Shown here: positions 1-64,000 of the stretch, one piece after another | Layout of the letters: every line of letters begins with the position of its first letter | Numbering within the stretch: the first letter of the stretch is position 1 | Source of the DNA: Syntrophales bacterium | GTDB lineage: Bacteria; Desulfobacterota; Syntrophia; Syntrophales; UBA2210 | DNA: 64,000 nt | Assembly (NCBI GenBank): GCA_963662405.2 | Contig: CAXXKT010000001.1 | Span: 576,001-640,000 of the forward strand | Direction: 5' to 3' | Notes under the pieces: model-generated | The model's input: only the letters and a program-made list of their open reading frames with translations | Database searches by the model: none | What the model was told of the DNA's origin: nothing | Made by a program: the position numbers and the translations under genes

Positions 1-193
1 GGATGATCCGTTCAGGATCCATCCCCATCTCCCGCGCCGTCTCAAGCGGATTTGCCCGCGCCTCGTTGATCATATCGAGAAACGCGACCTCGTACCCGGC
101 AAGGGCACCCTCCGCCGCCGGGGCACCGGCACAAAAACCGAGCCCGATCATTAGCGCGATCACCGTTGTTGTTATGGTATGGAGTATCTTCAT
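1..193 (-). CDS. Secreted protein, probable CAP/SCP-domain family (5' part only; runs off window edge)
   Basis: Not in the ORF track. Manual translation from ATG at 193 gives MKILHTITTTVIALMIGLGFCAGAPAAEGALAGYEVAFLDMINEARANPLETAREMGMDPERII. This shows a signal peptide, then the 'E..L..INEARANP' helix typical of the start of bacterial CAP domains. Confidence 0.6.
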   Translation of the reverse strand, partial: MKILHTITTTVIALMIGLGFCAGAPAAEGALAGYEVAFLDMINEARANPLETAREMGMDPERII

Positions 194-218
194 GCGTCAC
201 CCGTCCGGGCATGAACCT

Positions 219-234
219 AGCAAAACATATGCCA
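219..234 (-). promoter_or_regulatory. Sigma-54 (-24/-12) promoter
   Basis: Minus strand reads TGGCAT-ATGTT-TTGCT, close to the TGGCAC-N5-TTGCW consensus, 25 bp upstream of the ATG at 193. Confidence 0.75.
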
Positions 235-504
235 TATCGAGGCAGGAGCAGGGGTATAACGGCGGCACCGCAGGGCTATGATCGTCTCTCAGAACCCCGC
301 AGGCGGACAGACCGGCTTGATCGCCCCGCCACCCCGTGAAACGATTGCCTGCCGCTCTCCTCATCTTCGGCCACAGATCAGATCCGTACCGAATCTTCAA
401 AGAGGACAACCCCGGGGCACCCCCTTCCGGGACCGCCCTTCGCATGATACAACTGGACCAATACAACCAGGGTTGGTCAGATACAGCCTGTCCTCCGGCC
501 CGTT

Positions 505-2436
505 TCAGCGGCCACGCATCACCTCTCTATAATATGAGGTGTTCCTGATATTCTCCAGTTCGGGATCGGTCCGTATCAGGTCCCAATTGTCATATCCCTC
601 CTCGACGGCCCTTCTGAGCGCCCCGACCGCTTCTTCCTTCTTCCCCTGCAGCGCATAGGCACAGGCAATGTTATAGGAGGCGACGGGGGCATAATGAGCG
701 TCCAGCCGCCTTGCCGCCGCGTAATGGCCGACGGCCTCTTCATGTCTCCCCTGCCTGAGCAGCCCCCCCCCGAGCCTGAAGTGGGCCTGCGCGTAACCGG
801 GGTCGATACGGACGGCTTCGGCATACTCCCTGACGGCCTCCGCCAGCTCTCCCCGCTTGTCGAGGACAAAGGCCAGGTTGTGATGCGCCACGGCCATATC
901 GGGTTTGAGGCGCAGTGCTTCGCGATATTGTGCGATGGCCTGCTTCGCATCCCCCTGTTCCGCCAGGGCAGTCCCCAGGTTGATGAGCGCCTCCGGATAG
1001 ACCGGCTTGATTCGCAACGCCTCGCGGTACCGGTCGATGGCCTCTTCCTTCTTCCCCTGCAGTGCCAGGGCGTTCCCCAGGTTGACGAGCGCCTCCGGAT
1101 ACGCCGGCCGGATACGCAATGCCTCACGGTACTGCGCCGCGGCCTGTTGCGTGTCGCCCCGTTCATGGAGGGCCGTCCCCAGGTTATTGTGCGCCAAGGA
1201 GTTAGCCGTCGTCACATCGAGGGCGTGCCGGAAGAGGGAGATGTTGTCCTTCCAGTACCCCGCCTGCACCCACGTCACCGCCATCAGAACCGCCAGGACC
1301 GACGAGCCCGCAACGGCAAGCCCACAACGGGGGAGTCGCCAACGGGAAAAAAACGCCGGGATACCCCACGAAATCATCACGAAGATACCGACCAGCGGCA
1401 GGTACGTGTACCGGTCGGCCATCGACTGGCTCCCCACCTGTACCAGACCGATCACCGGAACCAGCGTCCCCAGGTACCACAACCACCCCACCGCCAGGTA
1501 CGGATGTCTCTTTATCGCCCTGATCACCAGATATGATATGACCACGAGAAGAACGCCGGCCATGAGACCCTGCACGAGGGAAACCGCCCGCGGATACGGA
1601 TAGAAAACCGCCAGCTTGTACGGCCAGATCGTCTTCACCAGGTAGCTTATATAGGAAAGCAGGGCATTGGCCGCACGTGCATCCAGGGGAATCGCATCCA
1701 GGGAACTGACCGCCCCGCCGCCACGCTGGACGAAAAAGGTCACGACGCTCGACGCCCCGGAGAGGAGAAGGAGCGGAATCTTCTCCCACACCAGACGAAA
1801 CCACTGACCCCTGACGCCTTCCCGCCGGAGACGCCCCAGGGGCCATATGTCCAGCAGCAGGAGAACAAAGGGCAGCGTCACCACCATCGGCTTGGACATC
1901 AGACCCAGGGCAAAAAAGAGTACAACCGGCAGATACCTGCCGATACCCGGACGCCGCGTATACCGGACGTAGGACCACATCGTCAGGAGCCAGAAAAAGG
2001 CGCTCAGGACATCCTTCCGCTCCGCCACCCATGCCACCGACTCCACGTGCAGAGGGTGAAACGCGAAGAGGGCCGCCACAAAGGCGCTGGACCACAGATC
2101 ACCCGTCATCATCCGGAAAACCGCAAACAGGAGAAGGGTGTTGAAAATATGAAAAAGCAGACTGGTCAGGTGGTGCGCACCCGGATGCAGACCGAACAGG
2201 TGGCAGTCCGCCATGTGGGAAAGCCACGTCAGGGGATGCCAGTTGGCCGCGGCCGTGGCGGTGAAGGCGCGGGAGATGTTCTCCATGGTGATTCCCCCCT
2301 GCACCCACTGATTCCGGGTGACGTAATCGCCGTCATCATAGTAGAGAAATCCGTGATTCCACACCTGCCCGTACACGGCGAGGATACCGATCACCAGCGC
2401 GAGACAGATGGATATTGCCAACCGACGGGGGGACAT
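505..2436 (-). CDS. TMTC-like GT-C membrane glycosyltransferase with C-terminal TPRs (copy A, 643 aa)
   Basis: Acidic YDD after TM1, NWHPLTW, HPLHVESVAWVAERKD and ADRYTYLP motifs, many TM helices. About 5 TPRs plus a terminal YNIACAYALQG...DPELENIR repeat. Confidence 0.85.
   Translation of the reverse strand: MSPRRLAISICLALVIGILAVYGQVWNHGFLYYDDGDYVTRNQWVQGGITMENISRAFTATAAANWHPLTWLSHMADCHLFGLHPGAHHLTSLLFHIFNTLLLFAVFRMMTGDLWSSAFVAALFAFHPLHVESVAWVAERKDVLSAFFWLLTMWSYVRYTRRPGIGRYLPVVLFFALGLMSKPMVVTLPFVLLLLDIWPLGRLRREGVRGQWFRLVWEKIPLLLLSGASSVVTFFVQRGGGAVSSLDAIPLDARAANALLSYISYLVKTIWPYKLAVFYPYPRAVSLVQGLMAGVLLVVISYLVIRAIKRHPYLAVGWLWYLGTLVPVIGLVQVGSQSMADRYTYLPLVGIFVMISWGIPAFFSRWRLPRCGLAVAGSSVLAVLMAVTWVQAGYWKDNISLFRHALDVTTANSLAHNNLGTALHERGDTQQAAAQYREALRIRPAYPEALVNLGNALALQGKKEEAIDRYREALRIKPVYPEALINLGTALAEQGDAKQAIAQYREALRLKPDMAVAHHNLAFVLDKRGELAEAVREYAEAVRIDPGYAQAHFRLGGGLLRQGRHEEAVGHYAAARRLDAHYAPVASYNIACAYALQGKKEEAVGALRRAVEEGYDNWDLIRTDPELENIRNTSYYREVMRGR
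1211..2245. repeat. Membrane-domain block, copy 1 of 3 (~1035 bp)
   Basis: Matches 11007-12041 and 13051-14085. The only difference I saw is a synonymous g/a at 1255. Confidence 0.9.
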
Positions 2437-2438
2437 GG

Positions 2439-3191
2439 CTACCTCAGGGGGGGGAAAAGAGGCGAGGAAATGGTTCCGGCCTTCGCCAGGCGAAAGGCGA
2501 CGGCGGTCCCCAGACAGCCGACCCCGTACCGGATGCTGCGCCCCAGGTTGATGGAGGAGGCCTCATCGAAATATTTCGTCGGACAGCTGACCTCTCCGAT
2601 GACGTAACCGTGCCACAGGACCTGGGCCAGCATCTGATTGTCGAAGACGAAATCGTCGGAATTCTCCTCGAGGGGCAACAGTTCCAGGAGTTCGCGGGAA
2701 AAGGCCCGGTACCCGGTGTGATACTCGGAAAGCTTCGCCCCCAGCAGGATGTTTTCCGCGGCGGTGAGAAACCGGTTTGCGACGTATTTCCAGGGAGGCA
2801 TCCCCCCCTTCAGGGCATACCCTCCCAGTATCCTCGATCCCAGTACACAGGGATAGAGCCCGTTGCCGATCAGTGATACCATGGCGGGGATTAACTGCGG
2901 CGTGTACTGGTAGTCGGGGTGGACCATGATGACGATGTCCCCCCCCTCTTCGAGGGCCAGGCGGTAGCAGGTCTTCTGGTTGGCGCCGTATCCCTTGTTC
3001 CGGGGATGGACATGTACCCTGACATTTGGAAGGGTCCGGGCAATGGCCGCCGTTTCGTCATGACTCGCGTCGTCCACCACGATAACAGAATCGACATAAT
3101 CCTGCTCCATGACTTCCGTATAGGTCCGGAGGACCGTCTGTGCCGCGTTGTAGGCCGGCATGACCACGATCACCTTTTTGTCTCGAAACAT
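2439..3191 (-). CDS. GT2 glycosyltransferase, DPM1-like polyprenol-phosphate sugar synthase
   Basis: VVMPAYN, VDDASHD, NKGYGANQK, HPDYQY and EYHTGYRAF motifs. Confidence 0.85.
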   Translation of the reverse strand: MFRDKKVIVVMPAYNAAQTVLRTYTEVMEQDYVDSVIVVDDASHDETAAIARTLPNVRVHVHPRNKGYGANQKTCYRLALEEGGDIVIMVHPDYQYTPQLIPAMVSLIGNGLYPCVLGSRILGGYALKGGMPPWKYVANRFLTAAENILLGAKLSEYHTGYRAFSRELLELLPLEENSDDFVFDNQMLAQVLWHGYVIGEVSCPTKYFDEASSINLGRSIRYGVGCLGTAVAFRLAKAGTISSPLFPPLR

Positions 3192-3259
3192 GTGTCACTC
3201 CTCTGAAAAAGGAACAGGCCCCTGTCCCCCGTCATACAATAAAGCACCTTATATTCAAA

Positions 3260-4966
3260 TTATTGCCCAATCCCGTCATCAGAACGTCCCTCTCCGGACA
3301 AGGCGGAGCCGCTGTACTCCTTCAGCCGAAACACCGCGACCTGATACGGTGTCCGAGGCGGCCATACGAGGTCCGGCGCCCACTGGTATGTAGCCCCGCC
3401 ACGGTTGATAGAAACCAGGCAGACAGGCGCGTAGTGTTCATCCTGGTACCGCCGGAACCAGTCAAAGACCAGCGTGTGAGAATCGGGACGCTTCATCCAG
3501 GAGGCATAGATGTTGACAAAAACGAGAACGGGCGGCCGGGCCGATTCGACCTGCTGTATCATCTCTTTCTGGATCTGCAAAGCAAAATCGTGGCGTTCCA
3601 TCAGCGGGTACATATAAACATGCCCGCTCGCGGAGCGCCGACCCGTGTAAAAGTATATCTGCGGTTCGGAGCCGATAACGGCAACCCGGTCCCCCTCTTC
3701 CGTGTGGGCCCGGATGTACCGGGCAATATCCAGGGACTCCGGAAAGGGGTTGGATCCGTACGTGGCTCGACAGGCCTGGAGAGGGGTCATCAGGAAGAGG
3801 AAGGAGCGCTGCTGGTAGATCGACACCGCCACGCACACAAGGGCCAGGGCAGCCGGCAGGCCGTAACGGACGGCACTCTTGCGGGCGTTCTTCAGTTTGC
3901 GCGACATACCGCCGATTGCCCCCCCCGCGAGCAGGGCGGCCACCGGGAGGGCCAGGACAAAGTAATGCGGGCGAAAATACAGGCCAGGAGATAACGCGAC
4001 AAGGGAAAAAAGGACGAAGAGCGCGATGAAGACCCGTCGCCGTCGTGACCTCTCGTCCCAGAAAAGGGCGGTCAGGCCGCCAAGAGCAAGCACCCAGAGG
4101 AGGGGAGCCGAGACGACGATGGGCCAGGCACTTCTCGTGAACAAGGGCCACGCCTTCGAAATCGGGATCTGCGAGGCGTATGAACCCGCGCACTCGACCG
4201 TCCAGAACCAGAAGCTTTCAAAGCCCCCGGCCAATGCCATAATAATGCAGGTCAAGGCGTAGGGCAGTACCGCTCCTGCACCAAAAAACGCGCATCCCGA
4301 TAGGACATGGCCCGGCTCCACCGGTCTTACGCGCAACCGGTCGATGATCAGATACAGGGCACCCAGCACGACAAAGGCGGCGCTGTGCTGCTTGATAATA
4401 AAGCCGGTGCCAAGGAGCAGACCGCCCCAGAAGAGCGGCCACGGCCGATCTTCATCAAGCCCTCGCAGGAGAAAAAGCAAACCGCCGATTGCCGGGAGGA
4501 CCACGAAATGTTCCGCGTTGGCGAAGACACCCTGAACCGACTGGCCGACCGACAGGACGGCAAAAACCGCCCCGGCCGCAGCTCCCGCCAAGGGATCAAA
4601 AAGTCGCCTTCCCAGAAGAAAGAGGACTATGATCGTGGCGATATTGACAACCAGGAGCCCCAGATGGATGCCGGCATGTGTCTGTCCGAACAACACCATG
4701 ATGCCTGCATAGGCAACGTAGATCCCCGGCAGTTTCATGCTGTAGAGACCCTGGTAGGGGAGAACCCCCTGCAACAGGAGTTGCCCGCCGTAGGCGTACT
4801 CCCCTTCGTCGCGCTCCAGAGGAACATCCAGAAGGCCCCAGCGTAACACAATCGACAGGAGCACCGCCGCCGCCAGCAGGGTGGACCATATCCATCGATA
4901 CCTGACAGATCGATCATCCGGCTGTTTTGGAATTGATTTTTTCTTTTTCATCTCAGGCGACTTCAC
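3260..4966 (-). CDS. ArnT/PMT-like GT-C membrane glycosyltransferase
   Basis: LERDEGEY acidic motif after TM1, KLPG motif, ~11 TM helices and a C-terminal periplasmic domain (EPQIYFY). The start may be the ATG ~15 bp downstream. Confidence 0.75.
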   Translation of the reverse strand: MKSPEMKKKKSIPKQPDDRSVRYRWIWSTLLAAAVLLSIVLRWGLLDVPLERDEGEYAYGGQLLLQGVLPYQGLYSMKLPGIYVAYAGIMVLFGQTHAGIHLGLLVVNIATIIVLFLLGRRLFDPLAGAAAGAVFAVLSVGQSVQGVFANAEHFVVLPAIGGLLFLLRGLDEDRPWPLFWGGLLLGTGFIIKQHSAAFVVLGALYLIIDRLRVRPVEPGHVLSGCAFFGAGAVLPYALTCIIMALAGGFESFWFWTVECAGSYASQIPISKAWPLFTRSAWPIVVSAPLLWVLALGGLTALFWDERSRRRRVFIALFVLFSLVALSPGLYFRPHYFVLALPVAALLAGGAIGGMSRKLKNARKSAVRYGLPAALALVCVAVSIYQQRSFLFLMTPLQACRATYGSNPFPESLDIARYIRAHTEEGDRVAVIGSEPQIYFYTGRRSASGHVYMYPLMERHDFALQIQKEMIQQVESARPPVLVFVNIYASWMKRPDSHTLVFDWFRRYQDEHYAPVCLVSINRGGATYQWAPDLVWPPRTPYQVAVFRLKEYSGSALSGEGRSDDGIGQ

Positions 4967-5018
4967 GTATCACCTTGACGGGTTCAACAGTCATTTTGTC
5001 ATCTATGCAATGCGTTAT

Positions 5019-5429
5019 TCATGCCTTAAACACCAAATATTTCGTGGCGCCAAAGTTCATGAGTGTAATGACGGCCATGACACATAGCCATATTACATTG
5101 ATATTCCAGTTCAGATGTTCATGAGCAATGCTTAAAGAAAAGGCGCTCAAAAAAAGTAATGTCACTTGTACTGTGACAAATGGGATAAATGCATCCCGTC
5201 CGTGTCTTGTCCGTGAAAATGTCCAGTTCTTGTTCCAGATAAAACTCCAGAGGATCCCGGCGGCATAGCTCAGACACTGAGATACGAACGCATCACCATA
5301 CAAAACGAATCCATATACAACGAAAAATACAGCATAACTAACGATGGCATTGGAAATACCGACGATAATAAACTTGAATAATTGGAAATTAACCAGTCCT
5401 TCCCGTACTCTTTTGATCATGAACCTCAC
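5019..5429 (-). CDS. gtrA: GtrA-family lipid-linked sugar flippase
   Basis: Small 4-TM protein with KFIIVG, SFIWNKNWTF and KYLVF motifs. Confidence 0.85.
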   Translation of the reverse strand: MRFMIKRVREGLVNFQLFKFIIVGISNAIVSYAVFFVVYGFVLYGDAFVSQCLSYAAGILWSFIWNKNWTFSRTRHGRDAFIPFVTVQVTLLFLSAFSLSIAHEHLNWNINVIWLCVMAVITLMNFGATKYLVFKA

Positions 5430-6354
5430 TCATTATAAATCTCGGCCGGTTTTGGAGTGCCACATGAATTCGTGCCAAGTAAGTCCCTATGATACCCAAG
5501 ACAATAAACAACACACCAAATAAAAATGATATTATCCCGACGGTAGAAGCCCAACCGGGGACAGTTTGTCCAATCGAAAACCGAAATAATATATAAACCA
5601 GCTCCAGAAAAGCTAACACACTTGTGAGAACACCAATCCATACCCCCAGCACAAGCGGTTTTGTGGAGAATGAAATTATAGAACCGCTGCCAAACTTAAC
5701 CATCTTGGATACAGTATATTTTGATCTTCCCGAAAATCTCGCACCAGCCGCATATGAAAGAGTGACTGATGGAAAACCGAGCCATTCAACGGCTCCTCGT
5801 AAAAATAAATCAACATCTTTTAGCTGTAACAACTGATCCAAGACAGATCTGTCGATCAACCTGAAATCTGATGACCCTGGAACCACCTGAACACCTGTAG
5901 CAAATGAAAATAATTTGTAGAAAATCCAAGAAGTCTTTCTCTTAAAAAAAGAATTTACGTTCCTATCATTTCGGAACGTATTGACGACAGAGGCCCCTTT
6001 CTCATAACTTGCAAGCATTTGAGGGATCAGCGACGGGGGATGTTGTAAATCTCCATCCATAGAAATTATTGCCTTCCCGCTGGCACGATTTAATCCTGCA
6101 AGCAACGCATGTTGATGACCAAAATTCCGGGCTAGTCTGATACCCGTAATAGACGAGTTTACATTTGCTGCCTCTTTTATCTTGGCCCAGGTTTGATCAC
6201 GGCTACCGTCATCAACCAGAATAATCTCATAACTCACACCTAGATTTTGAAGATTATCCTCCAAATCCTTCAACAAAACGTCTATATTACCCTCTTCATT
6301 GAATAAGGGGATAACAACAGACAAGTAAATGTTTTCTTTAATTACACCATCCAT
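5389..6354 (-). CDS. gtrB: GtrB-like undecaprenyl-phosphate glycosyltransferase (GT2)
   Basis: VVIPLFNEE, VDDGSRD, RNFGHQ, DGDLQHPP and SDFRLIDR motifs, two C-terminal TM helices, adjacent to gtrA. Confidence 0.85.
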   Translation of the reverse strand: MDGVIKENIYLSVVIPLFNEEGNIDVLLKDLEDNLQNLGVSYEIILVDDGSRDQTWAKIKEAANVNSSITGIRLARNFGHQHALLAGLNRASGKAIISMDGDLQHPPSLIPQMLASYEKGASVVNTFRNDRNVNSFFKRKTSWIFYKLFSFATGVQVVPGSSDFRLIDRSVLDQLLQLKDVDLFLRGAVEWLGFPSVTLSYAAGARFSGRSKYTVSKMVKFGSGSIISFSTKPLVLGVWIGVLTSVLAFLELVYILFRFSIGQTVPGWASTVGIISFLFGVLFIVLGIIGTYLARIHVALQNRPRFIMSEVHDQKSTGRTG

Positions 6355-6482
6355 CTCCTACACCCCCATAAAAAAAAACGGCGTGTGAGTCAAAGAACAC
6401 CCAAAAGGAATCATCAAACAGCTACGCATTAAAGATGTCATGGGGGGTTTTTGTCCCACCCTATTCGTTGGCACTCTCTTCA

Positions 6483-8195
6483 CTATAACCGCCAGCCCTG
6501 TATCACCAGAAGGGGCACATTTTCAAATTTATTGACAGCTCCATCAATAGGTATTTGAATCTGCCGCAGTGTTTCTCCGTGCATCCGGAGCGCATATCCC
6601 GCTTGACGGGACCAAGTCCTCTGATAAGCATCCTCACTCCAACCGTACGGCGAATGTGGTGCAGGTGCAATGGTTCCGGGTGTTCCCCCCTGCCGCGGAA
6701 AAGCCAGGCCACCAACCAACCACACCCGATTCCCTTCTTTCAGCGTTCGGAGCATACCTTCAACGACCGGCCTGATCGGTTCATTCTGCATCATCAGGTC
6801 TTTCAAAAGGTCATAACGATGATAAGCATGGTCCTCCATATCAGGCAATGTGACCCATCTCGTTGATCCTTTGTAATAGCGATCAAAGGTAACTCCGCAA
6901 TAAAACGGAAAGACCACTATGAGATCATCTTTTTCCGCAATCGATCCCAGCTTTGCAGCAATGAGGTCAATGTTCGTTTTGCGTTCATGAGCGACATTCC
7001 ATGAGCCGGTGAAAACGAATGCCGCAACCACGGCGATAGAGACGACTCGCATATACCGACCTATCGTTTTCTTTTTACAAACCACATCGGTCATCTTATC
7101 GACGATGACGGCAAGTACCACCATGAGGGGCAGGTAGTACCAGACCTGCGTCGGGTAAGACAATATCCGAATAAATGTTCCGTATGAAACGATACCGACC
7201 AGCATCGTGACCAGTAGGAATAACATCATCTCCTTGTGGTCCTCGGACGGGCTCCGCGAAGAGAAGCACAGTTCCCGGATAAACACAACAACGGCGGACA
7301 GGATCAGGAATAACCAGAGCCATGAAATGAAAAAATCTGCAGGATCGATTGCGTGCCCGAATTTACCGATGATCCAGGAAAGAGACATCGGCATTTTTAC
7401 AATGACATTCCATGCCGCTGTTTTGGTTGCAATGGTGTAGTAAGGTGCCACGGACAACGCGGCTATCGCACCGACCCCGAGGGGAAAGAGAACGAGTTTC
7501 CACCGACGGCGGTACAGGCCGACCGCCGCCCCTCCGACGCACAGCGCAAAGAGCAGAAAGGCATTATGGTATAGGCACTGAACACTCAGAACGGCGATCA
7601 CCAGGCTTGTGAGCATCTTTCGGGGGACCGGATCTTCGATGGCCCGCCACAGGGCGCCCATGGTCAGCAGTATGAGGATGACGCCCAGACCGTAGGCTCG
7701 CAGTGTATCACCCCACAAGATCGTCGGACAGAGGGCAATAAGGACGAGGGATACCAGGGGAAACCGCACCTCCAGGTTGCGCCCTACAAGCCATAAGGAA
7801 CCCGCAATCCCGAGGCCAATGATCAATCCCAGCACCCGCAGGGCAAGGTCCGTCTCTCCGAATCCGAGACTAATCCACCCCCGGAGGACCAGGAACCAGA
7901 GGATGGGATAAGATTCAAATCGCATCTTATCCGAAAAAGCAGAAAAGCTAGACAGCATGCTGGTGTTGAGGGTATTGGCTTCATCGCGCCAGAGCCCTCC
8001 GGAATGAAGAAGGACGACGACATGCAGTACCACCGCACCGATCAGTATCACGGCAAAGACGCCGAGTTCTACCCACCCGATGACACCTCTCCCTGATGAT
8101 GAAGTCGTACCCGTAGTGAGCGTATCGACTGGTGGTGAAACATCTGTATGCGAAGACGGATGAGGATCATTGGCGTTCTTGAGCCTTTTAGCCAT
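6483..8195 (-). CDS. Putative GT-C membrane glycosyltransferase (paralog E)
   Basis: LWRDE acidic motif after TM1, LALRV and LRAYGL motifs, many TM helices, soluble C-terminal domain. Confidence 0.6.
   Translation of the reverse strand: MAKRLKNANDPHPSSHTDVSPPVDTLTTGTTSSSGRGVIGWVELGVFAVILIGAVVLHVVVLLHSGGLWRDEANTLNTSMLSSFSAFSDKMRFESYPILWFLVLRGWISLGFGETDLALRVLGLIIGLGIAGSLWLVGRNLEVRFPLVSLVLIALCPTILWGDTLRAYGLGVILILLTMGALWRAIEDPVPRKMLTSLVIAVLSVQCLYHNAFLLFALCVGGAAVGLYRRRWKLVLFPLGVGAIAALSVAPYYTIATKTAAWNVIVKMPMSLSWIIGKFGHAIDPADFFISWLWLFLILSAVVVFIRELCFSSRSPSEDHKEMMLFLLVTMLVGIVSYGTFIRILSYPTQVWYYLPLMVVLAVIVDKMTDVVCKKKTIGRYMRVVSIAVVAAFVFTGSWNVAHERKTNIDLIAAKLGSIAEKDDLIVVFPFYCGVTFDRYYKGSTRWVTLPDMEDHAYHRYDLLKDLMMQNEPIRPVVEGMLRTLKEGNRVWLVGGLAFPRQGGTPGTIAPAPHSPYGWSEDAYQRTWSRQAGYALRMHGETLRQIQIPIDGAVNKFENVPLLVIQGWRL
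7450..7907. repeat. Identical block shared by paralogs E and F (copy 1)
   Basis: Matches 9279-9736 (offset 1829). Further near-identical patches lie at ~6868-7200 and ~7979-8081 at the same offset. Confidence 0.85.
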
Positions 8196-8311
8196 CGGGT
8201 AACCCTCTTGTGGATTGATCTGCCTTCATGTCTGTATTGTGCGCTCCTTCCCTCTTTTCAACGAGACACCTCCGGGATCGCTTCCGTTGCAGATGAGCCA
8301 ACCATTCAGGA

Positions 8312-9994
8312 TCATGATCGTCGACCTGTGACCACAAAGAGAGAAATATCCTCAAATGGTTGGACAGGACCCATGGCGGGGACTTCGACTGTCCTCAACA
8401 TCTCAGCATGAGACTGAAGGGTATATCCCGCCTTCCGAACCCAGTTCTTCTGGTACGCATATTCATCCCACCCGTAGGGTGAATGCGGCGCCGGCGGGAG
8501 GTCTGCGGGAACTTCACCCCACCGTAAAAAAACCAACCGACCGACCCACCACACCCGGTTTCCCCGTTTCAGCGTCTGAAGAATCTCTTCAACGACCGGC
8601 CCGATAGGGTCAACCTGCCTCATTTTATCCTTAAAGATGTCATAGCGATGGAACTGATGGTCGCCCAGATCCGGCAATGTGACCCACCGAGTTGCACCTT
8701 TGTAATAGCGATCAAAGGTAACTCCGTAATAAAACGGAAAGACCACTATGAAATCATCTTTTTCCGCAATCGACCCCAGCTTTGCAGCAATGAGGTCAAT
8801 GTTCGTTTTGCGTTCATGAGCGACATTCCATGAGCCTGCGAAGACAAATGCCGCAACCACGGCGATAGAGACGACTCGCATATACCGACCTATCGTTTTC
8901 TTTTTACAAACCACATCGGTCATCTTATCGACGATGACGGCAAGTACCACCATGAGGGGCAGGTAGTACCAGACCTGCGTCGGGTAAGACAATATCCGAA
9001 TAAACGTTCCGTACGAAACGATACCGACCGACATGGAAACCAGCAGAAAGAGCATCAGATCTGCTCGCTCCCCGGTCCGGCCCCGGGATGATGAAACCAG
9101 CGCCCGGGCAAAAACAAAAACGGCGAAAAGGAGCAAGAAGGACCACAGCACCCACAGAAACAAATCCGAAGGATCGACGGCCTGCCGGAACTTGCTGAGG
9201 ATCTGGGGAATCGATATCGGTTGCTGTATGACAATATTCCATGTCCATGTCTCAACTACGATCACAAAATAGGGCACTACGGACAACGCGGCTATCGCAC
9301 CGACCCCGAGGGGAAAGAGAACGAGTTTCCACCGACGGCGGTACAGGCCGACCGCCGCCCCTCCGACGCACAGCGCAAAGAGCAGAAAGGCATTATGGTA
9401 TAGGCACTGAACACTCAGAACGGCGATCACCAGGCTTGTGAGCATCTTTCGGGGGACCGGATCTTCGATGGCCCGCCACAGGGCGCCCATGGTCAGCAGT
9501 ATGAGGATGACGCCCAGACCGTAGGCTCGCAGTGTATCACCCCACAAGATCGTCGGACAGAGGGCAATAAGGACGAGGGATACCAGGGGAAACCGCACCT
9601 CCAGGTTGCGCCCTACAAGCCATAAGGAACCCGCAATCCCGAGGCCAATGATCAATCCCAGCACCCGCAGGGCAAGGTCCGTCTCTCCGAATCCGAGACT
9701 AATCCACCCCCGGAGGACCAGGAACCAGAGGATGGGGAATCCCTCAAATTGCATCTTGCTCCATACATCTGAAAGGGTAGGGAGCGTGCCGGTGTTGAGT
9801 GTGCCGACTTCATCGCGCCAGAGCCCTCCGGAATGAAGAAGGACGACGACATGCAGGGCCACCACGCCGATCAGTATCACGGCAAAGACGCCGAGTTCTA
9901 CCCACCCGATCGTTTTGTTCCTGTCGGATGGAGATTCTCCGGTCATCGAATCGGCTGACGGTGTAACGTATTGATCAGGCTGGTAAAGTCTCAA
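8312..9994 (-). CDS. Putative GT-C membrane glycosyltransferase (paralog F)
   Basis: Tandem paralog of 6483-8195 with LWRDE motif. TTG start abuts the upstream stop; an alternative ATG lies at 9946. Confidence 0.6.
   Translation of the reverse strand: MRLYQPDQYVTPSADSMTGESPSDRNKTIGWVELGVFAVILIGVVALHVVVLLHSGGLWRDEVGTLNTGTLPTLSDVWSKMQFEGFPILWFLVLRGWISLGFGETDLALRVLGLIIGLGIAGSLWLVGRNLEVRFPLVSLVLIALCPTILWGDTLRAYGLGVILILLTMGALWRAIEDPVPRKMLTSLVIAVLSVQCLYHNAFLLFALCVGGAAVGLYRRRWKLVLFPLGVGAIAALSVVPYFVIVVETWTWNIVIQQPISIPQILSKFRQAVDPSDLFLWVLWSFLLLFAVFVFARALVSSSRGRTGERADLMLFLLVSMSVGIVSYGTFIRILSYPTQVWYYLPLMVVLAVIVDKMTDVVCKKKTIGRYMRVVSIAVVAAFVFAGSWNVAHERKTNIDLIAAKLGSIAEKDDFIVVFPFYYGVTFDRYYKGATRWVTLPDLGDHQFHRYDIFKDKMRQVDPIGPVVEEILQTLKRGNRVWWVGRLVFLRWGEVPADLPPAPHSPYGWDEYAYQKNWVRKAGYTLQSHAEMLRTVEVPAMGPVQPFEDISLFVVTGRRS
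9279..9736. repeat. Identical block shared by paralogs E and F (copy 2)
   Basis: Matches 7450-7907. Confidence 0.85.
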
Positions 9995-12232
9995 CTATCT
10001 TCCTTCAATGATTGATTTATATCGTGTGGTGCCCCGGATATCGTCGAGATCGGTATCGGTCCGGATACGATCCCAGTCGTCGAATCCCGCATCGACGGCC
10101 CGCTTCAGCCACTCCGCAGATTCCTCACCTCTCCCCTCACGGGCGTGCGTGCGGGCGATGTCATAGGAGACACGGGCCTCAAGGGCCGGCTCCCGGCGCA
10201 TCACCTCCTCGAAACCGGTGATGGCCCCGGCATACTCACCCATGATGTACAGGGCCAGGGCAAGGTTGTAGCGCGCCTTGTGGTTTCCGGAGTCGATCTC
10301 AAGCGACGCCCGGTACTCCGCCACCGCCTCGTCCATCTTTCCCTGTCGGGATAGGGCAAGACCGAGATTATAGCGGGCACTTCCGTCTTCGGGATCTATC
10401 CGGACCGCTTCCCTGAACTGCCGAACGGCACCCGCCAGATTCCCCAGACGGGAGAGAACAACACCGAAGCTCATCCGAAGTCCTATGCTTTCGTGGGCCG
10501 ATTTCAACACTTCGCCGTAACACCGCGACGCCAGGGAGAGATTTCCCACCCTCACCAAGACTCTCGAGAGGTTGGCGCGCGCCTCGGGATTGTCGGGATC
10601 TATCACGAGCGCCTCCGTGTAGCGATCCGCCGCACCTTCGAGCCCCCCCCGGGTCTCAAGAATACCGCCAATATTGTTGAGCGCCATTGCGTTTTGCGGG
10701 TCCAGCCGGAGGACTTGGCGAAAATGCAGGAAGGCACCATCAATATCTCCCTGCTGTAGCAGGATTACGCCCAGATTGTGGTGGGCCTTCGAAATATCGG
10801 GGTTGATGCGCAGCGCCTCACGATATTGTTCCACGGCCTTCGTTGTATCACCCTGTCGTGCGAACGCATTCCCCAGGTTGACATGCCCTTTCGCAAAACG
10901 GGGCACGATGCGTAATACTTCACGATACTGTTCTATGGCCTTTCCTGTATCCCCCTGCTCATGAAGGGCTATCCCCAGATTATTATGCGCAAGGTAATTA
11001 TGGGTTGTCACATCGAGGGCGTGCCGGAAGAGGGAGATGTTGTCCTTCCAATACCCCGCCTGCACCCACGTCACCGCCATCAGAACCGCCAGGACCGACG
11101 AGCCCGCAACGGCAAGCCCACAACGGGGGAGTCGCCAACGGGAAAAAAACGCCGGGATACCCCACGAAATCATCACGAAGATACCGACCAGCGGCAGGTA
11201 CGTGTACCGGTCGGCCATCGACTGGCTCCCCACCTGTACCAGACCGATCACCGGAACCAGCGTCCCCAGGTACCACAACCACCCCACCGCCAGGTACGGA
11301 TGTCTCTTTATCGCCCTGATCACCAGATATGATATGACCACGAGAAGAACGCCGGCCATGAGACCCTGCACGAGGGAAACCGCCCGCGGATACGGATAGA
11401 AAACCGCCAGCTTGTACGGCCAGATCGTCTTCACCAGGTAGCTTATATAGGAAAGCAGGGCATTGGCCGCACGTGCATCCAGGGGAATCGCATCCAGGGA
11501 ACTGACCGCCCCGCCGCCACGCTGGACGAAAAAGGTCACGACGCTCGACGCCCCGGAGAGGAGAAGGAGCGGAATCTTCTCCCACACCAGACGAAACCAC
11601 TGACCCCTGACGCCTTCCCGCCGGAGACGCCCCAGGGGCCATATGTCCAGCAGCAGGAGAACAAAGGGCAGCGTCACCACCATCGGCTTGGACATCAGAC
11701 CCAGGGCAAAAAAGAGTACAACCGGCAGATACCTGCCGATACCCGGACGCCGCGTATACCGGACGTAGGACCACATCGTCAGGAGCCAGAAAAAGGCGCT
11801 CAGGACATCCTTCCGCTCCGCCACCCATGCCACCGACTCCACGTGCAGAGGGTGAAACGCGAAGAGGGCCGCCACAAAGGCGCTGGACCACAGATCACCC
11901 GTCATCATCCGGAAAACCGCAAACAGGAGAAGGGTGTTGAAAATATGAAAAAGCAGACTGGTCAGGTGGTGCGCACCCGGATGCAGACCGAACAGGTGGC
12001 AGTCCGCCATGTGGGAAAGCCACGTCAGGGGATGCCAGTTGTAAGCCTCCGTGGCGGTGAAGGCGCGGGAGATGTTCTCCATAGCAAGCCCCCCTTGCAC
12101 CCACGGATTCTCGGTGACATATTGCGTATCATCATAGTTGATGAAGTCGTGATTCCATACCTGCCCGTACACGGCGAGGATACCGACCACCAGCACGATG
12201 CAGATGTATAGCTCCACCCGACGGGTTCGCAT
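9995..12232 (-). CDS. TMTC-like GT-C glycosyltransferase with TPRs (copy B, 745 aa)
   Basis: Same membrane domain as copy A (NYDD motif), with a longer TPR tail. Confidence 0.85.
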   Translation of the reverse strand: MRTRRVELYICIVLVVGILAVYGQVWNHDFINYDDTQYVTENPWVQGGLAMENISRAFTATEAYNWHPLTWLSHMADCHLFGLHPGAHHLTSLLFHIFNTLLLFAVFRMMTGDLWSSAFVAALFAFHPLHVESVAWVAERKDVLSAFFWLLTMWSYVRYTRRPGIGRYLPVVLFFALGLMSKPMVVTLPFVLLLLDIWPLGRLRREGVRGQWFRLVWEKIPLLLLSGASSVVTFFVQRGGGAVSSLDAIPLDARAANALLSYISYLVKTIWPYKLAVFYPYPRAVSLVQGLMAGVLLVVISYLVIRAIKRHPYLAVGWLWYLGTLVPVIGLVQVGSQSMADRYTYLPLVGIFVMISWGIPAFFSRWRLPRCGLAVAGSSVLAVLMAVTWVQAGYWKDNISLFRHALDVTTHNYLAHNNLGIALHEQGDTGKAIEQYREVLRIVPRFAKGHVNLGNAFARQGDTTKAVEQYREALRINPDISKAHHNLGVILLQQGDIDGAFLHFRQVLRLDPQNAMALNNIGGILETRGGLEGAADRYTEALVIDPDNPEARANLSRVLVRVGNLSLASRCYGEVLKSAHESIGLRMSFGVVLSRLGNLAGAVRQFREAVRIDPEDGSARYNLGLALSRQGKMDEAVAEYRASLEIDSGNHKARYNLALALYIMGEYAGAITGFEEVMRREPALEARVSYDIARTHAREGRGEESAEWLKRAVDAGFDDWDRIRTDTDLDDIRGTTRYKSIIEGR

Positions 12233-12713
12233 GGGCGTCTTTCTAGCGTCCCTCCATCAGTAGTTTATACCCTGCCGTATCCCGGACAACGTCGAGGGCG
12301 CCATCGGTCCGGATACGATCCCAGTCTTTGAATCCCGCATCAACGGCCCGCTTTAACCACGCCACCGATTCCGTTCCCCTCCCCGCACGGGCGTGCGCGC
12401 GGGCAATGTCGTAGGAGGCACGAACCTCCAAGGCCGGCTCCCGGAGCATCACCTCCTCAAAACAAACAATGGCTCCGGTATAATCGCCTTCGACGTACAG
12501 GGCCAGGCCGAGGTTGTAGCGCGCCTTGTGATTCTCGGGGTCGATCTCCAGCGATGCACGGTACTCCGCCGCCGCCTCGTCCATCTTCCCCTGCTTGGAG
12601 AGGGCCAAACCGAGGTTGTAGCGCGCACTTCCGTCTTCGGGATTTATCCGGACCGCCTCGCGGAACTGCCGGACCGCCCCCTCCTGATCCCCTAAACGGG
12701 AAAGAACAACACC
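11003..12713. repeat. 1711-bp direct repeat, unit 1 (period 2044 bp)
   Basis: Matches 13047-14757. The only mismatch I saw is 12618 g vs 14662 a. Spans the 5' part of gene B, the 10-bp spacer and the 3' part of gene C. Confidence 0.9.
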
Positions 12714-14276
12714 AAGGGATCCGCGTATTTCACCATTTTCCGGATCTATTCGCAGGGCTGTGGTGTAGTACCGCTTTGCGCCCTCAAGATTGCCTTCCTT
12801 CTTGAGACAGTTCGCCAGCCTGTAATGCGCAGCAGCATGGCCGGGATCGAGCCGCAAGGCTTCACGGTACTGTTCCACGGCCTTCGTTGTATCACCCTGC
12901 CGTGCGAATGCATTCCCCAGGTTGACGAACACCTCCGGGTATGTCGGCCGGATACGCAATGCCTCACGGTACTGGACCGCGGCCTGTTGTGTTTCGCCCC
13001 GCTCATACAGCGCTACTCCGAGATTATTGTGAGCCACGTGGTTATCGGTTGTCACATCGAGGGCGTGCCGGAAGAGGGAGATGTTGTCCTTCCAATACCC
13101 CGCCTGCACCCACGTCACCGCCATCAGAACCGCCAGGACCGACGAGCCCGCAACGGCAAGCCCACAACGGGGGAGTCGCCAACGGGAAAAAAACGCCGGG
13201 ATACCCCACGAAATCATCACGAAGATACCGACCAGCGGCAGGTACGTGTACCGGTCGGCCATCGACTGGCTCCCCACCTGTACCAGACCGATCACCGGAA
13301 CCAGCGTCCCCAGGTACCACAACCACCCCACCGCCAGGTACGGATGTCTCTTTATCGCCCTGATCACCAGATATGATATGACCACGAGAAGAACGCCGGC
13401 CATGAGACCCTGCACGAGGGAAACCGCCCGCGGATACGGATAGAAAACCGCCAGCTTGTACGGCCAGATCGTCTTCACCAGGTAGCTTATATAGGAAAGC
13501 AGGGCATTGGCCGCACGTGCATCCAGGGGAATCGCATCCAGGGAACTGACCGCCCCGCCGCCACGCTGGACGAAAAAGGTCACGACGCTCGACGCCCCGG
13601 AGAGGAGAAGGAGCGGAATCTTCTCCCACACCAGACGAAACCACTGACCCCTGACGCCTTCCCGCCGGAGACGCCCCAGGGGCCATATGTCCAGCAGCAG
13701 GAGAACAAAGGGCAGCGTCACCACCATCGGCTTGGACATCAGACCCAGGGCAAAAAAGAGTACAACCGGCAGATACCTGCCGATACCCGGACGCCGCGTA
13801 TACCGGACGTAGGACCACATCGTCAGGAGCCAGAAAAAGGCGCTCAGGACATCCTTCCGCTCCGCCACCCATGCCACCGACTCCACGTGCAGAGGGTGAA
13901 ACGCGAAGAGGGCCGCCACAAAGGCGCTGGACCACAGATCACCCGTCATCATCCGGAAAACCGCAAACAGGAGAAGGGTGTTGAAAATATGAAAAAGCAG
14001 ACTGGTCAGGTGGTGCGCACCCGGATGCAGACCGAACAGGTGGCAGTCCGCCATGTGGGAAAGCCACGTCAGGGGATGCCAGTTGTAAGCCTCCGTGGCG
14101 GTGAAGGCGCGGGAGATGTTCTCCATAGCAAGCCCCCCTTGCACCCACGGATTCTCGGTGACATATTGCGTATCATCATAGTTGATGAAGTCGTGATTCC
14201 ATACCTGCCCGTACACGGCGAGGATACCGACCACCAGCACGATGCAGATGTATAGCTCCACCCGACGGGTTCGCAT
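12243..14276 (-). CDS. TMTC-like GT-C glycosyltransferase with TPRs (copy C, 677 aa, mosaic)
   Basis: N-terminal ~410 aa are identical to copy B; the C-terminal ~156 aa are identical to gene D. Confidence 0.85.
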   Translation of the reverse strand: MRTRRVELYICIVLVVGILAVYGQVWNHDFINYDDTQYVTENPWVQGGLAMENISRAFTATEAYNWHPLTWLSHMADCHLFGLHPGAHHLTSLLFHIFNTLLLFAVFRMMTGDLWSSAFVAALFAFHPLHVESVAWVAERKDVLSAFFWLLTMWSYVRYTRRPGIGRYLPVVLFFALGLMSKPMVVTLPFVLLLLDIWPLGRLRREGVRGQWFRLVWEKIPLLLLSGASSVVTFFVQRGGGAVSSLDAIPLDARAANALLSYISYLVKTIWPYKLAVFYPYPRAVSLVQGLMAGVLLVVISYLVIRAIKRHPYLAVGWLWYLGTLVPVIGLVQVGSQSMADRYTYLPLVGIFVMISWGIPAFFSRWRLPRCGLAVAGSSVLAVLMAVTWVQAGYWKDNISLFRHALDVTTDNHVAHNNLGVALYERGETQQAAVQYREALRIRPTYPEVFVNLGNAFARQGDTTKAVEQYREALRLDPGHAAAHYRLANCLKKEGNLEGAKRYYTTALRIDPENGEIRGSLGVVLSRLGDQEGAVRQFREAVRINPEDGSARYNLGLALSKQGKMDEAAAEYRASLEIDPENHKARYNLGLALYVEGDYTGAIVCFEEVMLREPALEVRASYDIARAHARAGRGTESVAWLKRAVDAGFKDWDRIRTDGALDVVRDTAGYKLLMEGR

Positions 14277-14757
14277 GGGCGTCTTTCTAGCGTCCCTCCA
14301 TCAGTAGTTTATACCCTGCCGTATCCCGGACAACGTCGAGGGCGCCATCGGTCCGGATACGATCCCAGTCTTTGAATCCCGCATCAACGGCCCGCTTTAA
14401 CCACGCCACCGATTCCGTTCCCCTCCCCGCACGGGCGTGCGCGCGGGCAATGTCGTAGGAGGCACGAACCTCCAAGGCCGGCTCCCGGAGCATCACCTCC
14501 TCAAAACAAACAATGGCTCCGGTATAATCGCCTTCGACGTACAGGGCCAGGCCGAGGTTGTAGCGCGCCTTGTGATTCTCGGGGTCGATCTCCAGCGATG
14601 CACGGTACTCCGCCGCCGCCTCGTCCATCTTCCCCTGCTTGGAGAGGGCCAAACCGAGGTTATAGCGCGCACTTCCGTCTTCGGGATTTATCCGGACCGC
14701 CTCGCGGAACTGCCGGACCGCCCCCTCCTGATCCCCTAAACGGGAAAGAACAACACC
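13047..14757. repeat. 1711-bp direct repeat, unit 2
   Basis: Matches 11003-12713. Spans the 5' part of gene C and the 3' part of gene D. Confidence 0.9.
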
Positions 14758-16815
14758 GAAGTCCATGTGAAGTTCCGTATCTCCGGGGACCGATTTCAGT
14801 ACTGTACCGTAACAGCGCGACGCCAAGGCGGGATCGCGCGCCTTTCCCATAACCCTCGACAGGTTCGTGCGCGCCTCGGGATTGCCGGGGTTTATCACAA
14901 GCGCCTCCGTATAGCGAATCGCCGCGCTTTCAAGATCCCCCCTCATCTCAAGGATACCTCCGAGGTTGTTGCGGGCCTCATCATTTTCAGGATCCAGCCG
15001 AACCGCCTTGCTGAGATATGCGAAGGCGCGATCCGTATCCCCCCGTTGGAGGAGAGCGATCCCCAGCATGTTGTGGGCATTCGCGTTTTGAGGATCTGCC
15101 CGAAGCACCTCACGGTAGTACGACAGCACTTTTTCAGGATTACCCTGTTTTGTGAGAAGATTCGCCAAGCCGGTACGCGAAGGCGTATAGCGGGGATCGA
15201 TCCGCAACGCCTCCCGGTAGGCGGAAATTGCCTTCCGTATCTCTCCCTGCTTTTCGTACACAACTCCCCTGTTATGGTGTACCTTAGCACTGTCCGGGTT
15301 GGAGCGCAGTATGTGGGTATAGATCCGCATGGCCTCATCGTAGCGTCCTCGGGCGCCCAAGGCGTTTCCCAGATTGAGGGCCGCCCGGGGATTCCGAGGG
15401 GCCTTCTTCAGGACATCGGTCCACAGGGTCAGATCATCCTGCCACACCCGATTCCTCAGGTAGGTCGCCGTCCCCAGGGCAGCAACAATGAATACACAGA
15501 TAAAAACGGCGAGGGCGCGCCGCTTCGGGAAAAAGCGGAAGGGAAGCCAGGCGACGAAAAGCGCGAAGCCGAAGAGGGGGAGGTACATCCGGTGCTCGAA
15601 CAGGGCGTCGCTGATGGGGATAATACTCGACTCCACGGAAAGGGTCACAAAAAACCAGAAGAGGGCGAAGGTGAAAAGGGGCGTGGCTTTGCGCTTCCAC
15701 AACGCGAGGACCGCAAGCCCGGCCAAAAAGGCGAAGGCGAGGGGAGTGAGCCCATCGCAGAACCCTGTTTTGAAGGGATAGTAATAATCCAGGTTCTGCC
15801 CCACGGGAAAGATCATCAGACGCAAATAGATCACCAGAACGGTGAACTGGGTGAACAGGTAGCTCCATCGGCTCACCAGCTCCGTCTCCCGCGAAAGACG
15901 GGAGATGTCTTCCAGCATGTCTCCGATCCCTCCCCCGAACAGACCCACGGCGTAGAGGACAAATGCCACGAAGAGGCCGCAGACCGGTATCACCCACAGG
16001 AGCCTTTTCCCCCACTCTCTCCTGGTACCTCCGAAACAGATTACTTCGACCAGGATGACGGCGAGGGGGAGACTGGCCGCGCTCTGCTTGCTCAGAAAAG
16101 CCAGGGTACTGAAGATAAAGGTGAGGGCGAAGAAGAGTGAGGAGTAAGGAGTGAGGGGTGAGGAGTTGGAATCTCTGGATAAAGTTCTCCCCTTAATATA
16201 GAAGAGGACCGCCCCCAGGTAGAAAAAAGCCGCCAGAGAGGTGTAGCGTTGCGCGATATAGGTGACCGCCTGGGTCTGAAGCGGGTGAGCAACAAAAATG
16301 AGGGCCGCGAAGAGGGCTATGAGGTGCATGGGAAGAGATACCGGATCACCTGCCCCGGCCTTTCCTTCACCGATTTCCGTGGAGCCTGGGGGGAAAGCCG
16401 GCCCTTGCCCCGCGGGAACTCTGGCCTGCGGGAACTTCTGTAATCGTGTTCCACCCGGCACAACAGTGAGCCGGCCCAACAAAGCCAATGACAGAAAGTA
16501 GACCATGAAACCGTTCGCGCTGTGGATCAGGATATTGACCACGTGATACCCAAAGACGTCGAGTTCCCCGAGCCGGTAATTGAGGGCGAAGGTGAAATTG
16601 GCAACCGCCCGCGGGCCCAGAAACTTCTTCGGAGAGGAAAAGTTGGCAAGATCCCTGATCTGCATGTTCTCTTGAATAGTGTGCGAGTCGTCAAGTGCGA
16701 AGGGGACATGCAGGCTGTTGCTGTAGACCGCGAAGGAAACGGAGGCGATGATGATCAGGAAGAGAGGGGACAAGCCCTTCCCTTTTACATTAAAAGATTT
16801 CATATCCACACCCAT
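14287..16815 (-). CDS. TMTC-like GT-C glycosyltransferase with TPRs (gene D, 842 aa, distinct membrane domain)
   Basis: FALDD, HPLQTQAVTYIAQR and FEHRMYLP motifs, a Pro/Gly-rich loop insertion and a long TPR tail. Confidence 0.85.
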   Translation of the reverse strand: MGVDMKSFNVKGKGLSPLFLIIIASVSFAVYSNSLHVPFALDDSHTIQENMQIRDLANFSSPKKFLGPRAVANFTFALNYRLGELDVFGYHVVNILIHSANGFMVYFLSLALLGRLTVVPGGTRLQKFPQARVPAGQGPAFPPGSTEIGEGKAGAGDPVSLPMHLIALFAALIFVAHPLQTQAVTYIAQRYTSLAAFFYLGAVLFYIKGRTLSRDSNSSPLTPYSSLFFALTFIFSTLAFLSKQSAASLPLAVILVEVICFGGTRREWGKRLLWVIPVCGLFVAFVLYAVGLFGGGIGDMLEDISRLSRETELVSRWSYLFTQFTVLVIYLRLMIFPVGQNLDYYYPFKTGFCDGLTPLAFAFLAGLAVLALWKRKATPLFTFALFWFFVTLSVESSIIPISDALFEHRMYLPLFGFALFVAWLPFRFFPKRRALAVFICVFIVAALGTATYLRNRVWQDDLTLWTDVLKKAPRNPRAALNLGNALGARGRYDEAMRIYTHILRSNPDSAKVHHNRGVVYEKQGEIRKAISAYREALRIDPRYTPSRTGLANLLTKQGNPEKVLSYYREVLRADPQNANAHNMLGIALLQRGDTDRAFAYLSKAVRLDPENDEARNNLGGILEMRGDLESAAIRYTEALVINPGNPEARTNLSRVMGKARDPALASRCYGTVLKSVPGDTELHMDFGVVLSRLGDQEGAVRQFREAVRINPEDGSARYNLGLALSKQGKMDEAAAEYRASLEIDPENHKARYNLGLALYVEGDYTGAIVCFEEVMLREPALEVRASYDIARAHARAGRGTESVAWLKRAVDAGFKDWDRIRTDGALDVVRDTAGYKLLMEGR

Positions 16816-16893
16816 TCATCATCCTCGACATTTCCGGATCATCGACGAAATCCCGAGGCCCTTGTTCGACCTTTATGCCGTGCGCCCTCAGGG

Positions 16894-17949
16894 CTATAGC
16901 AATCCTCCCGCCTTTGCCTTTTTGATGACGATCATGGAATAGGCGATCTGAAAAAAGAGGTAGGGAATAAAAATCAACACCCTTTTATCCCCATAGATAT
17001 GCACCATCCAACAGGCGCCGAGTCCTTGGATAATACCGACGATAAAGTAAAATACGCTGACCTGCGTATGACTATATCCCAGTCCCACACACAACTGGTA
17101 CAGATGGGTTCGATGTGCGCGCAAGACATTTTCTCTGCGCAGAAAACGCCTGAAAAACGTAAAAACCGTGTCATAAATAAAGTGAAACAACAGGAGGGGC
17201 ATGACAAAGAATGAGGTATGAGAGTGATCATAGAGGGCAGCGATGATGGCCAAAGTGGCAAAGACAAATCCTAAAAACGTGCTCCCGACATCGCCCATGA
17301 AGAGGCTCGCTCTCGGGAAATTGAAGACAAGAAAACCCAGAGCGCCGGCGACGATTACATAACTCAAGATATAGGCGAAGTTGCTTCCCTGCGTCAAGCT
17401 GATGATACCGAAAAATCCCCCGGCGATGACCGCCGTACCCGCGGCAAGCCCGTTGATTCCGTCCATAAAATTATAGGCATTGGTCAATCCGATAATCCAT
17501 AAAAAGGTGATTGCATACTTTGAAAGCCCTAAATACGCCATCCCATCCAGCGGGACGTGAAACTCCGATATCACTACCCCGAAAGCCATAACACAGGTGG
17601 TTGCAATCGCCTGAATACCGAAACGAAAGAAAAGCGAATTTCCTTTGAGATCATCATGGAAAGAAATAATCGAGACCATCAGGGCTGAGGAGACAAAACC
17701 GGCGAAATACAGCTCTCGAATCATGGTGACATCGGCAAGCAGGTATACAGCGAGTATGCCGACAAGAAAGGTCCCCACGATGGCAATTCCGCCGGCCTTG
17801 GGAACCGGAACCGAATGGGAAGAGCGGTCATTCGGGATATCCATAATACGCCATCGGGTGATCAGAGACTTGCATATCCCGTACGAGAGCAGGAACAGGA
17901 AGGCGCCAAAACAAAGATGTATGAGAAAAAAAGAGATCTTCATTATCAC
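16894..17949 (-). CDS. MraY/WecA-family polyprenyl-phosphate HexNAc-1-phosphate transferase (WbpL-like)
   Basis: DIPNDRSSH..P.PKAGG, NAYNFMDGINGLA, FMGDVGS and AHRTHLYQ motifs. Confidence 0.9.
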   Translation of the reverse strand: MIMKISFFLIHLCFGAFLFLLSYGICKSLITRWRIMDIPNDRSSHSVPVPKAGGIAIVGTFLVGILAVYLLADVTMIRELYFAGFVSSALMVSIISFHDDLKGNSLFFRFGIQAIATTCVMAFGVVISEFHVPLDGMAYLGLSKYAITFLWIIGLTNAYNFMDGINGLAAGTAVIAGGFFGIISLTQGSNFAYILSYVIVAGALGFLVFNFPRASLFMGDVGSTFLGFVFATLAIIAALYDHSHTSFFVMPLLLFHFIYDTVFTFFRRFLRRENVLRAHRTHLYQLCVGLGYSHTQVSVFYFIVGIIQGLGACWMVHIYGDKRVLIFIPYLFFQIAYSMIVIKKAKAGGLL

Positions 17950-18112
17950 GTATATTCACAAGTTTTGTCGGAACACCCAACAAGAGAGATGCCAGCCGGT
18001 CATCGAACATCCCGGCTGTGCTTTTTTAGAAGAACACGGCCGTGAACGAAGGCTTCTCGCCACCTCCGGGACAGCGGTCTCCTTTTTATCACGAACATCC
18101 AACGATGAACAT

Positions 18113-18137
18113 AAAAAAAGAGGCCTCGATCGGCCTC
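18113..18137 (-). terminator. Intrinsic terminator downstream of the dehydratase gene
   Basis: Minus strand reads GAGGCC-GATCGA-GGCCTC followed by a T run. Confidence 0.55.
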
Positions 18138-18327
18138 CCCATGAGGGGCGAAGCCTTCTTTCTCCCACACCCGTTTCCGACCCGAGGGCCAGCCCGCGGA
18201 TCCGGGAGCGAGGAAATCCGCCCGTGGTTCCACATACGGCCCTCAGCCGTTGGATGATGCGATGAAGGAAACCTCCGGTCCTGAAGTTTTACCCCTGCGA
18301 CATATGCCACCGTGTAAAAGAGGCGTC

Positions 18328-20202
18328 TTACGTTTTCTGGGGGCTGTATTCCGGAACAATTTTTTTGAGCCGCTTCTTTATCAGATCTACATGGAATGTC
18401 TTCGTCACACTGAGCAACTCGTCTATGAGACGATCGATTTCGACACTGTTGAATGGATTTTCCTTCAAGACCCGTATTTTCTGATGCTCAGTCGAGACAA
18501 TCCCCTCGTCCTCGGTTATCAGTTCTTCATATAATTTTTCGCCGGGTCTGAGACCGACGAATTCTATGGGGATATCCCGGTCCGGCTCCAGTCCGTAGAG
18601 GCGAATCAGATCACGGGCCATATCGGCGATCCTGATCTGCGCGCCCATTTCCAGCATGAATATCTCCCCGCCCTGACCCATGGCGCCCGCCTGGAGAATC
18701 AACTGCGCCGCTTCGGGGATACTCATGAAATAACGTGTTACCTCGGGATGTGTCACCGTCACCGGCATTCCGTTTTTAATCTGCTCTTCGAAAATCGGGA
18801 TCACTGAACCGGAACTGCCCAAGACATTTCCGAATCTCACGGACATAAATCTCCCGGGCGCCGCGCTGTTCATGCATCCCACGAGCATTTCAGCCACCCG
18901 CTTCGTCGCTCCCATGATATTGGTCGGCCGAACGGCTTTATCGGTCGATACCAGCACAAAACGCGACACACCGCCTCGTGCCGCGATATTGGCCAGGTTC
19001 CTCGTCCCCTCTACGTTATTGCCTACGGCCTCCCACGGGTTCAGCTCCTGTAGAGGCACATGTTTATAGGCCGCCGCGTGCAAGACCACATCGGGCTTAA
19101 AAATTTGGAACACCCGTTCCAGATCCTCCCTGTTCCTGATATCGACCAGGAATGCTTCGATCGGGATATGCTTGAAATACTGCTGGCTGTTCATTTCAAC
19201 CCGGAAGAGATTATATTCGGAAAAGTCGAGCAATGCCAGCGCACTCGGATTGTATGCGCCCACCTGTCGTACCAACTCACTACCGATCGACCCCCCGGCC
19301 CCCGTCACCAGTATTCGTTTATCGGCATAATTTTCTTTCAGAAGTTGGGTATCCAGTTCAACTTCTTCTCTACCGAGAAGGTCCTGATACCGCACATTCC
19401 GCACAGCCTTGATAGAGACCTGACCACCGATGAACTCGCTCATATTCGGCATGGTCCGAAAACGTCTTCCTGTTTGTTCACACACCCCGACGATCCGCCT
19501 CATATCCTGCGCCTTCAACGATGAGATGGCAATGATGATTTCGTCATAATCCCCCTTGTAACCGGGAAGATCTTCGATGCTCCCTTCGACGGTCACTCCC
19601 TGGATCGACCGTCCCTGCTTGTAGTAGTCATCGTCAAACAGAGCCACCGGCCGCACTCCCAAAGAATAATTGTCGCTCATCTCACGCAGAATGATCTCTC
19701 CCATCTTTCCGGCACCGATTACGGCGACCCGTCGTCTGGTATCCTCTCCCTTCCGAAACATTCCGTCAAGGGACAGCGACCCATGACGGGCCAGCAGCAG
19801 GCGAGTACTGAAACGGCTTGTGATGATGAATACCAAGACAAGCACATAATCGATAATGTAGACCGACCGCGAAAAGCCTTCAAACCGAAAAAGAAATACG
19901 ACAACAAATATCAGCAGAAGGGAAGACAAGCTGACCGCCGCACCAATGTTCTTTAAATCGCTGAAGCCGGTATACCGCCAGATATGATGATACACGCCGA
20001 AGAGATACAAAGTGAAAATTTTAACCGGCAGCATCACAAAGAGCGTTTGCATGAATATATCGGCGAACCGGGGAGGAATCGCCCCCTCGAACCGCAGAAG
20101 GAAGGCCATCCCATAGGCACATACAAGGAGAAGGGCATCAATCACTATTTTGATAATAATGTTTCGGTACTTCTTGAAAGACGAACGGGAGGGCATCTTC
20201 AC
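18328..20202 (-). CDS. PglF/WbpM/CapD-like membrane-bound UDP-GlcNAc 4,6-dehydratase
   Basis: Four N-terminal TM helices; TGAGGSIGSEL, HAAAYKHVP, STDKAV, RFGNVLGSSGSV and RPGEKLYEEL motifs. Confidence 0.92.
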   Translation of the reverse strand: MKMPSRSSFKKYRNIIIKIVIDALLLVCAYGMAFLLRFEGAIPPRFADIFMQTLFVMLPVKIFTLYLFGVYHHIWRYTGFSDLKNIGAAVSLSSLLLIFVVVFLFRFEGFSRSVYIIDYVLVLVFIITSRFSTRLLLARHGSLSLDGMFRKGEDTRRRVAVIGAGKMGEIILREMSDNYSLGVRPVALFDDDYYKQGRSIQGVTVEGSIEDLPGYKGDYDEIIIAISSLKAQDMRRIVGVCEQTGRRFRTMPNMSEFIGGQVSIKAVRNVRYQDLLGREEVELDTQLLKENYADKRILVTGAGGSIGSELVRQVGAYNPSALALLDFSEYNLFRVEMNSQQYFKHIPIEAFLVDIRNREDLERVFQIFKPDVVLHAAAYKHVPLQELNPWEAVGNNVEGTRNLANIAARGGVSRFVLVSTDKAVRPTNIMGATKRVAEMLVGCMNSAAPGRFMSVRFGNVLGSSGSVIPIFEEQIKNGMPVTVTHPEVTRYFMSIPEAAQLILQAGAMGQGGEIFMLEMGAQIRIADMARDLIRLYGLEPDRDIPIEFVGLRPGEKLYEELITEDEGIVSTEHQKIRVLKENPFNSVEIDRLIDELLSVTKTFHVDLIKKRLKKIVPEYSPQKT

Positions 20203-20544
20203 ATCTCCACTCAGTAGATTTGGTACGGAGGACTTGTCCGGAACCCTATCACAGGTTATTTCATTTTAACAGGGGCGCATCACGCATGTGCCAGGGACAC
20301 GCCATATGGCCGCTTTACACCGGTTCCCTCAGGAAATGTTCGATAAACGGACAGAATCATGTACGGGAGGTCCCGGGGATGAAGGTCTGAAGAAGGACAG
20401 GGAAGGAAGCCTAATCGGCCCACGTGTGAAATCTTCCGGAGACATCGCCATTCTTCGCGATCATCTTCCTGGGTGAGATGACCTCGGCCACGTGCCGGCC
20501 GGAATGAGGTCATGCGGAATACCAACCTATTTCCGCCCCTATTT

Positions 20545-21714
20545 TCACGATGTGATCACGGATATTATGCGCTGCTGATCCTCTTCCCTGAGATACGGAT
20601 GCATGGGCAGACTGAAGATACGATTGGCGCATGTTTCGCTGCACGTGAAATCCCCACGGTTATATCCACAGTCCGCGAATGCCCTTTGCAGGTGGAGCGG
20701 CTTGGGATAATAGATCATGGTGGGGATATCGGCTTTTTTAAGCTTTCCCATCAGGTGACTTCGAGCGGTTTCATCCTCGGCAAGGACCGAATATTGAGCC
20801 CACACACTCCGGTACCCTTCGGGAATGTACGGTATCAGGAGCGAGGGATAAGACGCCATCTGAGAGGTGTAGCGGTCGGCAATTGCATTACGCAGCTCAA
20901 CTTCCTCCGGGAAAACATCAAATTTGGCCAGGAGAATCGCCGCCTGGAGTGTGTCCAATCGGCCATTGATACCGATACGTATGTTGTCGTATTTGTGCCC
21001 GCCTTTGCCGTGAACACGTATGGAAACAAGTTTTTCGGCCAGTGTCTTGTCATTGGTAAAACACATGCCCCCATCGCCATAGCAGCCCAAGGGCTTGGCA
21101 GGGAAAAAAGAGGTGCAGGCGATATTGCCGAAGGAACAGGCCTTTCGTCCTTTATATCCCGCCCCGAAGGATTGGGCGGCATCTTCGACAACGAAGAGAT
21201 CGTGCGTTTTTGCGATGACGTCAAGGGCATCGTAGTCGGCGGGAAGACCGAAGAGATCGACGGAGATCACCCCGCGAGGGGTCAGGGGGATGTTACGCGT
21301 CTTGTGCCCTCCGTTAGGCAACGGAACCTTGCTGTTGTCGTTCTCCTTGAGGGCGATTACGGCCTGCTCCAGTTTGGCCGGATCGATATTGAAGGTCTCA
21401 GGGTCGATATCGACGAAGACCGGTGTGGCGCCCAGGATGCTGATCACCTCCGCCGTCGCAATGAAGGTAAAGGGCGTCGTAAAGATTGCGTCACCGGGGC
21501 CGACATCAAAGGCCATGAGGGCCATGAGAAGGGCATCCGTACCGGAGCCGCAGCCGATGGCGTGATTCGTGCCGGTATAAACGCCAAGTTTCTCTTCCAG
21601 TGCCCTCACTTCCGGGCCCATAATGTACTGCCCGTGTGCTAGGACTTTTTGGATGTTTTCGTCTATGTGTTCCTTGATTCTGTCCTGCTGTGCTTTGAGA
21701 TCGATAAAATTCAT
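20545..21714 (-). CDS. DegT/DnrJ/EryC1/StrS sugar aminotransferase (WbpE-like)
   Basis: MNFIDL start with AAGGAG RBS; EDAAQSFGA and SFFPAKPLGCYGDGG (PLP lysine) motifs. Confidence 0.92.
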   Translation of the reverse strand: MNFIDLKAQQDRIKEHIDENIQKVLAHGQYIMGPEVRALEEKLGVYTGTNHAIGCGSGTDALLMALMAFDVGPGDAIFTTPFTFIATAEVISILGATPVFVDIDPETFNIDPAKLEQAVIALKENDNSKVPLPNGGHKTRNIPLTPRGVISVDLFGLPADYDALDVIAKTHDLFVVEDAAQSFGAGYKGRKACSFGNIACTSFFPAKPLGCYGDGGMCFTNDKTLAEKLVSIRVHGKGGHKYDNIRIGINGRLDTLQAAILLAKFDVFPEEVELRNAIADRYTSQMASYPSLLIPYIPEGYRSVWAQYSVLAEDETARSHLMGKLKKADIPTMIYYPKPLHLQRAFADCGYNRGDFTCSETCANRIFSLPMHPYLREEDQQRIISVITS

Positions 21715-22053
21715 ACGGCAGCTCCTTGTGAATAAACTTGATGAGGCCTGGTACCTCATTGACGGTAAGCACACAATGTGCGTGCGCTTCGCGTGTATTC
21801 CTTTTTGGCAAGACCACTGCGATGTGTCCGAAGGGGAAACCCGTCCATCGAGCATAAAACCCGGCAACCCGTTTCCTCATTCCGCCCGGTCAGCATCGTG
21901 GCATAACCGGGTGTACAAACACAGGATCCGACAAGGGGGGGTCCGGGAGACCTGCATTCAAATGGTCTTAAGCTCATGATATTTCTGATTTCAATGACTT
22001 CCGACGGCATTCCTCGCATGCAGCACGGGAACGGAAAGGCCACCGTCAGCGCG

Positions 22054-23664
22054 TTACCCCCGTTCTTGAAGGCCCTCGATTGTTTTCCGATAGATTGTAC
22101 CGCATGCCTCGCATTCCAGGTCTTCGGTCAATCGCTCCCCGCACCGGCACACCCATCCGATCTGCTTGGCGGAGTTTCCGACCACCATGGCATGTGCCGG
22201 GACGTTACGGTTGACGACCGCACCCGCCCCCACGAAGGCATAAGCTCCGACCGTAACCCCGCAGACAATGGTACAGTTGGCTCCCAAGGTTGCCCCCTTT
22301 CTCACGAGGGTGGGACGAACCTGGTCCATCTTGGAGATCTCGGCACGGGGATTGTAGATGTTGGTAAAGACCATGGAGGGACCGCAGAAGACCCCATCTT
22401 CGAGGGTAACGCCTTTGTAGACGCTCACATTGTTCTGTATCTTGCAGCCGTCTCCGATGGAAACGTCGGGACCGACGACGACATTCTGGCCGATGTTGCA
22501 ATTCCTGCCGATCCGTGAACCGGAGAGAATGTGGGAAAAATGCCAGATCTTGGCCCCGTTTCCGATGTCGCACCCCTGATCAATCATGGAGGAGGGGTGT
22601 GCGTAAAATCGAGCGGTTTCATCGGCTGCCTCGGCACTGGAGCCGGAGGTGCCTGCAAGCTGTATCCGGACACCATTGTTATCGATGGACCGCTGCGCCG
22701 CGTTCAAAACCCGAAGAACACGCAACCCCTCCTTGCCGTCGGTCAAGGGCTTCTCGCCGCGTGAGACACAACGGAGAAAATGCTCGCATTCGAGACGCAG
22801 GGGCTCGGCCTGCGGAATGGCGATCCGTTCCGCCTCCGCCTTGTCGGGAACGGGGATGCTGTCGTGCCACTTGATCTGGTGCGGGAACAGAAGTAATTTG
22901 TCGGCCCAGGGAAGGGTGTCGTCGAAGACCGCCATCTTGCGGTCTCCGACGATTACCATCTTCTGTTCCTTCACGGGATGCAGCCAGGACACGAAGATAT
23001 GCGCGTTCAGACCCGAGGGAAATTCAAGGTGGGTCGTCGTGACATCGGCGATCTGCTTGTGCAGGTAGTTCGCCCCCGTGGCGAAGACGGATGCCGCCTT
23101 CTCCCCGGCAAGGGAGAGGATCATGGAGATATCATGGGGGGCGAAAGACCAAAGGGCGTTTTCCTCGGTGCGTATCTTCCCCAGGTTGAGACGATGTGAG
23201 TAGATGTAATTGATCCGTCCCAGTTCGCCGTTCCGGGCAATGTCCCGCAAGTGGCAAAAGAGGGGGTGATACTGCATGATGTGCCCGACCATCAGGATCA
23301 GATCCCGGTCCCGCGCCACAGCGATCAGTTCGGCTGCCTCATCTTCGTATAGCGCCATGGGCTTTTCGACATAGACATGTTTATTCGCGGCGAGGGCCTC
23401 GCGGGCGAGGGTAAAGTGGGTCTCCGCCGGGGTCGCGATCACTACACTGTCGATATCGTCACGTGACAAGACATCGTTGAAGGCAAGACAGCTCTCCAGA
23501 TCGGGATACAACGTCCTGAAATGATCAATCAGGGTCTCATTGCTCTCGCAGATCAGCTTCAGCGCACCCAGGTCATGGTAATTGCGCACCAGGTGTTTCC
23601 CCCAGTAGCCGGTACCGACTACCGCGATACGGGGGGAAGGATAAATGGGTTCAGGTCTTGACAT
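22054..23664 (-). CDS. Fused Gfo/Idh/MocA oxidoreductase + hexapeptide N-acetyltransferase (WbpB/WbpD-like)
   Basis: GTGYWG and VEKP motifs, followed by [16 protein letters not shown] and [19 protein letters not shown] before the ATG at 23664. Confidence 0.88.
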
Positions 23665-23911
23665 TGGTGTATCTCCTCCTATCGTCTTGTGTACGGAAGG
23701 ATCATGCTTGATGGTATCATTCTCCCGCGTCGGATCCCGCATAAGGCCGAATGCCATCACCCTGATCGATCAGGTACCGGTGATCGGGCACAGGCACAAG
23801 GCAGAGGAACGGACCTTCATCGTGCCTCAGTCATCTGTTTTTCCAAGCACCTCTCCGAGGGTCATCCCCTGTATCACGAAAAAACTCGTCCCGTTCATCC
23901 GAGCAGCCGCC

Positions 23912-24964
23912 CTATATGCCCTTTTTTACGGCCTGCCGCCAATCATGCATATACCACGTGATAAAATTATGAATTCCTTCCTCCAACGGTGTTGAAGGCT
24001 TGAATCCGACATCTCGTATGAGATCATCGACATCGGCGAATGTCGCAGGCACGTCTCCCGCCTGGAGGGGAAGGAGGTTCTTCTTCGCCTCCACTCCAAT
24101 GGTTTCTTCCAGGACTTTGATAAATCGCATCAATTCAACAGGGTTGTTATTCCCCAGATTGTATACCTTGTATGGCGCAAAGCTCGTCCCCGGATCCGGG
24201 TTGTCACTGTTCCAGTCCCTATTCGGCTGCGGGATTCGGTCCATCACCCTGACAATCCCTTCTATGACATCATCGATATAGGTAAAATCCCTCTTCATCG
24301 TCCCCCGGTTGTACACATCGATCGTTTCCCCTCGAAGAATAGCATCGGTAAAAAGGAAATAAGCCATGTCGGGCCTTCCCCATGGCCCGTAGACCGTAAA
24401 AAAACGAATCCCGGTGCAGGGAATCTGGTAGAGAGCCGCATAGGTATGCGCCATGAGTTCATTCGCCTTCTTCGTGGCGGCGTAGAGGCTCACCGGATGA
24501 TCTACGTTGTGGTGAACCGAAAAGGGCATCAGGGTGTTTGCACCGTATACCGAACTGGATGAAGCGAAAACGAGATGCGGAACTCGTCCGGATCGACACC
24601 CTTCCAACATATTGATAAACCCTACCACATTGCTCTCCACGTACGCGTGCGGATTTTCGAGGCTGTAGCGCACACCCGCCTGGGCTGCCAGATGCACGAC
24701 CCTGTCGAATGTGTAATCGGCAAAAAGGGCTTCCATCCCCGTTTTGTCCGAAAGATCCAGCCGAGCAAAGTGAAAGCGGTCATATGGCCTGAGAAGATCG
24801 AGGCGAGCTTTCTTCAGGCGGACATCATAGTAACTGTTGAGATTATCGAGTCCCATAACCGTATATCCTTCATCGAGGAGACGGCGGCAGAGATGGAATC
24901 CGATGAATCCGGCGGCGCCGGTCACAAGGATAGTACCGTGATCTTTTTTTGTGTTCATTTGCAT
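23912..24964 (-). CDS. NAD-dependent epimerase, UDP-glucuronate 4-epimerase-like
   Basis: TGAAGFIG, HLAAQAGVRYS, YAATKK and FFTVYGPWGRPDMA motifs. Confidence 0.9.
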   Translation of the reverse strand: MQMNTKKDHGTILVTGAAGFIGFHLCRRLLDEGYTVMGLDNLNSYYDVRLKKARLDLLRPYDRFHFARLDLSDKTGMEALFADYTFDRVVHLAAQAGVRYSLENPHAYVESNVVGFINMLEGCRSGRVPHLVFASSSSVYGANTLMPFSVHHNVDHPVSLYAATKKANELMAHTYAALYQIPCTGIRFFTVYGPWGRPDMAYFLFTDAILRGETIDVYNRGTMKRDFTYIDDVIEGIVRVMDRIPQPNRDWNSDNPDPGTSFAPYKVYNLGNNNPVELMRFIKVLEETIGVEAKKNLLPLQAGDVPATFADVDDLIRDVGFKPSTPLEEGIHNFITWYMHDWRQAVKKGI

Positions 24965-25487
24965 TGGAAGGTCCCTGGTAAATGCGGACCGGAGGATTGA
25001 CAAAGCTCCGCTCTTTGCATTACATCGCTTCTCAACATTCCGCCACCGAATCAGCGATCGAGGCCATAAATCAGCTCAAGACGACACACCGCCGAGCGGA
25101 GATACAATACATCGTCGCTGCCGTGGTGTCACCTCAAATCCTGCTGTGCCGATATCCGAAAAAATGGAAGCTGCGTGTTGTTTTTTCATGCAGGTTGCCC
25201 CCTGATACGTCCTCCCTTATCAGGGCACCATTGACAACATAAACGATTCCTTTCAGTCTGCCACAAGATGGAACAACGGTGTGCGCCGTGCTATCGTTGA
25301 TTCCGTATACCCTGCCGTCGCGTCTCGATATCCCCCCTCGAAGTTCGGATGGTTCAATCTCTGCATCAAAGCAAAGGGGACGTAACTATATATCATTACG
25401 CGAACGGATTTTATACTTCAGCCGTCGAGGTCAGTCATTGATAACAGGCATGAGTCATGATCTCCCACAATATGCGGATGGCATCGC

Positions 25488-25883
25488 TCAGGAACTCCCT
25501 TTGTTATTCTTGTCCTCCCCCCATCGGTGAGACCTTGGTTTCTCCATCTTCAGAAGCCCGACTTCCTGGACAAGGGTCTTCACCTGCTCGGTCAACCCGG
25601 ATATGGCTATGGAAAAGTGTATCAATATAGATATAATAGCAATGATAAGGATGAGAAAAATGGCTGCGGGCGCATAGGCGATACCGAGAACGGAGGCGAT
25701 GATGTCAAGACTCTCCCGCCATAGCGACAAGAAGAGAAAGACGCATCCGAAAAAGAGCCACAAGAGTGAAAATTCTTCTCGCAGCTTCCTCTTGCTGATA
25801 AGAATCAGCACAGAGGCGATAAAGAGCACACTCCCGATAATCGCCACATATTGTATGATATGGATGTCGATATCTCGTATCAT
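25488..25883 (-). CDS. DUF2304-family small membrane protein
   Basis: Three TM helices, KLREEFSLLW and LGIAYAP motifs, C-terminal coil LVQEVGLL, downstream of a GT2. Confidence 0.8.
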   Translation of the reverse strand: MIRDIDIHIIQYVAIIGSVLFIASVLILISKRKLREEFSLLWLFFGCVFLFLSLWRESLDIIASVLGIAYAPAAIFLILIIAIISILIHFSIAISGLTEQVKTLVQEVGLLKMEKPRSHRWGEDKNNKGSS

Positions 25884-25889
25884 CTGGTC

Positions 25890-26600
25890 TCAATCCTTGA
25901 TCTCCCGCGGCCTCATGCAGCATACGATGAGCGCCAGGAGAACCTTCGTCATGTAATAGAACGACCATATTCCCGATATGGAAGAACGCCCAGTAGACCT
26001 CTCTTGCATGCGCACGGGGATTTCCTTCAGTCTAAAACCGTTTTTCCCGAGGATGAGGACCGCTTCCGGCTCGGGGTAGTCCATGGGATAATTGCGGGCA
26101 AGAAATTCTATCGCCTTCCGATTGTACGCGCGGAAACCGGACGTGTTGTCCGTGATCCTCTTCCCGATCAGGATAAGGTTCACTATTTCGAACACCTTGA
26201 TCCCCAGGCGCCGCGCGAAGCCCGGACGGTATCCCTCACTGATTCCGCAGAATCGCGAGCCAATGGTAACATCGGCCCGATTGTCCCGCACGGGAATCAA
26301 TATCGCCTCTATTTCCGAAGCGATGTGCTGACCGTCACCGTCGAACTGGAAGGCGATGTCGTAATCCCACCGCTCCGCGAACTTGAATCCGGCCTGCACC
26401 GCACCCCCGATGCCCAGGTTGCAGGGAAGATCGACGACATGTGCCATCCCGGAAGAGCGGGCCACCGCCCCCGTTCGATCGGCCGAGCCGTCATTGATAA
26501 CCAGGATATCTATTCGGGGGTCTGCATCCCGTATCGACCGAATAACGCCCTCGATGGTTTCTTCTTCATTAAATGATGGGACTATGGCAAGTATCTTCAC
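25890..26600 (-). CDS. GT2 glycosyltransferase, DPM1-like
   Basis: PSFNEE, NDGSAD, NLGIGGAVQ, FDGDGQH, DNTSGFRA and DYPEPE motifs. Confidence 0.88.
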   Translation of the reverse strand: MKILAIVPSFNEEETIEGVIRSIRDADPRIDILVINDGSADRTGAVARSSGMAHVVDLPCNLGIGGAVQAGFKFAERWDYDIAFQFDGDGQHIASEIEAILIPVRDNRADVTIGSRFCGISEGYRPGFARRLGIKVFEIVNLILIGKRITDNTSGFRAYNRKAIEFLARNYPMDYPEPEAVLILGKNGFRLKEIPVRMQERSTGRSSISGIWSFYYMTKVLLALIVCCMRPREIKD

Positions 26601-26601
26601 A

Positions 26602-28725
26602 TTACCATCGCTTTCGCAGCGTTACCGACACCGTCGCCGGATCACCTTCGATCAGATTATACGTTCCAGGGGTCTCATAGCCCCTATCCATCAGATTCTT
26701 GACGGCACATTCCACTTCCAGCCCGCTTCCCATCACATCACGGACGGTTGCGCATACATCCGTGATCCATACGCCGGGCACCGAAACAACGGACCCGCTT
26801 CGGGGATAAATAAGCTCTCGTGAAGCACAATAGCCGACTCTCCCGTAAAGACTGATCTTTTCAACAGGCCGCCACGTCCCCATCAGATTGAAGATGGTCT
26901 GGGGCCCGGCGTCATACGGGTAACGAAGGTCCTCATAGACATATATCCAGGGCTTCGGGGGCGGTCCACCCTCGATATGATCGAGATAATGATACGTCTC
27001 GTCCGGCCCGCTGTTATCGACCAGTGTCAGGTTTGCTGAGAGATCGAGGTCGTCCATCGGCGACAGATGCCCCTCAAGTTCCAAGCCGACGATATCCTGG
27101 CTGTTGGGCAGGGACAAACCGGCGTAGGGATCCTCCATGATATGATTCTCGATCCAGCTTGCAAAGCCACACAGGCTGACCCCCGCCCTCTTTGAGGGAT
27201 TCCAAGCAACTTGGGCATTGAGGGTCTTGATCTTCTCCAGATCAGGTTTTTCCTCGTCCAGCAGCTGTTTTGCATAGGGTGTCCGGTAGGCCGTCCCGTA
27301 CAGGAGCTTCAACACCCACGTCGAATTCAAGGACCAGACGGCACCGGCATTGTAGCTCAGGTGATCTTTGTATTCATCATGATCGTCATTTCTGAGACCG
27401 ATTGTCAGATCGACATCGCCGATCTTATGCGTATATTGACAAAAAACGGAGACGAGACTGGTCTTGTAATCCTCTTCACTTATGGTGGGCAAAAAGGTCT
27501 TGTTGCCCGAACCGAGGTAATCGGGGAGATAACTGTCCCATATGGGGGCATCGTGGACATCCTTTTCCCGGTACGAAAACCCTCCGGTGAAAAGACTTCT
27601 CCCTGCGAGAAACGATCGATCATATATGATCTCGCCGTATGTCGTACGCTCTCGCTGTTTGAACGTAATATCGATCACTTCATATTCGGGGTTGATCCAG
27701 CTGTAAGATCCCGTGAAACGCAGGGCTGAACACCGGTCCAGATCTTTCTTCGCTTCCATTTTGATGAAACCCGACGGTGCCGATCGGCTCTCGCGCCATG
27801 TCAAATCCTCTCCCATTTCGGTCGTGGCCGACATGGTATAGGGCCTCCGGTAATTGGAAATCATCCCGGACAGGGTAAACCAGTCCCCCACTGTAAAATT
27901 CCCGGATGCCTGAACATAATGCGCCTTACCCAGTTCATCTTCGCCGATCCGTTCATCGGGCGCTACGGGTGGGGGATCGCCGTCCCCCCAGAACTTCACC
28001 AAAGAGCAGGTACGGTTATCCACCTCTTCGCGTGCGCTGACGGACAGAAATGCGTTCCACGAACCCGCATCGTGCCCCATGTTAAGGAAAAACCCTCGCT
28101 GATCAAGGAGTTCGTTATATGACGCATCGACACCGGCCTCAGCCCCGTTCAGGTCCTTCCCCGTCATGGGGACAACATTGACGATACCGGCAAAGGCATC
28201 GGGACCCCAGAGCACCGACCCGGGACCGCGGATAATCTCCACCCGCTTGATCGGGGCAAGGGAAAGTTCTTCGTCGAGGGGATGGAGCGATTTACTGACA
28301 TCGGAACCGAGAGGGACGGTATCATATAAAAAGAGTGCCGAATTCGGGATCCCCCGCAGGTATGGCTCCGCCCCCCCCTCTCTTTGCGCCATATAAAACC
28401 CCGGCTCTGTCTCAAGAACCTGACTCAGCGTGCGATTTCCCCGTTCGCGAATTTCCTTCCGCGTAACTACCCGAGCCACGGCAGGTGCCTGTGATGCGCT
28501 CTCCTGGCGCCGTGAAGCGATGGAAAGGATATTCAAGTCTTCACCGACGAACATAAGGAGCGTGTCATTCCGGTCCGTAATCGCGGTCAGTTCCCCGGCC
28601 CATGAGGGCACGATCAGACTGTAAAACGCGATCAGCATCACGACAGCAGCACATGATATGTTCGAATATCGTATTTTCATAATCGAAACCGATAAAAGCT
28701 TTTCCCGCGACAGGCAGGAGTTCAC
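26602..28725 (-). CDS. TonB-dependent outer-membrane receptor
   Basis: Signal peptide, plug motifs (SIASRRQES..APA; IKRVEIIRGPGSVLWG), beta-barrel region, KNL.D motif and terminal W. The start may be the downstream ATG at 28680. Confidence 0.88.
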   Translation of the reverse strand: MNSCLSREKLLSVSIMKIRYSNISCAAVVMLIAFYSLIVPSWAGELTAITDRNDTLLMFVGEDLNILSIASRRQESASQAPAVARVVTRKEIRERGNRTLSQVLETEPGFYMAQREGGAEPYLRGIPNSALFLYDTVPLGSDVSKSLHPLDEELSLAPIKRVEIIRGPGSVLWGPDAFAGIVNVVPMTGKDLNGAEAGVDASYNELLDQRGFFLNMGHDAGSWNAFLSVSAREEVDNRTCSLVKFWGDGDPPPVAPDERIGEDELGKAHYVQASGNFTVGDWFTLSGMISNYRRPYTMSATTEMGEDLTWRESRSAPSGFIKMEAKKDLDRCSALRFTGSYSWINPEYEVIDITFKQRERTTYGEIIYDRSFLAGRSLFTGGFSYREKDVHDAPIWDSYLPDYLGSGNKTFLPTISEEDYKTSLVSVFCQYTHKIGDVDLTIGLRNDDHDEYKDHLSYNAGAVWSLNSTWVLKLLYGTAYRTPYAKQLLDEEKPDLEKIKTLNAQVAWNPSKRAGVSLCGFASWIENHIMEDPYAGLSLPNSQDIVGLELEGHLSPMDDLDLSANLTLVDNSGPDETYHYLDHIEGGPPPKPWIYVYEDLRYPYDAGPQTIFNLMGTWRPVEKISLYGRVGYCASRELIYPRSGSVVSVPGVWITDVCATVRDVMGSGLEVECAVKNLMDRGYETPGTYNLIEGDPATVSVTLRKRW

Positions 28726-28733
28726 CTTCGTGG

Positions 28734-30080
28734 CTATACGTGTTTCATCAGTATCCTGAATTTCGCCCGGGTCAGCCCCAAAAGCCGTGCCGCCGAGGTC
28801 TGGTTGTTGTTGACCATGGCAAGGGCCTGACGTACAAAATCTTTTTCAACCTCTTCCAATTGTATCCCCTGGGGAGGAAGGCGAAAATCGCGGCATTCCG
28901 TTTCCGGGGACAAGGGAGACCCGAACCTGAGAAACGACAAGGTGTCTGCGGTGATACACCCGGTCCTCCCCGCCAGGATCAGAGACCGTTCCATTACATT
29001 CGCCAGTTCCCTCACATTCCCCGGCCACGGGTACTCGGCGAGCAGTTTTGCCGCGCCGTCGGTCAGCACGATATCCCGTCCCGCCGCCATACGCTCCAGA
29101 AAATGCTCCGCGAGAAGGATCACATCATCAACACGTTCCCTGAGCGGAGGGGGTTCAAGGGGGAATACGTTGATGCGAAAGTACAGATCCTGTCGAAAAT
29201 CACCTCGGTTCACCAGTTCCCCGACATCCTGGTTCGTTGCGCAAACGACCCTCACATCAACCGGTATTTCCTCGTTCCCTCCGACCCGCTGGATCTTCTT
29301 CTCCTGAAGGGCTCGGAGGAGCTTGGCCTGCGCCTCAAGGGAAAGATCCCCGATCTCATCAAGGAAAAGGGTCCCGCCATCCGCATACTCAAACTTCCCC
29401 TGATTCCTCCTGATTGCCCCCGTGAAGGCCCCTTTCTCGTGTCCGAACAGTTCCGCCTCCACCAGGGTCGGCGCTATCGCCGCGCAATTTACCGGGACAA
29501 ACCGCTTATCCTTGCGCGGACTGACCCGGTGAATGAATTTGGCGAGCAGTTCCTTCCCGGTCCCCGATTCTCCCGTGATCAGCACAGCCGTATCGCCCTC
29601 CGCCACCCGTGCGGCGAGGTCCATGACCTTGGTCATCTCCTCGGAGCTATGCACGATCTCTTCCGAAGCGGCCGTCTGCTGCAGCTCCCTCTTCAGATCC
29701 CTGTTTTCGGCCATGATACGCGAAAGGTTCAGGGTCCTCTCCACGGTCAAGAGTATCCGTTTTTCTTCGAACGGCTTGGTGATATAATCGATCGCTCCGG
29801 CCCGCATGGCTTCCACGGCCGATTCCACGGTGGCAAAAGCGGTAATGAACACCACCGGACAGGGGTTATCCATCTGTACTATCTTTCTCAAAAGGGTCTC
29901 GCCATCCATGCGCGGCATCTTGACATCGGTAATGACCATATCGTAATGGACATCCCCCAACTTTTCCAATGCTTCCAGACCATCTCCCGCCTGATCCACC
30001 AGATGCCCTCTTCTCTCAAGCATGATGGACAGGAGGTGTCGCATCCTCTCTTCGTCATCTACAACCAGTATACGAACCAT
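28734..30080 (-). CDS. Sigma-54-dependent response regulator (NtrC family)
   Basis: REC domain (VVDDE, DVKMP), [22 protein letters not shown] and C-terminal HTH. Confidence 0.95.
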   Translation of the reverse strand: MVRILVVDDEERMRHLLSIMLERRGHLVDQAGDGLEALEKLGDVHYDMVITDVKMPRMDGETLLRKIVQMDNPCPVVFITAFATVESAVEAMRAGAIDYITKPFEEKRILLTVERTLNLSRIMAENRDLKRELQQTAASEEIVHSSEEMTKVMDLAARVAEGDTAVLITGESGTGKELLAKFIHRVSPRKDKRFVPVNCAAIAPTLVEAELFGHEKGAFTGAIRRNQGKFEYADGGTLFLDEIGDLSLEAQAKLLRALQEKKIQRVGGNEEIPVDVRVVCATNQDVGELVNRGDFRQDLYFRINVFPLEPPPLRERVDDVILLAEHFLERMAAGRDIVLTDGAAKLLAEYPWPGNVRELANVMERSLILAGRTGCITADTLSFLRFGSPLSPETECRDFRLPPQGIQLEEVEKDFVRQALAMVNNNQTSAARLLGLTRAKFRILMKHV

Positions 30081-30138
30081 CCTTCTTCAGTCACCTTTCG
30101 GCATTTCCGTATGATAAAGAGTTCTTTTTCCCTTCCAA

Positions 30139-31527
30139 TTACCCATTCACAGGAAGTCCCACCCGGAACAGGGCCCCGCCGCCCGTTCTGTTTTTCACAC
30201 TGACAGTCCCGCCATGCGTTCGGAGTACTTGGGCGGCATACGCCAACCCCAGGCCGGTCCCCTTTGAGCGCGTGGTAAAGAAAGGATCGAATATCTTCTC
30301 CATATTTTCAGGCTCGATCCCCCCGCCCTGGTCTTCCACGTCAACATACAGCATCCCCCCATCGCGTGACACGGTAACGGTAATACATCCCTTATCACCA
30401 TTCGCCTCAAAGGCATTCTTGAGGATGTTGTCGAGGACCCGCATAATCAGATCAGGATCGGCAGATATGTACGAGGCCTCTTCGAGAAGGGTAGCCTTTA
30501 TTTCGACGGGAAACGTCGCCTTCTGTACCTCAAACCGCGTAACGATTTCTCCAATCAGGGCATTAAGTTCCACCTTCCTGAACACCGGTTGCGATGGACG
30601 GGCAAATGCCAGGAAATCTTCAATCAGCCGGTTGAGACGCCGGATCTCATCCTCTATATAAACGACCATTGTGTTCTCTTCCGTGATAGACATATCCTCC
30701 TTCAGGATATCCAGAGAACTTTTGATAATGCTCAGGGGATTTTTGACCTCATGGGCTATCATCATGGAAAACTTTCCCATCTCTGCCAGATTTTTCTGCT
30801 GAATCATCTGCTGATAGGCATCCTCGAGGGCATCGCTGCTCCGTTCAAGGGAATCCAGCATGGAATTGAAGGCCAATGCAAGATTTCTTGTTTCAGGAAG
30901 GCTCCCCGGGTGTACCCGGAGATCACGGTCTCCCTTTTCCACATCGTGCGCCGCCTGAGCGAGTTCTTTCAGTGGAGCCACGAGCGAGTGGGAAAGAATG
31001 TAAAAGATAATCGCCGCCAATAACCCCAGACCGGAAGAAAGCCAGAGAAACCGGTCCCTCATCTTTGCGAGAAGCTGCTCAATTCCGGTGGTGCTGTATA
31101 CAATTTTTACTCTGCCTATGAGACGATCACCGTTCTCCGTACCCTCACTCCACTGAAAGGCCTGGCTTACCTCCTGAGATCGGCTGAGCAAGACAGGAAC
31201 ATCAATGACAGAAAATGGCTGTTCCCTCTCCTGTGATACCGAGGCGAGTTCCTCTCCCCCCGTGTCGACGACGGTAACTCGTACCACATCCTTTTCCGAC
31301 AGGAGGTTGGTCGCCAACCGCTGCAGCATGGATTTGTCATCGATCAATATACCCAACTCCGCGTTAAGTGCAAGGTATTTTGCGAGAAAAGACATACGTT
31401 CCTCAAATCGTGTCTGGACAAAATGGCGGGTGAAATTCATGCCCATATAGCCCAACACGAAGGTGGTCCCCCCGATAAGGGCAAAAACGCTGATAAGAAG
31501 CCTCGCATGTATCCCTAAATTTCTCAT
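30139..31527 (-). CDS. HAMP-domain sensor histidine kinase
   Basis: Two TM helices, HAMP, AHEVKNPL H-box, and N/G/F boxes (DQGGGI, FDPFFTT, GTGLGL). Confidence 0.93.
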   Translation of the reverse strand: MRNLGIHARLLISVFALIGGTTFVLGYMGMNFTRHFVQTRFEERMSFLAKYLALNAELGILIDDKSMLQRLATNLLSEKDVVRVTVVDTGGEELASVSQEREQPFSVIDVPVLLSRSQEVSQAFQWSEGTENGDRLIGRVKIVYSTTGIEQLLAKMRDRFLWLSSGLGLLAAIIFYILSHSLVAPLKELAQAAHDVEKGDRDLRVHPGSLPETRNLALAFNSMLDSLERSSDALEDAYQQMIQQKNLAEMGKFSMMIAHEVKNPLSIIKSSLDILKEDMSITEENTMVVYIEDEIRRLNRLIEDFLAFARPSQPVFRKVELNALIGEIVTRFEVQKATFPVEIKATLLEEASYISADPDLIMRVLDNILKNAFEANGDKGCITVTVSRDGGMLYVDVEDQGGGIEPENMEKIFDPFFTTRSKGTGLGLAYAAQVLRTHGGTVSVKNRTGGGALFRVGLPVNG

Positions 31528-32489
31528 GGCCCGACCTCAATGGGGAAAGGATACTCTTCGGCAATCGTGAATCCCAGTTTTTTCATCACCCGGGTATTGA
31601 TCCACACATGAAATAAGGGGGGGGCCTGTCGACAGTCCCCTCCCGATAACAGGGTGAGTGCCTCCCGTGCACACTGTCTTCCCAATTCTTCATAATCGAA
31701 AACAAAGGCGAAGGCCGATCCGCTGTCATAAAAAAATCGATTATATCCGATAACAGGGACCTTCTTGAAAAGTGATTCCTTAATCACATAGGCAATGATA
31801 CTCTCCGATATGACGGTCCGGTCCGGGATAAGCCAGAGGGCATCCACGTCCCCCCAGTGCTGTTGCAAGACGACGGGAATCTCTTTCTTCGATGATATTG
31901 CCAGAGGAACCACCGTTTTTCCCTCGGGCACAACGCGGGACGCCTCCTCGAAAAAATCATCGTTGTACCGGGGATCATACAGGATACCAATACGTGACAC
32001 CCCGGGGAGACCGCGTCCAATCATGTCAATCTGGGTTTGAACAGGAATATTCAAACACACTCCACACGGGGAAGAAAAACCATCAAGAACCTGGTCCGGG
32101 TTTAGGACAATGGAGTAAATCCGTTCGGCACCTTCCGGCAAGGTATTCATCCAGATAAAGCGTGCCGCTTCCGGACCGACTGAGAGGAAAAGATCGGCCT
32201 TCTCCTCTCGTAATGTTGCGGCAAGGGTGACTCGACTTTTATCGGGAAATTTATCCAGGGACCACACCTCAAGATCAATCCCTGGCGTTTCTTCGAAAAC
32301 GGCACTCATCCCTTCGACGGCTTCGACGTATGGCCTGATATCACGGGAAATCAGTATCGCCACCCGCCCCGCTCGCAGGCCCGCTGCCTGAGAGAATCCC
32401 CCCCACAACAACAACAGCAACATAACCACCAGCAATGCGGAAGTAATGCGCTTTTTCTCATCGGGATGCGGTATCTCAAAACATATCAT
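31524..32489 (-). CDS. Periplasmic substrate-binding-fold protein (ABC_sub_bind-like), no transporter partners
   Basis: Signal peptide; RIGILYDP, DALWLIPD, KVPVIG and DYEELGRQ motifs; 4-bp overlap with the kinase gene. Confidence 0.75.
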   Translation of the reverse strand: MICFEIPHPDEKKRITSALLVVMLLLLLWGGFSQAAGLRAGRVAILISRDIRPYVEAVEGMSAVFEETPGIDLEVWSLDKFPDKSRVTLAATLREEKADLFLSVGPEAARFIWMNTLPEGAERIYSIVLNPDQVLDGFSSPCGVCLNIPVQTQIDMIGRGLPGVSRIGILYDPRYNDDFFEEASRVVPEGKTVVPLAISSKKEIPVVLQQHWGDVDALWLIPDRTVISESIIAYVIKESLFKKVPVIGYNRFFYDSGSAFAFVFDYEELGRQCAREALTLLSGGDCRQAPPLFHVWINTRVMKKLGFTIAEEYPFPIEVGP

Positions 32490-32800
32490 CGACGAGGTCT
32501 CTTTACAGGGGGTCTCATTCCACTCCTCGCGGAATCTGCCATACGCATTATCGGGTGCGTCAAAGAGAGATCAGAAAGAACCGGGGTCCATCGTTCCGCT
32601 CCCGGCCAGAACCGATCCCTGAATCCCATCAGGACGTCCCCTGTATCTAGTATGGCGCTACAAGGGGGCACAAAAACGAAATACCGCGAACTCCTCGTAA
32701 CCGGAACGAATGTCTCAACAACGGATCAAATTCTCTTTTACGCATGTTACTCACGGACATATAATAATCTTTCCCCACAGCGCCTGCAAGGTGCTGACTC

Positions 32801-35101
32801 TTAAAATAAAGGAGATCGATCGAACGTATTTTCTCCCCTTTTTTCAAGTCGCTCTTTCACCTGTGAGATTTTTCCCTTAAACTCGTCCGTTACCGCATCG
32901 ACATCCTCGAGATTAGCTATTACACGCGGTGTTATCATAACAATCATTTCAGTTTTTGAACCCTCCATCTTGTCCTTGCCGAAGAGATATCGCATCAACG
33001 GAACATCTATGAGGCAGGGGACTCCCGACATGGCATCCGACTTGGTTTCACTGATGAGCCCGCCGATGACGAGTGTCTGCCCGTGCTTGACGGTCAGGGT
33101 GGTGGACACTGATCGTTTATAAAAGGAGGGATAATCACTCCCCCCCACGGAAACATTTGAACTCTGTTCGCTGACTTCCTGACTGATCTCCATCGTCACC
33201 AAACCGCTTTCGTTGATGTGAGGGGTTACCTTTAGTATGACACCGGTGTCGCGGTATTGGATATTTGTTTCCAAGACGTCAGAATCGCTATCCGTATAAT
33301 TATATGACGTGCTCGCCACCGGGATCTCCGTTGAAATATCAATACTCGCCTCCTTATTGTCGGAAGCGAGAAGGTGGGGTGAAGAGAGGATATTCACCTT
33401 TTTATTTTCCTGTAATGCCGACAAAGCGGCTTGCCATTTTTCGGTCAGCCCGATGGCATAGCTGAGCCCTGCGGCACCGATCGACGCGCTGAGACTTCCT
33501 GTTTCAACCCATGGCGCATTCTTAAACGTCCATTCGACACCCATCTCATATCCTTTTCCCAGGGTGATTTCCGCCACAGTGGCCTCTATCAGAACCTGCC
33601 GTGGGAGAACGTCAAGGCGATCGAGAATCCCCTGAATAACCTTGTAATCTCTGGGAGTAGCTTCTATAATGAGGGCGTTTCTCACTTCATCCGGGGTTAT
33701 TGTTACCTCTCCCCTCACAGAGGTTGCCGTACCGGCGACCTCCTCTCGCACCAAAGTCCCTGCCGATACACCGGCCTCGGCCTTTTCCGGCTCTTTTGCT
33801 TTCTCGGCACCAATAGCGAGGGGATTCGTGTGGGTAACCTCCTTCTTATTGCTCTTCTTGCTGGTTGTCCCCTTTTTCCCGAAGATCGAGCCCAAGAGAG
33901 TACCCAATTGATCAGCCGCTCCATTTCGAACAAAATATACATAGATGCGCGGCCCCATATCTTCACTGGGAATATCCAACTGAGCAGCAAAGGCATCCAG
34001 TCTTTCAAGCAGATCGACTTGGGAAGAGATGGCAAGCACGGCATTGAGACGACTGATGGCGACTAAATTCATTTTATCTTTTCCGATGGACGGGTATGAC
34101 CCGACTATCTCTTTGAGCGTCTTGGTTGCCTCCTCGGCATCGATGTTTGTAAAGAAATAAAATCGGTGGTTTATCTTCTCAAGGAGGTTGATGTCAAAGA
34201 CGTCCACCAATTTCAGTACCTTCAAGATATTGATACCTTTATCAACAACCAGAAGCATGTTCGAGGGGACATCGGCAATAATCGTCCCCGTGCTTGATAC
34301 AAAGGGGGTCAAGAGTTTGGTCATTTCTTGCGCCGTGATGAATTTTAAGGGAACGATTTGTATAACAACCTGCTGACTTGGCGGCACCTCCCTTATATCA
34401 CCCTCCACGCGGAGAGCAACGGGCATACGTGAGGCATCTTTGCTACTGACAATCTTGTGTACCGACCCCTCTTCTACAATCATGAGGCCACTGGCTTCCA
34501 GGATCTGGCGAAACACCGGGAATATCTCTTCCCTACTGAGTTCCTTGGTTGTACGGATAGTAACCGTTCCTCTCACACCCGGGTCGATAATGTAATTGAT
34601 CTCGAGTATATCGGAGATTGTCCTGATCACCTCATAGATGTCGGCGTTGTCGAAATTGAAGGTGATGCCTCCCTGTTCTGCGGAAGGCTCTTCGGTTCTT
34701 TCCGCCTGCAAAACCGCTTTCAAAGGCGTTGCGGGTTGGGTCGAGACCCCGGCCGTGTGATGCACCACCGGTTTCTGTGAAAGGGCAGGGGTAAGACTAT
34801 CGGTAGGTTTCTTTACTGATCGTTTGATATAACCAAAGGGAGTATCAACGAGTTCAAAGTCACCATTGTTATCGATACGAAGACGGTTCTCTTCTTCCCT
34901 ATTTACGATCTTTGCGGCTTCAGCGGGGTTGACGGTTGCGGCCGTTCCACCAGTCTTGAGGGTACGAACGGGTTTCGAACCACGGGCCTGCGAGCTGATA
35001 TCAGCCACGCGGGGCGCTGATCCGACACATCCCGCAAGAACAAAAGCAGCCACAAGGATTATACAAAAAGCTCTCATTTTATTCCTATTGTTCATCATCA
35101 T
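32801..35101 (-). CDS. gspD: Type II secretion secretin D
   Basis: FNFDNADI N0 domain, LDVLPRQVLIEA, DTGVILKVTP and VIGGLI...VP.L.D.P motifs. N-terminal LAGC lipobox. Confidence 0.93.
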   Translation of the reverse strand: MMMNNRNKMRAFCIILVAAFVLAGCVGSAPRVADISSQARGSKPVRTLKTGGTAATVNPAEAAKIVNREEENRLRIDNNGDFELVDTPFGYIKRSVKKPTDSLTPALSQKPVVHHTAGVSTQPATPLKAVLQAERTEEPSAEQGGITFNFDNADIYEVIRTISDILEINYIIDPGVRGTVTIRTTKELSREEIFPVFRQILEASGLMIVEEGSVHKIVSSKDASRMPVALRVEGDIREVPPSQQVVIQIVPLKFITAQEMTKLLTPFVSSTGTIIADVPSNMLLVVDKGINILKVLKLVDVFDINLLEKINHRFYFFTNIDAEEATKTLKEIVGSYPSIGKDKMNLVAISRLNAVLAISSQVDLLERLDAFAAQLDIPSEDMGPRIYVYFVRNGAADQLGTLLGSIFGKKGTTSKKSNKKEVTHTNPLAIGAEKAKEPEKAEAGVSAGTLVREEVAGTATSVRGEVTITPDEVRNALIIEATPRDYKVIQGILDRLDVLPRQVLIEATVAEITLGKGYEMGVEWTFKNAPWVETGSLSASIGAAGLSYAIGLTEKWQAALSALQENKKVNILSSPHLLASDNKEASIDISTEIPVASTSYNYTDSDSDVLETNIQYRDTGVILKVTPHINESGLVTMEISQEVSEQSSNVSVGGSDYPSFYKRSVSTTLTVKHGQTLVIGGLISETKSDAMSGVPCLIDVPLMRYLFGKDKMEGSKTEMIVMITPRVIANLEDVDAVTDEFKGKISQVKERLEKRGENTFDRSPLF

Positions 35102-35103
35102 GC

Positions 35104-35883
35104 CTACTTCTTCTTTCGTTTGATTTTGCCGAAAGGCGTGTCCACCACTTCATATCCTTCTCCCTTGACCGGGCTATCGTCAGATCCTTCCGATTCCACC
35201 GCCCGCTCCGCTTTTGGCCGGGGCGTTCTTTCGACCGTGACTTTTGTTGCCTGTTGTGTCGTGACAATCACCGGTTTGTCTTCCGGCTGTCGTGTTTTCA
35301 GCCCGGCGACTTGCGTATTATTCTTCTCATGGTCATACAGAGAAATTTCTATGAGATCAGCTCCCTTCTTCAACACAAGGCTTTCCTTCTTTATGACGGA
35401 AACCATAACATCCGTATCCCCGATAGTATCCCCTTCCCGCACCCACAGGAACGGCCTTTGGGGGGGCTTTGGCTGGGGGTCACTAATCAGGGCGGTCCGT
35501 GTATTATCCTTCACGACAACGCCGTACAGGACGATCTTTTTCCCGGAAATGCGAACCGCCTTTTCCACGACAGCCGGTTCATCCGGATTCTCCTTCTTCT
35601 CTTCATCACCCTCTTCCACCCGTTCCATTCTGTCCGATGTGAAAAGATCGTTGGCCGCCACCACCTCGTATGCATCCTCCGGGGGCAGCACACCCCGGAC
35701 AACCCTCGGAATATCGGAGGCCTTCACCTGGGCAGACCTCTGAATGTTCCGTGCGTCACCTCCGCTCTCTTCCGACCAGACACTGATACTCTTCGCACCG
35801 AAAAAGATGACGCATAGGGCCAAGATAATATTGATAAACCATGTCTTTGAAAACATATCAAGCACCGCTCGCATCCCGATCAC
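35104..35883 (-). CDS. gspC: Probable T2SS protein C-like
   Basis: N-terminal TM, HR-like domain (LYGVV...ALI...VREGDTI), located next to gspD. Confidence 0.55.
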   Translation of the reverse strand: MIGMRAVLDMFSKTWFINIILALCVIFFGAKSISVWSEESGGDARNIQRSAQVKASDIPRVVRGVLPPEDAYEVVAANDLFTSDRMERVEEGDEEKKENPDEPAVVEKAVRISGKKIVLYGVVVKDNTRTALISDPQPKPPQRPFLWVREGDTIGDTDVMVSVIKKESLVLKKGADLIEISLYDHEKNNTQVAGLKTRQPEDKPVIVTTQQATKVTVERTPRPKAERAVESEGSDDSPVKGEGYEVVDTPFGKIKRKKK

Positions 35884-35884
35884 C

Positions 35885-36442
35885 TTATTCCTTCATGAAC
35901 CCATCGACGGTCAGGTCCACTCTGAGTTGATCCCTTCCCTTTCGTCGGGGGGCACTGACTCGTATCTCACGTACCGTCAGGTACCTGTCGGATGCCGCGA
36001 GGCCATACAGGATCTCTTTGAGTTGTCTCGTCGTCAGGGACAGCGAAAACCGTACCGGAATGCTCAGGTACGCGGTACCCTCTTTTTTGGCGGGCTTCAG
36101 GACACGAACCGAGTTTGTCGCCACGCCACTTTTCTGTGTGATGGTGCTCAATATGTTCTGCATATCAACCGCAGCAAGGGGAGGGGTTTTCCCCTTCAAT
36201 AATCCTGACTCTCCCTGCTCGAGCGAGCCGGTAAGGGCTGCAAGACGTTTCTTTAATTCCTTTCCTTCTTCGATGGACTGTTGGTATTTCCCCAACTGTT
36301 TCTCTTTCACCTCGATTTGAGCGTCTCCACCGGTCATCCCCTGCAGGAGAGGATACACCTTGTATACCAGCCCGAAAAAGAGCAGAATGGCTCCGCCGAT
36401 CAGGATATATTTTCTCTCTCTGGTAAGCGCAAAATTGATCAT
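35885..36442 (-). CDS. gspM: T2SS protein M-like (PilO/GspM)
   Basis: LTRERK + TM + coiled coil + ferredoxin-like domain; operon position. Confidence 0.7.
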   Translation of the reverse strand: MINFALTRERKYILIGGAILLFFGLVYKVYPLLQGMTGGDAQIEVKEKQLGKYQQSIEEGKELKKRLAALTGSLEQGESGLLKGKTPPLAAVDMQNILSTITQKSGVATNSVRVLKPAKKEGTAYLSIPVRFSLSLTTRQLKEILYGLAASDRYLTVREIRVSAPRRKGRDQLRVDLTVDGFMKE

Positions 36443-37833
36443 GATTTGTTTTTCCGTGTCTGAAGCCCTATACGGAACCGTTCCTTGCCGTCCCTGGTTT
36501 TTGTAATCGTGGACAGAAAAGCCACATCCTTAAAAAGAGGAGACCCCTCGAGAAGCGTTACCAGTTCCGAAGCCGAATCCGCATATCCATCTATCTTTAC
36601 CTCCCCATCAGAGATGGTAACGTTGCTGACCCATGCGGTCTCGGGGATGATATCCGTGAGATCCGCCAGGATATCGAGAATCGGCACGTGTACATCTGCT
36701 GAAAGGGTGTTGAGATCTTTTATCTGTTTTTCCAGCTTGTTACACCGGTCACGTACCTTTTCTATCTTGGAAACCTCTCCCCGCAACTGCTCGATCCGTG
36801 CATCAAGGCGTTTCAGATCAAGGCGTTCCCTCATGATGGTCCCTCCCCCCCAGGAAATGAGAGACAAGGCCAACAGACCTCCGAGGATCATCATGGTGTA
36901 ATGCCCCCTCTTGTCCGGCTTCTTCCGCCGCTCAACAGGAAGCAGATTGATATCCATGTGCCCCCGCCGTATCGCCTTCAGGGCACATCCATATGCGGGC
37001 ACTAATTCATATGTCGGCACCCCTCCCTTCACGAGGTCAAAAATCTGCATCTCAAATGGATCGTCGTCAGCGAAGATGTTCAAAAGACCACCGTCCGAAG
37101 GGGGACCCAGAAAGATCACCGGTCGTTTCCCTTCACCATCGTTCAATGTATCACCGAGCGATGCCATCTCTCGCTTAATGACGGCAGAAAGATCATCCCT
37201 ATCATCCACCATCGATCCATGCCGCGAGTACCATAAGAGATCGTCCCGAAAGAGATCAATCTCCACGCGCCCTCCCCCCCCGTACACCACAGCTGAAGAT
37301 CCGCCAGGCGCAAGGCTCTCCGTATGAAACAAATAATTGGCCAGGGCCGTAGCGCTGATCTCCATCCCCGAAATACCGACACGGAGTTCCTCACACAGTG
37401 TGATGTACGGGGCGATGGCATTCTTTTCCGCCAGTACCAGCAAAACATTCAGTATGCCGGTCCCTTTGTCCTCCGAAATGATCTGATAATCAAAATGGAC
37501 ATCTTCCACCGGAAAGGGGGTATATTTCTCCATCTCATATCCGAGAGTGTCTCGAAGGTTCTCCTTCACCGCCAAGGGAAGTTGAATCTGCCTGATAAGC
37601 GCCATATCCCCCGGTATTGAAAGGTATATGTCTGTTGAAAGGATGTGGTTACTTCGCAGGAAAGCGAGCATCAAATCCCGAGCCACTCCCAGTCGCTCTT
37701 CCAATGATTTCTCTGCGGGGAGATCATATACGGCGTGAGCCTCCAGGCGCACTTCTCTGATCGACGCCTTGAGGTACGCCATCGAAAGAAATGTGGTCTC
37801 TATATGTATACCCACGCCCGTCTGAAAAAGCAC
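36439..37833 (-). CDS. gspL: T2SS protein L-like (PilM/PilN-type)
   Basis: Actin-like cytoplasmic part, INLLP motif, TM, PilN-like domain (IDGYADSA...SPLF). Confidence 0.75.
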   Translation of the reverse strand: MLFQTGVGIHIETTFLSMAYLKASIREVRLEAHAVYDLPAEKSLEERLGVARDLMLAFLRSNHILSTDIYLSIPGDMALIRQIQLPLAVKENLRDTLGYEMEKYTPFPVEDVHFDYQIISEDKGTGILNVLLVLAEKNAIAPYITLCEELRVGISGMEISATALANYLFHTESLAPGGSSAVVYGGGGRVEIDLFRDDLLWYSRHGSMVDDRDDLSAVIKREMASLGDTLNDGEGKRPVIFLGPPSDGGLLNIFADDDPFEMQIFDLVKGGVPTYELVPAYGCALKAIRRGHMDINLLPVERRKKPDKRGHYTMMILGGLLALSLISWGGGTIMRERLDLKRLDARIEQLRGEVSKIEKVRDRCNKLEKQIKDLNTLSADVHVPILDILADLTDIIPETAWVSNVTISDGEVKIDGYADSASELVTLLEGSPLFKDVAFLSTITKTRDGKERFRIGLQTRKNKS

Positions 37834-37845
37834 TGTGATCCTCCC

Positions 37846-38943
37846 TTATCCTTCGGATTCCGCCGTTTCTTCCTCGGGACCCCCGATGAGGCCCATCGAT
37901 TCGCTGATGGGTGCATCGTCGAGCCATCGGACGATCCTGTATCCTTTTTTGGCCCGTGCGTCAATCTTAACAAGGGCCTCTACCCCCCGCAGTGTCTTTG
38001 CGCCCCCCGTCACCCCCATCGATGTGACGGTATAGTACGGAATGGTCTGGACAGTGAGATATGATTTTAATGAGTTATACACATCGGCCCCGACAATCTC
38101 AAGGAGTTCGGATACCGATTTGAAATCGCGTTCCTTCCGGTAATCGATAATTGCCTGTGCCATGTCTTCCGTCATTCCGGGAAGGGTACGGAGCATGTCG
38201 ATAGAGGCGGCATTGATGTTCATCTTCCCGCTGATCGACGCGGTACTCGTTCCCTTTTTCCGTTTTTTCTTCTGTTTCTGCCGTTGATCCTGCTCATCAC
38301 CGTACACCGTTATCAGTTTCTCCAGTCCTCCGAAAAAGAGTTCCGGGGTCACCCCCCGCACCAGGAGCAGCTCTCCGACAGACTCGAAATCCCCGTCCCG
38401 GCAATCATACGGTTCGGGGAGTGCATGGTAATAATCGTTTTCCGCACCATTCACGCGGTGCAGATGATCTGTATCCCGCCAATCAAGGATGGAATCCACG
38501 ATTACATCCCGTTCCTCGTCCTCCAGGTCAAATCCTGAGAGAACCATTCGCAGCAGGCTGGGATTGGCCGCGTTGAGATTGATCTTTCCGCTTTCATTCG
38601 CGACACGCACCTTGAATTGCCCTTCTCCAAATGAGACGGGGGGGATATCCGTATTGACCCGCAATCGTACATCCTCTTCTTCATCCTCTACTATCGCTGT
38701 CTTCGGAGGAATCCTCTCATTTCTGATGAGTTCGACAACAGCCCGGTTCAATCCAGCCACGGCGATATAGTAGGCCTGCGTTTCTTCTTTGAAATTACGG
38801 GTGATATTCATCTCCGTCCGCATGGTATAGCAGAATTCACCGACAATAACGGTCAGGAGAGCCAGGACCCACAGAACCAGAAACAGCGCTATTCCTCGCT
38901 CATTATCAATGGTCGGTTTCATCTTCTCTCCGCTATCGTCCAT
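37846..38943 (-). CDS. gspK: T2SS minor pseudopilin K
   Basis: ERGIALFLVLW, ESGKINLN, ILDWRD, ELLLVRGVT and NINAAS motifs. Confidence 0.92.
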   Translation of the reverse strand: MDDSGEKMKPTIDNERGIALFLVLWVLALLTVIVGEFCYTMRTEMNITRNFKEETQAYYIAVAGLNRAVVELIRNERIPPKTAIVEDEEEDVRLRVNTDIPPVSFGEGQFKVRVANESGKINLNAANPSLLRMVLSGFDLEDEERDVIVDSILDWRDTDHLHRVNGAENDYYHALPEPYDCRDGDFESVGELLLVRGVTPELFFGGLEKLITVYGDEQDQRQKQKKKRKKGTSTASISGKMNINAASIDMLRTLPGMTEDMAQAIIDYRKERDFKSVSELLEIVGADVYNSLKSYLTVQTIPYYTVTSMGVTGGAKTLRGVEALVKIDARAKKGYRIVRWLDDAPISESMGLIGGPEEETAESEG

Positions 38944-39550
38944 GAGCCGCTATCCGTGCTACCGCTGTCACGGATGGTTTGTCTTCCCCGCGTTTCAGGG
39001 TTACCCGCACGGCAAGGGGAAATCCCGTTTCACTCTCAGGGTCCCAGGTTTCCTGCCATTCCGGGACCTCTTCACCCTCTGACCGCTTCAGATAAGCAAA
39101 TGCTATCTCCGTACTCCCGATCAGTTCCGTAAAGAGTTCATCGGAATCCATGTCGGGGTCCTCGACCATCAGGACAACATTCCGCTCACTCAGGCTGAGG
39201 ATCTCTCCGTCATCCTCCCCTTCCTCCACACGATAGATCACATACACCATACCGAATGTGTTGGCGGGTACCAAGTGAATATCAGAGACAAAGGCGAGAG
39301 ATTTCTGGTCTCCTTTCATCGCAAAGGCCTCCAGCCCCTGCACCGTATCGACCGGGATCGAGGCGATCTGACGCGTGATCAGATCCAGGACGATTCGTTC
39401 CCGCTGGTGCGCATCGATATCCCGCTCTCCCCGTTCCCATGCCCTGATCCCCACGCGGAAGGCACCGAACACCAGCAGGGTGATCAGTGACAGGATCGTC
39501 ATGGAGATCAACAGTTCCAAGAGCGTAAAGCCCCTGCTGCCACCACGCAT
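38933..39550 (-). CDS. gspJ: T2SS minor pseudopilin J
   Basis: GFTLLELL prepilin motif, C-terminal W...W.....PLAVRV. Confidence 0.82.
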   Translation of the reverse strand: MRGGSRGFTLLELLISMTILSLITLLVFGAFRVGIRAWERGERDIDAHQRERIVLDLITRQIASIPVDTVQGLEAFAMKGDQKSLAFVSDIHLVPANTFGMVYVIYRVEEGEDDGEILSLSERNVVLMVEDPDMDSDELFTELIGSTEIAFAYLKRSEGEEVPEWQETWDPESETGFPLAVRVTLKRGEDKPSVTAVARIAAHGR

Positions 39551-39570
39551 TATTATATGCCCCGTTTCTT

Positions 39571-40029
39571 CTATTTCGCCTCCTCCACCTTTTCGAACAC
39601 CTTCAGGCTATCCAATCTGAGGTGTTTCTCATGCCCCTCATTACCCCACGATACCTCAACCGCTATCGTAAATGTATCGAAGGGGAGACGTCCCGCCTCT
39701 TCTTCCCTTTGTTCCAGGCGCACAAGGTCCGCCTTCCACCGGAATTCGTCTTCGAATTCACCTTCGGAGACACCTTCTTCCACGGCATCCAACAGGAGGA
39801 TCTCTTCCATAATTTCCCGGGCATGAAAGATCCCCCGTGTATATTCATCCGATACCTTTCCCGACTTGAGCCCCCCCGAAAAGAGCTGCAGGATAACAAC
39901 AAGGGAGATGGCCAGGAGGGATACCGCAACAAGGATCTCTATGAGGGTGAACCCGTTTCCTTTTCCGTCTCTCTCCACTCCCCAGGACGAAGTGGTCACC
40001 CACCGCATCTTCCGCAGGCAGTGCCTCAT
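39571..40029 (-). CDS. gspI: T2SS minor pseudopilin I
   Basis: GFTLIEILVA prepilin motif; operon position. Confidence 0.8.
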   Translation of the reverse strand: MRHCLRKMRWVTTSSWGVERDGKGNGFTLIEILVAVSLLAISLVVILQLFSGGLKSGKVSDEYTRGIFHAREIMEEILLLDAVEEGVSEGEFEDEFRWKADLVRLEQREEEAGRLPFDTFTIAVEVSWGNEGHEKHLRLDSLKVFEKVEEAK

Positions 40030-40553
40030 TCATCTTCTCCGCGTGTCAGCCTTACTGATCCCGTGATGACGTCAACGACAACGATGTAACGTCCCCCTCG
40101 CTGATTAGTGACGGCAACCGCCCCCCCGTCGGATCCCCCGCTTGGGTAAAAACCGATTGTAAAACCCTCGGCATCCTCATCCACCGGCTCCTCCTCCGAA
40201 GCCACTTTCATGAAAACGATCCCATCGGGTAAATCATACCCCTTTTCTCCGGCACTCGCTGATCCTTCTTCTGATGTCTCATCACCGCCTTCCGTCTCAC
40301 CGGTCCGTTGAGACATGATTGTGAGGCGATTCTTTTCGAGATCAAAAACAGCCGCATACGGCACCTTCTGAGATACTGCCTGACTCCGGGCATACCGCAG
40401 TGAGGCCGCCACCTTTCCGGAAGCGGTCTTCAGATCCACCCCCCCCATCCCCCCGATAAAGCGGGGGACCACCAGCGCGGAGGAAATACCGATAATAATC
40501 AGGACAATGACAAGTTCCAAGAGGGTGAAACCGCCTGTCTTCCGATGTCTCAA
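40026..40553 (-). CDS. gspH: T2SS minor pseudopilin H
   Basis: GFTLLELV, LRYARSQAV and FYPSG motifs. Confidence 0.82.
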   Translation of the reverse strand: MRHRKTGGFTLLELVIVLIIIGISSALVVPRFIGGMGGVDLKTASGKVAASLRYARSQAVSQKVPYAAVFDLEKNRLTIMSQRTGETEGGDETSEEGSASAGEKGYDLPDGIVFMKVASEEEPVDEDAEGFTIGFYPSGGSDGGAVAVTNQRGGRYIVVVDVITGSVRLTRGEDE

Positions 40554-40572
40554 GAGGAGTAACCCGCCCCTT

Positions 40573-40998
40573 TCATTCCCCGATACCTTTCCAGTTCACG
40601 ATATCGAGATTTTCCTTCTCGCCCCCTTCCTCTCCATCAGCCCCCAGCGATGTAATGTCATAGTCTCCATGCTCCCCCGGAGATATGTACACATAGGCAT
40701 TTCCCCACGGATCGGGGGGAACCTCTTTCGCGAGATACGGGCCATCCCAATTCTTGGCATCATCCGGTTTTTCCCGCAACGCCTGGAGTCCCTCCTCCTC
40801 GGTTGGGTATTTGCCCACATCGAGCCGGTATGTATCCAGGGCCGTTTCAAAAAGGGCTATCTGGGACTTAGCGGCCTTCTGTTTCGATGTATCCACCTTT
40901 CCAAACATCCTTGGTCCGACCAGTGCGGCAAGAAGTCCCAGAATAACCATAACGATCAAGACCTCGATAAGCGTAAACCCCTTTTCCGTATGTTTCAA
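40573..40998 (-). CDS. gspG: T2SS major pseudopilin G
   Basis: GFTLIEVL, ALDTYRLDVGKYP, WDGPYL, DPWG and SLGADG motifs. Confidence 0.95.
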   Translation of the reverse strand: MKHTEKGFTLIEVLIVMVILGLLAALVGPRMFGKVDTSKQKAAKSQIALFETALDTYRLDVGKYPTEEEGLQALREKPDDAKNWDGPYLAKEVPPDPWGNAYVYISPGEHGDYDITSLGADGEEGGEKENLDIVNWKGIGE

Positions 40999-41014
40999 TT
41001 CTCATTTACTCCTT

Positions 41015-42250
41015 TCAAAAAGGCATGTCGTTCATGCTGAATATCGCCATCAGCATCGATATTACGATGAATCCCACGATTACCCCCATGGCGAGGATCA
41101 TGGCAGGTTCCAACAGACTGACAAATTTCTTAACCATATCCCGCACGATTTTCTCGTAATTGTCGGCCACCCTGAGCAGCATCTTATCGAGCTTCCCCGT
41201 CTCTTCCCCGACCGTGATGATCTGTATGGCAAGGGACGGGAATACCCCCACATCACCAAGCGGTTTCGATAACCGTTCCCCCTCCTTGACGCGATCGTAG
41301 ACACTCGTCATGGCATGGGCAATCACCCGATTCCCGATAATATCGGTCACCAATTTGATCGCCTGGAGGATCGGGACACCACTGTTGGTAAGGGTCCCCA
41401 GAGTCCGTGCGAATCGCGCGGTCTCAACCTTCCTGACATAATCCCCGCTTACCGGCAGCTTCATCTTGTATTGATCCATCTTCAGACGCCCGGCGGGGGT
41501 CCGCGTGTATCGCCTGAAGAAATAATAGAGTGCGCCCACCCCGCCGATGAAAACAAACCAGTACTGCCTCAGGATATCACTGAGACCGAGGAGGAAACGG
41601 GCCGTCCCGGGTACTGCCTGACCCATATCCGCGAATATAAGCGAGAACTTGGGGACAACAAAGGTCAGAAGGATAATGATCGAGAGGCCACCTACAAATA
41701 CCAAAAAGAGGGGATACACCATGGATGATCGAATGTAATCCCTCAATTCTTCTGAATTTTCAAGGAATATCGTCAACCGATCCAGGACGGATTCCAGGAC
41801 GCTCCCCACCTCGCCCGCTCGTACCATATTGACATAAAAGGTCGAAAAGATACGGGGATGTTTTCCCAGTGCATCTGAAAGATAGCCCCCCCCCTGAACC
41901 GTCTTGAGAATATCCGCAACGACATTCCGAAATTTCTCGTTTTGCTGTATGTCGATCAATATCGTCAGGGCTCGGTCAACCGGAAGCCCCGCGCCAAGGA
42001 GCGTCGAAAGGTCCTGGGTAAAGGTCATTACATCCCGCGTAGATACCCTCCGAAAAAGCGCCAAGGCGTTCCCCAGATCGGCATCAAGCCATCGTCGCCC
42101 GTTGGTAGAGGAGACCCTGATCGGGATATACCCCATCTCCTGAAGCTTGGCAACAGCATCCCTGGTCTCAGCGGCTTCAAGGGTACCATTAATTACCTTG
42201 CCTGCGGAATTCGTCGCCTTGTATGTAAAGGTCTGTACGTTACTTTTCAA
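41015..42250 (-). CDS. gspF: T2SS inner-membrane platform protein F
   Basis: YVNMVRAGE, YP..., VGEETGKL and LLEPAMI motifs. Confidence 0.93.
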   Translation of the reverse strand: MKSNVQTFTYKATNSAGKVINGTLEAAETRDAVAKLQEMGYIPIRVSSTNGRRWLDADLGNALALFRRVSTRDVMTFTQDLSTLLGAGLPVDRALTILIDIQQNEKFRNVVADILKTVQGGGYLSDALGKHPRIFSTFYVNMVRAGEVGSVLESVLDRLTIFLENSEELRDYIRSSMVYPLFLVFVGGLSIIILLTFVVPKFSLIFADMGQAVPGTARFLLGLSDILRQYWFVFIGGVGALYYFFRRYTRTPAGRLKMDQYKMKLPVSGDYVRKVETARFARTLGTLTNSGVPILQAIKLVTDIIGNRVIAHAMTSVYDRVKEGERLSKPLGDVGVFPSLAIQIITVGEETGKLDKMLLRVADNYEKIVRDMVKKFVSLLEPAMILAMGVIVGFIVISMLMAIFSMNDMPF

Positions 42251-43754
42251 GGGTCACCCGCAATACTTCCTGTATGGTTGTAATCCCCTCTCTGACTTTT
42301 CTCCATCCATCCTGACGCAGAACCGTCATCCCCCGTTCGATCGCCACGTCTTTGATCCGCTCCGTATTTGATCGGGCCATGATCTCCCGCCGGATATGTT
42401 CATCGACGGCAAGATATTCAAAGATAGCGGTCCTCCCCTTAAAACCGGTGCCACGACAGGATTCACACCCTCTTCCGGCATAGAAACGAGTATCCGCCGC
42501 CTGGTCACGACTGATCCCCATCGACCGCACAAGCCGTTCCTCCGGCTCAATAACCTCTTTACAATCGGGACAGATGACCCGCACCAGCCTTTGCGCCAGC
42601 ACGCCCAACAAGGTGGAGCTCAGGAGAAAGTGCTCCACCTTCATGTCGAGGAGCCTCGTGACGGCCCCCGCGGCATCATTTGTATGGAGGGTACTGAAGA
42701 GCAGGTGCCCGGTCAGGGCGGACTGTATGGCGATCTCAGCGGTCTCCCTGTCTCTGATCTCACCGACCAGGATGATATCCGGGTCTTGGCGGACGATGGA
42801 GCGTAGACCATTCGCGAAGGACATGCCGATCTTCGGATTGACCTGTATCTGATTGACGCCGCTGAGCTGATATTCGACCGGCTCTTCGAGGGTAATGATC
42901 TTTTTTTCGGGAGAATTGATCTTGGCGAGGGTCGTGTACAGAGTGGATGTCTTGCCGCTCCCCGTGGGTCCCGTTACCAGTATCATACCATACGGCTGCG
43001 CAACCAGTTCCCGATACTCGTCGAGGAGTTCCTTCGGAAAACCCACCTTCTCCAGATCCAGGATCAGGGACTCCCGGTCCAATATTCTCATGACGAGACT
43101 CTCTCCAAAGAGTGTGGGAAGTGTGGACACCCTGAAATCTATCTCTTTATCGGACACCTTCAGTTTGATCCTTCCGTCCTGGGGAAGACGTCTTTCCGCG
43201 ATGTCCAACTTCGCCATGATCTTCACACGCGAGATAATGGCTGCCTGCAGCCGGCCCGGCGGGGACTCGACCTCATGAAGCACACCGTCTATCCGGTATC
43301 GCACCTTGAACTCGTGCTCAAAGGGCTCGAAGTGGATGTCACTGGCCCGTGTTTCGACAGCATTCAGAATCAGCCGGTTGACCAGCCTGATGATCGGCGC
43401 TTCCGAAGCGAGGTCTCTTAGATGATCCGCATTTTCGACCCCTTCGGAGGAAACATCATAGATACCCTTACCCGCCTCCTCGATGATCGTCTCCAGAGAC
43501 TGACTTCCGGCACCGTACAACCGGTCAATGGCACCCAGGATATCATCCTCTTTTCCTTGGCTGACATCAATATGCAGTCCGCAGGCGAGTTTCAGGGCGT
43601 CGATGGCATAAAAATCCCTCGGATCAGCCATCGCCACCTTGAGCATCCCTTCCTCGATCTTGAGCGGGATACATTTCGATTGCTTCATAAATTTGACCGA
43701 GACATTGTCAACGGCAACCGGTTCTTTGGGATAATCCTGAAAACGTATCTGCAT
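42240..43754 (-). CDS. gspE: T2SS ATPase E
   Basis: RASDIHFEP, AERRLPQDGR, GPTGSGKT, RQDPDIILVGEIRD and TGHL motifs, plus CxxC..CxxC. Confidence 0.95.
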   Translation of the reverse strand: MQIRFQDYPKEPVAVDNVSVKFMKQSKCIPLKIEEGMLKVAMADPRDFYAIDALKLACGLHIDVSQGKEDDILGAIDRLYGAGSQSLETIIEEAGKGIYDVSSEGVENADHLRDLASEAPIIRLVNRLILNAVETRASDIHFEPFEHEFKVRYRIDGVLHEVESPPGRLQAAIISRVKIMAKLDIAERRLPQDGRIKLKVSDKEIDFRVSTLPTLFGESLVMRILDRESLILDLEKVGFPKELLDEYRELVAQPYGMILVTGPTGSGKTSTLYTTLAKINSPEKKIITLEEPVEYQLSGVNQIQVNPKIGMSFANGLRSIVRQDPDIILVGEIRDRETAEIAIQSALTGHLLFSTLHTNDAAGAVTRLLDMKVEHFLLSSTLLGVLAQRLVRVICPDCKEVIEPEERLVRSMGISRDQAADTRFYAGRGCESCRGTGFKGRTAIFEYLAVDEHIRREIMARSNTERIKDVAIERGMTVLRQDGWRKVREGITTIQEVLRVTLEK

Positions 43755-43823
43755 TGCCTTGCTTCTTTCTAAAAACGGGTGAAAACAACTTTGTAAAATA
43801 TAACCATCAAGATATGGAATACA

Positions 43824-43839
43824 AGCAAATACCATACCT
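43824..43839 (-). promoter_or_regulatory. Candidate sigma-54 promoter for the gsp operon
   Basis: Minus strand reads AGGTAT-GGTAT-TTGCT (GG-N10-GC), ~70 bp upstream of the gspE ATG. Confidence 0.45.
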
Positions 43840-43979
43840 GAAGGCATCGTCTTTATTTGTCACTCAGATATACGTTCCTGCACCGAACGGACTGAAAGGC
43901 ATCATGAGTTCGCCCGCGGGTTTTTGCTTCGTTCTTATCGGAAAAACAATGCAGCCCCTGCCGTGACCAAAGATTTTTC

Positions 43980-44999
43980 TCAATACCCATCAGGATTGAG
44001 GGATTGCCATCGCCACGCATCGGCACACATCTCCTCTATCCCCCTCTTCGCCGTCCACCCAAGCTCCCGCCGCGCCTTCGAGGCATCGGCATAACAGGCC
44101 GAGATATCGCCCGGACGACGTTCAACGATGGTGTAGGGCACGGCACGACCGGAAGCCTTCTCAAACTCTTCAACGATCTCAAGAACGCTGTACCCCTGTC
44201 CGGTACCGAGGTTGTAGATGACAAGGCCGGGATGCAATGCCAGTTTTTCCAGGGCCTTGAGATGTCCGTCGGCCAGGTCGACGACATGGACATAATCCCT
44301 GACACCGGTCCCATCCACCGTCGGATAATCATCGCCGAACACCGAAAGCTCACGGCGTTTACCGACCGCGACCTGGGTGATATACGGAAACAGATTATTG
44401 GGGATTCCATGAGGATCTTCACCGATCAGACCGCCGGGATGAGCTCCGACCGGATTGAAATACCGCAGGAGCGCGATGTCCCAAGGTTCCCCCGCAACGG
44501 GGGGTATATCTTGCAGGATCTTCTCAATCATGAGCTTCGAACGCCCGTAAGGGTTGGCGGGTGCGAGGGGGAATTCTTCAGTTATCGGAACGGTATGTGG
44601 ATCGCCGTAGACCGTCGCGGAAGAGCTGAAGACGATTTGCCGGACACCGTACCGTCCCATCGCCTCGCACAAATTGATCGTTCCCGTGATGTTGTTATGA
44701 TAGTAGCGAAGCGGAACGGTTACGGATTCTCCCACCGCCTTGAGCCCTGCAAAGTGAACGACGGCATCAATCGGGGTCCGTGTAAATACATCGTCCACGG
44801 CCTTCGCATCGAGGAGATCCACTCGGTGAAATTCCAGTTCTTTCCCCGCAATGCGCTGCACCCTTTCGAGCGAATCCTTCTTGCTGTTGACGAGGTTATC
44901 GATGACAACCACCTCGTATCCCGCCTCCAAAAGCGCCAGGCAGGTATGACTCCCGATATATCCGGCGCCGCCCGTTACCAGTATCCTTCTGTTACCCAT
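43980..44999 (-). CDS. galE: UDP-glucose 4-epimerase
   Basis: [35 protein letters not shown] and [11 protein letters not shown] motifs. Confidence 0.95.
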
Positions 45000-45170
45000 T
45001 CGAGAACCCTCCCGCGGCGGACAGTAGCATATTTGTGAGGCATAAGGCAATGGCACAAAAAGAAAGGAATTACCGCTACTCTTCTCGCGATCTGCCCGTT
45101 TCCGGTTGACACCGGGGCGATACTCACGTACATCTTTTTATCAGGAATATATCGCGAACAAGGAGAGACC

Positions 45171-45839
45171 ATGATGCATCGTTTTTTCTCACTCGGCATA
45201 GGAGCCGGGATACTCTGGGTACTACTCGTTTCTTCCTGCGCCCCCGTCAACCTGTACACCATCACCATGGAATACCTGTCACCGGAGTCATCCGTGCCGC
45301 CAATCGGAAAAATTCGGGGACCCATTACAGTGGCTGCATTCATCGACGCGCGGCATATCGATGACACGATGCGCCTTGGAACAGTGATACCCGCTGAAGG
45401 CAAGACCATACCGGTCCTTCCGAAATACCGCAGGGCCACCGAAACGGTTACCGACGGCATCAAAACCTGCCTTTCATCGCAGGGGTATACACTCTCCCCG
45501 AACAATCCCTCATGGGATCTTCGAAGAGATACCATTGATCAAGAATGGGGACACCTCCTGATAGGAGGCTCTATCGACCGGCTTGATGTCGTCTGCCGCT
45601 ACGACGGTATCAAAAAGATCTATCAGACGGATATCACCTTGACCCTTGTCTTTGCCGACATTCGGAATGCTCAAATATTGCTGAAGATGGAGACCACAGC
45701 GACAGCTTCGTTGACACACGTTCGTTTCTCAGAAGAGATGCTGGGGAAACAGATAAGCACGACCCTTTCAGATGCCATCAGGCGCGTATGTGGGGACGGG
45801 AGAACACTCCCGCAAATCCTCGATCGTATAGAGAACTGA
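45171..45839 (+). CDS. Hypothetical lipoprotein
   Basis: Hydrophobic signal ending in LVSSC; GGAG RBS. Confidence 0.6.
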   Translation: MMHRFFSLGIGAGILWVLLVSSCAPVNLYTITMEYLSPESSVPPIGKIRGPITVAAFIDARHIDDTMRLGTVIPAEGKTIPVLPKYRRATETVTDGIKTCLSSQGYTLSPNNPSWDLRRDTIDQEWGHLLIGGSIDRLDVVCRYDGIKKIYQTDITLTLVFADIRNAQILLKMETTATASLTHVRFSEEMLGKQISTTLSDAIRRVCGDGRTLPQILDRIEN

Positions 45840-45897
45840 CAGGGGAGAGTGGTGTTCCCAAACAAATGCGGAGAAAGATGACCCTCCGAAAAAGGGC

Positions 45898-45925
45898 TTG
45901 ACTTGCCTTCAAAATACTATATAGT
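45898..45925 (+). promoter_or_regulatory. Sigma-70-type promoter of the cold-shock gene (long 5' UTR)
   Basis: TTGACT-N16-TATAGT, ~185 bp upstream of the csp start. Confidence 0.45.
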
Positions 45926-46110
45926 CGATCCTGTCAAGCGATTTGGGAGGTCAAAAAAGCGTTTTTACCTACAGATAGTTGGTGGAGCGCGGTAAAGTAA
46001 GGATTGGAATATTTTAAAGCACGAATCTAGACCATTGGATGTTCAGGCTTCTCGGTTCTTCATGCAGGCGATCCTACTTTAAAAAAACGAAAGAAAGGAG
46101 GGTTGCCCCA

Positions 46111-46311
46111 GTGTCTGAAGGTACCGTGAAGTGGTTTAACGCGAGCAAGGGTTTCGGCTTCATCGAGAACGATGAGGGTGGTGATGTCTTTGTGCATTAC
46201 AGTGCTATCGAGAGCGAAGGGTTCAAGACGTTGGAAGAAAATCAGCGTGTATCGTTCGATATCGAGCAAGGCGCCAAAGGTCCGGCGGCCGCTAACGTAA
46301 AGATTTTATAA
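46111..46311 (+). CDS. csp: Cold-shock protein (CspA family)
   Basis: GTVKWFN, KGFGFI and DVFVHYS motifs. GTG start after AAGGAGG. Confidence 0.95.
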
Positions 46312-46497
46312 CATGCATATCAATTGGGTCGCGCAAAGGCATCTCCCCGTTGAGATGCCTTTGTCATGTCCGGTCTTCCCGTACACAAGGCGATCATCAA
46401 ACCGCAGGGGCTCAGGTCGATCGCCCCGTTCTTCCTTCACCTTTTCCAGAGAGCCGGCATACCGATACAGAGTGGTAACGGCAGGAGGTCGGAGAGC

Positions 46498-47607
46498 ATG
46501 GCACGGGTCATGATCAGGGAGGCAACGTACGACTACGAGTTGTTGCGTCCTATCGTCTATCAATTCCTCGATGCGTTTTGCGGTGATGCCATCACCCCTT
46601 CCAGCCGTGTCGTTATAAAACCGAACCTCCTCCAGGCGGCAACGCCTGAAAGCGCTATCCTTACCCATCCCTGTATAGTCCGTGCCGTTGCGCAGTACGT
46701 CATTGAAAAGGGAGCCCGACCGCAGATATCGGACAGTCAGGCCATCGGGGCATTCAACACCATCCTGACCAGGAGCGGGATCAGGGCCGCCCTCAGTGGA
46801 CTCGATGTGGAGATCCGTGAATTCACACGCTCCGTCAAGATAGACATAGGCGCTCCTTTCGGTACGATCGAGCTCGCCGAAGATGCGGTCGAGGCCGATA
46901 TTCTGATCAACCTGGCCAAACTCAAGACCCACGGCCAGATGCTCCTGACCTGCGGTGTGAAAAACCTCTTCGGCTGCGTGGTGGGATTCAGAAAACCCGA
47001 ATGGCACATGCGGGCAGGGATCGATCGAGATCACTTCGCCCGCCTCCTCACGGCCATCTACCAAACCCTCAGACCGGTCATCACGATCGTGGACGGCATC
47101 CTGGCCCTCGAGGGGGACGGCCCCGGGAAGGGAGGGGTCCCGCGGCAGGTGGGACATCTTCTCGCGGGAAAGGATGCGACGGCGGTCGACCGCGTTATCT
47201 GCACTATGGTCGGGATAGACCCACAGGACCTGCCGACCGACAGGGCTGCACAGGCGATGGGAATCGGGGGGGAGATTATCGACATTGACGGAACAGTCCC
47301 CTTGATCAAAGGCTTTCGGCTGCCGAAACACACACCACTTGTGTACGGTCCCCGAAGGTTCCAGTCTACGGCCCGGCGCTGGCTCCTCCAGCGGCCCGTT
47401 GTTGATAAGGCACGGTGCGAGATGTGCGGCGCGTGCTGGAAATTCTGCCCCGTCGGCGCCATTCGGAGCACGGACGACACCATCCGCTTCGACTACGATC
47501 GATGCATCCGGTGTTACTGCTGCATGGAAATCTGCCCCCACGGGGCGCTCCATTCCACGGCTCCCCTCCCCGGGAGGTTCATGGAGCGGATTATCCACAG
47601 AAAATAA
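46498..47607 (+). CDS. DUF362-family Fe-S protein with C-terminal 2x[4Fe-4S] ferredoxin
   Basis: IKPNL, THP, KLKTH and GVKNLFG motifs; two CxxCxxCxxxCP motifs. Confidence 0.88.
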   Translation: MARVMIREATYDYELLRPIVYQFLDAFCGDAITPSSRVVIKPNLLQAATPESAILTHPCIVRAVAQYVIEKGARPQISDSQAIGAFNTILTRSGIRAALSGLDVEIREFTRSVKIDIGAPFGTIELAEDAVEADILINLAKLKTHGQMLLTCGVKNLFGCVVGFRKPEWHMRAGIDRDHFARLLTAIYQTLRPVITIVDGILALEGDGPGKGGVPRQVGHLLAGKDATAVDRVICTMVGIDPQDLPTDRAAQAMGIGGEIIDIDGTVPLIKGFRLPKHTPLVYGPRRFQSTARRWLLQRPVVDKARCEMCGACWKFCPVGAIRSTDDTIRFDYDRCIRCYCCMEICPHGALHSTAPLPGRFMERIIHRK

Positions 47608-47611
47608 TCGA

Positions 47612-48880
47612 TTATTTTAGTCTGAACAATCGTTTGATCGCCGCGACGTAGGGATCGGCATCGCCGCGACGGCTCTCCTTCTTGAGGCCGACCACCGGAT
47701 CGTGGAGGATTTTGTTGACGACTGAGTTGACAAGGATCGCGATATTCTCCCGTTCCCCTTCGTCCAGGCTCTTCATCCAAGAATTGGATTTTTCCATCTC
47801 TCCCTTGATAATCTCGTCGGCCTTCCCCTTGAGATCCACGATTGTCGGAACAACCTCAAGGGTGGCGTGCCATTCGAAGAATTTCACGACCTCTTCGTCA
47901 ATAATAGCCTGCGCTTTGTGCGCCTCCTGAAGGCGACTCCGGGTGTTCTGATCCACCACGTCCTGGAGGTCATCGACGTTGTATAGATATACGTTGTCAA
48001 TCTGCCCCGCCGTGGGATCGATGTCCCGCGGCACCGCCACATCGATGAGAAAGAGAAGCCGGTTCTTCCGTCTGCGCAGGGCCGATTCAATCATGCCGGC
48101 TGATATGATGCAGTCGGGAGACCCCGTGGAGCTAATCACGATATCGACGCCCCCCAGTTGTTCTCCCAACAGCTCGAACTCAACAGGAATCCCCTGGAAA
48201 TCCTGCGCCAGCCGGACGGCATTTTCATACGTGCGGTTGGTGAAGATCATCCGCCCAACACCATTCTCGACGAGGTGCCGGGCGGCAAGCTCCGCCATCT
48301 CGCCGGCGCCGACGAGGAGCGCCCGTTTCTCTCCAAGGGTCCCGAAGATCTTCTTGGCCAGCTCGACCGCGGCATAGCTGACGGAGACGGCGTTGTTCGC
48401 AATGGCGGTCTCGGTCCGCGCCCGTTTGGCCACCCGGAAGGCATGGTGGAGCAGCTTGTTCAGTATGACCCCGGATGCCTTGTGCTTGACACACAGGCGG
48501 TAGGCCTCTTTGACCTGCCCCAGGATCTGCGGCTCCCCCATGACCATTGAGTCGAGACTCGAGGCCACCCGAAAGAGATGGCGTACCGCTCCTGCGTCGT
48601 GGTGTATGTAGAGGCACCGTTCCATCTCCACGGGGGAGAGATTCCCATGCGCGGTGATGAACGATGTGAGCTTCTCCACCCCCATCTCCACGTCCGTGTC
48701 TTTCATGTTCGCCAGGACCTCGACGCGGTTGCAGGTGGAAAGATACAGCACCTCATCGACTTGCGGAATCTTCTTCAGTTCTTCGAAGGGTTTCCCTTCC
48801 TCCCCGCACGACAGCGACAGGCGCTCCCGGATGCTGAGGGGAGCGCTTTTGTGATTAATTCCCAGAAGGACGATACTCAT
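47612..48880 (-). CDS. hemA: Glutamyl-tRNA reductase
   Basis: STCNRVE, SLDSMVMGEPQILGQ, GAGEM and DVAVPRDI motifs. Confidence 0.97.
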   Translation of the reverse strand: MSIVLLGINHKSAPLSIRERLSLSCGEEGKPFEELKKIPQVDEVLYLSTCNRVEVLANMKDTDVEMGVEKLTSFITAHGNLSPVEMERCLYIHHDAGAVRHLFRVASSLDSMVMGEPQILGQVKEAYRLCVKHKASGVILNKLLHHAFRVAKRARTETAIANNAVSVSYAAVELAKKIFGTLGEKRALLVGAGEMAELAARHLVENGVGRMIFTNRTYENAVRLAQDFQGIPVEFELLGEQLGGVDIVISSTGSPDCIISAGMIESALRRRKNRLLFLIDVAVPRDIDPTAGQIDNVYLYNVDDLQDVVDQNTRSRLQEAHKAQAIIDEEVVKFFEWHATLEVVPTIVDLKGKADEIIKGEMEKSNSWMKSLDEGERENIAILVNSVVNKILHDPVVGLKKESRRGDADPYVAAIKRLFRLK

Positions 48881-48901
48881 ATGATCCGCACATTACACCG
48901 C

Positions 48902-49717
48902 TCAGAACCGGTGCATCGTTACAAAAAAGACGTTCACGCCGACAAACGCAAAAAGAAGTCCGGTAAAGGCGACAATCGACATGAGGGCGGCCTTCCTTCC
49001 CTTCCACCCAATGGCGATCCTCTGGTGAACCACGACAGCATATAAAACCCACGAAACGGCTGTGAAGACCTGCTTCGGGTCCCAGTGCCAGCCGCTCCCC
49101 CAGACCGTCCGTGCCCAGATTGATCCCGCGATGATTCCGAAGGTCAGGAGGGGAAACCCCCACAGGGTACACAGGTGATTGATCCGGTCGAGATCTCCCA
49201 AGGGCGGGAGCAGTCGACTGAAGCCACGCACCTTCTTCTCCCGTATCAATCGATCCTGCAGCAGGTACATGATACCCGCCAAGCAAGCAAGGGAGAAGAG
49301 GGCGCCGCCGGTCAGGAGAAGCACGACATGAACGGGGACCAGGGGACCGCGCAGGGCGGACGGAAAGGGCTCCCCGTCGGTCATCCCTGCGGAGGCCGCT
49401 ACCACCATGACCACCACCGCGGGGGATACGAAGGCCCCCAGTACCTGTGTCTTTGTTCTCGCCTGGAAAACGAGATACGAACCGACAACGACCCAAGCAA
49501 TAAAGGAGAGGGAGGTATAGATATTCACCGACGGGATGGCGGTTTCCCCTTGCCACTGCAGGACGATATGGACCGTGTGCAGGGCGAATGCCAGGGTCAG
49601 CACCCCCATTGAGGCCTTTGCCACGCGTACTTTCCCGGCAAAGAGTGAGGAGATGTATCCCACTGTGCTCAGGAGGTACGCTCCGAGTGCAATCCTGAAA
49701 AAAAGCAGCTCCATCAT
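48902..49717 (-). CDS. ccsA: CcsA/HemX-like cytochrome c assembly membrane protein
   Basis: GSIWA...WG..W.WDPK motif, conserved His, located upstream of hemA. Confidence 0.8.
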   Translation of the reverse strand: MMELLFFRIALGAYLLSTVGYISSLFAGKVRVAKASMGVLTLAFALHTVHIVLQWQGETAIPSVNIYTSLSFIAWVVVGSYLVFQARTKTQVLGAFVSPAVVVMVVAASAGMTDGEPFPSALRGPLVPVHVVLLLTGGALFSLACLAGIMYLLQDRLIREKKVRGFSRLLPPLGDLDRINHLCTLWGFPLLTFGIIAGSIWARTVWGSGWHWDPKQVFTAVSWVLYAVVVHQRIAIGWKGRKAALMSIVAFTGLLFAFVGVNVFFVTMHRF

Positions 49718-49776
49718 GCGAACCTTCTCACCCTGTTACCTAAGACAAATACCATGGATCGCCAACGGACCGGTGG

Positions 49777-50424
49777 TTAACATCCGATCTCGACCTCTTC
49801 GCCGGTCAGAGCCCTGATGATATCCCGTACCCGATCACCGTTCCCTTCCCTGATATGACGGAGAATATCGGAATCCAGAACAGACTCGAAGAGATCGCGA
49901 TTTTCGGCGGACGGAGCGCCCCGGGCAAGTATTTTTCCCCTGAGAGCCCCCATGATCTCAAGGAGGACGCCATATTCGGGACCATAGTTTTTCTCAATCT
50001 CTTCGCGCACCCGCCGCGCAAGCGCCGGGGATTTCCCCGCGGTCGACACGGCCACCAAAAGATCCCCCCGGCGGAAGACCGAGGGAACAATGAAGGTGCA
50101 CCGAGCGGGGTCATCCACGATATTTACCGGAATCATTCGGTCGCGTGCGTCTCGCGATACCCGCCCGTTGACGTCCTCCCGGTCGGTTGCCCCGATCACC
50201 AGGAATGCACCCTCCAGATATCCCTCCCGATAGTCATCGGCGATCCACTCGATTTCCGCCGTTTCCGTCATCGTGCGCAGCCCTGCCGTTAACACCTTCG
50301 TGACGAGAACCACCCGCGCACCGCAGGCACGGAGACCGGCCACTTTTCGCTCGGCAACCTCTCCGCCGCCTACGACGACGCACCGAGCACCGGCGATATC
50401 GAGACATATGGGATATACAATCAC
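49777..50424 (-). CDS. Precorrin-2 dehydrogenase (SirC / CysG N-terminal type)
   Basis: YPICLD, VVGGGEVAERK, VNIVDDP and AVSTAGKSPALAR motifs. GTG start at 50424 or 50427 after GGAGG. Confidence 0.9.
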   Translation of the reverse strand: MIVYPICLDIAGARCVVVGGGEVAERKVAGLRACGARVVLVTKVLTAGLRTMTETAEIEWIADDYREGYLEGAFLVIGATDREDVNGRVSRDARDRMIPVNIVDDPARCTFIVPSVFRRGDLLVAVSTAGKSPALARRVREEIEKNYGPEYGVLLEIMGALRGKILARGAPSAENRDLFESVLDSDILRHIREGNGDRVRDIIRALTGEEVEIGC

Positions 50425-50607
50425 CACTTCCCTCCTCCCAAAGTACCAAAAGGAAAAATGACTATCACGAAGCTCCTGAAAGTTCAAGGTGCTTGAAATA
50501 TCAACACAGGGGTGATAGCCTGCACGCGTATAGGGGGGGTGATCCGGTCGGGAGGACATTGCTTCGGGAGCCGATCCCGCTTTTCCACAGACCACAGGAG
50601 GCACAGT

Positions 50608-51537
50608 ATGTCCGAGACAAAAGAGAAATGGATCGAGATAACCGTCCTGACACCACCGGAGCTGGCCGAGGCGCTGTCGAATTTCCTCGAAGAGATGGGA
50701 ACGGGGGGCGTCTTTCAGGAAGCCGCCGTGGATGATCCCTTCAACAGCCCGAGGGTCCCCGCACAGGAGACGCTCAAATCGTACCTCCCCTGGAGCCGCT
50801 CGGTCAAGAAACAGACGGACCGCATCGTGGTCTACATCGACAGTCTCGCATCCCTCTTTCCCAAACTGAACAAACCCTGCCTCTCCACGAAGACCGTCGT
50901 CGATCCCGGCTGGGGAGAGCAGTGGAAGAAATATTTCAAACCCCTCAGGATGAGCGACAACATCGTGATCAAGCCGACGTGGGAGCGGTACACCCCGGCT
51001 GGGAGCGATATCGTTGTCGACATCGACCCCGGGATGGCCTTCGGCACGGGACAGCACCCCTCTACCCGGATGTGCATTGTGGCCATCGAAGAGATACTAC
51101 TCAGGGACAGCGCCCGCGAAGAGCGCTCCGTCCTGGACGTCGGCACGGGGACGGGTATCCTCGCCATCTGTGCCGCGAAATTCGGAGCGCGGACCGTGAC
51201 GGGGATCGACATTGACCCGAAGGCCGTCGAAATAGCGGGAAGAAATATCGTTATCAACGGCGTGGAAGACCGCGTCGAGATCAGCAATCGGGACGTCGCC
51301 CTCTGGAAGGGCGGCTTCGATCTGATCGTGGCCAACCTGATATCGGGGGTGCTGATCCAACTTCATGAGCACCTGACATCCCTGATGAACCCCGGGGGGC
51401 ACCTCATCGCGTCGGGGCTCACCGAGCACGACGCGAAAGACGTGGAGACGATATTCTGCAGCGGGGACGTAACCCTGCATGGAACTCAGATAGAGCGGGA
51501 GTGGGTCTGTTACACCTTTCAGAAGGCGGCCCGGTAG
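50608..51537 (+). CDS. prmA: Ribosomal protein L11 methyltransferase
   Basis: WKKYFKP, IDPGMAFGTGQHPST and VLDVGTGTGIL motifs. Confidence 0.95.
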   Translation: MSETKEKWIEITVLTPPELAEALSNFLEEMGTGGVFQEAAVDDPFNSPRVPAQETLKSYLPWSRSVKKQTDRIVVYIDSLASLFPKLNKPCLSTKTVVDPGWGEQWKKYFKPLRMSDNIVIKPTWERYTPAGSDIVVDIDPGMAFGTGQHPSTRMCIVAIEEILLRDSAREERSVLDVGTGTGILAICAAKFGARTVTGIDIDPKAVEIAGRNIVINGVEDRVEISNRDVALWKGGFDLIVANLISGVLIQLHEHLTSLMNPGGHLIASGLTEHDAKDVETIFCSGDVTLHGTQIEREWVCYTFQKAAR

Positions 51538-51580
51538 CACACAAATCATATCCGGTCCGCCCGCCAACCGGAGAAAAACC

Positions 51581-52351
51581 ATGGCCATACCGAGAATCTA
51601 TCACCCTCAAACCCTCAACACGGGGACAATGACTCAACTGGGGGAGGATTATATCGTTTATCTGCGGGATGTCCTGCGACTCGGAGAAGAGGATGAGCTG
51701 ATCCTCTTCGACGGGGTGGGTCACGAATACCGCTCGGTCATCAGGAAGTTCACCCCCGGCGCCATCCGCGTGGAGGTAATCGCACAGGAGGAGATCACCC
51801 TCCCCGAAACGCGGATCACCCTCGCCCAATCGCTCCCCAAGGGGGATAAGATGAAGTTCATCATCCAGAAGACCACCGAACTGGGAGTCAGCCGAATCGT
51901 TCCCTTCATCTCCTCGCGCTCCGTCCCCCGGCTCACGGGGGACCGTGCAGCAGGGAAGGCGACCCGGTGGCGCAAGGTGGCTGTTGAAGCATCCCGACAG
52001 TGCGGCAGGGCCGATGTCCCCGAGGTGAGCGAGATCGTACCCTTCGACGAGATGCTCCGCTCGGCGGAGGGAGAAACGCTCCGGATCATCCTGTGGGAAG
52101 GGGAGGAAAAGCGGGGAGTCCGGGAGATACTGACCGATGAACGGTACGCGGAGACGGACGGATATTGCATCGTTATCGGCCCGGAGGGGGGGTTCTCCTG
52201 GGAGGAAATCGAACGGGCCCGCCGACACGGCTTCCTTTCCGCAAGTTTGGGGAGGCTGATCCTGCGGACCGAGACGGCCCCTCTCGCCGTCCTGTCCATC
52301 CTTCAGTACGAGAAGGGACTTTTCGGTACATCCAAGGAGAAAGCCCCATGA
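51581..52351 (+). CDS. rsmE: 16S rRNA m3U1498 methyltransferase
   Basis: QKTTELGV, EASRQCGR, IGPEGG and LG.LILRTETA motifs. Confidence 0.95.
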   Translation: MAIPRIYHPQTLNTGTMTQLGEDYIVYLRDVLRLGEEDELILFDGVGHEYRSVIRKFTPGAIRVEVIAQEEITLPETRITLAQSLPKGDKMKFIIQKTTELGVSRIVPFISSRSVPRLTGDRAAGKATRWRKVAVEASRQCGRADVPEVSEIVPFDEMLRSAEGETLRIILWEGEEKRGVREILTDERYAETDGYCIVIGPEGGFSWEEIERARRHGFLSASLGRLILRTETAPLAVLSILQYEKGLFGTSKEKAP

Positions 52352-52932
52352 CATTCCATTACGGCGGGTTCTGGCGGCGGTGTGCGGCGATCTCGATTGA
52401 TTCGATCATCCTCGATCTGTTTGTCGTCATCCTGTACCTGATCGGGGATACCCTCATCCCCGTTGACGACGGTTTTACCCCCGGCATGGTTGTTCCCTAT
52501 TACGGGATGGCCATCCTCCTCAATGCGGTGTATTTCATCTACTTTCACGGCACGAGTGGTCAGACACCGGGGAAGCGCCTGTTCGGTCTCAGGGTCGTCC
52601 AGACGGACGGGACACCTCTGACCCCGGGGATCGCGTTTCTCCGCTGGGTGGGATACCTTATCTCCAAGATTCCCTTATTCCTCGGATTTGTGTGGGCCGC
52701 CTTCGACGCAAGGAAGCAGGGGTGGCACGACAAGATCGCAGGAACCTGTGTCATCAGGACAATCGAATACCGGCGGGACTCAGACCGCTTATTAGCCGAC
52801 GCGCACCGGGGGCCGGATCGGGACTCTCCCTCTGGGGGCGGCGGCTTTCCCCATGACGGCGGGGAATACGGCCTACCTGAAGAAGACGGATCGATGGTGA
52901 AAAGACTTGACAAAGGAATCGAGATTGGATAA
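52348..52932 (+). CDS. RDD-family membrane protein
   Basis: GFWRR.AA..ID, GQTPGK...GLRVV and QGWHDKIAGT motifs. Confidence 0.88.
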   Translation: MTFHYGGFWRRCAAISIDSIILDLFVVILYLIGDTLIPVDDGFTPGMVVPYYGMAILLNAVYFIYFHGTSGQTPGKRLFGLRVVQTDGTPLTPGIAFLRWVGYLISKIPLFLGFVWAAFDARKQGWHDKIAGTCVIRTIEYRRDSDRLLADAHRGPDRDSPSGGGGFPHDGGEYGLPEEDGSMVKRLDKGIEIG

Positions 52933-52935
52933 AAG
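52907..52935 (+). promoter_or_regulatory. Probable sigma-70 promoter for tRNA-Phe
   Basis: TTGACA-N17-TAAAAG just upstream of the tRNA. Confidence 0.45.
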
Positions 52936-52959
52936 CCAGACGTTCTTCAGGAGATATGT

Positions 52960-53035
52960 GGGTCGGTAGCTCAGTCGGTAGAGCACGGGACTGAAAATCC
53001 CGGTGTCGGCAGTTCGATTCTGCCCTGACCCACCA
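52960..53035 (+). tRNA. tRNA-Phe (GAA)
   Basis: 76-nt cloverleaf: GGGTCGG/CTGACCC acceptor stem, AGCTCAGTCGGTAGAGC D arm, CTGAAAA anticodon loop, GTTCGATTC T loop and encoded CCA. Confidence 0.97.
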
Positions 53036-53045
53036 TTTCAATAAA

Positions 53046-53081
53046 AAAAGAGGCCATCCGTTCTTCCGGGTGGCCTCTTTT
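53046..53081 (+). terminator. Intrinsic terminator after tRNA-Phe (possibly bidirectional)
   Basis: AAAAGAGGCCATCCG-loop-CGGGTGGCCTCTTTT. Confidence 0.8.
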
Positions 53082-53194
53082 CCTTATTGCCGTGGTCAGA
53101 ACTGACCACGGTAGCACCATTCTGAACAGGTGCCACCACGAACCGGGGGCACGCATACCTCTTTCTGCGCCCCCATAATACAATGATTATTTCA

Positions 53195-53223
53195 TTGACA
53201 CATCTCACCGTTTATCATAGTTT
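53195..53223 (+). promoter_or_regulatory. Candidate sigma-70 promoter
   Basis: TTGACA-N17-TAGTTT in AT-rich DNA upstream of 53320. Confidence 0.4.
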
Positions 53224-53319
53224 TCCCCGATTCAACGTGATTTTTTGTATCCATCAGCTCGGTTTTTGGCGCACCGATCACACACAAATCATATATCGCA
53301 GCATTCAGGTTACTTTTTT

Positions 53320-54111
53320 ATGAACGGACTGATTATCGCCTGTGGGAAAAAAGATTCCCTCGGTAACGACAGGCTCATGAACCCACGGGGGCTGATGTGT
53401 TTTGGTAAGCGGGAGGTCGTCGCTCATATCGTGGACAAGATGGCAGACGTGGGTGTTTCTTCCGTCTGGATTATCGTCGAGCAGGGCCTTCGAGAAGCAT
53501 ACGAAACGGTTTTCAAAAAGTCCAAATCCGGCTGCACCGTATATATCGAGGAATTCTCAGGTCTTGAGAGCGTTCCCGCCTATATCTACGGCGCGCTGAG
53601 ATTCTCCCACGGAGCCCCTCTCGTCGCCATCGCCGATGACAATCTGTTTACCTTCTCGCTGGCCCCCCTCGTCGAAAGCGCTCTCCGGCGCGACAAATCG
53701 GTGCTGGCCGTCCGTGATCGATCAGCGATTGACGGTGACGCCGCACAGATGAACCTGGGAGAAGTAGTCGTCGATCGGAACGGTAAAATCACCAAATTCC
53801 GGGATTCCTTTACCGACGCCGGGATACTCCACAGTCGCCTTATTGCCCTTGATATCTGGGTGTTTCACCCTTGTACCGTTGCTTTGATTGACGCCCTGCT
53901 GAAGAAGAATACACCGCTGGCATCCCTTACCAAAACATTTATCAACAATCTCAGCTGCTACGAAATGAACGACGGATTCTGGGCCGATGTCGGGAAAAAA
54001 TCGCTGCGTCATTCGGCATCTCTCTATTTTTCAAAAAGCCTCCCTGACGAAGAGACCGTCTCTGTGGATAGCGAAGATCCCTCCTCACACAGTCGACCCC
54101 TGCGGATATGA
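53320..54111 (+). CDS. Divergent sugar-phosphate nucleotidyltransferase-like protein
   Basis: GLIIACG...NPRGL, IADDNLF, GKITKF and GFWADVG segments resemble the NTP-transferase fold, but the GxGTR signature is degenerate. Confidence 0.55.
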   Translation: MNGLIIACGKKDSLGNDRLMNPRGLMCFGKREVVAHIVDKMADVGVSSVWIIVEQGLREAYETVFKKSKSGCTVYIEEFSGLESVPAYIYGALRFSHGAPLVAIADDNLFTFSLAPLVESALRRDKSVLAVRDRSAIDGDAAQMNLGEVVVDRNGKITKFRDSFTDAGILHSRLIALDIWVFHPCTVALIDALLKKNTPLASLTKTFINNLSCYEMNDGFWADVGKKSLRHSASLYFSKSLPDEETVSVDSEDPSSHSRPLRI

Positions 54112-55064
54112 GTAGACCTCCGAAACGCATACGATCCACTATCATCCGACTGTGCTGGTCCGCCGCAGATATCCTGTGCATGGCCATTGTCCTCTTCCTC
54201 AAAAGAAGACTGGCCACGCGGTCACACGAGCAGGCCCTCGCGTCGGGAAAGAGGGCGGGAACAGCCCTCTTTATTATTTCAAGCATCCTCCATCGTCTGG
54301 CACTTCAGGAGGAATCCATCTCCCGGAATATCCGCCTGACCTTCGGTGATGATATGGCTCCCCGCGATGTCAGACGGACGGCAAAGGAATCCTACCAGCA
54401 CATGGCGATGAGCATCGCGGAGACCCTCGCCAGCCTTTCATGGCCGGAGAGCAAGCTGCACACGACCTTCTTCATCAAAGGTTCGGAGCATATTGACGAT
54501 ACCCTGCAATCCAACAGAAAATTGATCCTTGCCGGCGGTCACTACGGAAACTGGGAGTTGCTTGTCCACTTCCCGCTTATCCTCGGCCTTGACAAGAAGG
54601 TGGTTACGGTTATGCAGGATTTTCCGCTCCACCGCTTCTCTCATTTTCTGAAAACCATGCGCGGCAACGGACTCGATGCAATCCTCTTCCGGGGAAAGGG
54701 AACACCACAAAAGGTCATATCTACGCTCCAGGGGAACGATATCGTGGGAATCATCCTTGATCATCATACCGCAAACCAGCCGGTGATCGAGGTCCCCTTC
54801 TTCCAGCGACCGGCGAAGACACAGACGGCCCCCGCCTTTCTCGCCAGAGAGACGGGGGCACCGGTGCTTCCCGTTTTTGTGCGACGTCTCCGTACCGATC
54901 CCACGAAACATATGATATCCATCTATCCGGCGATTCAATCGAACCCTTTACGGAGATATGACGAGGATGCCGTATCGATCCTTTCCTATTACAGGACCCT
55001 CCTGGAAAAACAGATACGCGACGACCCCGGACAGTACCTGTGGACCTTTATCCCGTGGGAGTGA
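54108..55064 (+). CDS. LpxL/HtrB-family lipid acyltransferase
   Basis: GHYGNWE, VGIILDH, VPFF and IRDDPGQYLW motifs. Confidence 0.85.
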   Translation: MSRPPKRIRSTIIRLCWSAADILCMAIVLFLKRRLATRSHEQALASGKRAGTALFIISSILHRLALQEESISRNIRLTFGDDMAPRDVRRTAKESYQHMAMSIAETLASLSWPESKLHTTFFIKGSEHIDDTLQSNRKLILAGGHYGNWELLVHFPLILGLDKKVVTVMQDFPLHRFSHFLKTMRGNGLDAILFRGKGTPQKVISTLQGNDIVGIILDHHTANQPVIEVPFFQRPAKTQTAPAFLARETGAPVLPVFVRRLRTDPTKHMISIYPAIQSNPLRRYDEDAVSILSYYRTLLEKQIRDDPGQYLWTFIPWE

Positions 55065-55187
55065 GGCCATATTTTTTGTGTTGATTTTTTTATCCAGAAT
55101 TGCATATATATACAGGAGATTGTATCTGATTCTTTATCTTGCGGAGGGGTCCTCCGCGGCCATCGACATCACGAAAGGAGACACACA

Positions 55188-57269
55188 ATGAAAGCAACCC
55201 CCCATATCCTGCGAGGATTGACGACGCTGATGATCCTTTCTTTTTTTCTATTCGGCCCCTCCTGCGGTAGCGGGACCGCGGCTGAGTATGAGGACTGCGT
55301 GATCGGTCCAGGGAATTGCATCATCATCGACACCAACAATGATCACATCCCCAACCCCGGGCCGGGCGCGGGGGATGACGCCTCCTTTGTCGTCCAGTAC
55401 TCGACCGACAACCAGACCCTCAGGGTGTACGCGGAAGGCGGCGTCGGGATCTTTCCATCGATGGACCCTCCTTATCCGGAGGCGTGGTTTTATCAGTACA
55501 ATGCCGGGACCTCCGTTTTCGAGGAAGTCGCGGGGACGGACGGCGTTACGAGCTTCAATGACTTTCACGATTATCTGCAGGTCCGATTCGTCCCCGGCAA
55601 GGTCAACGGGTCGGCGACCTTGAACCGGTTCGAGTTCTACTGGCTGAACACCCTCGTAGAGGGCGATTGGCGTAATACTGATTTCCCGGATCTTGCATGG
55701 AACGCGGGGGACAAGGTCGGGACCTTCACGCTGGTGGACAACAATCACGACGGGTTCTACGATACCATCGAGTATCTCATCTCGCTCAATACCACGCACC
55801 CCTGGATCCCCTCCGTCAATGTCCTGGCGGATCAGGCGTTGGAGTACTACCCCTCGGCGAGCGACCGGCAGTATCTGGTCATACCCCAGATGGCTCACGT
55901 GTATCAGCTATCTCCCTTCGAGGAAATCGGGCCGTTCGATATCTTCATCCCCCGGGACGGCGATGGGATCTGTCTCGAATGCGGGGGAGAAAAACTTTTC
56001 GAGGTCTCACGGGAGGTCACCGAAACGGGCACAACCTATCCCCTCTACTATCCCCATGTGGCGTGCACGACCGTGTGGGGAACGGAGATCTGCGCCATCA
56101 ACACCAGCGCAACCGAGACAGTCAATGGTGTTTTCCGTGGGTACAGCGACGCGGGGGTGCTGATCTCCGAGATCGACGACGTCGCCCTCCCTCCCCACGG
56201 CCGGAGGGAGATCGCCGTGTGTGACGATTTTACCGATTCGGCAAATATCGGCTACATCGTCTTCGAGTCCGACAGCGAGGACGTGGTGGGGTACACGAAG
56301 TTCTACCGGGACGGGTACTATCGCGTCGCGATTCCCGCCGTTTCCGAGATCAACGCCGGAGACATCTACGTCACCCACATTGCGTCCGATGAAGCCAGAG
56401 GGTGGGGGACCGGGATCAGCCTTCTCAATACGACCGCGTCGGCCAAGACCGTGACGATCGAGTTCGACAACGGGCAGACCCGTGATGTGGATCTGGCGGC
56501 CCATGAGCACAAGGCGGTCCTGGTCAGGTCCCTCTTTGGCGGTCAGTACCAGCCGGGGATCAACTCGGCCGTGATCCGTGATGCGGACGGGGTGATCGGA
56601 CTGGAGATCTTCACCAACGGTGTGGGGTACCAGATGAGCGGTATCCTGCTGAAGGACAGGACCGCCACGACCATGTACTATCCGCATACCCGGAACGCGG
56701 GCGACTGGGGGACGGGTATTGTGGCCTACAATCCGTCGGAGACGAAATGTGACCTCACCATTTCTCCGTATACGGCGGCGGGTGTGGCCCTTCCCCAGGC
56801 GGAAGAGGAGATTGCCGGGGGTGCGCACTATATCGGGCTGGTATCACAACTCGTGGATGAGACGACGGCCTGGCTGAAGATAGAGTCGACGGCCGAGATC
56901 ACGGGTCTCGAACTTCTGGCGCAGGGTACGAACCGTCTGGCCGGCTGCAGCTGCGTCGGCATCACCGGGACGGCGGGTGTTTTCTCCAAGCTGGAGCGGG
57001 ACGGTACGACGGAGATTGCCTTTGCGAACACGGAGGGCGCTGCGGCGACGGTGACCCTGACGGCGTACAACGATGCCGGTGACGTGATCGCCACGGAAGT
57101 GGTTGCACTGGGCGCGTATGCGAAGCGCTCCGGGGCACCGGTGGATCTCTTTGCGGGAGATATTACCGGGGCCACCTATATCGGCTACGTATCGAACCGG
57201 GCCCTGGCCGCGCTTCAGGTCAACGCCGCGTCCGATAACATGATGCTGGATGCGCTGCCGGGGCTGTGA
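55188..57269 (+). CDS. Secreted hypothetical protein with four C-terminal beta-rich repeats
   Basis: AAAGGAG RBS, signal peptide, acidic N-domain, and repeats beginning LYYPH..WGTEI..N, IYVTH..WGTGI..N, MYYPH..WGTGI..N and VFSK..TTEI..N. Confidence 0.7.
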   Translation: MKATPHILRGLTTLMILSFFLFGPSCGSGTAAEYEDCVIGPGNCIIIDTNNDHIPNPGPGAGDDASFVVQYSTDNQTLRVYAEGGVGIFPSMDPPYPEAWFYQYNAGTSVFEEVAGTDGVTSFNDFHDYLQVRFVPGKVNGSATLNRFEFYWLNTLVEGDWRNTDFPDLAWNAGDKVGTFTLVDNNHDGFYDTIEYLISLNTTHPWIPSVNVLADQALEYYPSASDRQYLVIPQMAHVYQLSPFEEIGPFDIFIPRDGDGICLECGGEKLFEVSREVTETGTTYPLYYPHVACTTVWGTEICAINTSATETVNGVFRGYSDAGVLISEIDDVALPPHGRREIAVCDDFTDSANIGYIVFESDSEDVVGYTKFYRDGYYRVAIPAVSEINAGDIYVTHIASDEARGWGTGISLLNTTASAKTVTIEFDNGQTRDVDLAAHEHKAVLVRSLFGGQYQPGINSAVIRDADGVIGLEIFTNGVGYQMSGILLKDRTATTMYYPHTRNAGDWGTGIVAYNPSETKCDLTISPYTAAGVALPQAEEEIAGGAHYIGLVSQLVDETTAWLKIESTAEITGLELLAQGTNRLAGCSCVGITGTAGVFSKLERDGTTEIAFANTEGAAATVTLTAYNDAGDVIATEVVALGAYAKRSGAPVDLFAGDITGATYIGYVSNRALAALQVNAASDNMMLDALPGL

Positions 57270-57330
57270 TCTGCTTTGGCTCATCAGCGCCGTGCCAGCA
57301 CCATAAGACAGATCAGAAGCACCATACCGT

Positions 57331-57363
57331 GAAGGCGCAGGGGGTTGCACACCCTGCGCCTTC
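57331..57363 (+). terminator. Strong hairpin, probable terminator
   Basis: GAAGGCGCAGGG-N9-CCCTGCGCCTTC is a perfect 12-bp stem; the T tail is weak. Confidence 0.5.
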
Positions 57364-57459
57364 CCTTTGTACTGACATTTCTGATTCGAACGATAGCGTG
57401 TGGTGAAAAATGCATGCGATACGCGGTGATATGCCAATGCGAAGAAAGGAATCGGGTTC

Positions 57460-58233
57460 GTGGAAAGCGGAGTAGTCAAAACGAACACAGATTTCATACG
57501 TGATCCCATCGCGCACAGAAAGCGGCTGTTCATCCCCGAGCTTCACGACATCCATCCCGGCTCCTGCCGGACGCTAGCCCGCATCATCTCTTCCCTCCCA
57601 CCAACGGTGACACAATCTCTGACACTCCTGATCGTCCCCTACTGGCGGGATAAAGAGGCGATCAATCCGGGGACCCCCCTGCTCGGCCTGATCCATTCCC
57701 TCCCGGGAGAGAGGGTCCTCCATGGATACTCGCACGACCGCCCCGATACGATCTGGAACCGTCTCTGGTTCGGAACCGAGCACCACGGAGAGTTTGACGG
57801 TTTGGAGGCGAGTGATGCGACCACGCGAATCATGATGGGACTTTCGGCCTTTGAGCGAGCGGGACTCCCGCGGCCCCGCCTCTTCTGTGCCCCCCGGTGG
57901 CTCCAGAACAGGGCGACCACCGACGCCTTGTTTGAACTCGGTTTCGCTGGATTTATGGACAGGAGAGGGGTCATGACCCGAAACGGAGTACGCCATGCCA
58001 TACCGGCCGTCGGATTTGATACGGGCCGCAGGCGATGGAAAACGATCTTCCATCTCCTCGCGACCCGGCTGTATATCGATTTTCTTATGAAAACGGGCCG
58101 TCCTTTCCGCCTCGCCCTGCACCCCTCCGACACGGAGGACAACCGCATCGTCCGGTTCCTCACAGAACTCTTTGCGCGCCTGGAGCGTGACGGTTGGCAA
58201 CCGGCCACCGTCGACGAAATCATTACCCTATGA
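57460..58233 (+). CDS. Polysaccharide-deacetylase-like protein (DUF2334 type)
   Basis: ELHDIHP, LHGYSH, GEF, FCAPRW and RLALHPSD motifs. Confidence 0.72.
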   Translation: MESGVVKTNTDFIRDPIAHRKRLFIPELHDIHPGSCRTLARIISSLPPTVTQSLTLLIVPYWRDKEAINPGTPLLGLIHSLPGERVLHGYSHDRPDTIWNRLWFGTEHHGEFDGLEASDATTRIMMGLSAFERAGLPRPRLFCAPRWLQNRATTDALFELGFAGFMDRRGVMTRNGVRHAIPAVGFDTGRRRWKTIFHLLATRLYIDFLMKTGRPFRLALHPSDTEDNRIVRFLTELFARLERDGWQPATVDEIITL

Positions 58234-59222
58234 ACGATCCATCCAAACTCTTATCGGTTATCACTACCGTCCACAACGGGGCTCGGGATATCGGAGCATG
58301 TCTCCGGTCTATTGCTCTGCAGGAGGAGATCGACGATTACGATGTCGAGATCATCGTCGTGGACGATCGGAGTGAGGAAGATATCGCCGGTCAGGTGCAC
58401 CATGCGGCTGTTTCAAACGTCTGTCTCATTCGAATTGATGAATACAGCTCCTCTGATCGAACGGCACGACAGGTCGCCCTCGACGCAGGGTTCGCAAAGG
58501 CCCGGGGTTCGGTGATCTTCCTGATCGACAGTGACGGAATCGCGCCGGTACGGTGGATGCGGCAGGTCCTCGATCTCTTCGAATCAACGGGGGCCGATGC
58601 CGTCGCTGGCTCTCTCGTCTTCAGACCACCGCCCCCGTTTATCTCCGCCCTGCAGACCGTCGATGCCGCCTTCTACTTTTCATGGTGCCGGATTATGAAC
58701 GGCCTGGGGGTAAAGACCGGCGGGTATTTCGGGAACTTCGCCGTCCGCCGGAAAGCGTATCTGTCGATCGGCGGGTTTCGCGCCCTCGGCTTCACGCTCA
58801 CCGAAGACCAGGCCTTCATCCGGGCGCTGCACGATCATGGACGGACCGTGACGTTTCTCGACCACAATCCGGTGTCGGTGAAGACGCCGCCTTCATGGGG
58901 CGCCGTGCTGGATCGTTCGATGCGATTCAGCACCGGCGGGCTTTCCTGTCTTGCCGCTGCGTTTGTCCTCTGGGTCCTGGTACTTCCCGTATTGGCGATG
59001 GGAGGCACCCTGTGGGGAGGTATATTCTGGGGGGCAACACTCTTCCGTTTTCTTGCCGGCCTTATCCTGATCTTATTTTCACTTCCCGGGAAGATCAGGC
59101 CCCTTTACATTCCCGTTCTTCTTTGCTACGAACCGATTGCCATCATTATCGCCATGTGTGCGGTGTTTCGTGTGATCGTTTTACGAGAGGTTGATTGGGG
59201 AGGGATCACATATAAACGATGA
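58230..59222 (+). CDS. GT2 glycosyltransferase with C-terminal TM helices
   Basis: VDDRS, LIDSD, GNFAVR, IGGF and LTED motifs; C-terminal WGG. Confidence 0.8.
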   Translation: MNDPSKLLSVITTVHNGARDIGACLRSIALQEEIDDYDVEIIVVDDRSEEDIAGQVHHAAVSNVCLIRIDEYSSSDRTARQVALDAGFAKARGSVIFLIDSDGIAPVRWMRQVLDLFESTGADAVAGSLVFRPPPPFISALQTVDAAFYFSWCRIMNGLGVKTGGYFGNFAVRRKAYLSIGGFRALGFTLTEDQAFIRALHDHGRTVTFLDHNPVSVKTPPSWGAVLDRSMRFSTGGLSCLAAAFVLWVLVLPVLAMGGTLWGGIFWGATLFRFLAGLILILFSLPGKIRPLYIPVLLCYEPIAIIIAMCAVFRVIVLREVDWGGITYKR

Positions 59223-59959
59223 TACACGTCTCAGAGGAAGCGTTCATCCGCCCGTTCAAAACCGAAGATCGTTCAGCGGTGAGGGACATCGCGTACCGCA
59301 CGGCGTTTCGCCGTCGAGGTGAACGCATTTTCCCCGGCCTGGCAAAACCCGTCGCCGACTATCTTACCCTGTATTACACGGATCACGAACCCCGTCATAC
59401 CTGGGTCCTGGAAAATGAGGGCCGGGTCACGGGATATCTTCTGGGCTGCTCCGACACGCAACGTTACATCCGTCTGATGGCGACACGGGTCATCCCGCTC
59501 ATCCTCTGCGCCATACCGTTATACCTCCTGAAGTCGGAATCGAAAGACACAACAGGGAGATTCATGAAGTGGTTTCTGCTCCATTCGTGGCGAGAGGTTC
59601 CCTCCGTTCCTGTGCGAGAATTCCCCGCTCATTGCCATTTCAATCTCCTTCCCGGCTCATATGGCCTGATGTATGCGTCGAGACTCCTTCTGGCATTCCT
59701 GGAACAACTGAACGAGCGGGAGATACAAGGCGTTCATTTTGCCGTTACCGAACGGGAACGCAGGGGCGCATACAAGGGAATGGCCGACAGGTTTGTCCGG
59801 CACTATCCGCAAACGAAAATCTACTACAGGGAACGACGATCTTCCTTTCATTCCACGGTATTCGGAAATACAGAGAGTATAATCAACAGGGTCTGGGGTA
59901 TGTCAGTGAGGGATCTGACAACAGGTGTGAGCATGATGGCCTCATTATTTCACCTCTAA
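59219..59959 (+). CDS. GNAT-like acetyltransferase
   Basis: IRPF..ED, YYTDHEP, GRVTGYLLG and FPAHCHFNLLP segments. Confidence 0.6.
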   Translation: MIHVSEEAFIRPFKTEDRSAVRDIAYRTAFRRRGERIFPGLAKPVADYLTLYYTDHEPRHTWVLENEGRVTGYLLGCSDTQRYIRLMATRVIPLILCAIPLYLLKSESKDTTGRFMKWFLLHSWREVPSVPVREFPAHCHFNLLPGSYGLMYASRLLLAFLEQLNEREIQGVHFAVTERERRGAYKGMADRFVRHYPQTKIYYRERRSSFHSTVFGNTESIINRVWGMSVRDLTTGVSMMASLFHL

Positions 59960-59979
59960 TGATCAGAGGAGGGTCGGTT

Positions 59980-60222
59980 ATGAAAAGGAACAAGGCGGTA
60001 TCGGCACTGAAACGAATTGCACAGATCCTTACTGTGTGGGTTGTGTTGGCGGGGGGATATATCGCAGCCATCGTGGCGTATGACGTCACCGTCTTCGGAT
60101 GGTTAGACCTGCGGAAGGCCACTCTCCACAAGGCCTTATGGGTCCCGGCATTTCAGACTGTTTTCCTGTGCCTTGCTTTCGCCTGTCGTTTCGCATACCG
60201 GAGATGGCGCAACGCAGACTGA
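59980..60222 (+). CDS. Small two-TM membrane protein
   Basis: GGAGG RBS and ATG at 59980; two hydrophobic segments. Confidence 0.5.
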   Translation: MKRNKAVSALKRIAQILTVWVVLAGGYIAAIVAYDVTVFGWLDLRKATLHKALWVPAFQTVFLCLAFACRFAYRRWRNAD

Positions 60223-60336
60223 AAGATGAAGCCAGCTGTCGCAGCGATAATGCCGGTGGCCCAACCGACTCATATGATTCAAGAAGCGGATTGTAAACGA
60301 TGAAGTGTGCGTGAGATTCGAAGGAAGAGTGACGCT

Positions 60337-62443
60337 ATGCAGGAAGGACACATGCATCGACCCGTCCCCGGACGTTTTCCCTGTGGTTATGACCCGGTTC
60401 TTGAGGCCCTGCCGATTGGGATCTACTTCCTCGAAGGTGACCGGCTCAGATATGTCAACCCCTGGCTTTCCGAGGCATTGGGATATGGGAACTGTGAAGA
60501 ATTGATCGGGAAATCATTCCCGGAAATAATTCACCCCGATGATCGGGAACGCATCAAGCTCGAGATACAGGGGCAAACGGCCCGTACAGACCGAATGAAA
60601 TCAGGTGCCGCCTGCTCAAAAAGGATGGATCCACCCTCCGGGTGTGCATGAATGGGAAACACCGTGTTCAAGCAGGAAAGAACGGACACGTTGGTTATGT
60701 GAGGGATACCAATCACTTTGAAGAAATGGAGGCATCCCTGGACAAATACAGAACCATTATCATCGAAATTGAAGACGGGGTGGGCGAAACCGACCTCGAG
60801 GGAAATCTACTTTTTATCAACGATGCCGGATGCCGGCTTCGGGGCTATACCCGGGAGGAAATCATTGGTTCGAACTATCGATCCTATTATGATGTTGATG
60901 AAAAAATAGCAGAATTCTTAAAAAAGGCTCATCGCACAATATACAAAACGGGAGTACCCGGCAGGTTCATCCATGAAATAGTAAGAAGAGACGGCACACG
61001 AAAGATAGTCGAAGATTCAGTTTCTCTGGTTCGGGATACGGGCGGAACCATCACCGGATTTCGAACGGTACAACGGGATGTAACCGACCGTGAGGAAGCG
61101 GGGGAAAAGTTGATCGAGCATCGCACCCGCCTGGAGGCCATATTCAGCAGTGTACAAGACGCCATTATCACGGTAACCCCGGAGCTGCGTGTTATTGCGG
61201 CAAACACGTCAACAGAGACTATCTGCGGGGTCAAAGTGGACGAGATCGAGGGGAAGGTATTCCCCCACTGTCTGAATCAATGCAGTCAGGCGTGTTGCGA
61301 GGTGTTACGACAGACCCTCGAAAAAAAGACCGCCATCAAGGGATATCATATCGAATGCAACTCACCGGTACGTCATCACCAGGTCGCGAGTGTAAGCAGC
61401 TCTCCGCTTCTGGGTCCGGAGGGTGATTTTACGGGGGCAGTCCTGGTCATTCGGGATGTCACCCTGCTCAGGGATCTGGAACGGGAGTTACGGGAGAGAC
61501 ACCAATTTCAGAATATAATCGGCAAGAGCCAAAAATGCAGGATATCTACAACCTCCTGGAGGATTTGGCCAGCTTGGAGACCACGGTCCTGATTACAGGG
61601 GAAAGCGGGACAGGAAAGGAGGTCATCGCCAAGGCACTTCACTATAGCGGTCACCGAGCCGGAAAACCGTTTGTCAAGGTAAGCTGCTCGGCACTGGCTG
61701 AAAACCTCCTTGAGAGCGAACTGTTCGGTCATGTCAAAGGGGCGTTTACCGGGGCTATTCATAACAAACAGGGACGTTTTCAGGCAGCCGACGGGGGAAC
61801 GATCCTGCTGGATGAGATCGGCGACATTTCACCTCTTATTCAGCTCAAGCTTCTACGGGTCCTGCAGGACAAGGAATTTGAGAAGGTTGGAGAAACCACT
61901 ACCCGAAAGGTAGACGTGCGTGTCATCGCATGCACCAACAAAGATCTCAAAGAAAAGGTACGGCATGGAGAGTTCCGGGAAGATCTGTATTACCGCCTCA
62001 AGGTAGTTGAAATCCCGCTTCCTTCCCTTCGTCAAAGACTCAAGGACGTGCCGTTGCTTGTTGATCACTTCTACAGCCTCTTCAATAAAAGGTTCCACAA
62101 GAAGATCGACGGCGTATCCAGCGATGTGCTCACCTATTTCATGGATTATCCTTGGCCGGGGAATGTCCGGGAGCTTGAGCACGCTATCGAGTGCGCTTTT
62201 GTGCTCTGTCACGAGAGGGTCATTACCCTTGAGCACTTACCCCCGGAAATCAAAGACTATAAGAAACCAACACGGGCCACCGTCTCTCATATGCATGCGG
62301 GGAAACCGGAAGAAGCCCGGAATATTTTGAATGCCTTAAATACGACGCTGTGGAACAAGACCAAGGCCGCCCACCTGCTCGGTATCAGCCGACAGACCCT
62401 GTACCGAAAAATTTACGAATATGAAATCCTGAAAAAAGCGTAA
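60337..62443 (+). pseudogene. PAS-domain sigma-54-dependent activator split by two -1 frameshifts (pseudogene or consensus error)
   Basis: Three consecutive ORFs form PAS-PAS-PAS-AAA+(GAFTGA)-HTH. Breaks occur at ~60545-60597 (HPDD.. then ..KKDGS in the next frame) and at the A run at ~61531-61535 (IIGKSQK|MQDIY). Confidence 0.8.
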
Positions 62444-62458
62444 CAAAAGCGTATCATA

Positions 62459-62486
62459 TTACACAATGTAACATTACATACTGTCA
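62459..62486. promoter_or_regulatory. Tandem palindromic sites, candidate enhancer (UAS)
   Basis: TTACA-CAA-TGTAA followed 15 bp on by TTACA-TAC-TGTCA. Confidence 0.55.
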
Positions 62487-62581
62487 CATTCCCTTCTCCC
62501 GGCACCCCTCCCTTTATCCCCGGCATCCCATAAGAAATGAGAATAAAATCATTTTTTGAACCCGCTTGTACGCCTCGCACT

Positions 62582-62597
62582 CGGCATGCATCTTGCG
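62582..62597 (+). promoter_or_regulatory. Sigma-54 promoter
   Basis: CGGCAT-GCATC-TTGCG (GG-N10-GC), upstream of 62688. Confidence 0.65.
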
Positions 62598-62687
62598 AAC
62601 CCTTCCTGTTGGTCACACGTTATTTTGTTATCACATAACGTGGAAGCAACCATGAAAAAACATTCTACGAGAAAAAGAGGAAAGGTA

Positions 62688-64000
62688 ATGTTCAGGAGGT
62701 TGAGATTTGGTCTGTTTTTTGTCACAGCACTCGCGCTGACGCTCTGTTTTACATCTACCGGAATAAGCGCCGCTCCATCGGGAGAACCGATTGTGATCGG
62801 GTATACGGGGATGGTGCTTTCCCCGGGAACACGGCCCTGCATGGCCATCCAGAAATTGGCCGTATAAGAAATCAACGAGGCAGGAGGGGTCCTCGGGCGT
62901 CCGCTGAAGTACGTCATAGCCGACAACAAGGGGGCTACCTCACTGACTGTCGAGGGAACGCGCCGTCTGTTGATCGAGGAGAAAGCCAAATTCATCTTTA
63001 TTGAGGGGCGAACGGAGATTTGTCTTGCCGCCCAGGCGAATGCGGTGAGCATGTTCAAAGATTATCCGCATATCATGATATTCAACGGGACGATGGGCCG
63101 TGAGCTGACCGACCGGGTCATCGACAATTATGAGAAATACAAGTTCTGCTTCCGTGACTTCGATCCGGAAGTGGGCCAATTTGCCCAAATGAAATATTTC
63201 TTCGGGGGCCAATTTCAGAAGATGATGCCGGGCATAAAGAGAGTGGCTATCCTGTGGGAGGATCTCGAATGGTGTAAGCCGTACCGCGAGGGGATCCCCG
63301 ATCTGGGTGTGCCATCCTGGGAGGAGATAATAGAAGAATACGGGTACGAGGTGGTCTACAGCAAAGCCGCCAAGCCGCGGGGGACAATGTATCTGCCCCT
63401 CTTCCAACAGATCGCCGGGAAGAAGGCTGATTACATCTTGTACCTCAGTTCCTGGTTTACCGATGTAGAGACGTGCGCCAAACAGTGGGCCGATTCGGCC
63501 GCGCGTGATATCCCTCTTCACCTCTACGGTGGCGTTTCCCAAACCCACGACTTCTGGAAATTGACCGGGGGCAAGGGACTGGGAATCATCAGTTCCTCCT
63601 ATGAACCTATGCTTCCAATGACAGAAAAGACCATCCCTTTTGTCAAACTGGCCAAGGCACACAACATTCCGGCTCAGCTGCATGTTCACCTCGCCTACGC
63701 GGACATCTACTTCATCAAGAAGGCAATCGAAACCGCGGGGGGCGTCGACGATATCGACAAACTGGTCGAGGCAATGGAGACAACGGAGATCACCTATTCT
63801 CTCGGCAAGATGGCCTATGAGCCGACAAGGAAAAAAACCTATTTCCACTCCAAGGTCAGGGTCGATCCGGCCGATCCCCTGAACAAGACCTATCCTGGTG
63901 TATTTCTTCAGGTCATGGGACAATTCCAGAACGACGGCAAAATAGTGTATCTGGGAGGCTCTTGCAAGGAGAATGAAGAGCTTGCCCAAAAAGCTGGCAT
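62688..64000 (+). pseudogene. LivJ/LivK-like ABC solute-binding protein with one in-frame TAA (3' end beyond window)
   Basis: Signal peptide and PIVIG, then LAV*EINEAGGVLGRPL with TAA at 62865-62867. The frame stays open from there to the window end. Confidence 0.78.

Follow-up and report, generated by a model that had tools for sequence, protein, structure and literature searches.

The window, a 64,000-nucleotide stretch of a Syntrophales bacterium contig (CAXXKT010000001.1, positions 576,001 to 640,000), carries four neighbouring genes, A to D, that each join a membrane domain (head) to a tail of TPR units, and we wanted to understand how these genes came to share long sections almost letter for letter and whether their tails could direct glycosylation to different acceptors. 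The coordinates and open reading frames given for A, B, C and D in a first-pass annotation were found to be correct, with all four genes on the minus strand and intact (Table 1). On balance, we consider this probably to be a real tandem array of predicted GT-C/TPR glycosyltransferases, the identity of which likely stems from recent and repeated recombination between neighbours (gene conversion or unequal crossing-over), with a putative donor route alongside. The best named protein matches were from Desulfobacteraceae and other Deltaproteobacteria.

Table 1. Features of the array and its neighbours (positions in the window).
Feature	Position	Strand	Details
Gene A	505-2436	-	643 aa; residues 1-412 form the GT-C membrane domain, followed by 5 TPRs and a TPR end cap; codons 2-64 are a variant of its own
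Homogenised block, copy in A	1211-2245	-	A codons 64-409
GT2 enzyme, candidate polyprenyl-phosphate sugar synthase (putative donor maker)	2439-3191	-	Pfam Glycos_transf_2
Gene E, single PMT_2-type GT-C protein without TPR	3260-4966	-	48 bits, cut-off 26.1
GtrA-type small membrane protein, candidate lipid-sugar donor flippase (putative)	5019-5429	-	
Second GT2, GtrB/ArnC/PgfS-like, second candidate donor synthase	5389-6354	-	234 bits to PgfS, its best match, under the cut-off of 500
Gene F, TPR-less membrane protein, WRDE motif after first helix; mosaic with G	6483-8195	-	
Gene G, F paralog, mosaic with F	8312-9994	-	
Gene B	9995-12232	-	745 aa; A-type GT-C head, 8 TPRs; distal tail D-related
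Direct repeat, copy 1	11003-12713	not assigned	B head, 10-nt spacer, C tail
Gene C, chimera	12243-14276	-	677 aa; head identical to B, TPR1-2 an A/B mosaic, a TPR3 of its own, tail identical to D
Direct repeat, copy 2	13047-14757	not assigned	C head and D tail either side of the spacer; one mismatch with copy 1
Gene D	14287-16815	-	842 aa; divergent D-type GT-C-like head, 9 TPRs

The shared block of about 1,035 bp reported for A, B and C was recovered as 1,035 nt at 1211-2245, 11007-12041 and 13051-14085; its sole base change, between A and B/C, is synonymous and lies in Tyr codon 394. As had also been reported, the identity ends before the first TPR, at codon 409 (A/B and A/C) or 410 (B/C), with TPR1 starting at 413. 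A and B differ at 1/214 four-fold sites in the block versus 13/44 in its flanks (Fisher p = 2e-10), so the identity is not due to chance; in a further comparison the counts were 0/88 in an exact tract versus 17/64 in the diverged flanks. B equals C over 1,230 nt counted from the start codon and the tails of C and D have one mismatch in 471 nt, and together these form a single 1,711-nt direct repeat (11003-12713 = 13047-14757, period 2,044); the sharing among B, C and D is therefore one direct repeat spanning gene borders. The catalytic domain had been described as fixed, which is exact for B and C only: A differs from them by 40 nt within codons 2-64 and its catalytic DD loop lies outside the shared block, although the invariant residues are retained.

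D was confirmed to have another membrane domain together with tail sequence that it shares with B and C. A-type and D-type heads are only 26% identical, yet the C and D tails have 99.8% DNA identity (77% for the distal tails of B and D, across 799 nt), demonstrating a real discordance between heads and tails. Head-tail swapping did occur: in both B and C, a tail of D type follows a head of A type. A, B, C and D contain 5, 8, 6 and 9 full TPR units respectively (unit relationships being taken from pairwise identity), each array being followed by a 61-aa end cap, and the 34- and 102-aa gaps between the 643-, 677- and 745-aa proteins are thus whole units, one and three, as first proposed. Asn at TPR position 6, a feature of peptide-binding TPR grooves, is present in 4/5 units of A, 7/8 of B, 4/6 of C and 6/9 of D.

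Blocks as similar as these could reflect an assembly or polishing artefact, particularly as no read or contig covers the whole array, one single-copy contig has a depth of 6.3, and a collapsed contig from run X1, which may be the source sample, is at odds with the window at the single block SNP. This last contig has A's base joined to the B/C start, so a popped bubble, strain variation or an error could lie behind the codon-394 SNP. Against an artefact, X1 contigs end at the repeat borders (1240, 13051, 14097 and 14728/14757) and its repeat contigs have depths of 8.8 and 7.2 versus 3.3-4.8 in five flanking unique contigs. Further, junctions are bridged in other studies, from B TPR1 to the block (X3, 10773-11050), from tail to head (X3 and X8), from D-unique sequence to the tail (X3 and X8) and from the C tail to the C-unique TPRs (X5), and other assemblies carry the same pattern. 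Given that the B, C and D junctions are found on contigs of independent studies, we regard an artefact as very improbable.

Similar analyses of other genomes showed that the mosaic is not peculiar to this one. In a survey of 110 A-type genes, each cut back to where the domain starts and with D-type genes left out, exact membrane-domain tracts of at least 45 nt were present at 8/18 multi-copy loci (longest 534 nt) versus 0/5,931 between-locus pairs; 10/18 multi-copy loci had no membrane-domain tract. In the closed genome G030, neighbouring copies share an exact tract of 614 nt. Nor is the mosaic confined to TPR genes, as the TPR-less F and G share exact tracts of 458 and 158 nt, diverged between. 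F had no Pfam or NCBIfam match; the WRDE motif that follows its first helix is presumably ArnT-like, and comparison of F with the A/D head profile gave no detectable homology (probability 0.2%). The tract statistics, the F/G mosaic, the G030 tract and the multi-copy loci all support the recombination origin proposed at first. At 50% identity the relatives group into 76,007 clusters, spread over Desulfobacterota, Planctomycetota, Verrucomicrobiota and Acidobacteriota. The mosaic itself is ordinary, as recombination among copies, its likely source, occurs in many bacteria that have this very large family.

Contigs of related strains were about 1-2.5% diverged from the window (e.g. 4/368, 5/286, 7/369 and 5/283), on short contigs of depth 2-6 and with listed sites favouring those common to several runs, while the paralogs in the window are 0.1-0.2% apart; paralogs closer to each other than to related strains are a signature of concerted evolution. 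Its features here are exact tracts with flanks diverged also at synonymous sites, and paralogs closer than sister-strain orthologs (on these short low-depth contigs). At the tail sites listed where strains depart from the base shared by C and D, the strain base was that of B at 7/7. Ongoing shuffling among relatives was not borne out, as the strains have the same head-tail junctions, with no new junction among the rows listed.

We infer a neutral origin for this pattern, in which exchange would begin in the conserved membrane core, where the copies are most alike, and would halt where loops and tails have diverged; 'same head, different tail' would then be mostly a by-product, yet one that makes new combinations. 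Selection holding the tails distinct would give the same pattern, and a selected modular system, with a uniform core and with tails and perhaps the DD loop kept apart so that each gene glycosylates different exported proteins, is possible although unlikely. Consistent with such modules, the B/C identity spans the whole head and stops three codons short of TPR1, all four genes have stayed intact, and head tracts of at least 100 nt occur in 5/64 pairs versus 0/64 for tail tracts of that length. In addition, one strain contig has 24 differences in 375 nt of the head at the B/C position, with 5/12 listed head sites equal to A, and in the TMEM260 study the TPR region of the human protein is described as sufficient for acceptor recruitment (bioRxiv 10.64898/2026.03.17.711096). 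However, C and D have a distal tail in common despite unrelated heads and tail tracts of at least 45 nt occur in 9/64 pairs elsewhere, so tails are homogenised too; the TPR-less F and G behave in the same way, the rows listed for the strain contigs include no new head-tail junction, and sharp borders are expected wherever homology drops.

The membrane domain of A is predicted to have a GT-C fold, as had been suggested, and this is supported by the predicted model, the structural search and the PMT_2 match (31-32.5 bits in A, B and C versus a cut-off of 26.1); D was without a Pfam GT-C family match. The full-length model of A has a pLDDT of 89.9. In a wide structural search its residues 1-422 matched AglB (3waj) with Z 18.3 over 319 residues (rmsd 4.9), followed by Pmt2 (6p2r, 18.1), Pmt4 (9e61, 17.5), human OST-B (6s7t, 16.7), ArnT (5f15, 16.4) and ALG12 (16.1), with 317-349 residues aligned at Z 16-18 and rmsd 4.6-5.2 across these matches. 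Neither TMTC nor TMEM260 chains were among the best 50 structural matches listed for the full-length model. The head by itself and a head profile of 10 members found no matches in PDB sequence searches, and the best 60 of 443 matches to a full-length profile were TPR proteins only.

Residues of catalytic type are invariant or nearly so in a 94-sequence alignment (D34, R140, D142, K182 and R342 in 94/94, D35 in 92/94), and the D head has a DD aligned with the acidic first-loop motif of the A type. TMTC motifs (Table 4 of PMC7801869) were placed in the A type by reading and not by alignment to TMTC sequences: M1 DD, M3 RxD and M7 ERxxY are present as DD34-35, R140-K-D142 and D341-R-x-x-Y345. Where M2 SHKSYRP and M6 PxxP would lie, the A type has NWHP and TLVP, with the last Pro alone kept. 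Two acidic residues proposed as metal ligands in TMTCs, in M4 KE(T/Q)xxT and M5 DW, are absent from the A type, which has K182-P183 (P in 92/94) and V277-F278; D has KQ and DY. TMTC_DUF1736 (PF08409) matched neither the A nor the D head with E values of up to 10 allowed, was absent among 25 of 27 families listed for 10 aligned members and had no match above cut-off in the genome.

For the neighbouring GT2 enzyme (2439-3191), the only PDB match was DPMS (5mlz, E 1e-8), making it a candidate lipid-sugar donor synthase. Its orthologues, 72-77% identical, were found in 13/40 relatives; of the 13 relatives that match the A type strongly, 11 have one (8 of these 11 within 10 kb), versus 2/27 of the others. 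Only 5/74 loci of other lineages had an orthologue, so the donor link is not general. This GT2 may attach a sugar to polyprenyl phosphate, after which the GtrA-type protein may flip the lipid-linked sugar, and the GT-C domains may transfer it on the periplasmic side via the DD motif; the likeliest acceptors would be exported surface proteins gripped in the TPR groove. TPR-directed protein glycosylation is plausible as a proposal. The secreted 392-aa protein encoded downstream of A was rejected as a general acceptor, having matches in 2/40 relatives, one with a strong A-type gene.

The same gene context could suit GT-C transferases with a lipid or surface-polysaccharide acceptor (ArnT/GtrABC-like), the TPRs being scaffolds for envelope complexes and not acceptor readers, as the locus has GtrA-type and GtrB/ArnC-like genes, a WecA-like GT4, a PglF-type dehydratase, amino-sugar genes and an MBOAT acyltransferase, and the Z values of ArnT and ALG12 are near those of the protein transferases. 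We consider this quite improbable, given that the best GT-C matches (AglB, Pmt2 and Pmt4) are protein glycosyltransferases, albeit by a small gap, that the head-plus-TPR layout is that of TMTC and TMEM260, and that E, F and G could be the partners of the Gtr-like genes. A broader proposal, which we hold to be doubtful, is a widespread periplasmic protein O-glycosylation in which recombination keeps the GT-C core uniform, selection holds the DD loop and the TPR tail apart between paralogs, and the Ig- or cadherin-like surface proteins that are marked differ from paralog to paralog. Cadherin_4, Cadherin_5 and Big_9 families were absent from the genome. The genome has one cadherin-domain protein, rich in Ser/Thr and unlinked to the array.

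Beyond this locus, the value lies in the family: bacterial GT-C/TPR proteins number in the tens of thousands, and our literature search found no tested function for them. The array is a convenient test case, as the heads of B and C are letter-identical while their TPR tails differ, A departs from them in its first loop but not in its core, and the candidate donor synthase lies alongside. If acceptor choice does rest with the TPR tails, this would be a new bacterial glycosylation route that bears on the origins of animal TMTCs and offers a retargetable enzyme; if selection does hold the modules, B and C would offer a natural test of whether TPRs direct the choice of acceptor, and a model of how animal TMTCs arose.

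Tandem paralogs can evolve in concert by gene conversion or unequal crossing-over. The array resembles such systems in its patchy exact tracts, chimeric genes and copies closer within the genome than between strains; its copies are all intact genes. TMEM260 (GT117), the experimental precedent for TPR-based acceptor recruitment as described in bioRxiv 10.64898/2026.03.17.711096, likewise has a GT-C core plus TPR, but with a Rossmann-like domain between the two that is absent from the predicted model of A. Full-length TMTC-like proteins of prokaryotes are mentioned as uncharacterised in PMC7801869, with an example from a Deltaproteobacteria bacterium, and by their description match the array genes in architecture and lineage range. 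The first-pass annotation knew of no description of such an array in bacteria; proteins of this kind are on record in that paper, the passages of which on prokaryotic proteins do not mention arrays, conversion tracts or a linked donor synthase. Animal TMTC1-4 (CAZy GT105) are described as Dol-P-Man protein O-mannosyltransferases of cadherins (PMC7801869; PMC11292533). Like them, as set out in PMC7801869, the array genes place TPRs, in numbers that vary, after a GT-C domain, with DD in the first loop, RxD, the K of KExxT and D/E-R-x-x-Y. Unlike them, the A type has no DUF1736 match, P for the E of KE, no DW and NWHP for SHKSYRP, and the copies are tandem and mosaic. Since DUF1736 and two TMTC acidic residues are absent, the array proteins would be TMTC-like in their proposed working and do not pass as members of that family.

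The four predicted GT-C/TPR genes (A–D) and the three copies of the 1,035-nt membrane-domain block were re-derived at the positions assigned by the first-pass annotation, and the array is real. As claimed there, a single synonymous base separates A from B and C within the block, and identity stops at codons 409–410, just before the first TPR (codon 413). The tails of A, B, C and D contain five, eight, six and nine full TPR units respectively, each closing with a 61-residue end cap that matches NCBIfam TPR_END_plus above cut-off. Four-fold sites of A and B differ at 1/214 positions within the block and 13/44 outside it (p=2e-10), and no further copy of array DNA was found elsewhere in the genome (3.8 Mb, three contigs searched). 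The identical blocks probably reflect concerted evolution, starting in a conserved core and halting at diverged parts.

B and C are identical for 1,230 nt from the start codon, the C and D tails differ once in 471 nt, and the 10-nt spacers of the repeat copies match. B/C head, spacer and C/D tail make up a single 1,711-nt direct repeat (period 2,044), overlooked at first inspection; as it crosses gene borders, a single event can account for both the common B/C head and the common C/D tail. C is mosaic in its middle: TPR1 is 79% like A1, TPR2 is A2-like in one half and B2-like in the other, and TPR3 is its own. B units 4–9 match D units 5–10 at 72–83%, a likeness that is, judged on sequence, an older exchange. 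Since the tails are alike although A-type heads share 26% identity with D-type ones, the head–tail swapping proposed earlier is real. The proposed fixity of the catalytic domain stood in part: A keeps the invariant residues but differs from B/C at 40 nt across codons 2–64, the stretch holding the DD motif, where the 11 changed residue positions checked vary across the family. Selection keeping the tails and first loops distinct is a live, if rather improbable, rival to concerted evolution. The same kind of mosaic recurs in F and G, which lack TPRs: two tracts, of 458 and 158 nt, match exactly, and divergence is seen at residues 72–95, 250–334 and the C-terminal part; neither protein had a Pfam or NCBIfam match. 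Read from sequence, their membrane stretches are identical and their loops diverged.

Six of the 11 listed sequencing runs were compared, none with a record spanning the whole array. In X1, a run that may represent the source sample, contigs end at the repeat borders; depth was 8.8 and 7.2 for repeat contigs vs 3.3–4.8 in five unique contigs (6.3 in a sixth), and the collapsed contig has A's base at the block's single SNP. Runs of other studies (marine sediment, oil facility) bridged the B TPR1–block, tail–head, D-unique–tail and C tail–C-unique TPR junctions. Between strain contigs and the window, divergence is ~1–2.5%, higher than among the window paralogs. Where the strains depart from the common C/D tail base they carry B's (7/7 sites listed), which makes the bases common to C and D look derived, copied once the strains had split; conversion from B within those strains would also fit, and is itself a form of exchange. 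At one position of the head block, four runs from three studies carry a base found in none of the window's three copies, and one X3 contig has, at the B/C position, a head that differs 24 times over 375 nt and matches A at 5/12 listed head sites. At low depth and among the sites listed, this evidence on timing is supporting, not decisive, for concerted evolution.

Neither the GT-C/TPR family nor the recombination process is new. The head search returned 76,007 clusters at 50% identity; 22 of 40 relatives had a head match (up to 16 in one genome), and 23/74 loci of other genomes contain at least two such genes. Among 18 loci with at least two A-type genes, exact tracts of at least 45 nt occurred in heads in eight and in tails in four; none of 5,931 between-locus pairs shared a head tract. 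In G030, a closed genome, a D-type pair shares a tract of 614 nt. Eisenhaber's paper (PMC7801869) reports full-length TMTC-like proteins in many uncharacterised prokaryotes; the literature covered, mainly outside subscription papers, yielded no account of function, arrays or conversion in bacterial TMTC-like proteins. Separately, a multi-kilobase region recurs at four scattered sites on contig C1 (91–97% identity), beside many 0.7–1.9-kb perfect repeats resembling insertion sequences.

The array's neighbours are surface-glycan genes: two GT2s, a GtrA-type protein, membrane proteins E, F and G, a WecA-like GT4, a PglF-type dehydratase and amino-sugar genes. The GT2 beside A has weak likeness to dolichol-phosphate-mannose synthase (E 1e-8). 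Its ortholog is present in 11 of the 13 relatives whose A-type match is strong (eight of the 11 have it within 10 kb) and in 2/27 remaining relatives, these kin not being independent, and in just 5/74 loci of wider lineages; in seven same-genus genomes searched, neither this GT2 nor any strong match to the A type was found.

Features of the array, its surroundings and related loci
Feature	Position	Strand	Remarks
A	505-2436	minus	block 1211-2245
GT2	2439-3191	minus
E	3260-4966	minus	TPR-less
F	6483-8195	minus	TPR-less
G	8312-9994	minus	TPR-less
B	9995-12232	minus	block 11007-12041
C	12243-14276	minus	block 13051-14085
D	14287-16815	minus
WecA-like GT4, PglF-type dehydratase, DegT-type aminotransferase, fused oxidoreductase-acetyltransferase, epimerase	16894-25003		presumably resembles diacetamido-uronic acid pathway
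Type II secretion cluster	32801-43847	as array	upstream; GspD, GspE above cut-off, GspF just below
CAP-domain protein, Cys-rich 392-aa protein, 823-aa transglutaminase-elicitor-like protein with repeated domains (all secreted); then MBOAT acyltransferase, 557-aa membrane protein with ADE motif	L001:4812-18194	as A	downstream of A, outside window
Candidate acceptor	G000:C1:1791484-1795968		large, secreted, 24% Ser/Thr, cadherin domain; sorting-type C-terminal tail, which we take to be IPTL-CTERM-like; adjoins PEP-CTERM gene; not linked to array
Fifth, distant D-type GT-C/TPR gene	L002:8839-11286		elsewhere in genome; ~30% identical to D head
Frame >1,000 aa, apparently two tandem GT-C heads	L040:7528-10895		genome G039; also protein P0004; suggests fused paralogs
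Dispersed region copies	G000:C1 ~250-264, 1957-1970, 2351-2360, 2651-2665 kb

The GT2 would most likely load sugar onto polyprenyl phosphate, which would then be flipped, and the GT-C heads would pass the sugar to TPR-held proteins in the periplasm, a scheme we infer from GT-C chemistry and from TMEM260 (bioRxiv 10.64898/2026.03.17.711096). Other candidate acceptors, likewise unlinked to the array, are a TIG-domain protein and six PEP-CTERM proteins. That the acceptor is instead a lipid or polysaccharide is possible, though quite unlikely. The array is unusually clean and makes a good test case for the GT-C/TPR family, whose function is putative.

The HMM and structure searches agree with the earlier reading of the membrane domains as GT-C: PMT_2 scores above cut-off for A, B and C, and residues 1–422 of the predicted A model (AlphaFold2, 94 sequences, pLDDT 89.9) align to AglB, Pmt2, Pmt4, OST-B, ArnT and ALG12 at Z 16–18. 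The D head appears akin to that of A, retaining DD, HP, R and K in alignment and landing near the same Atlas clusters. Pfam profile searches gave no DUF1736 match to the A or D heads (up to E 10) and none above cut-off in the genome. Of the TMTC motifs tabulated in PMC7801869, the A type retains DD, RxD, the K of KExxT and DRxxY, whereas P replaces the E of KE and DW is absent; the array proteins are like TMTCs in layout, yet fail as members.
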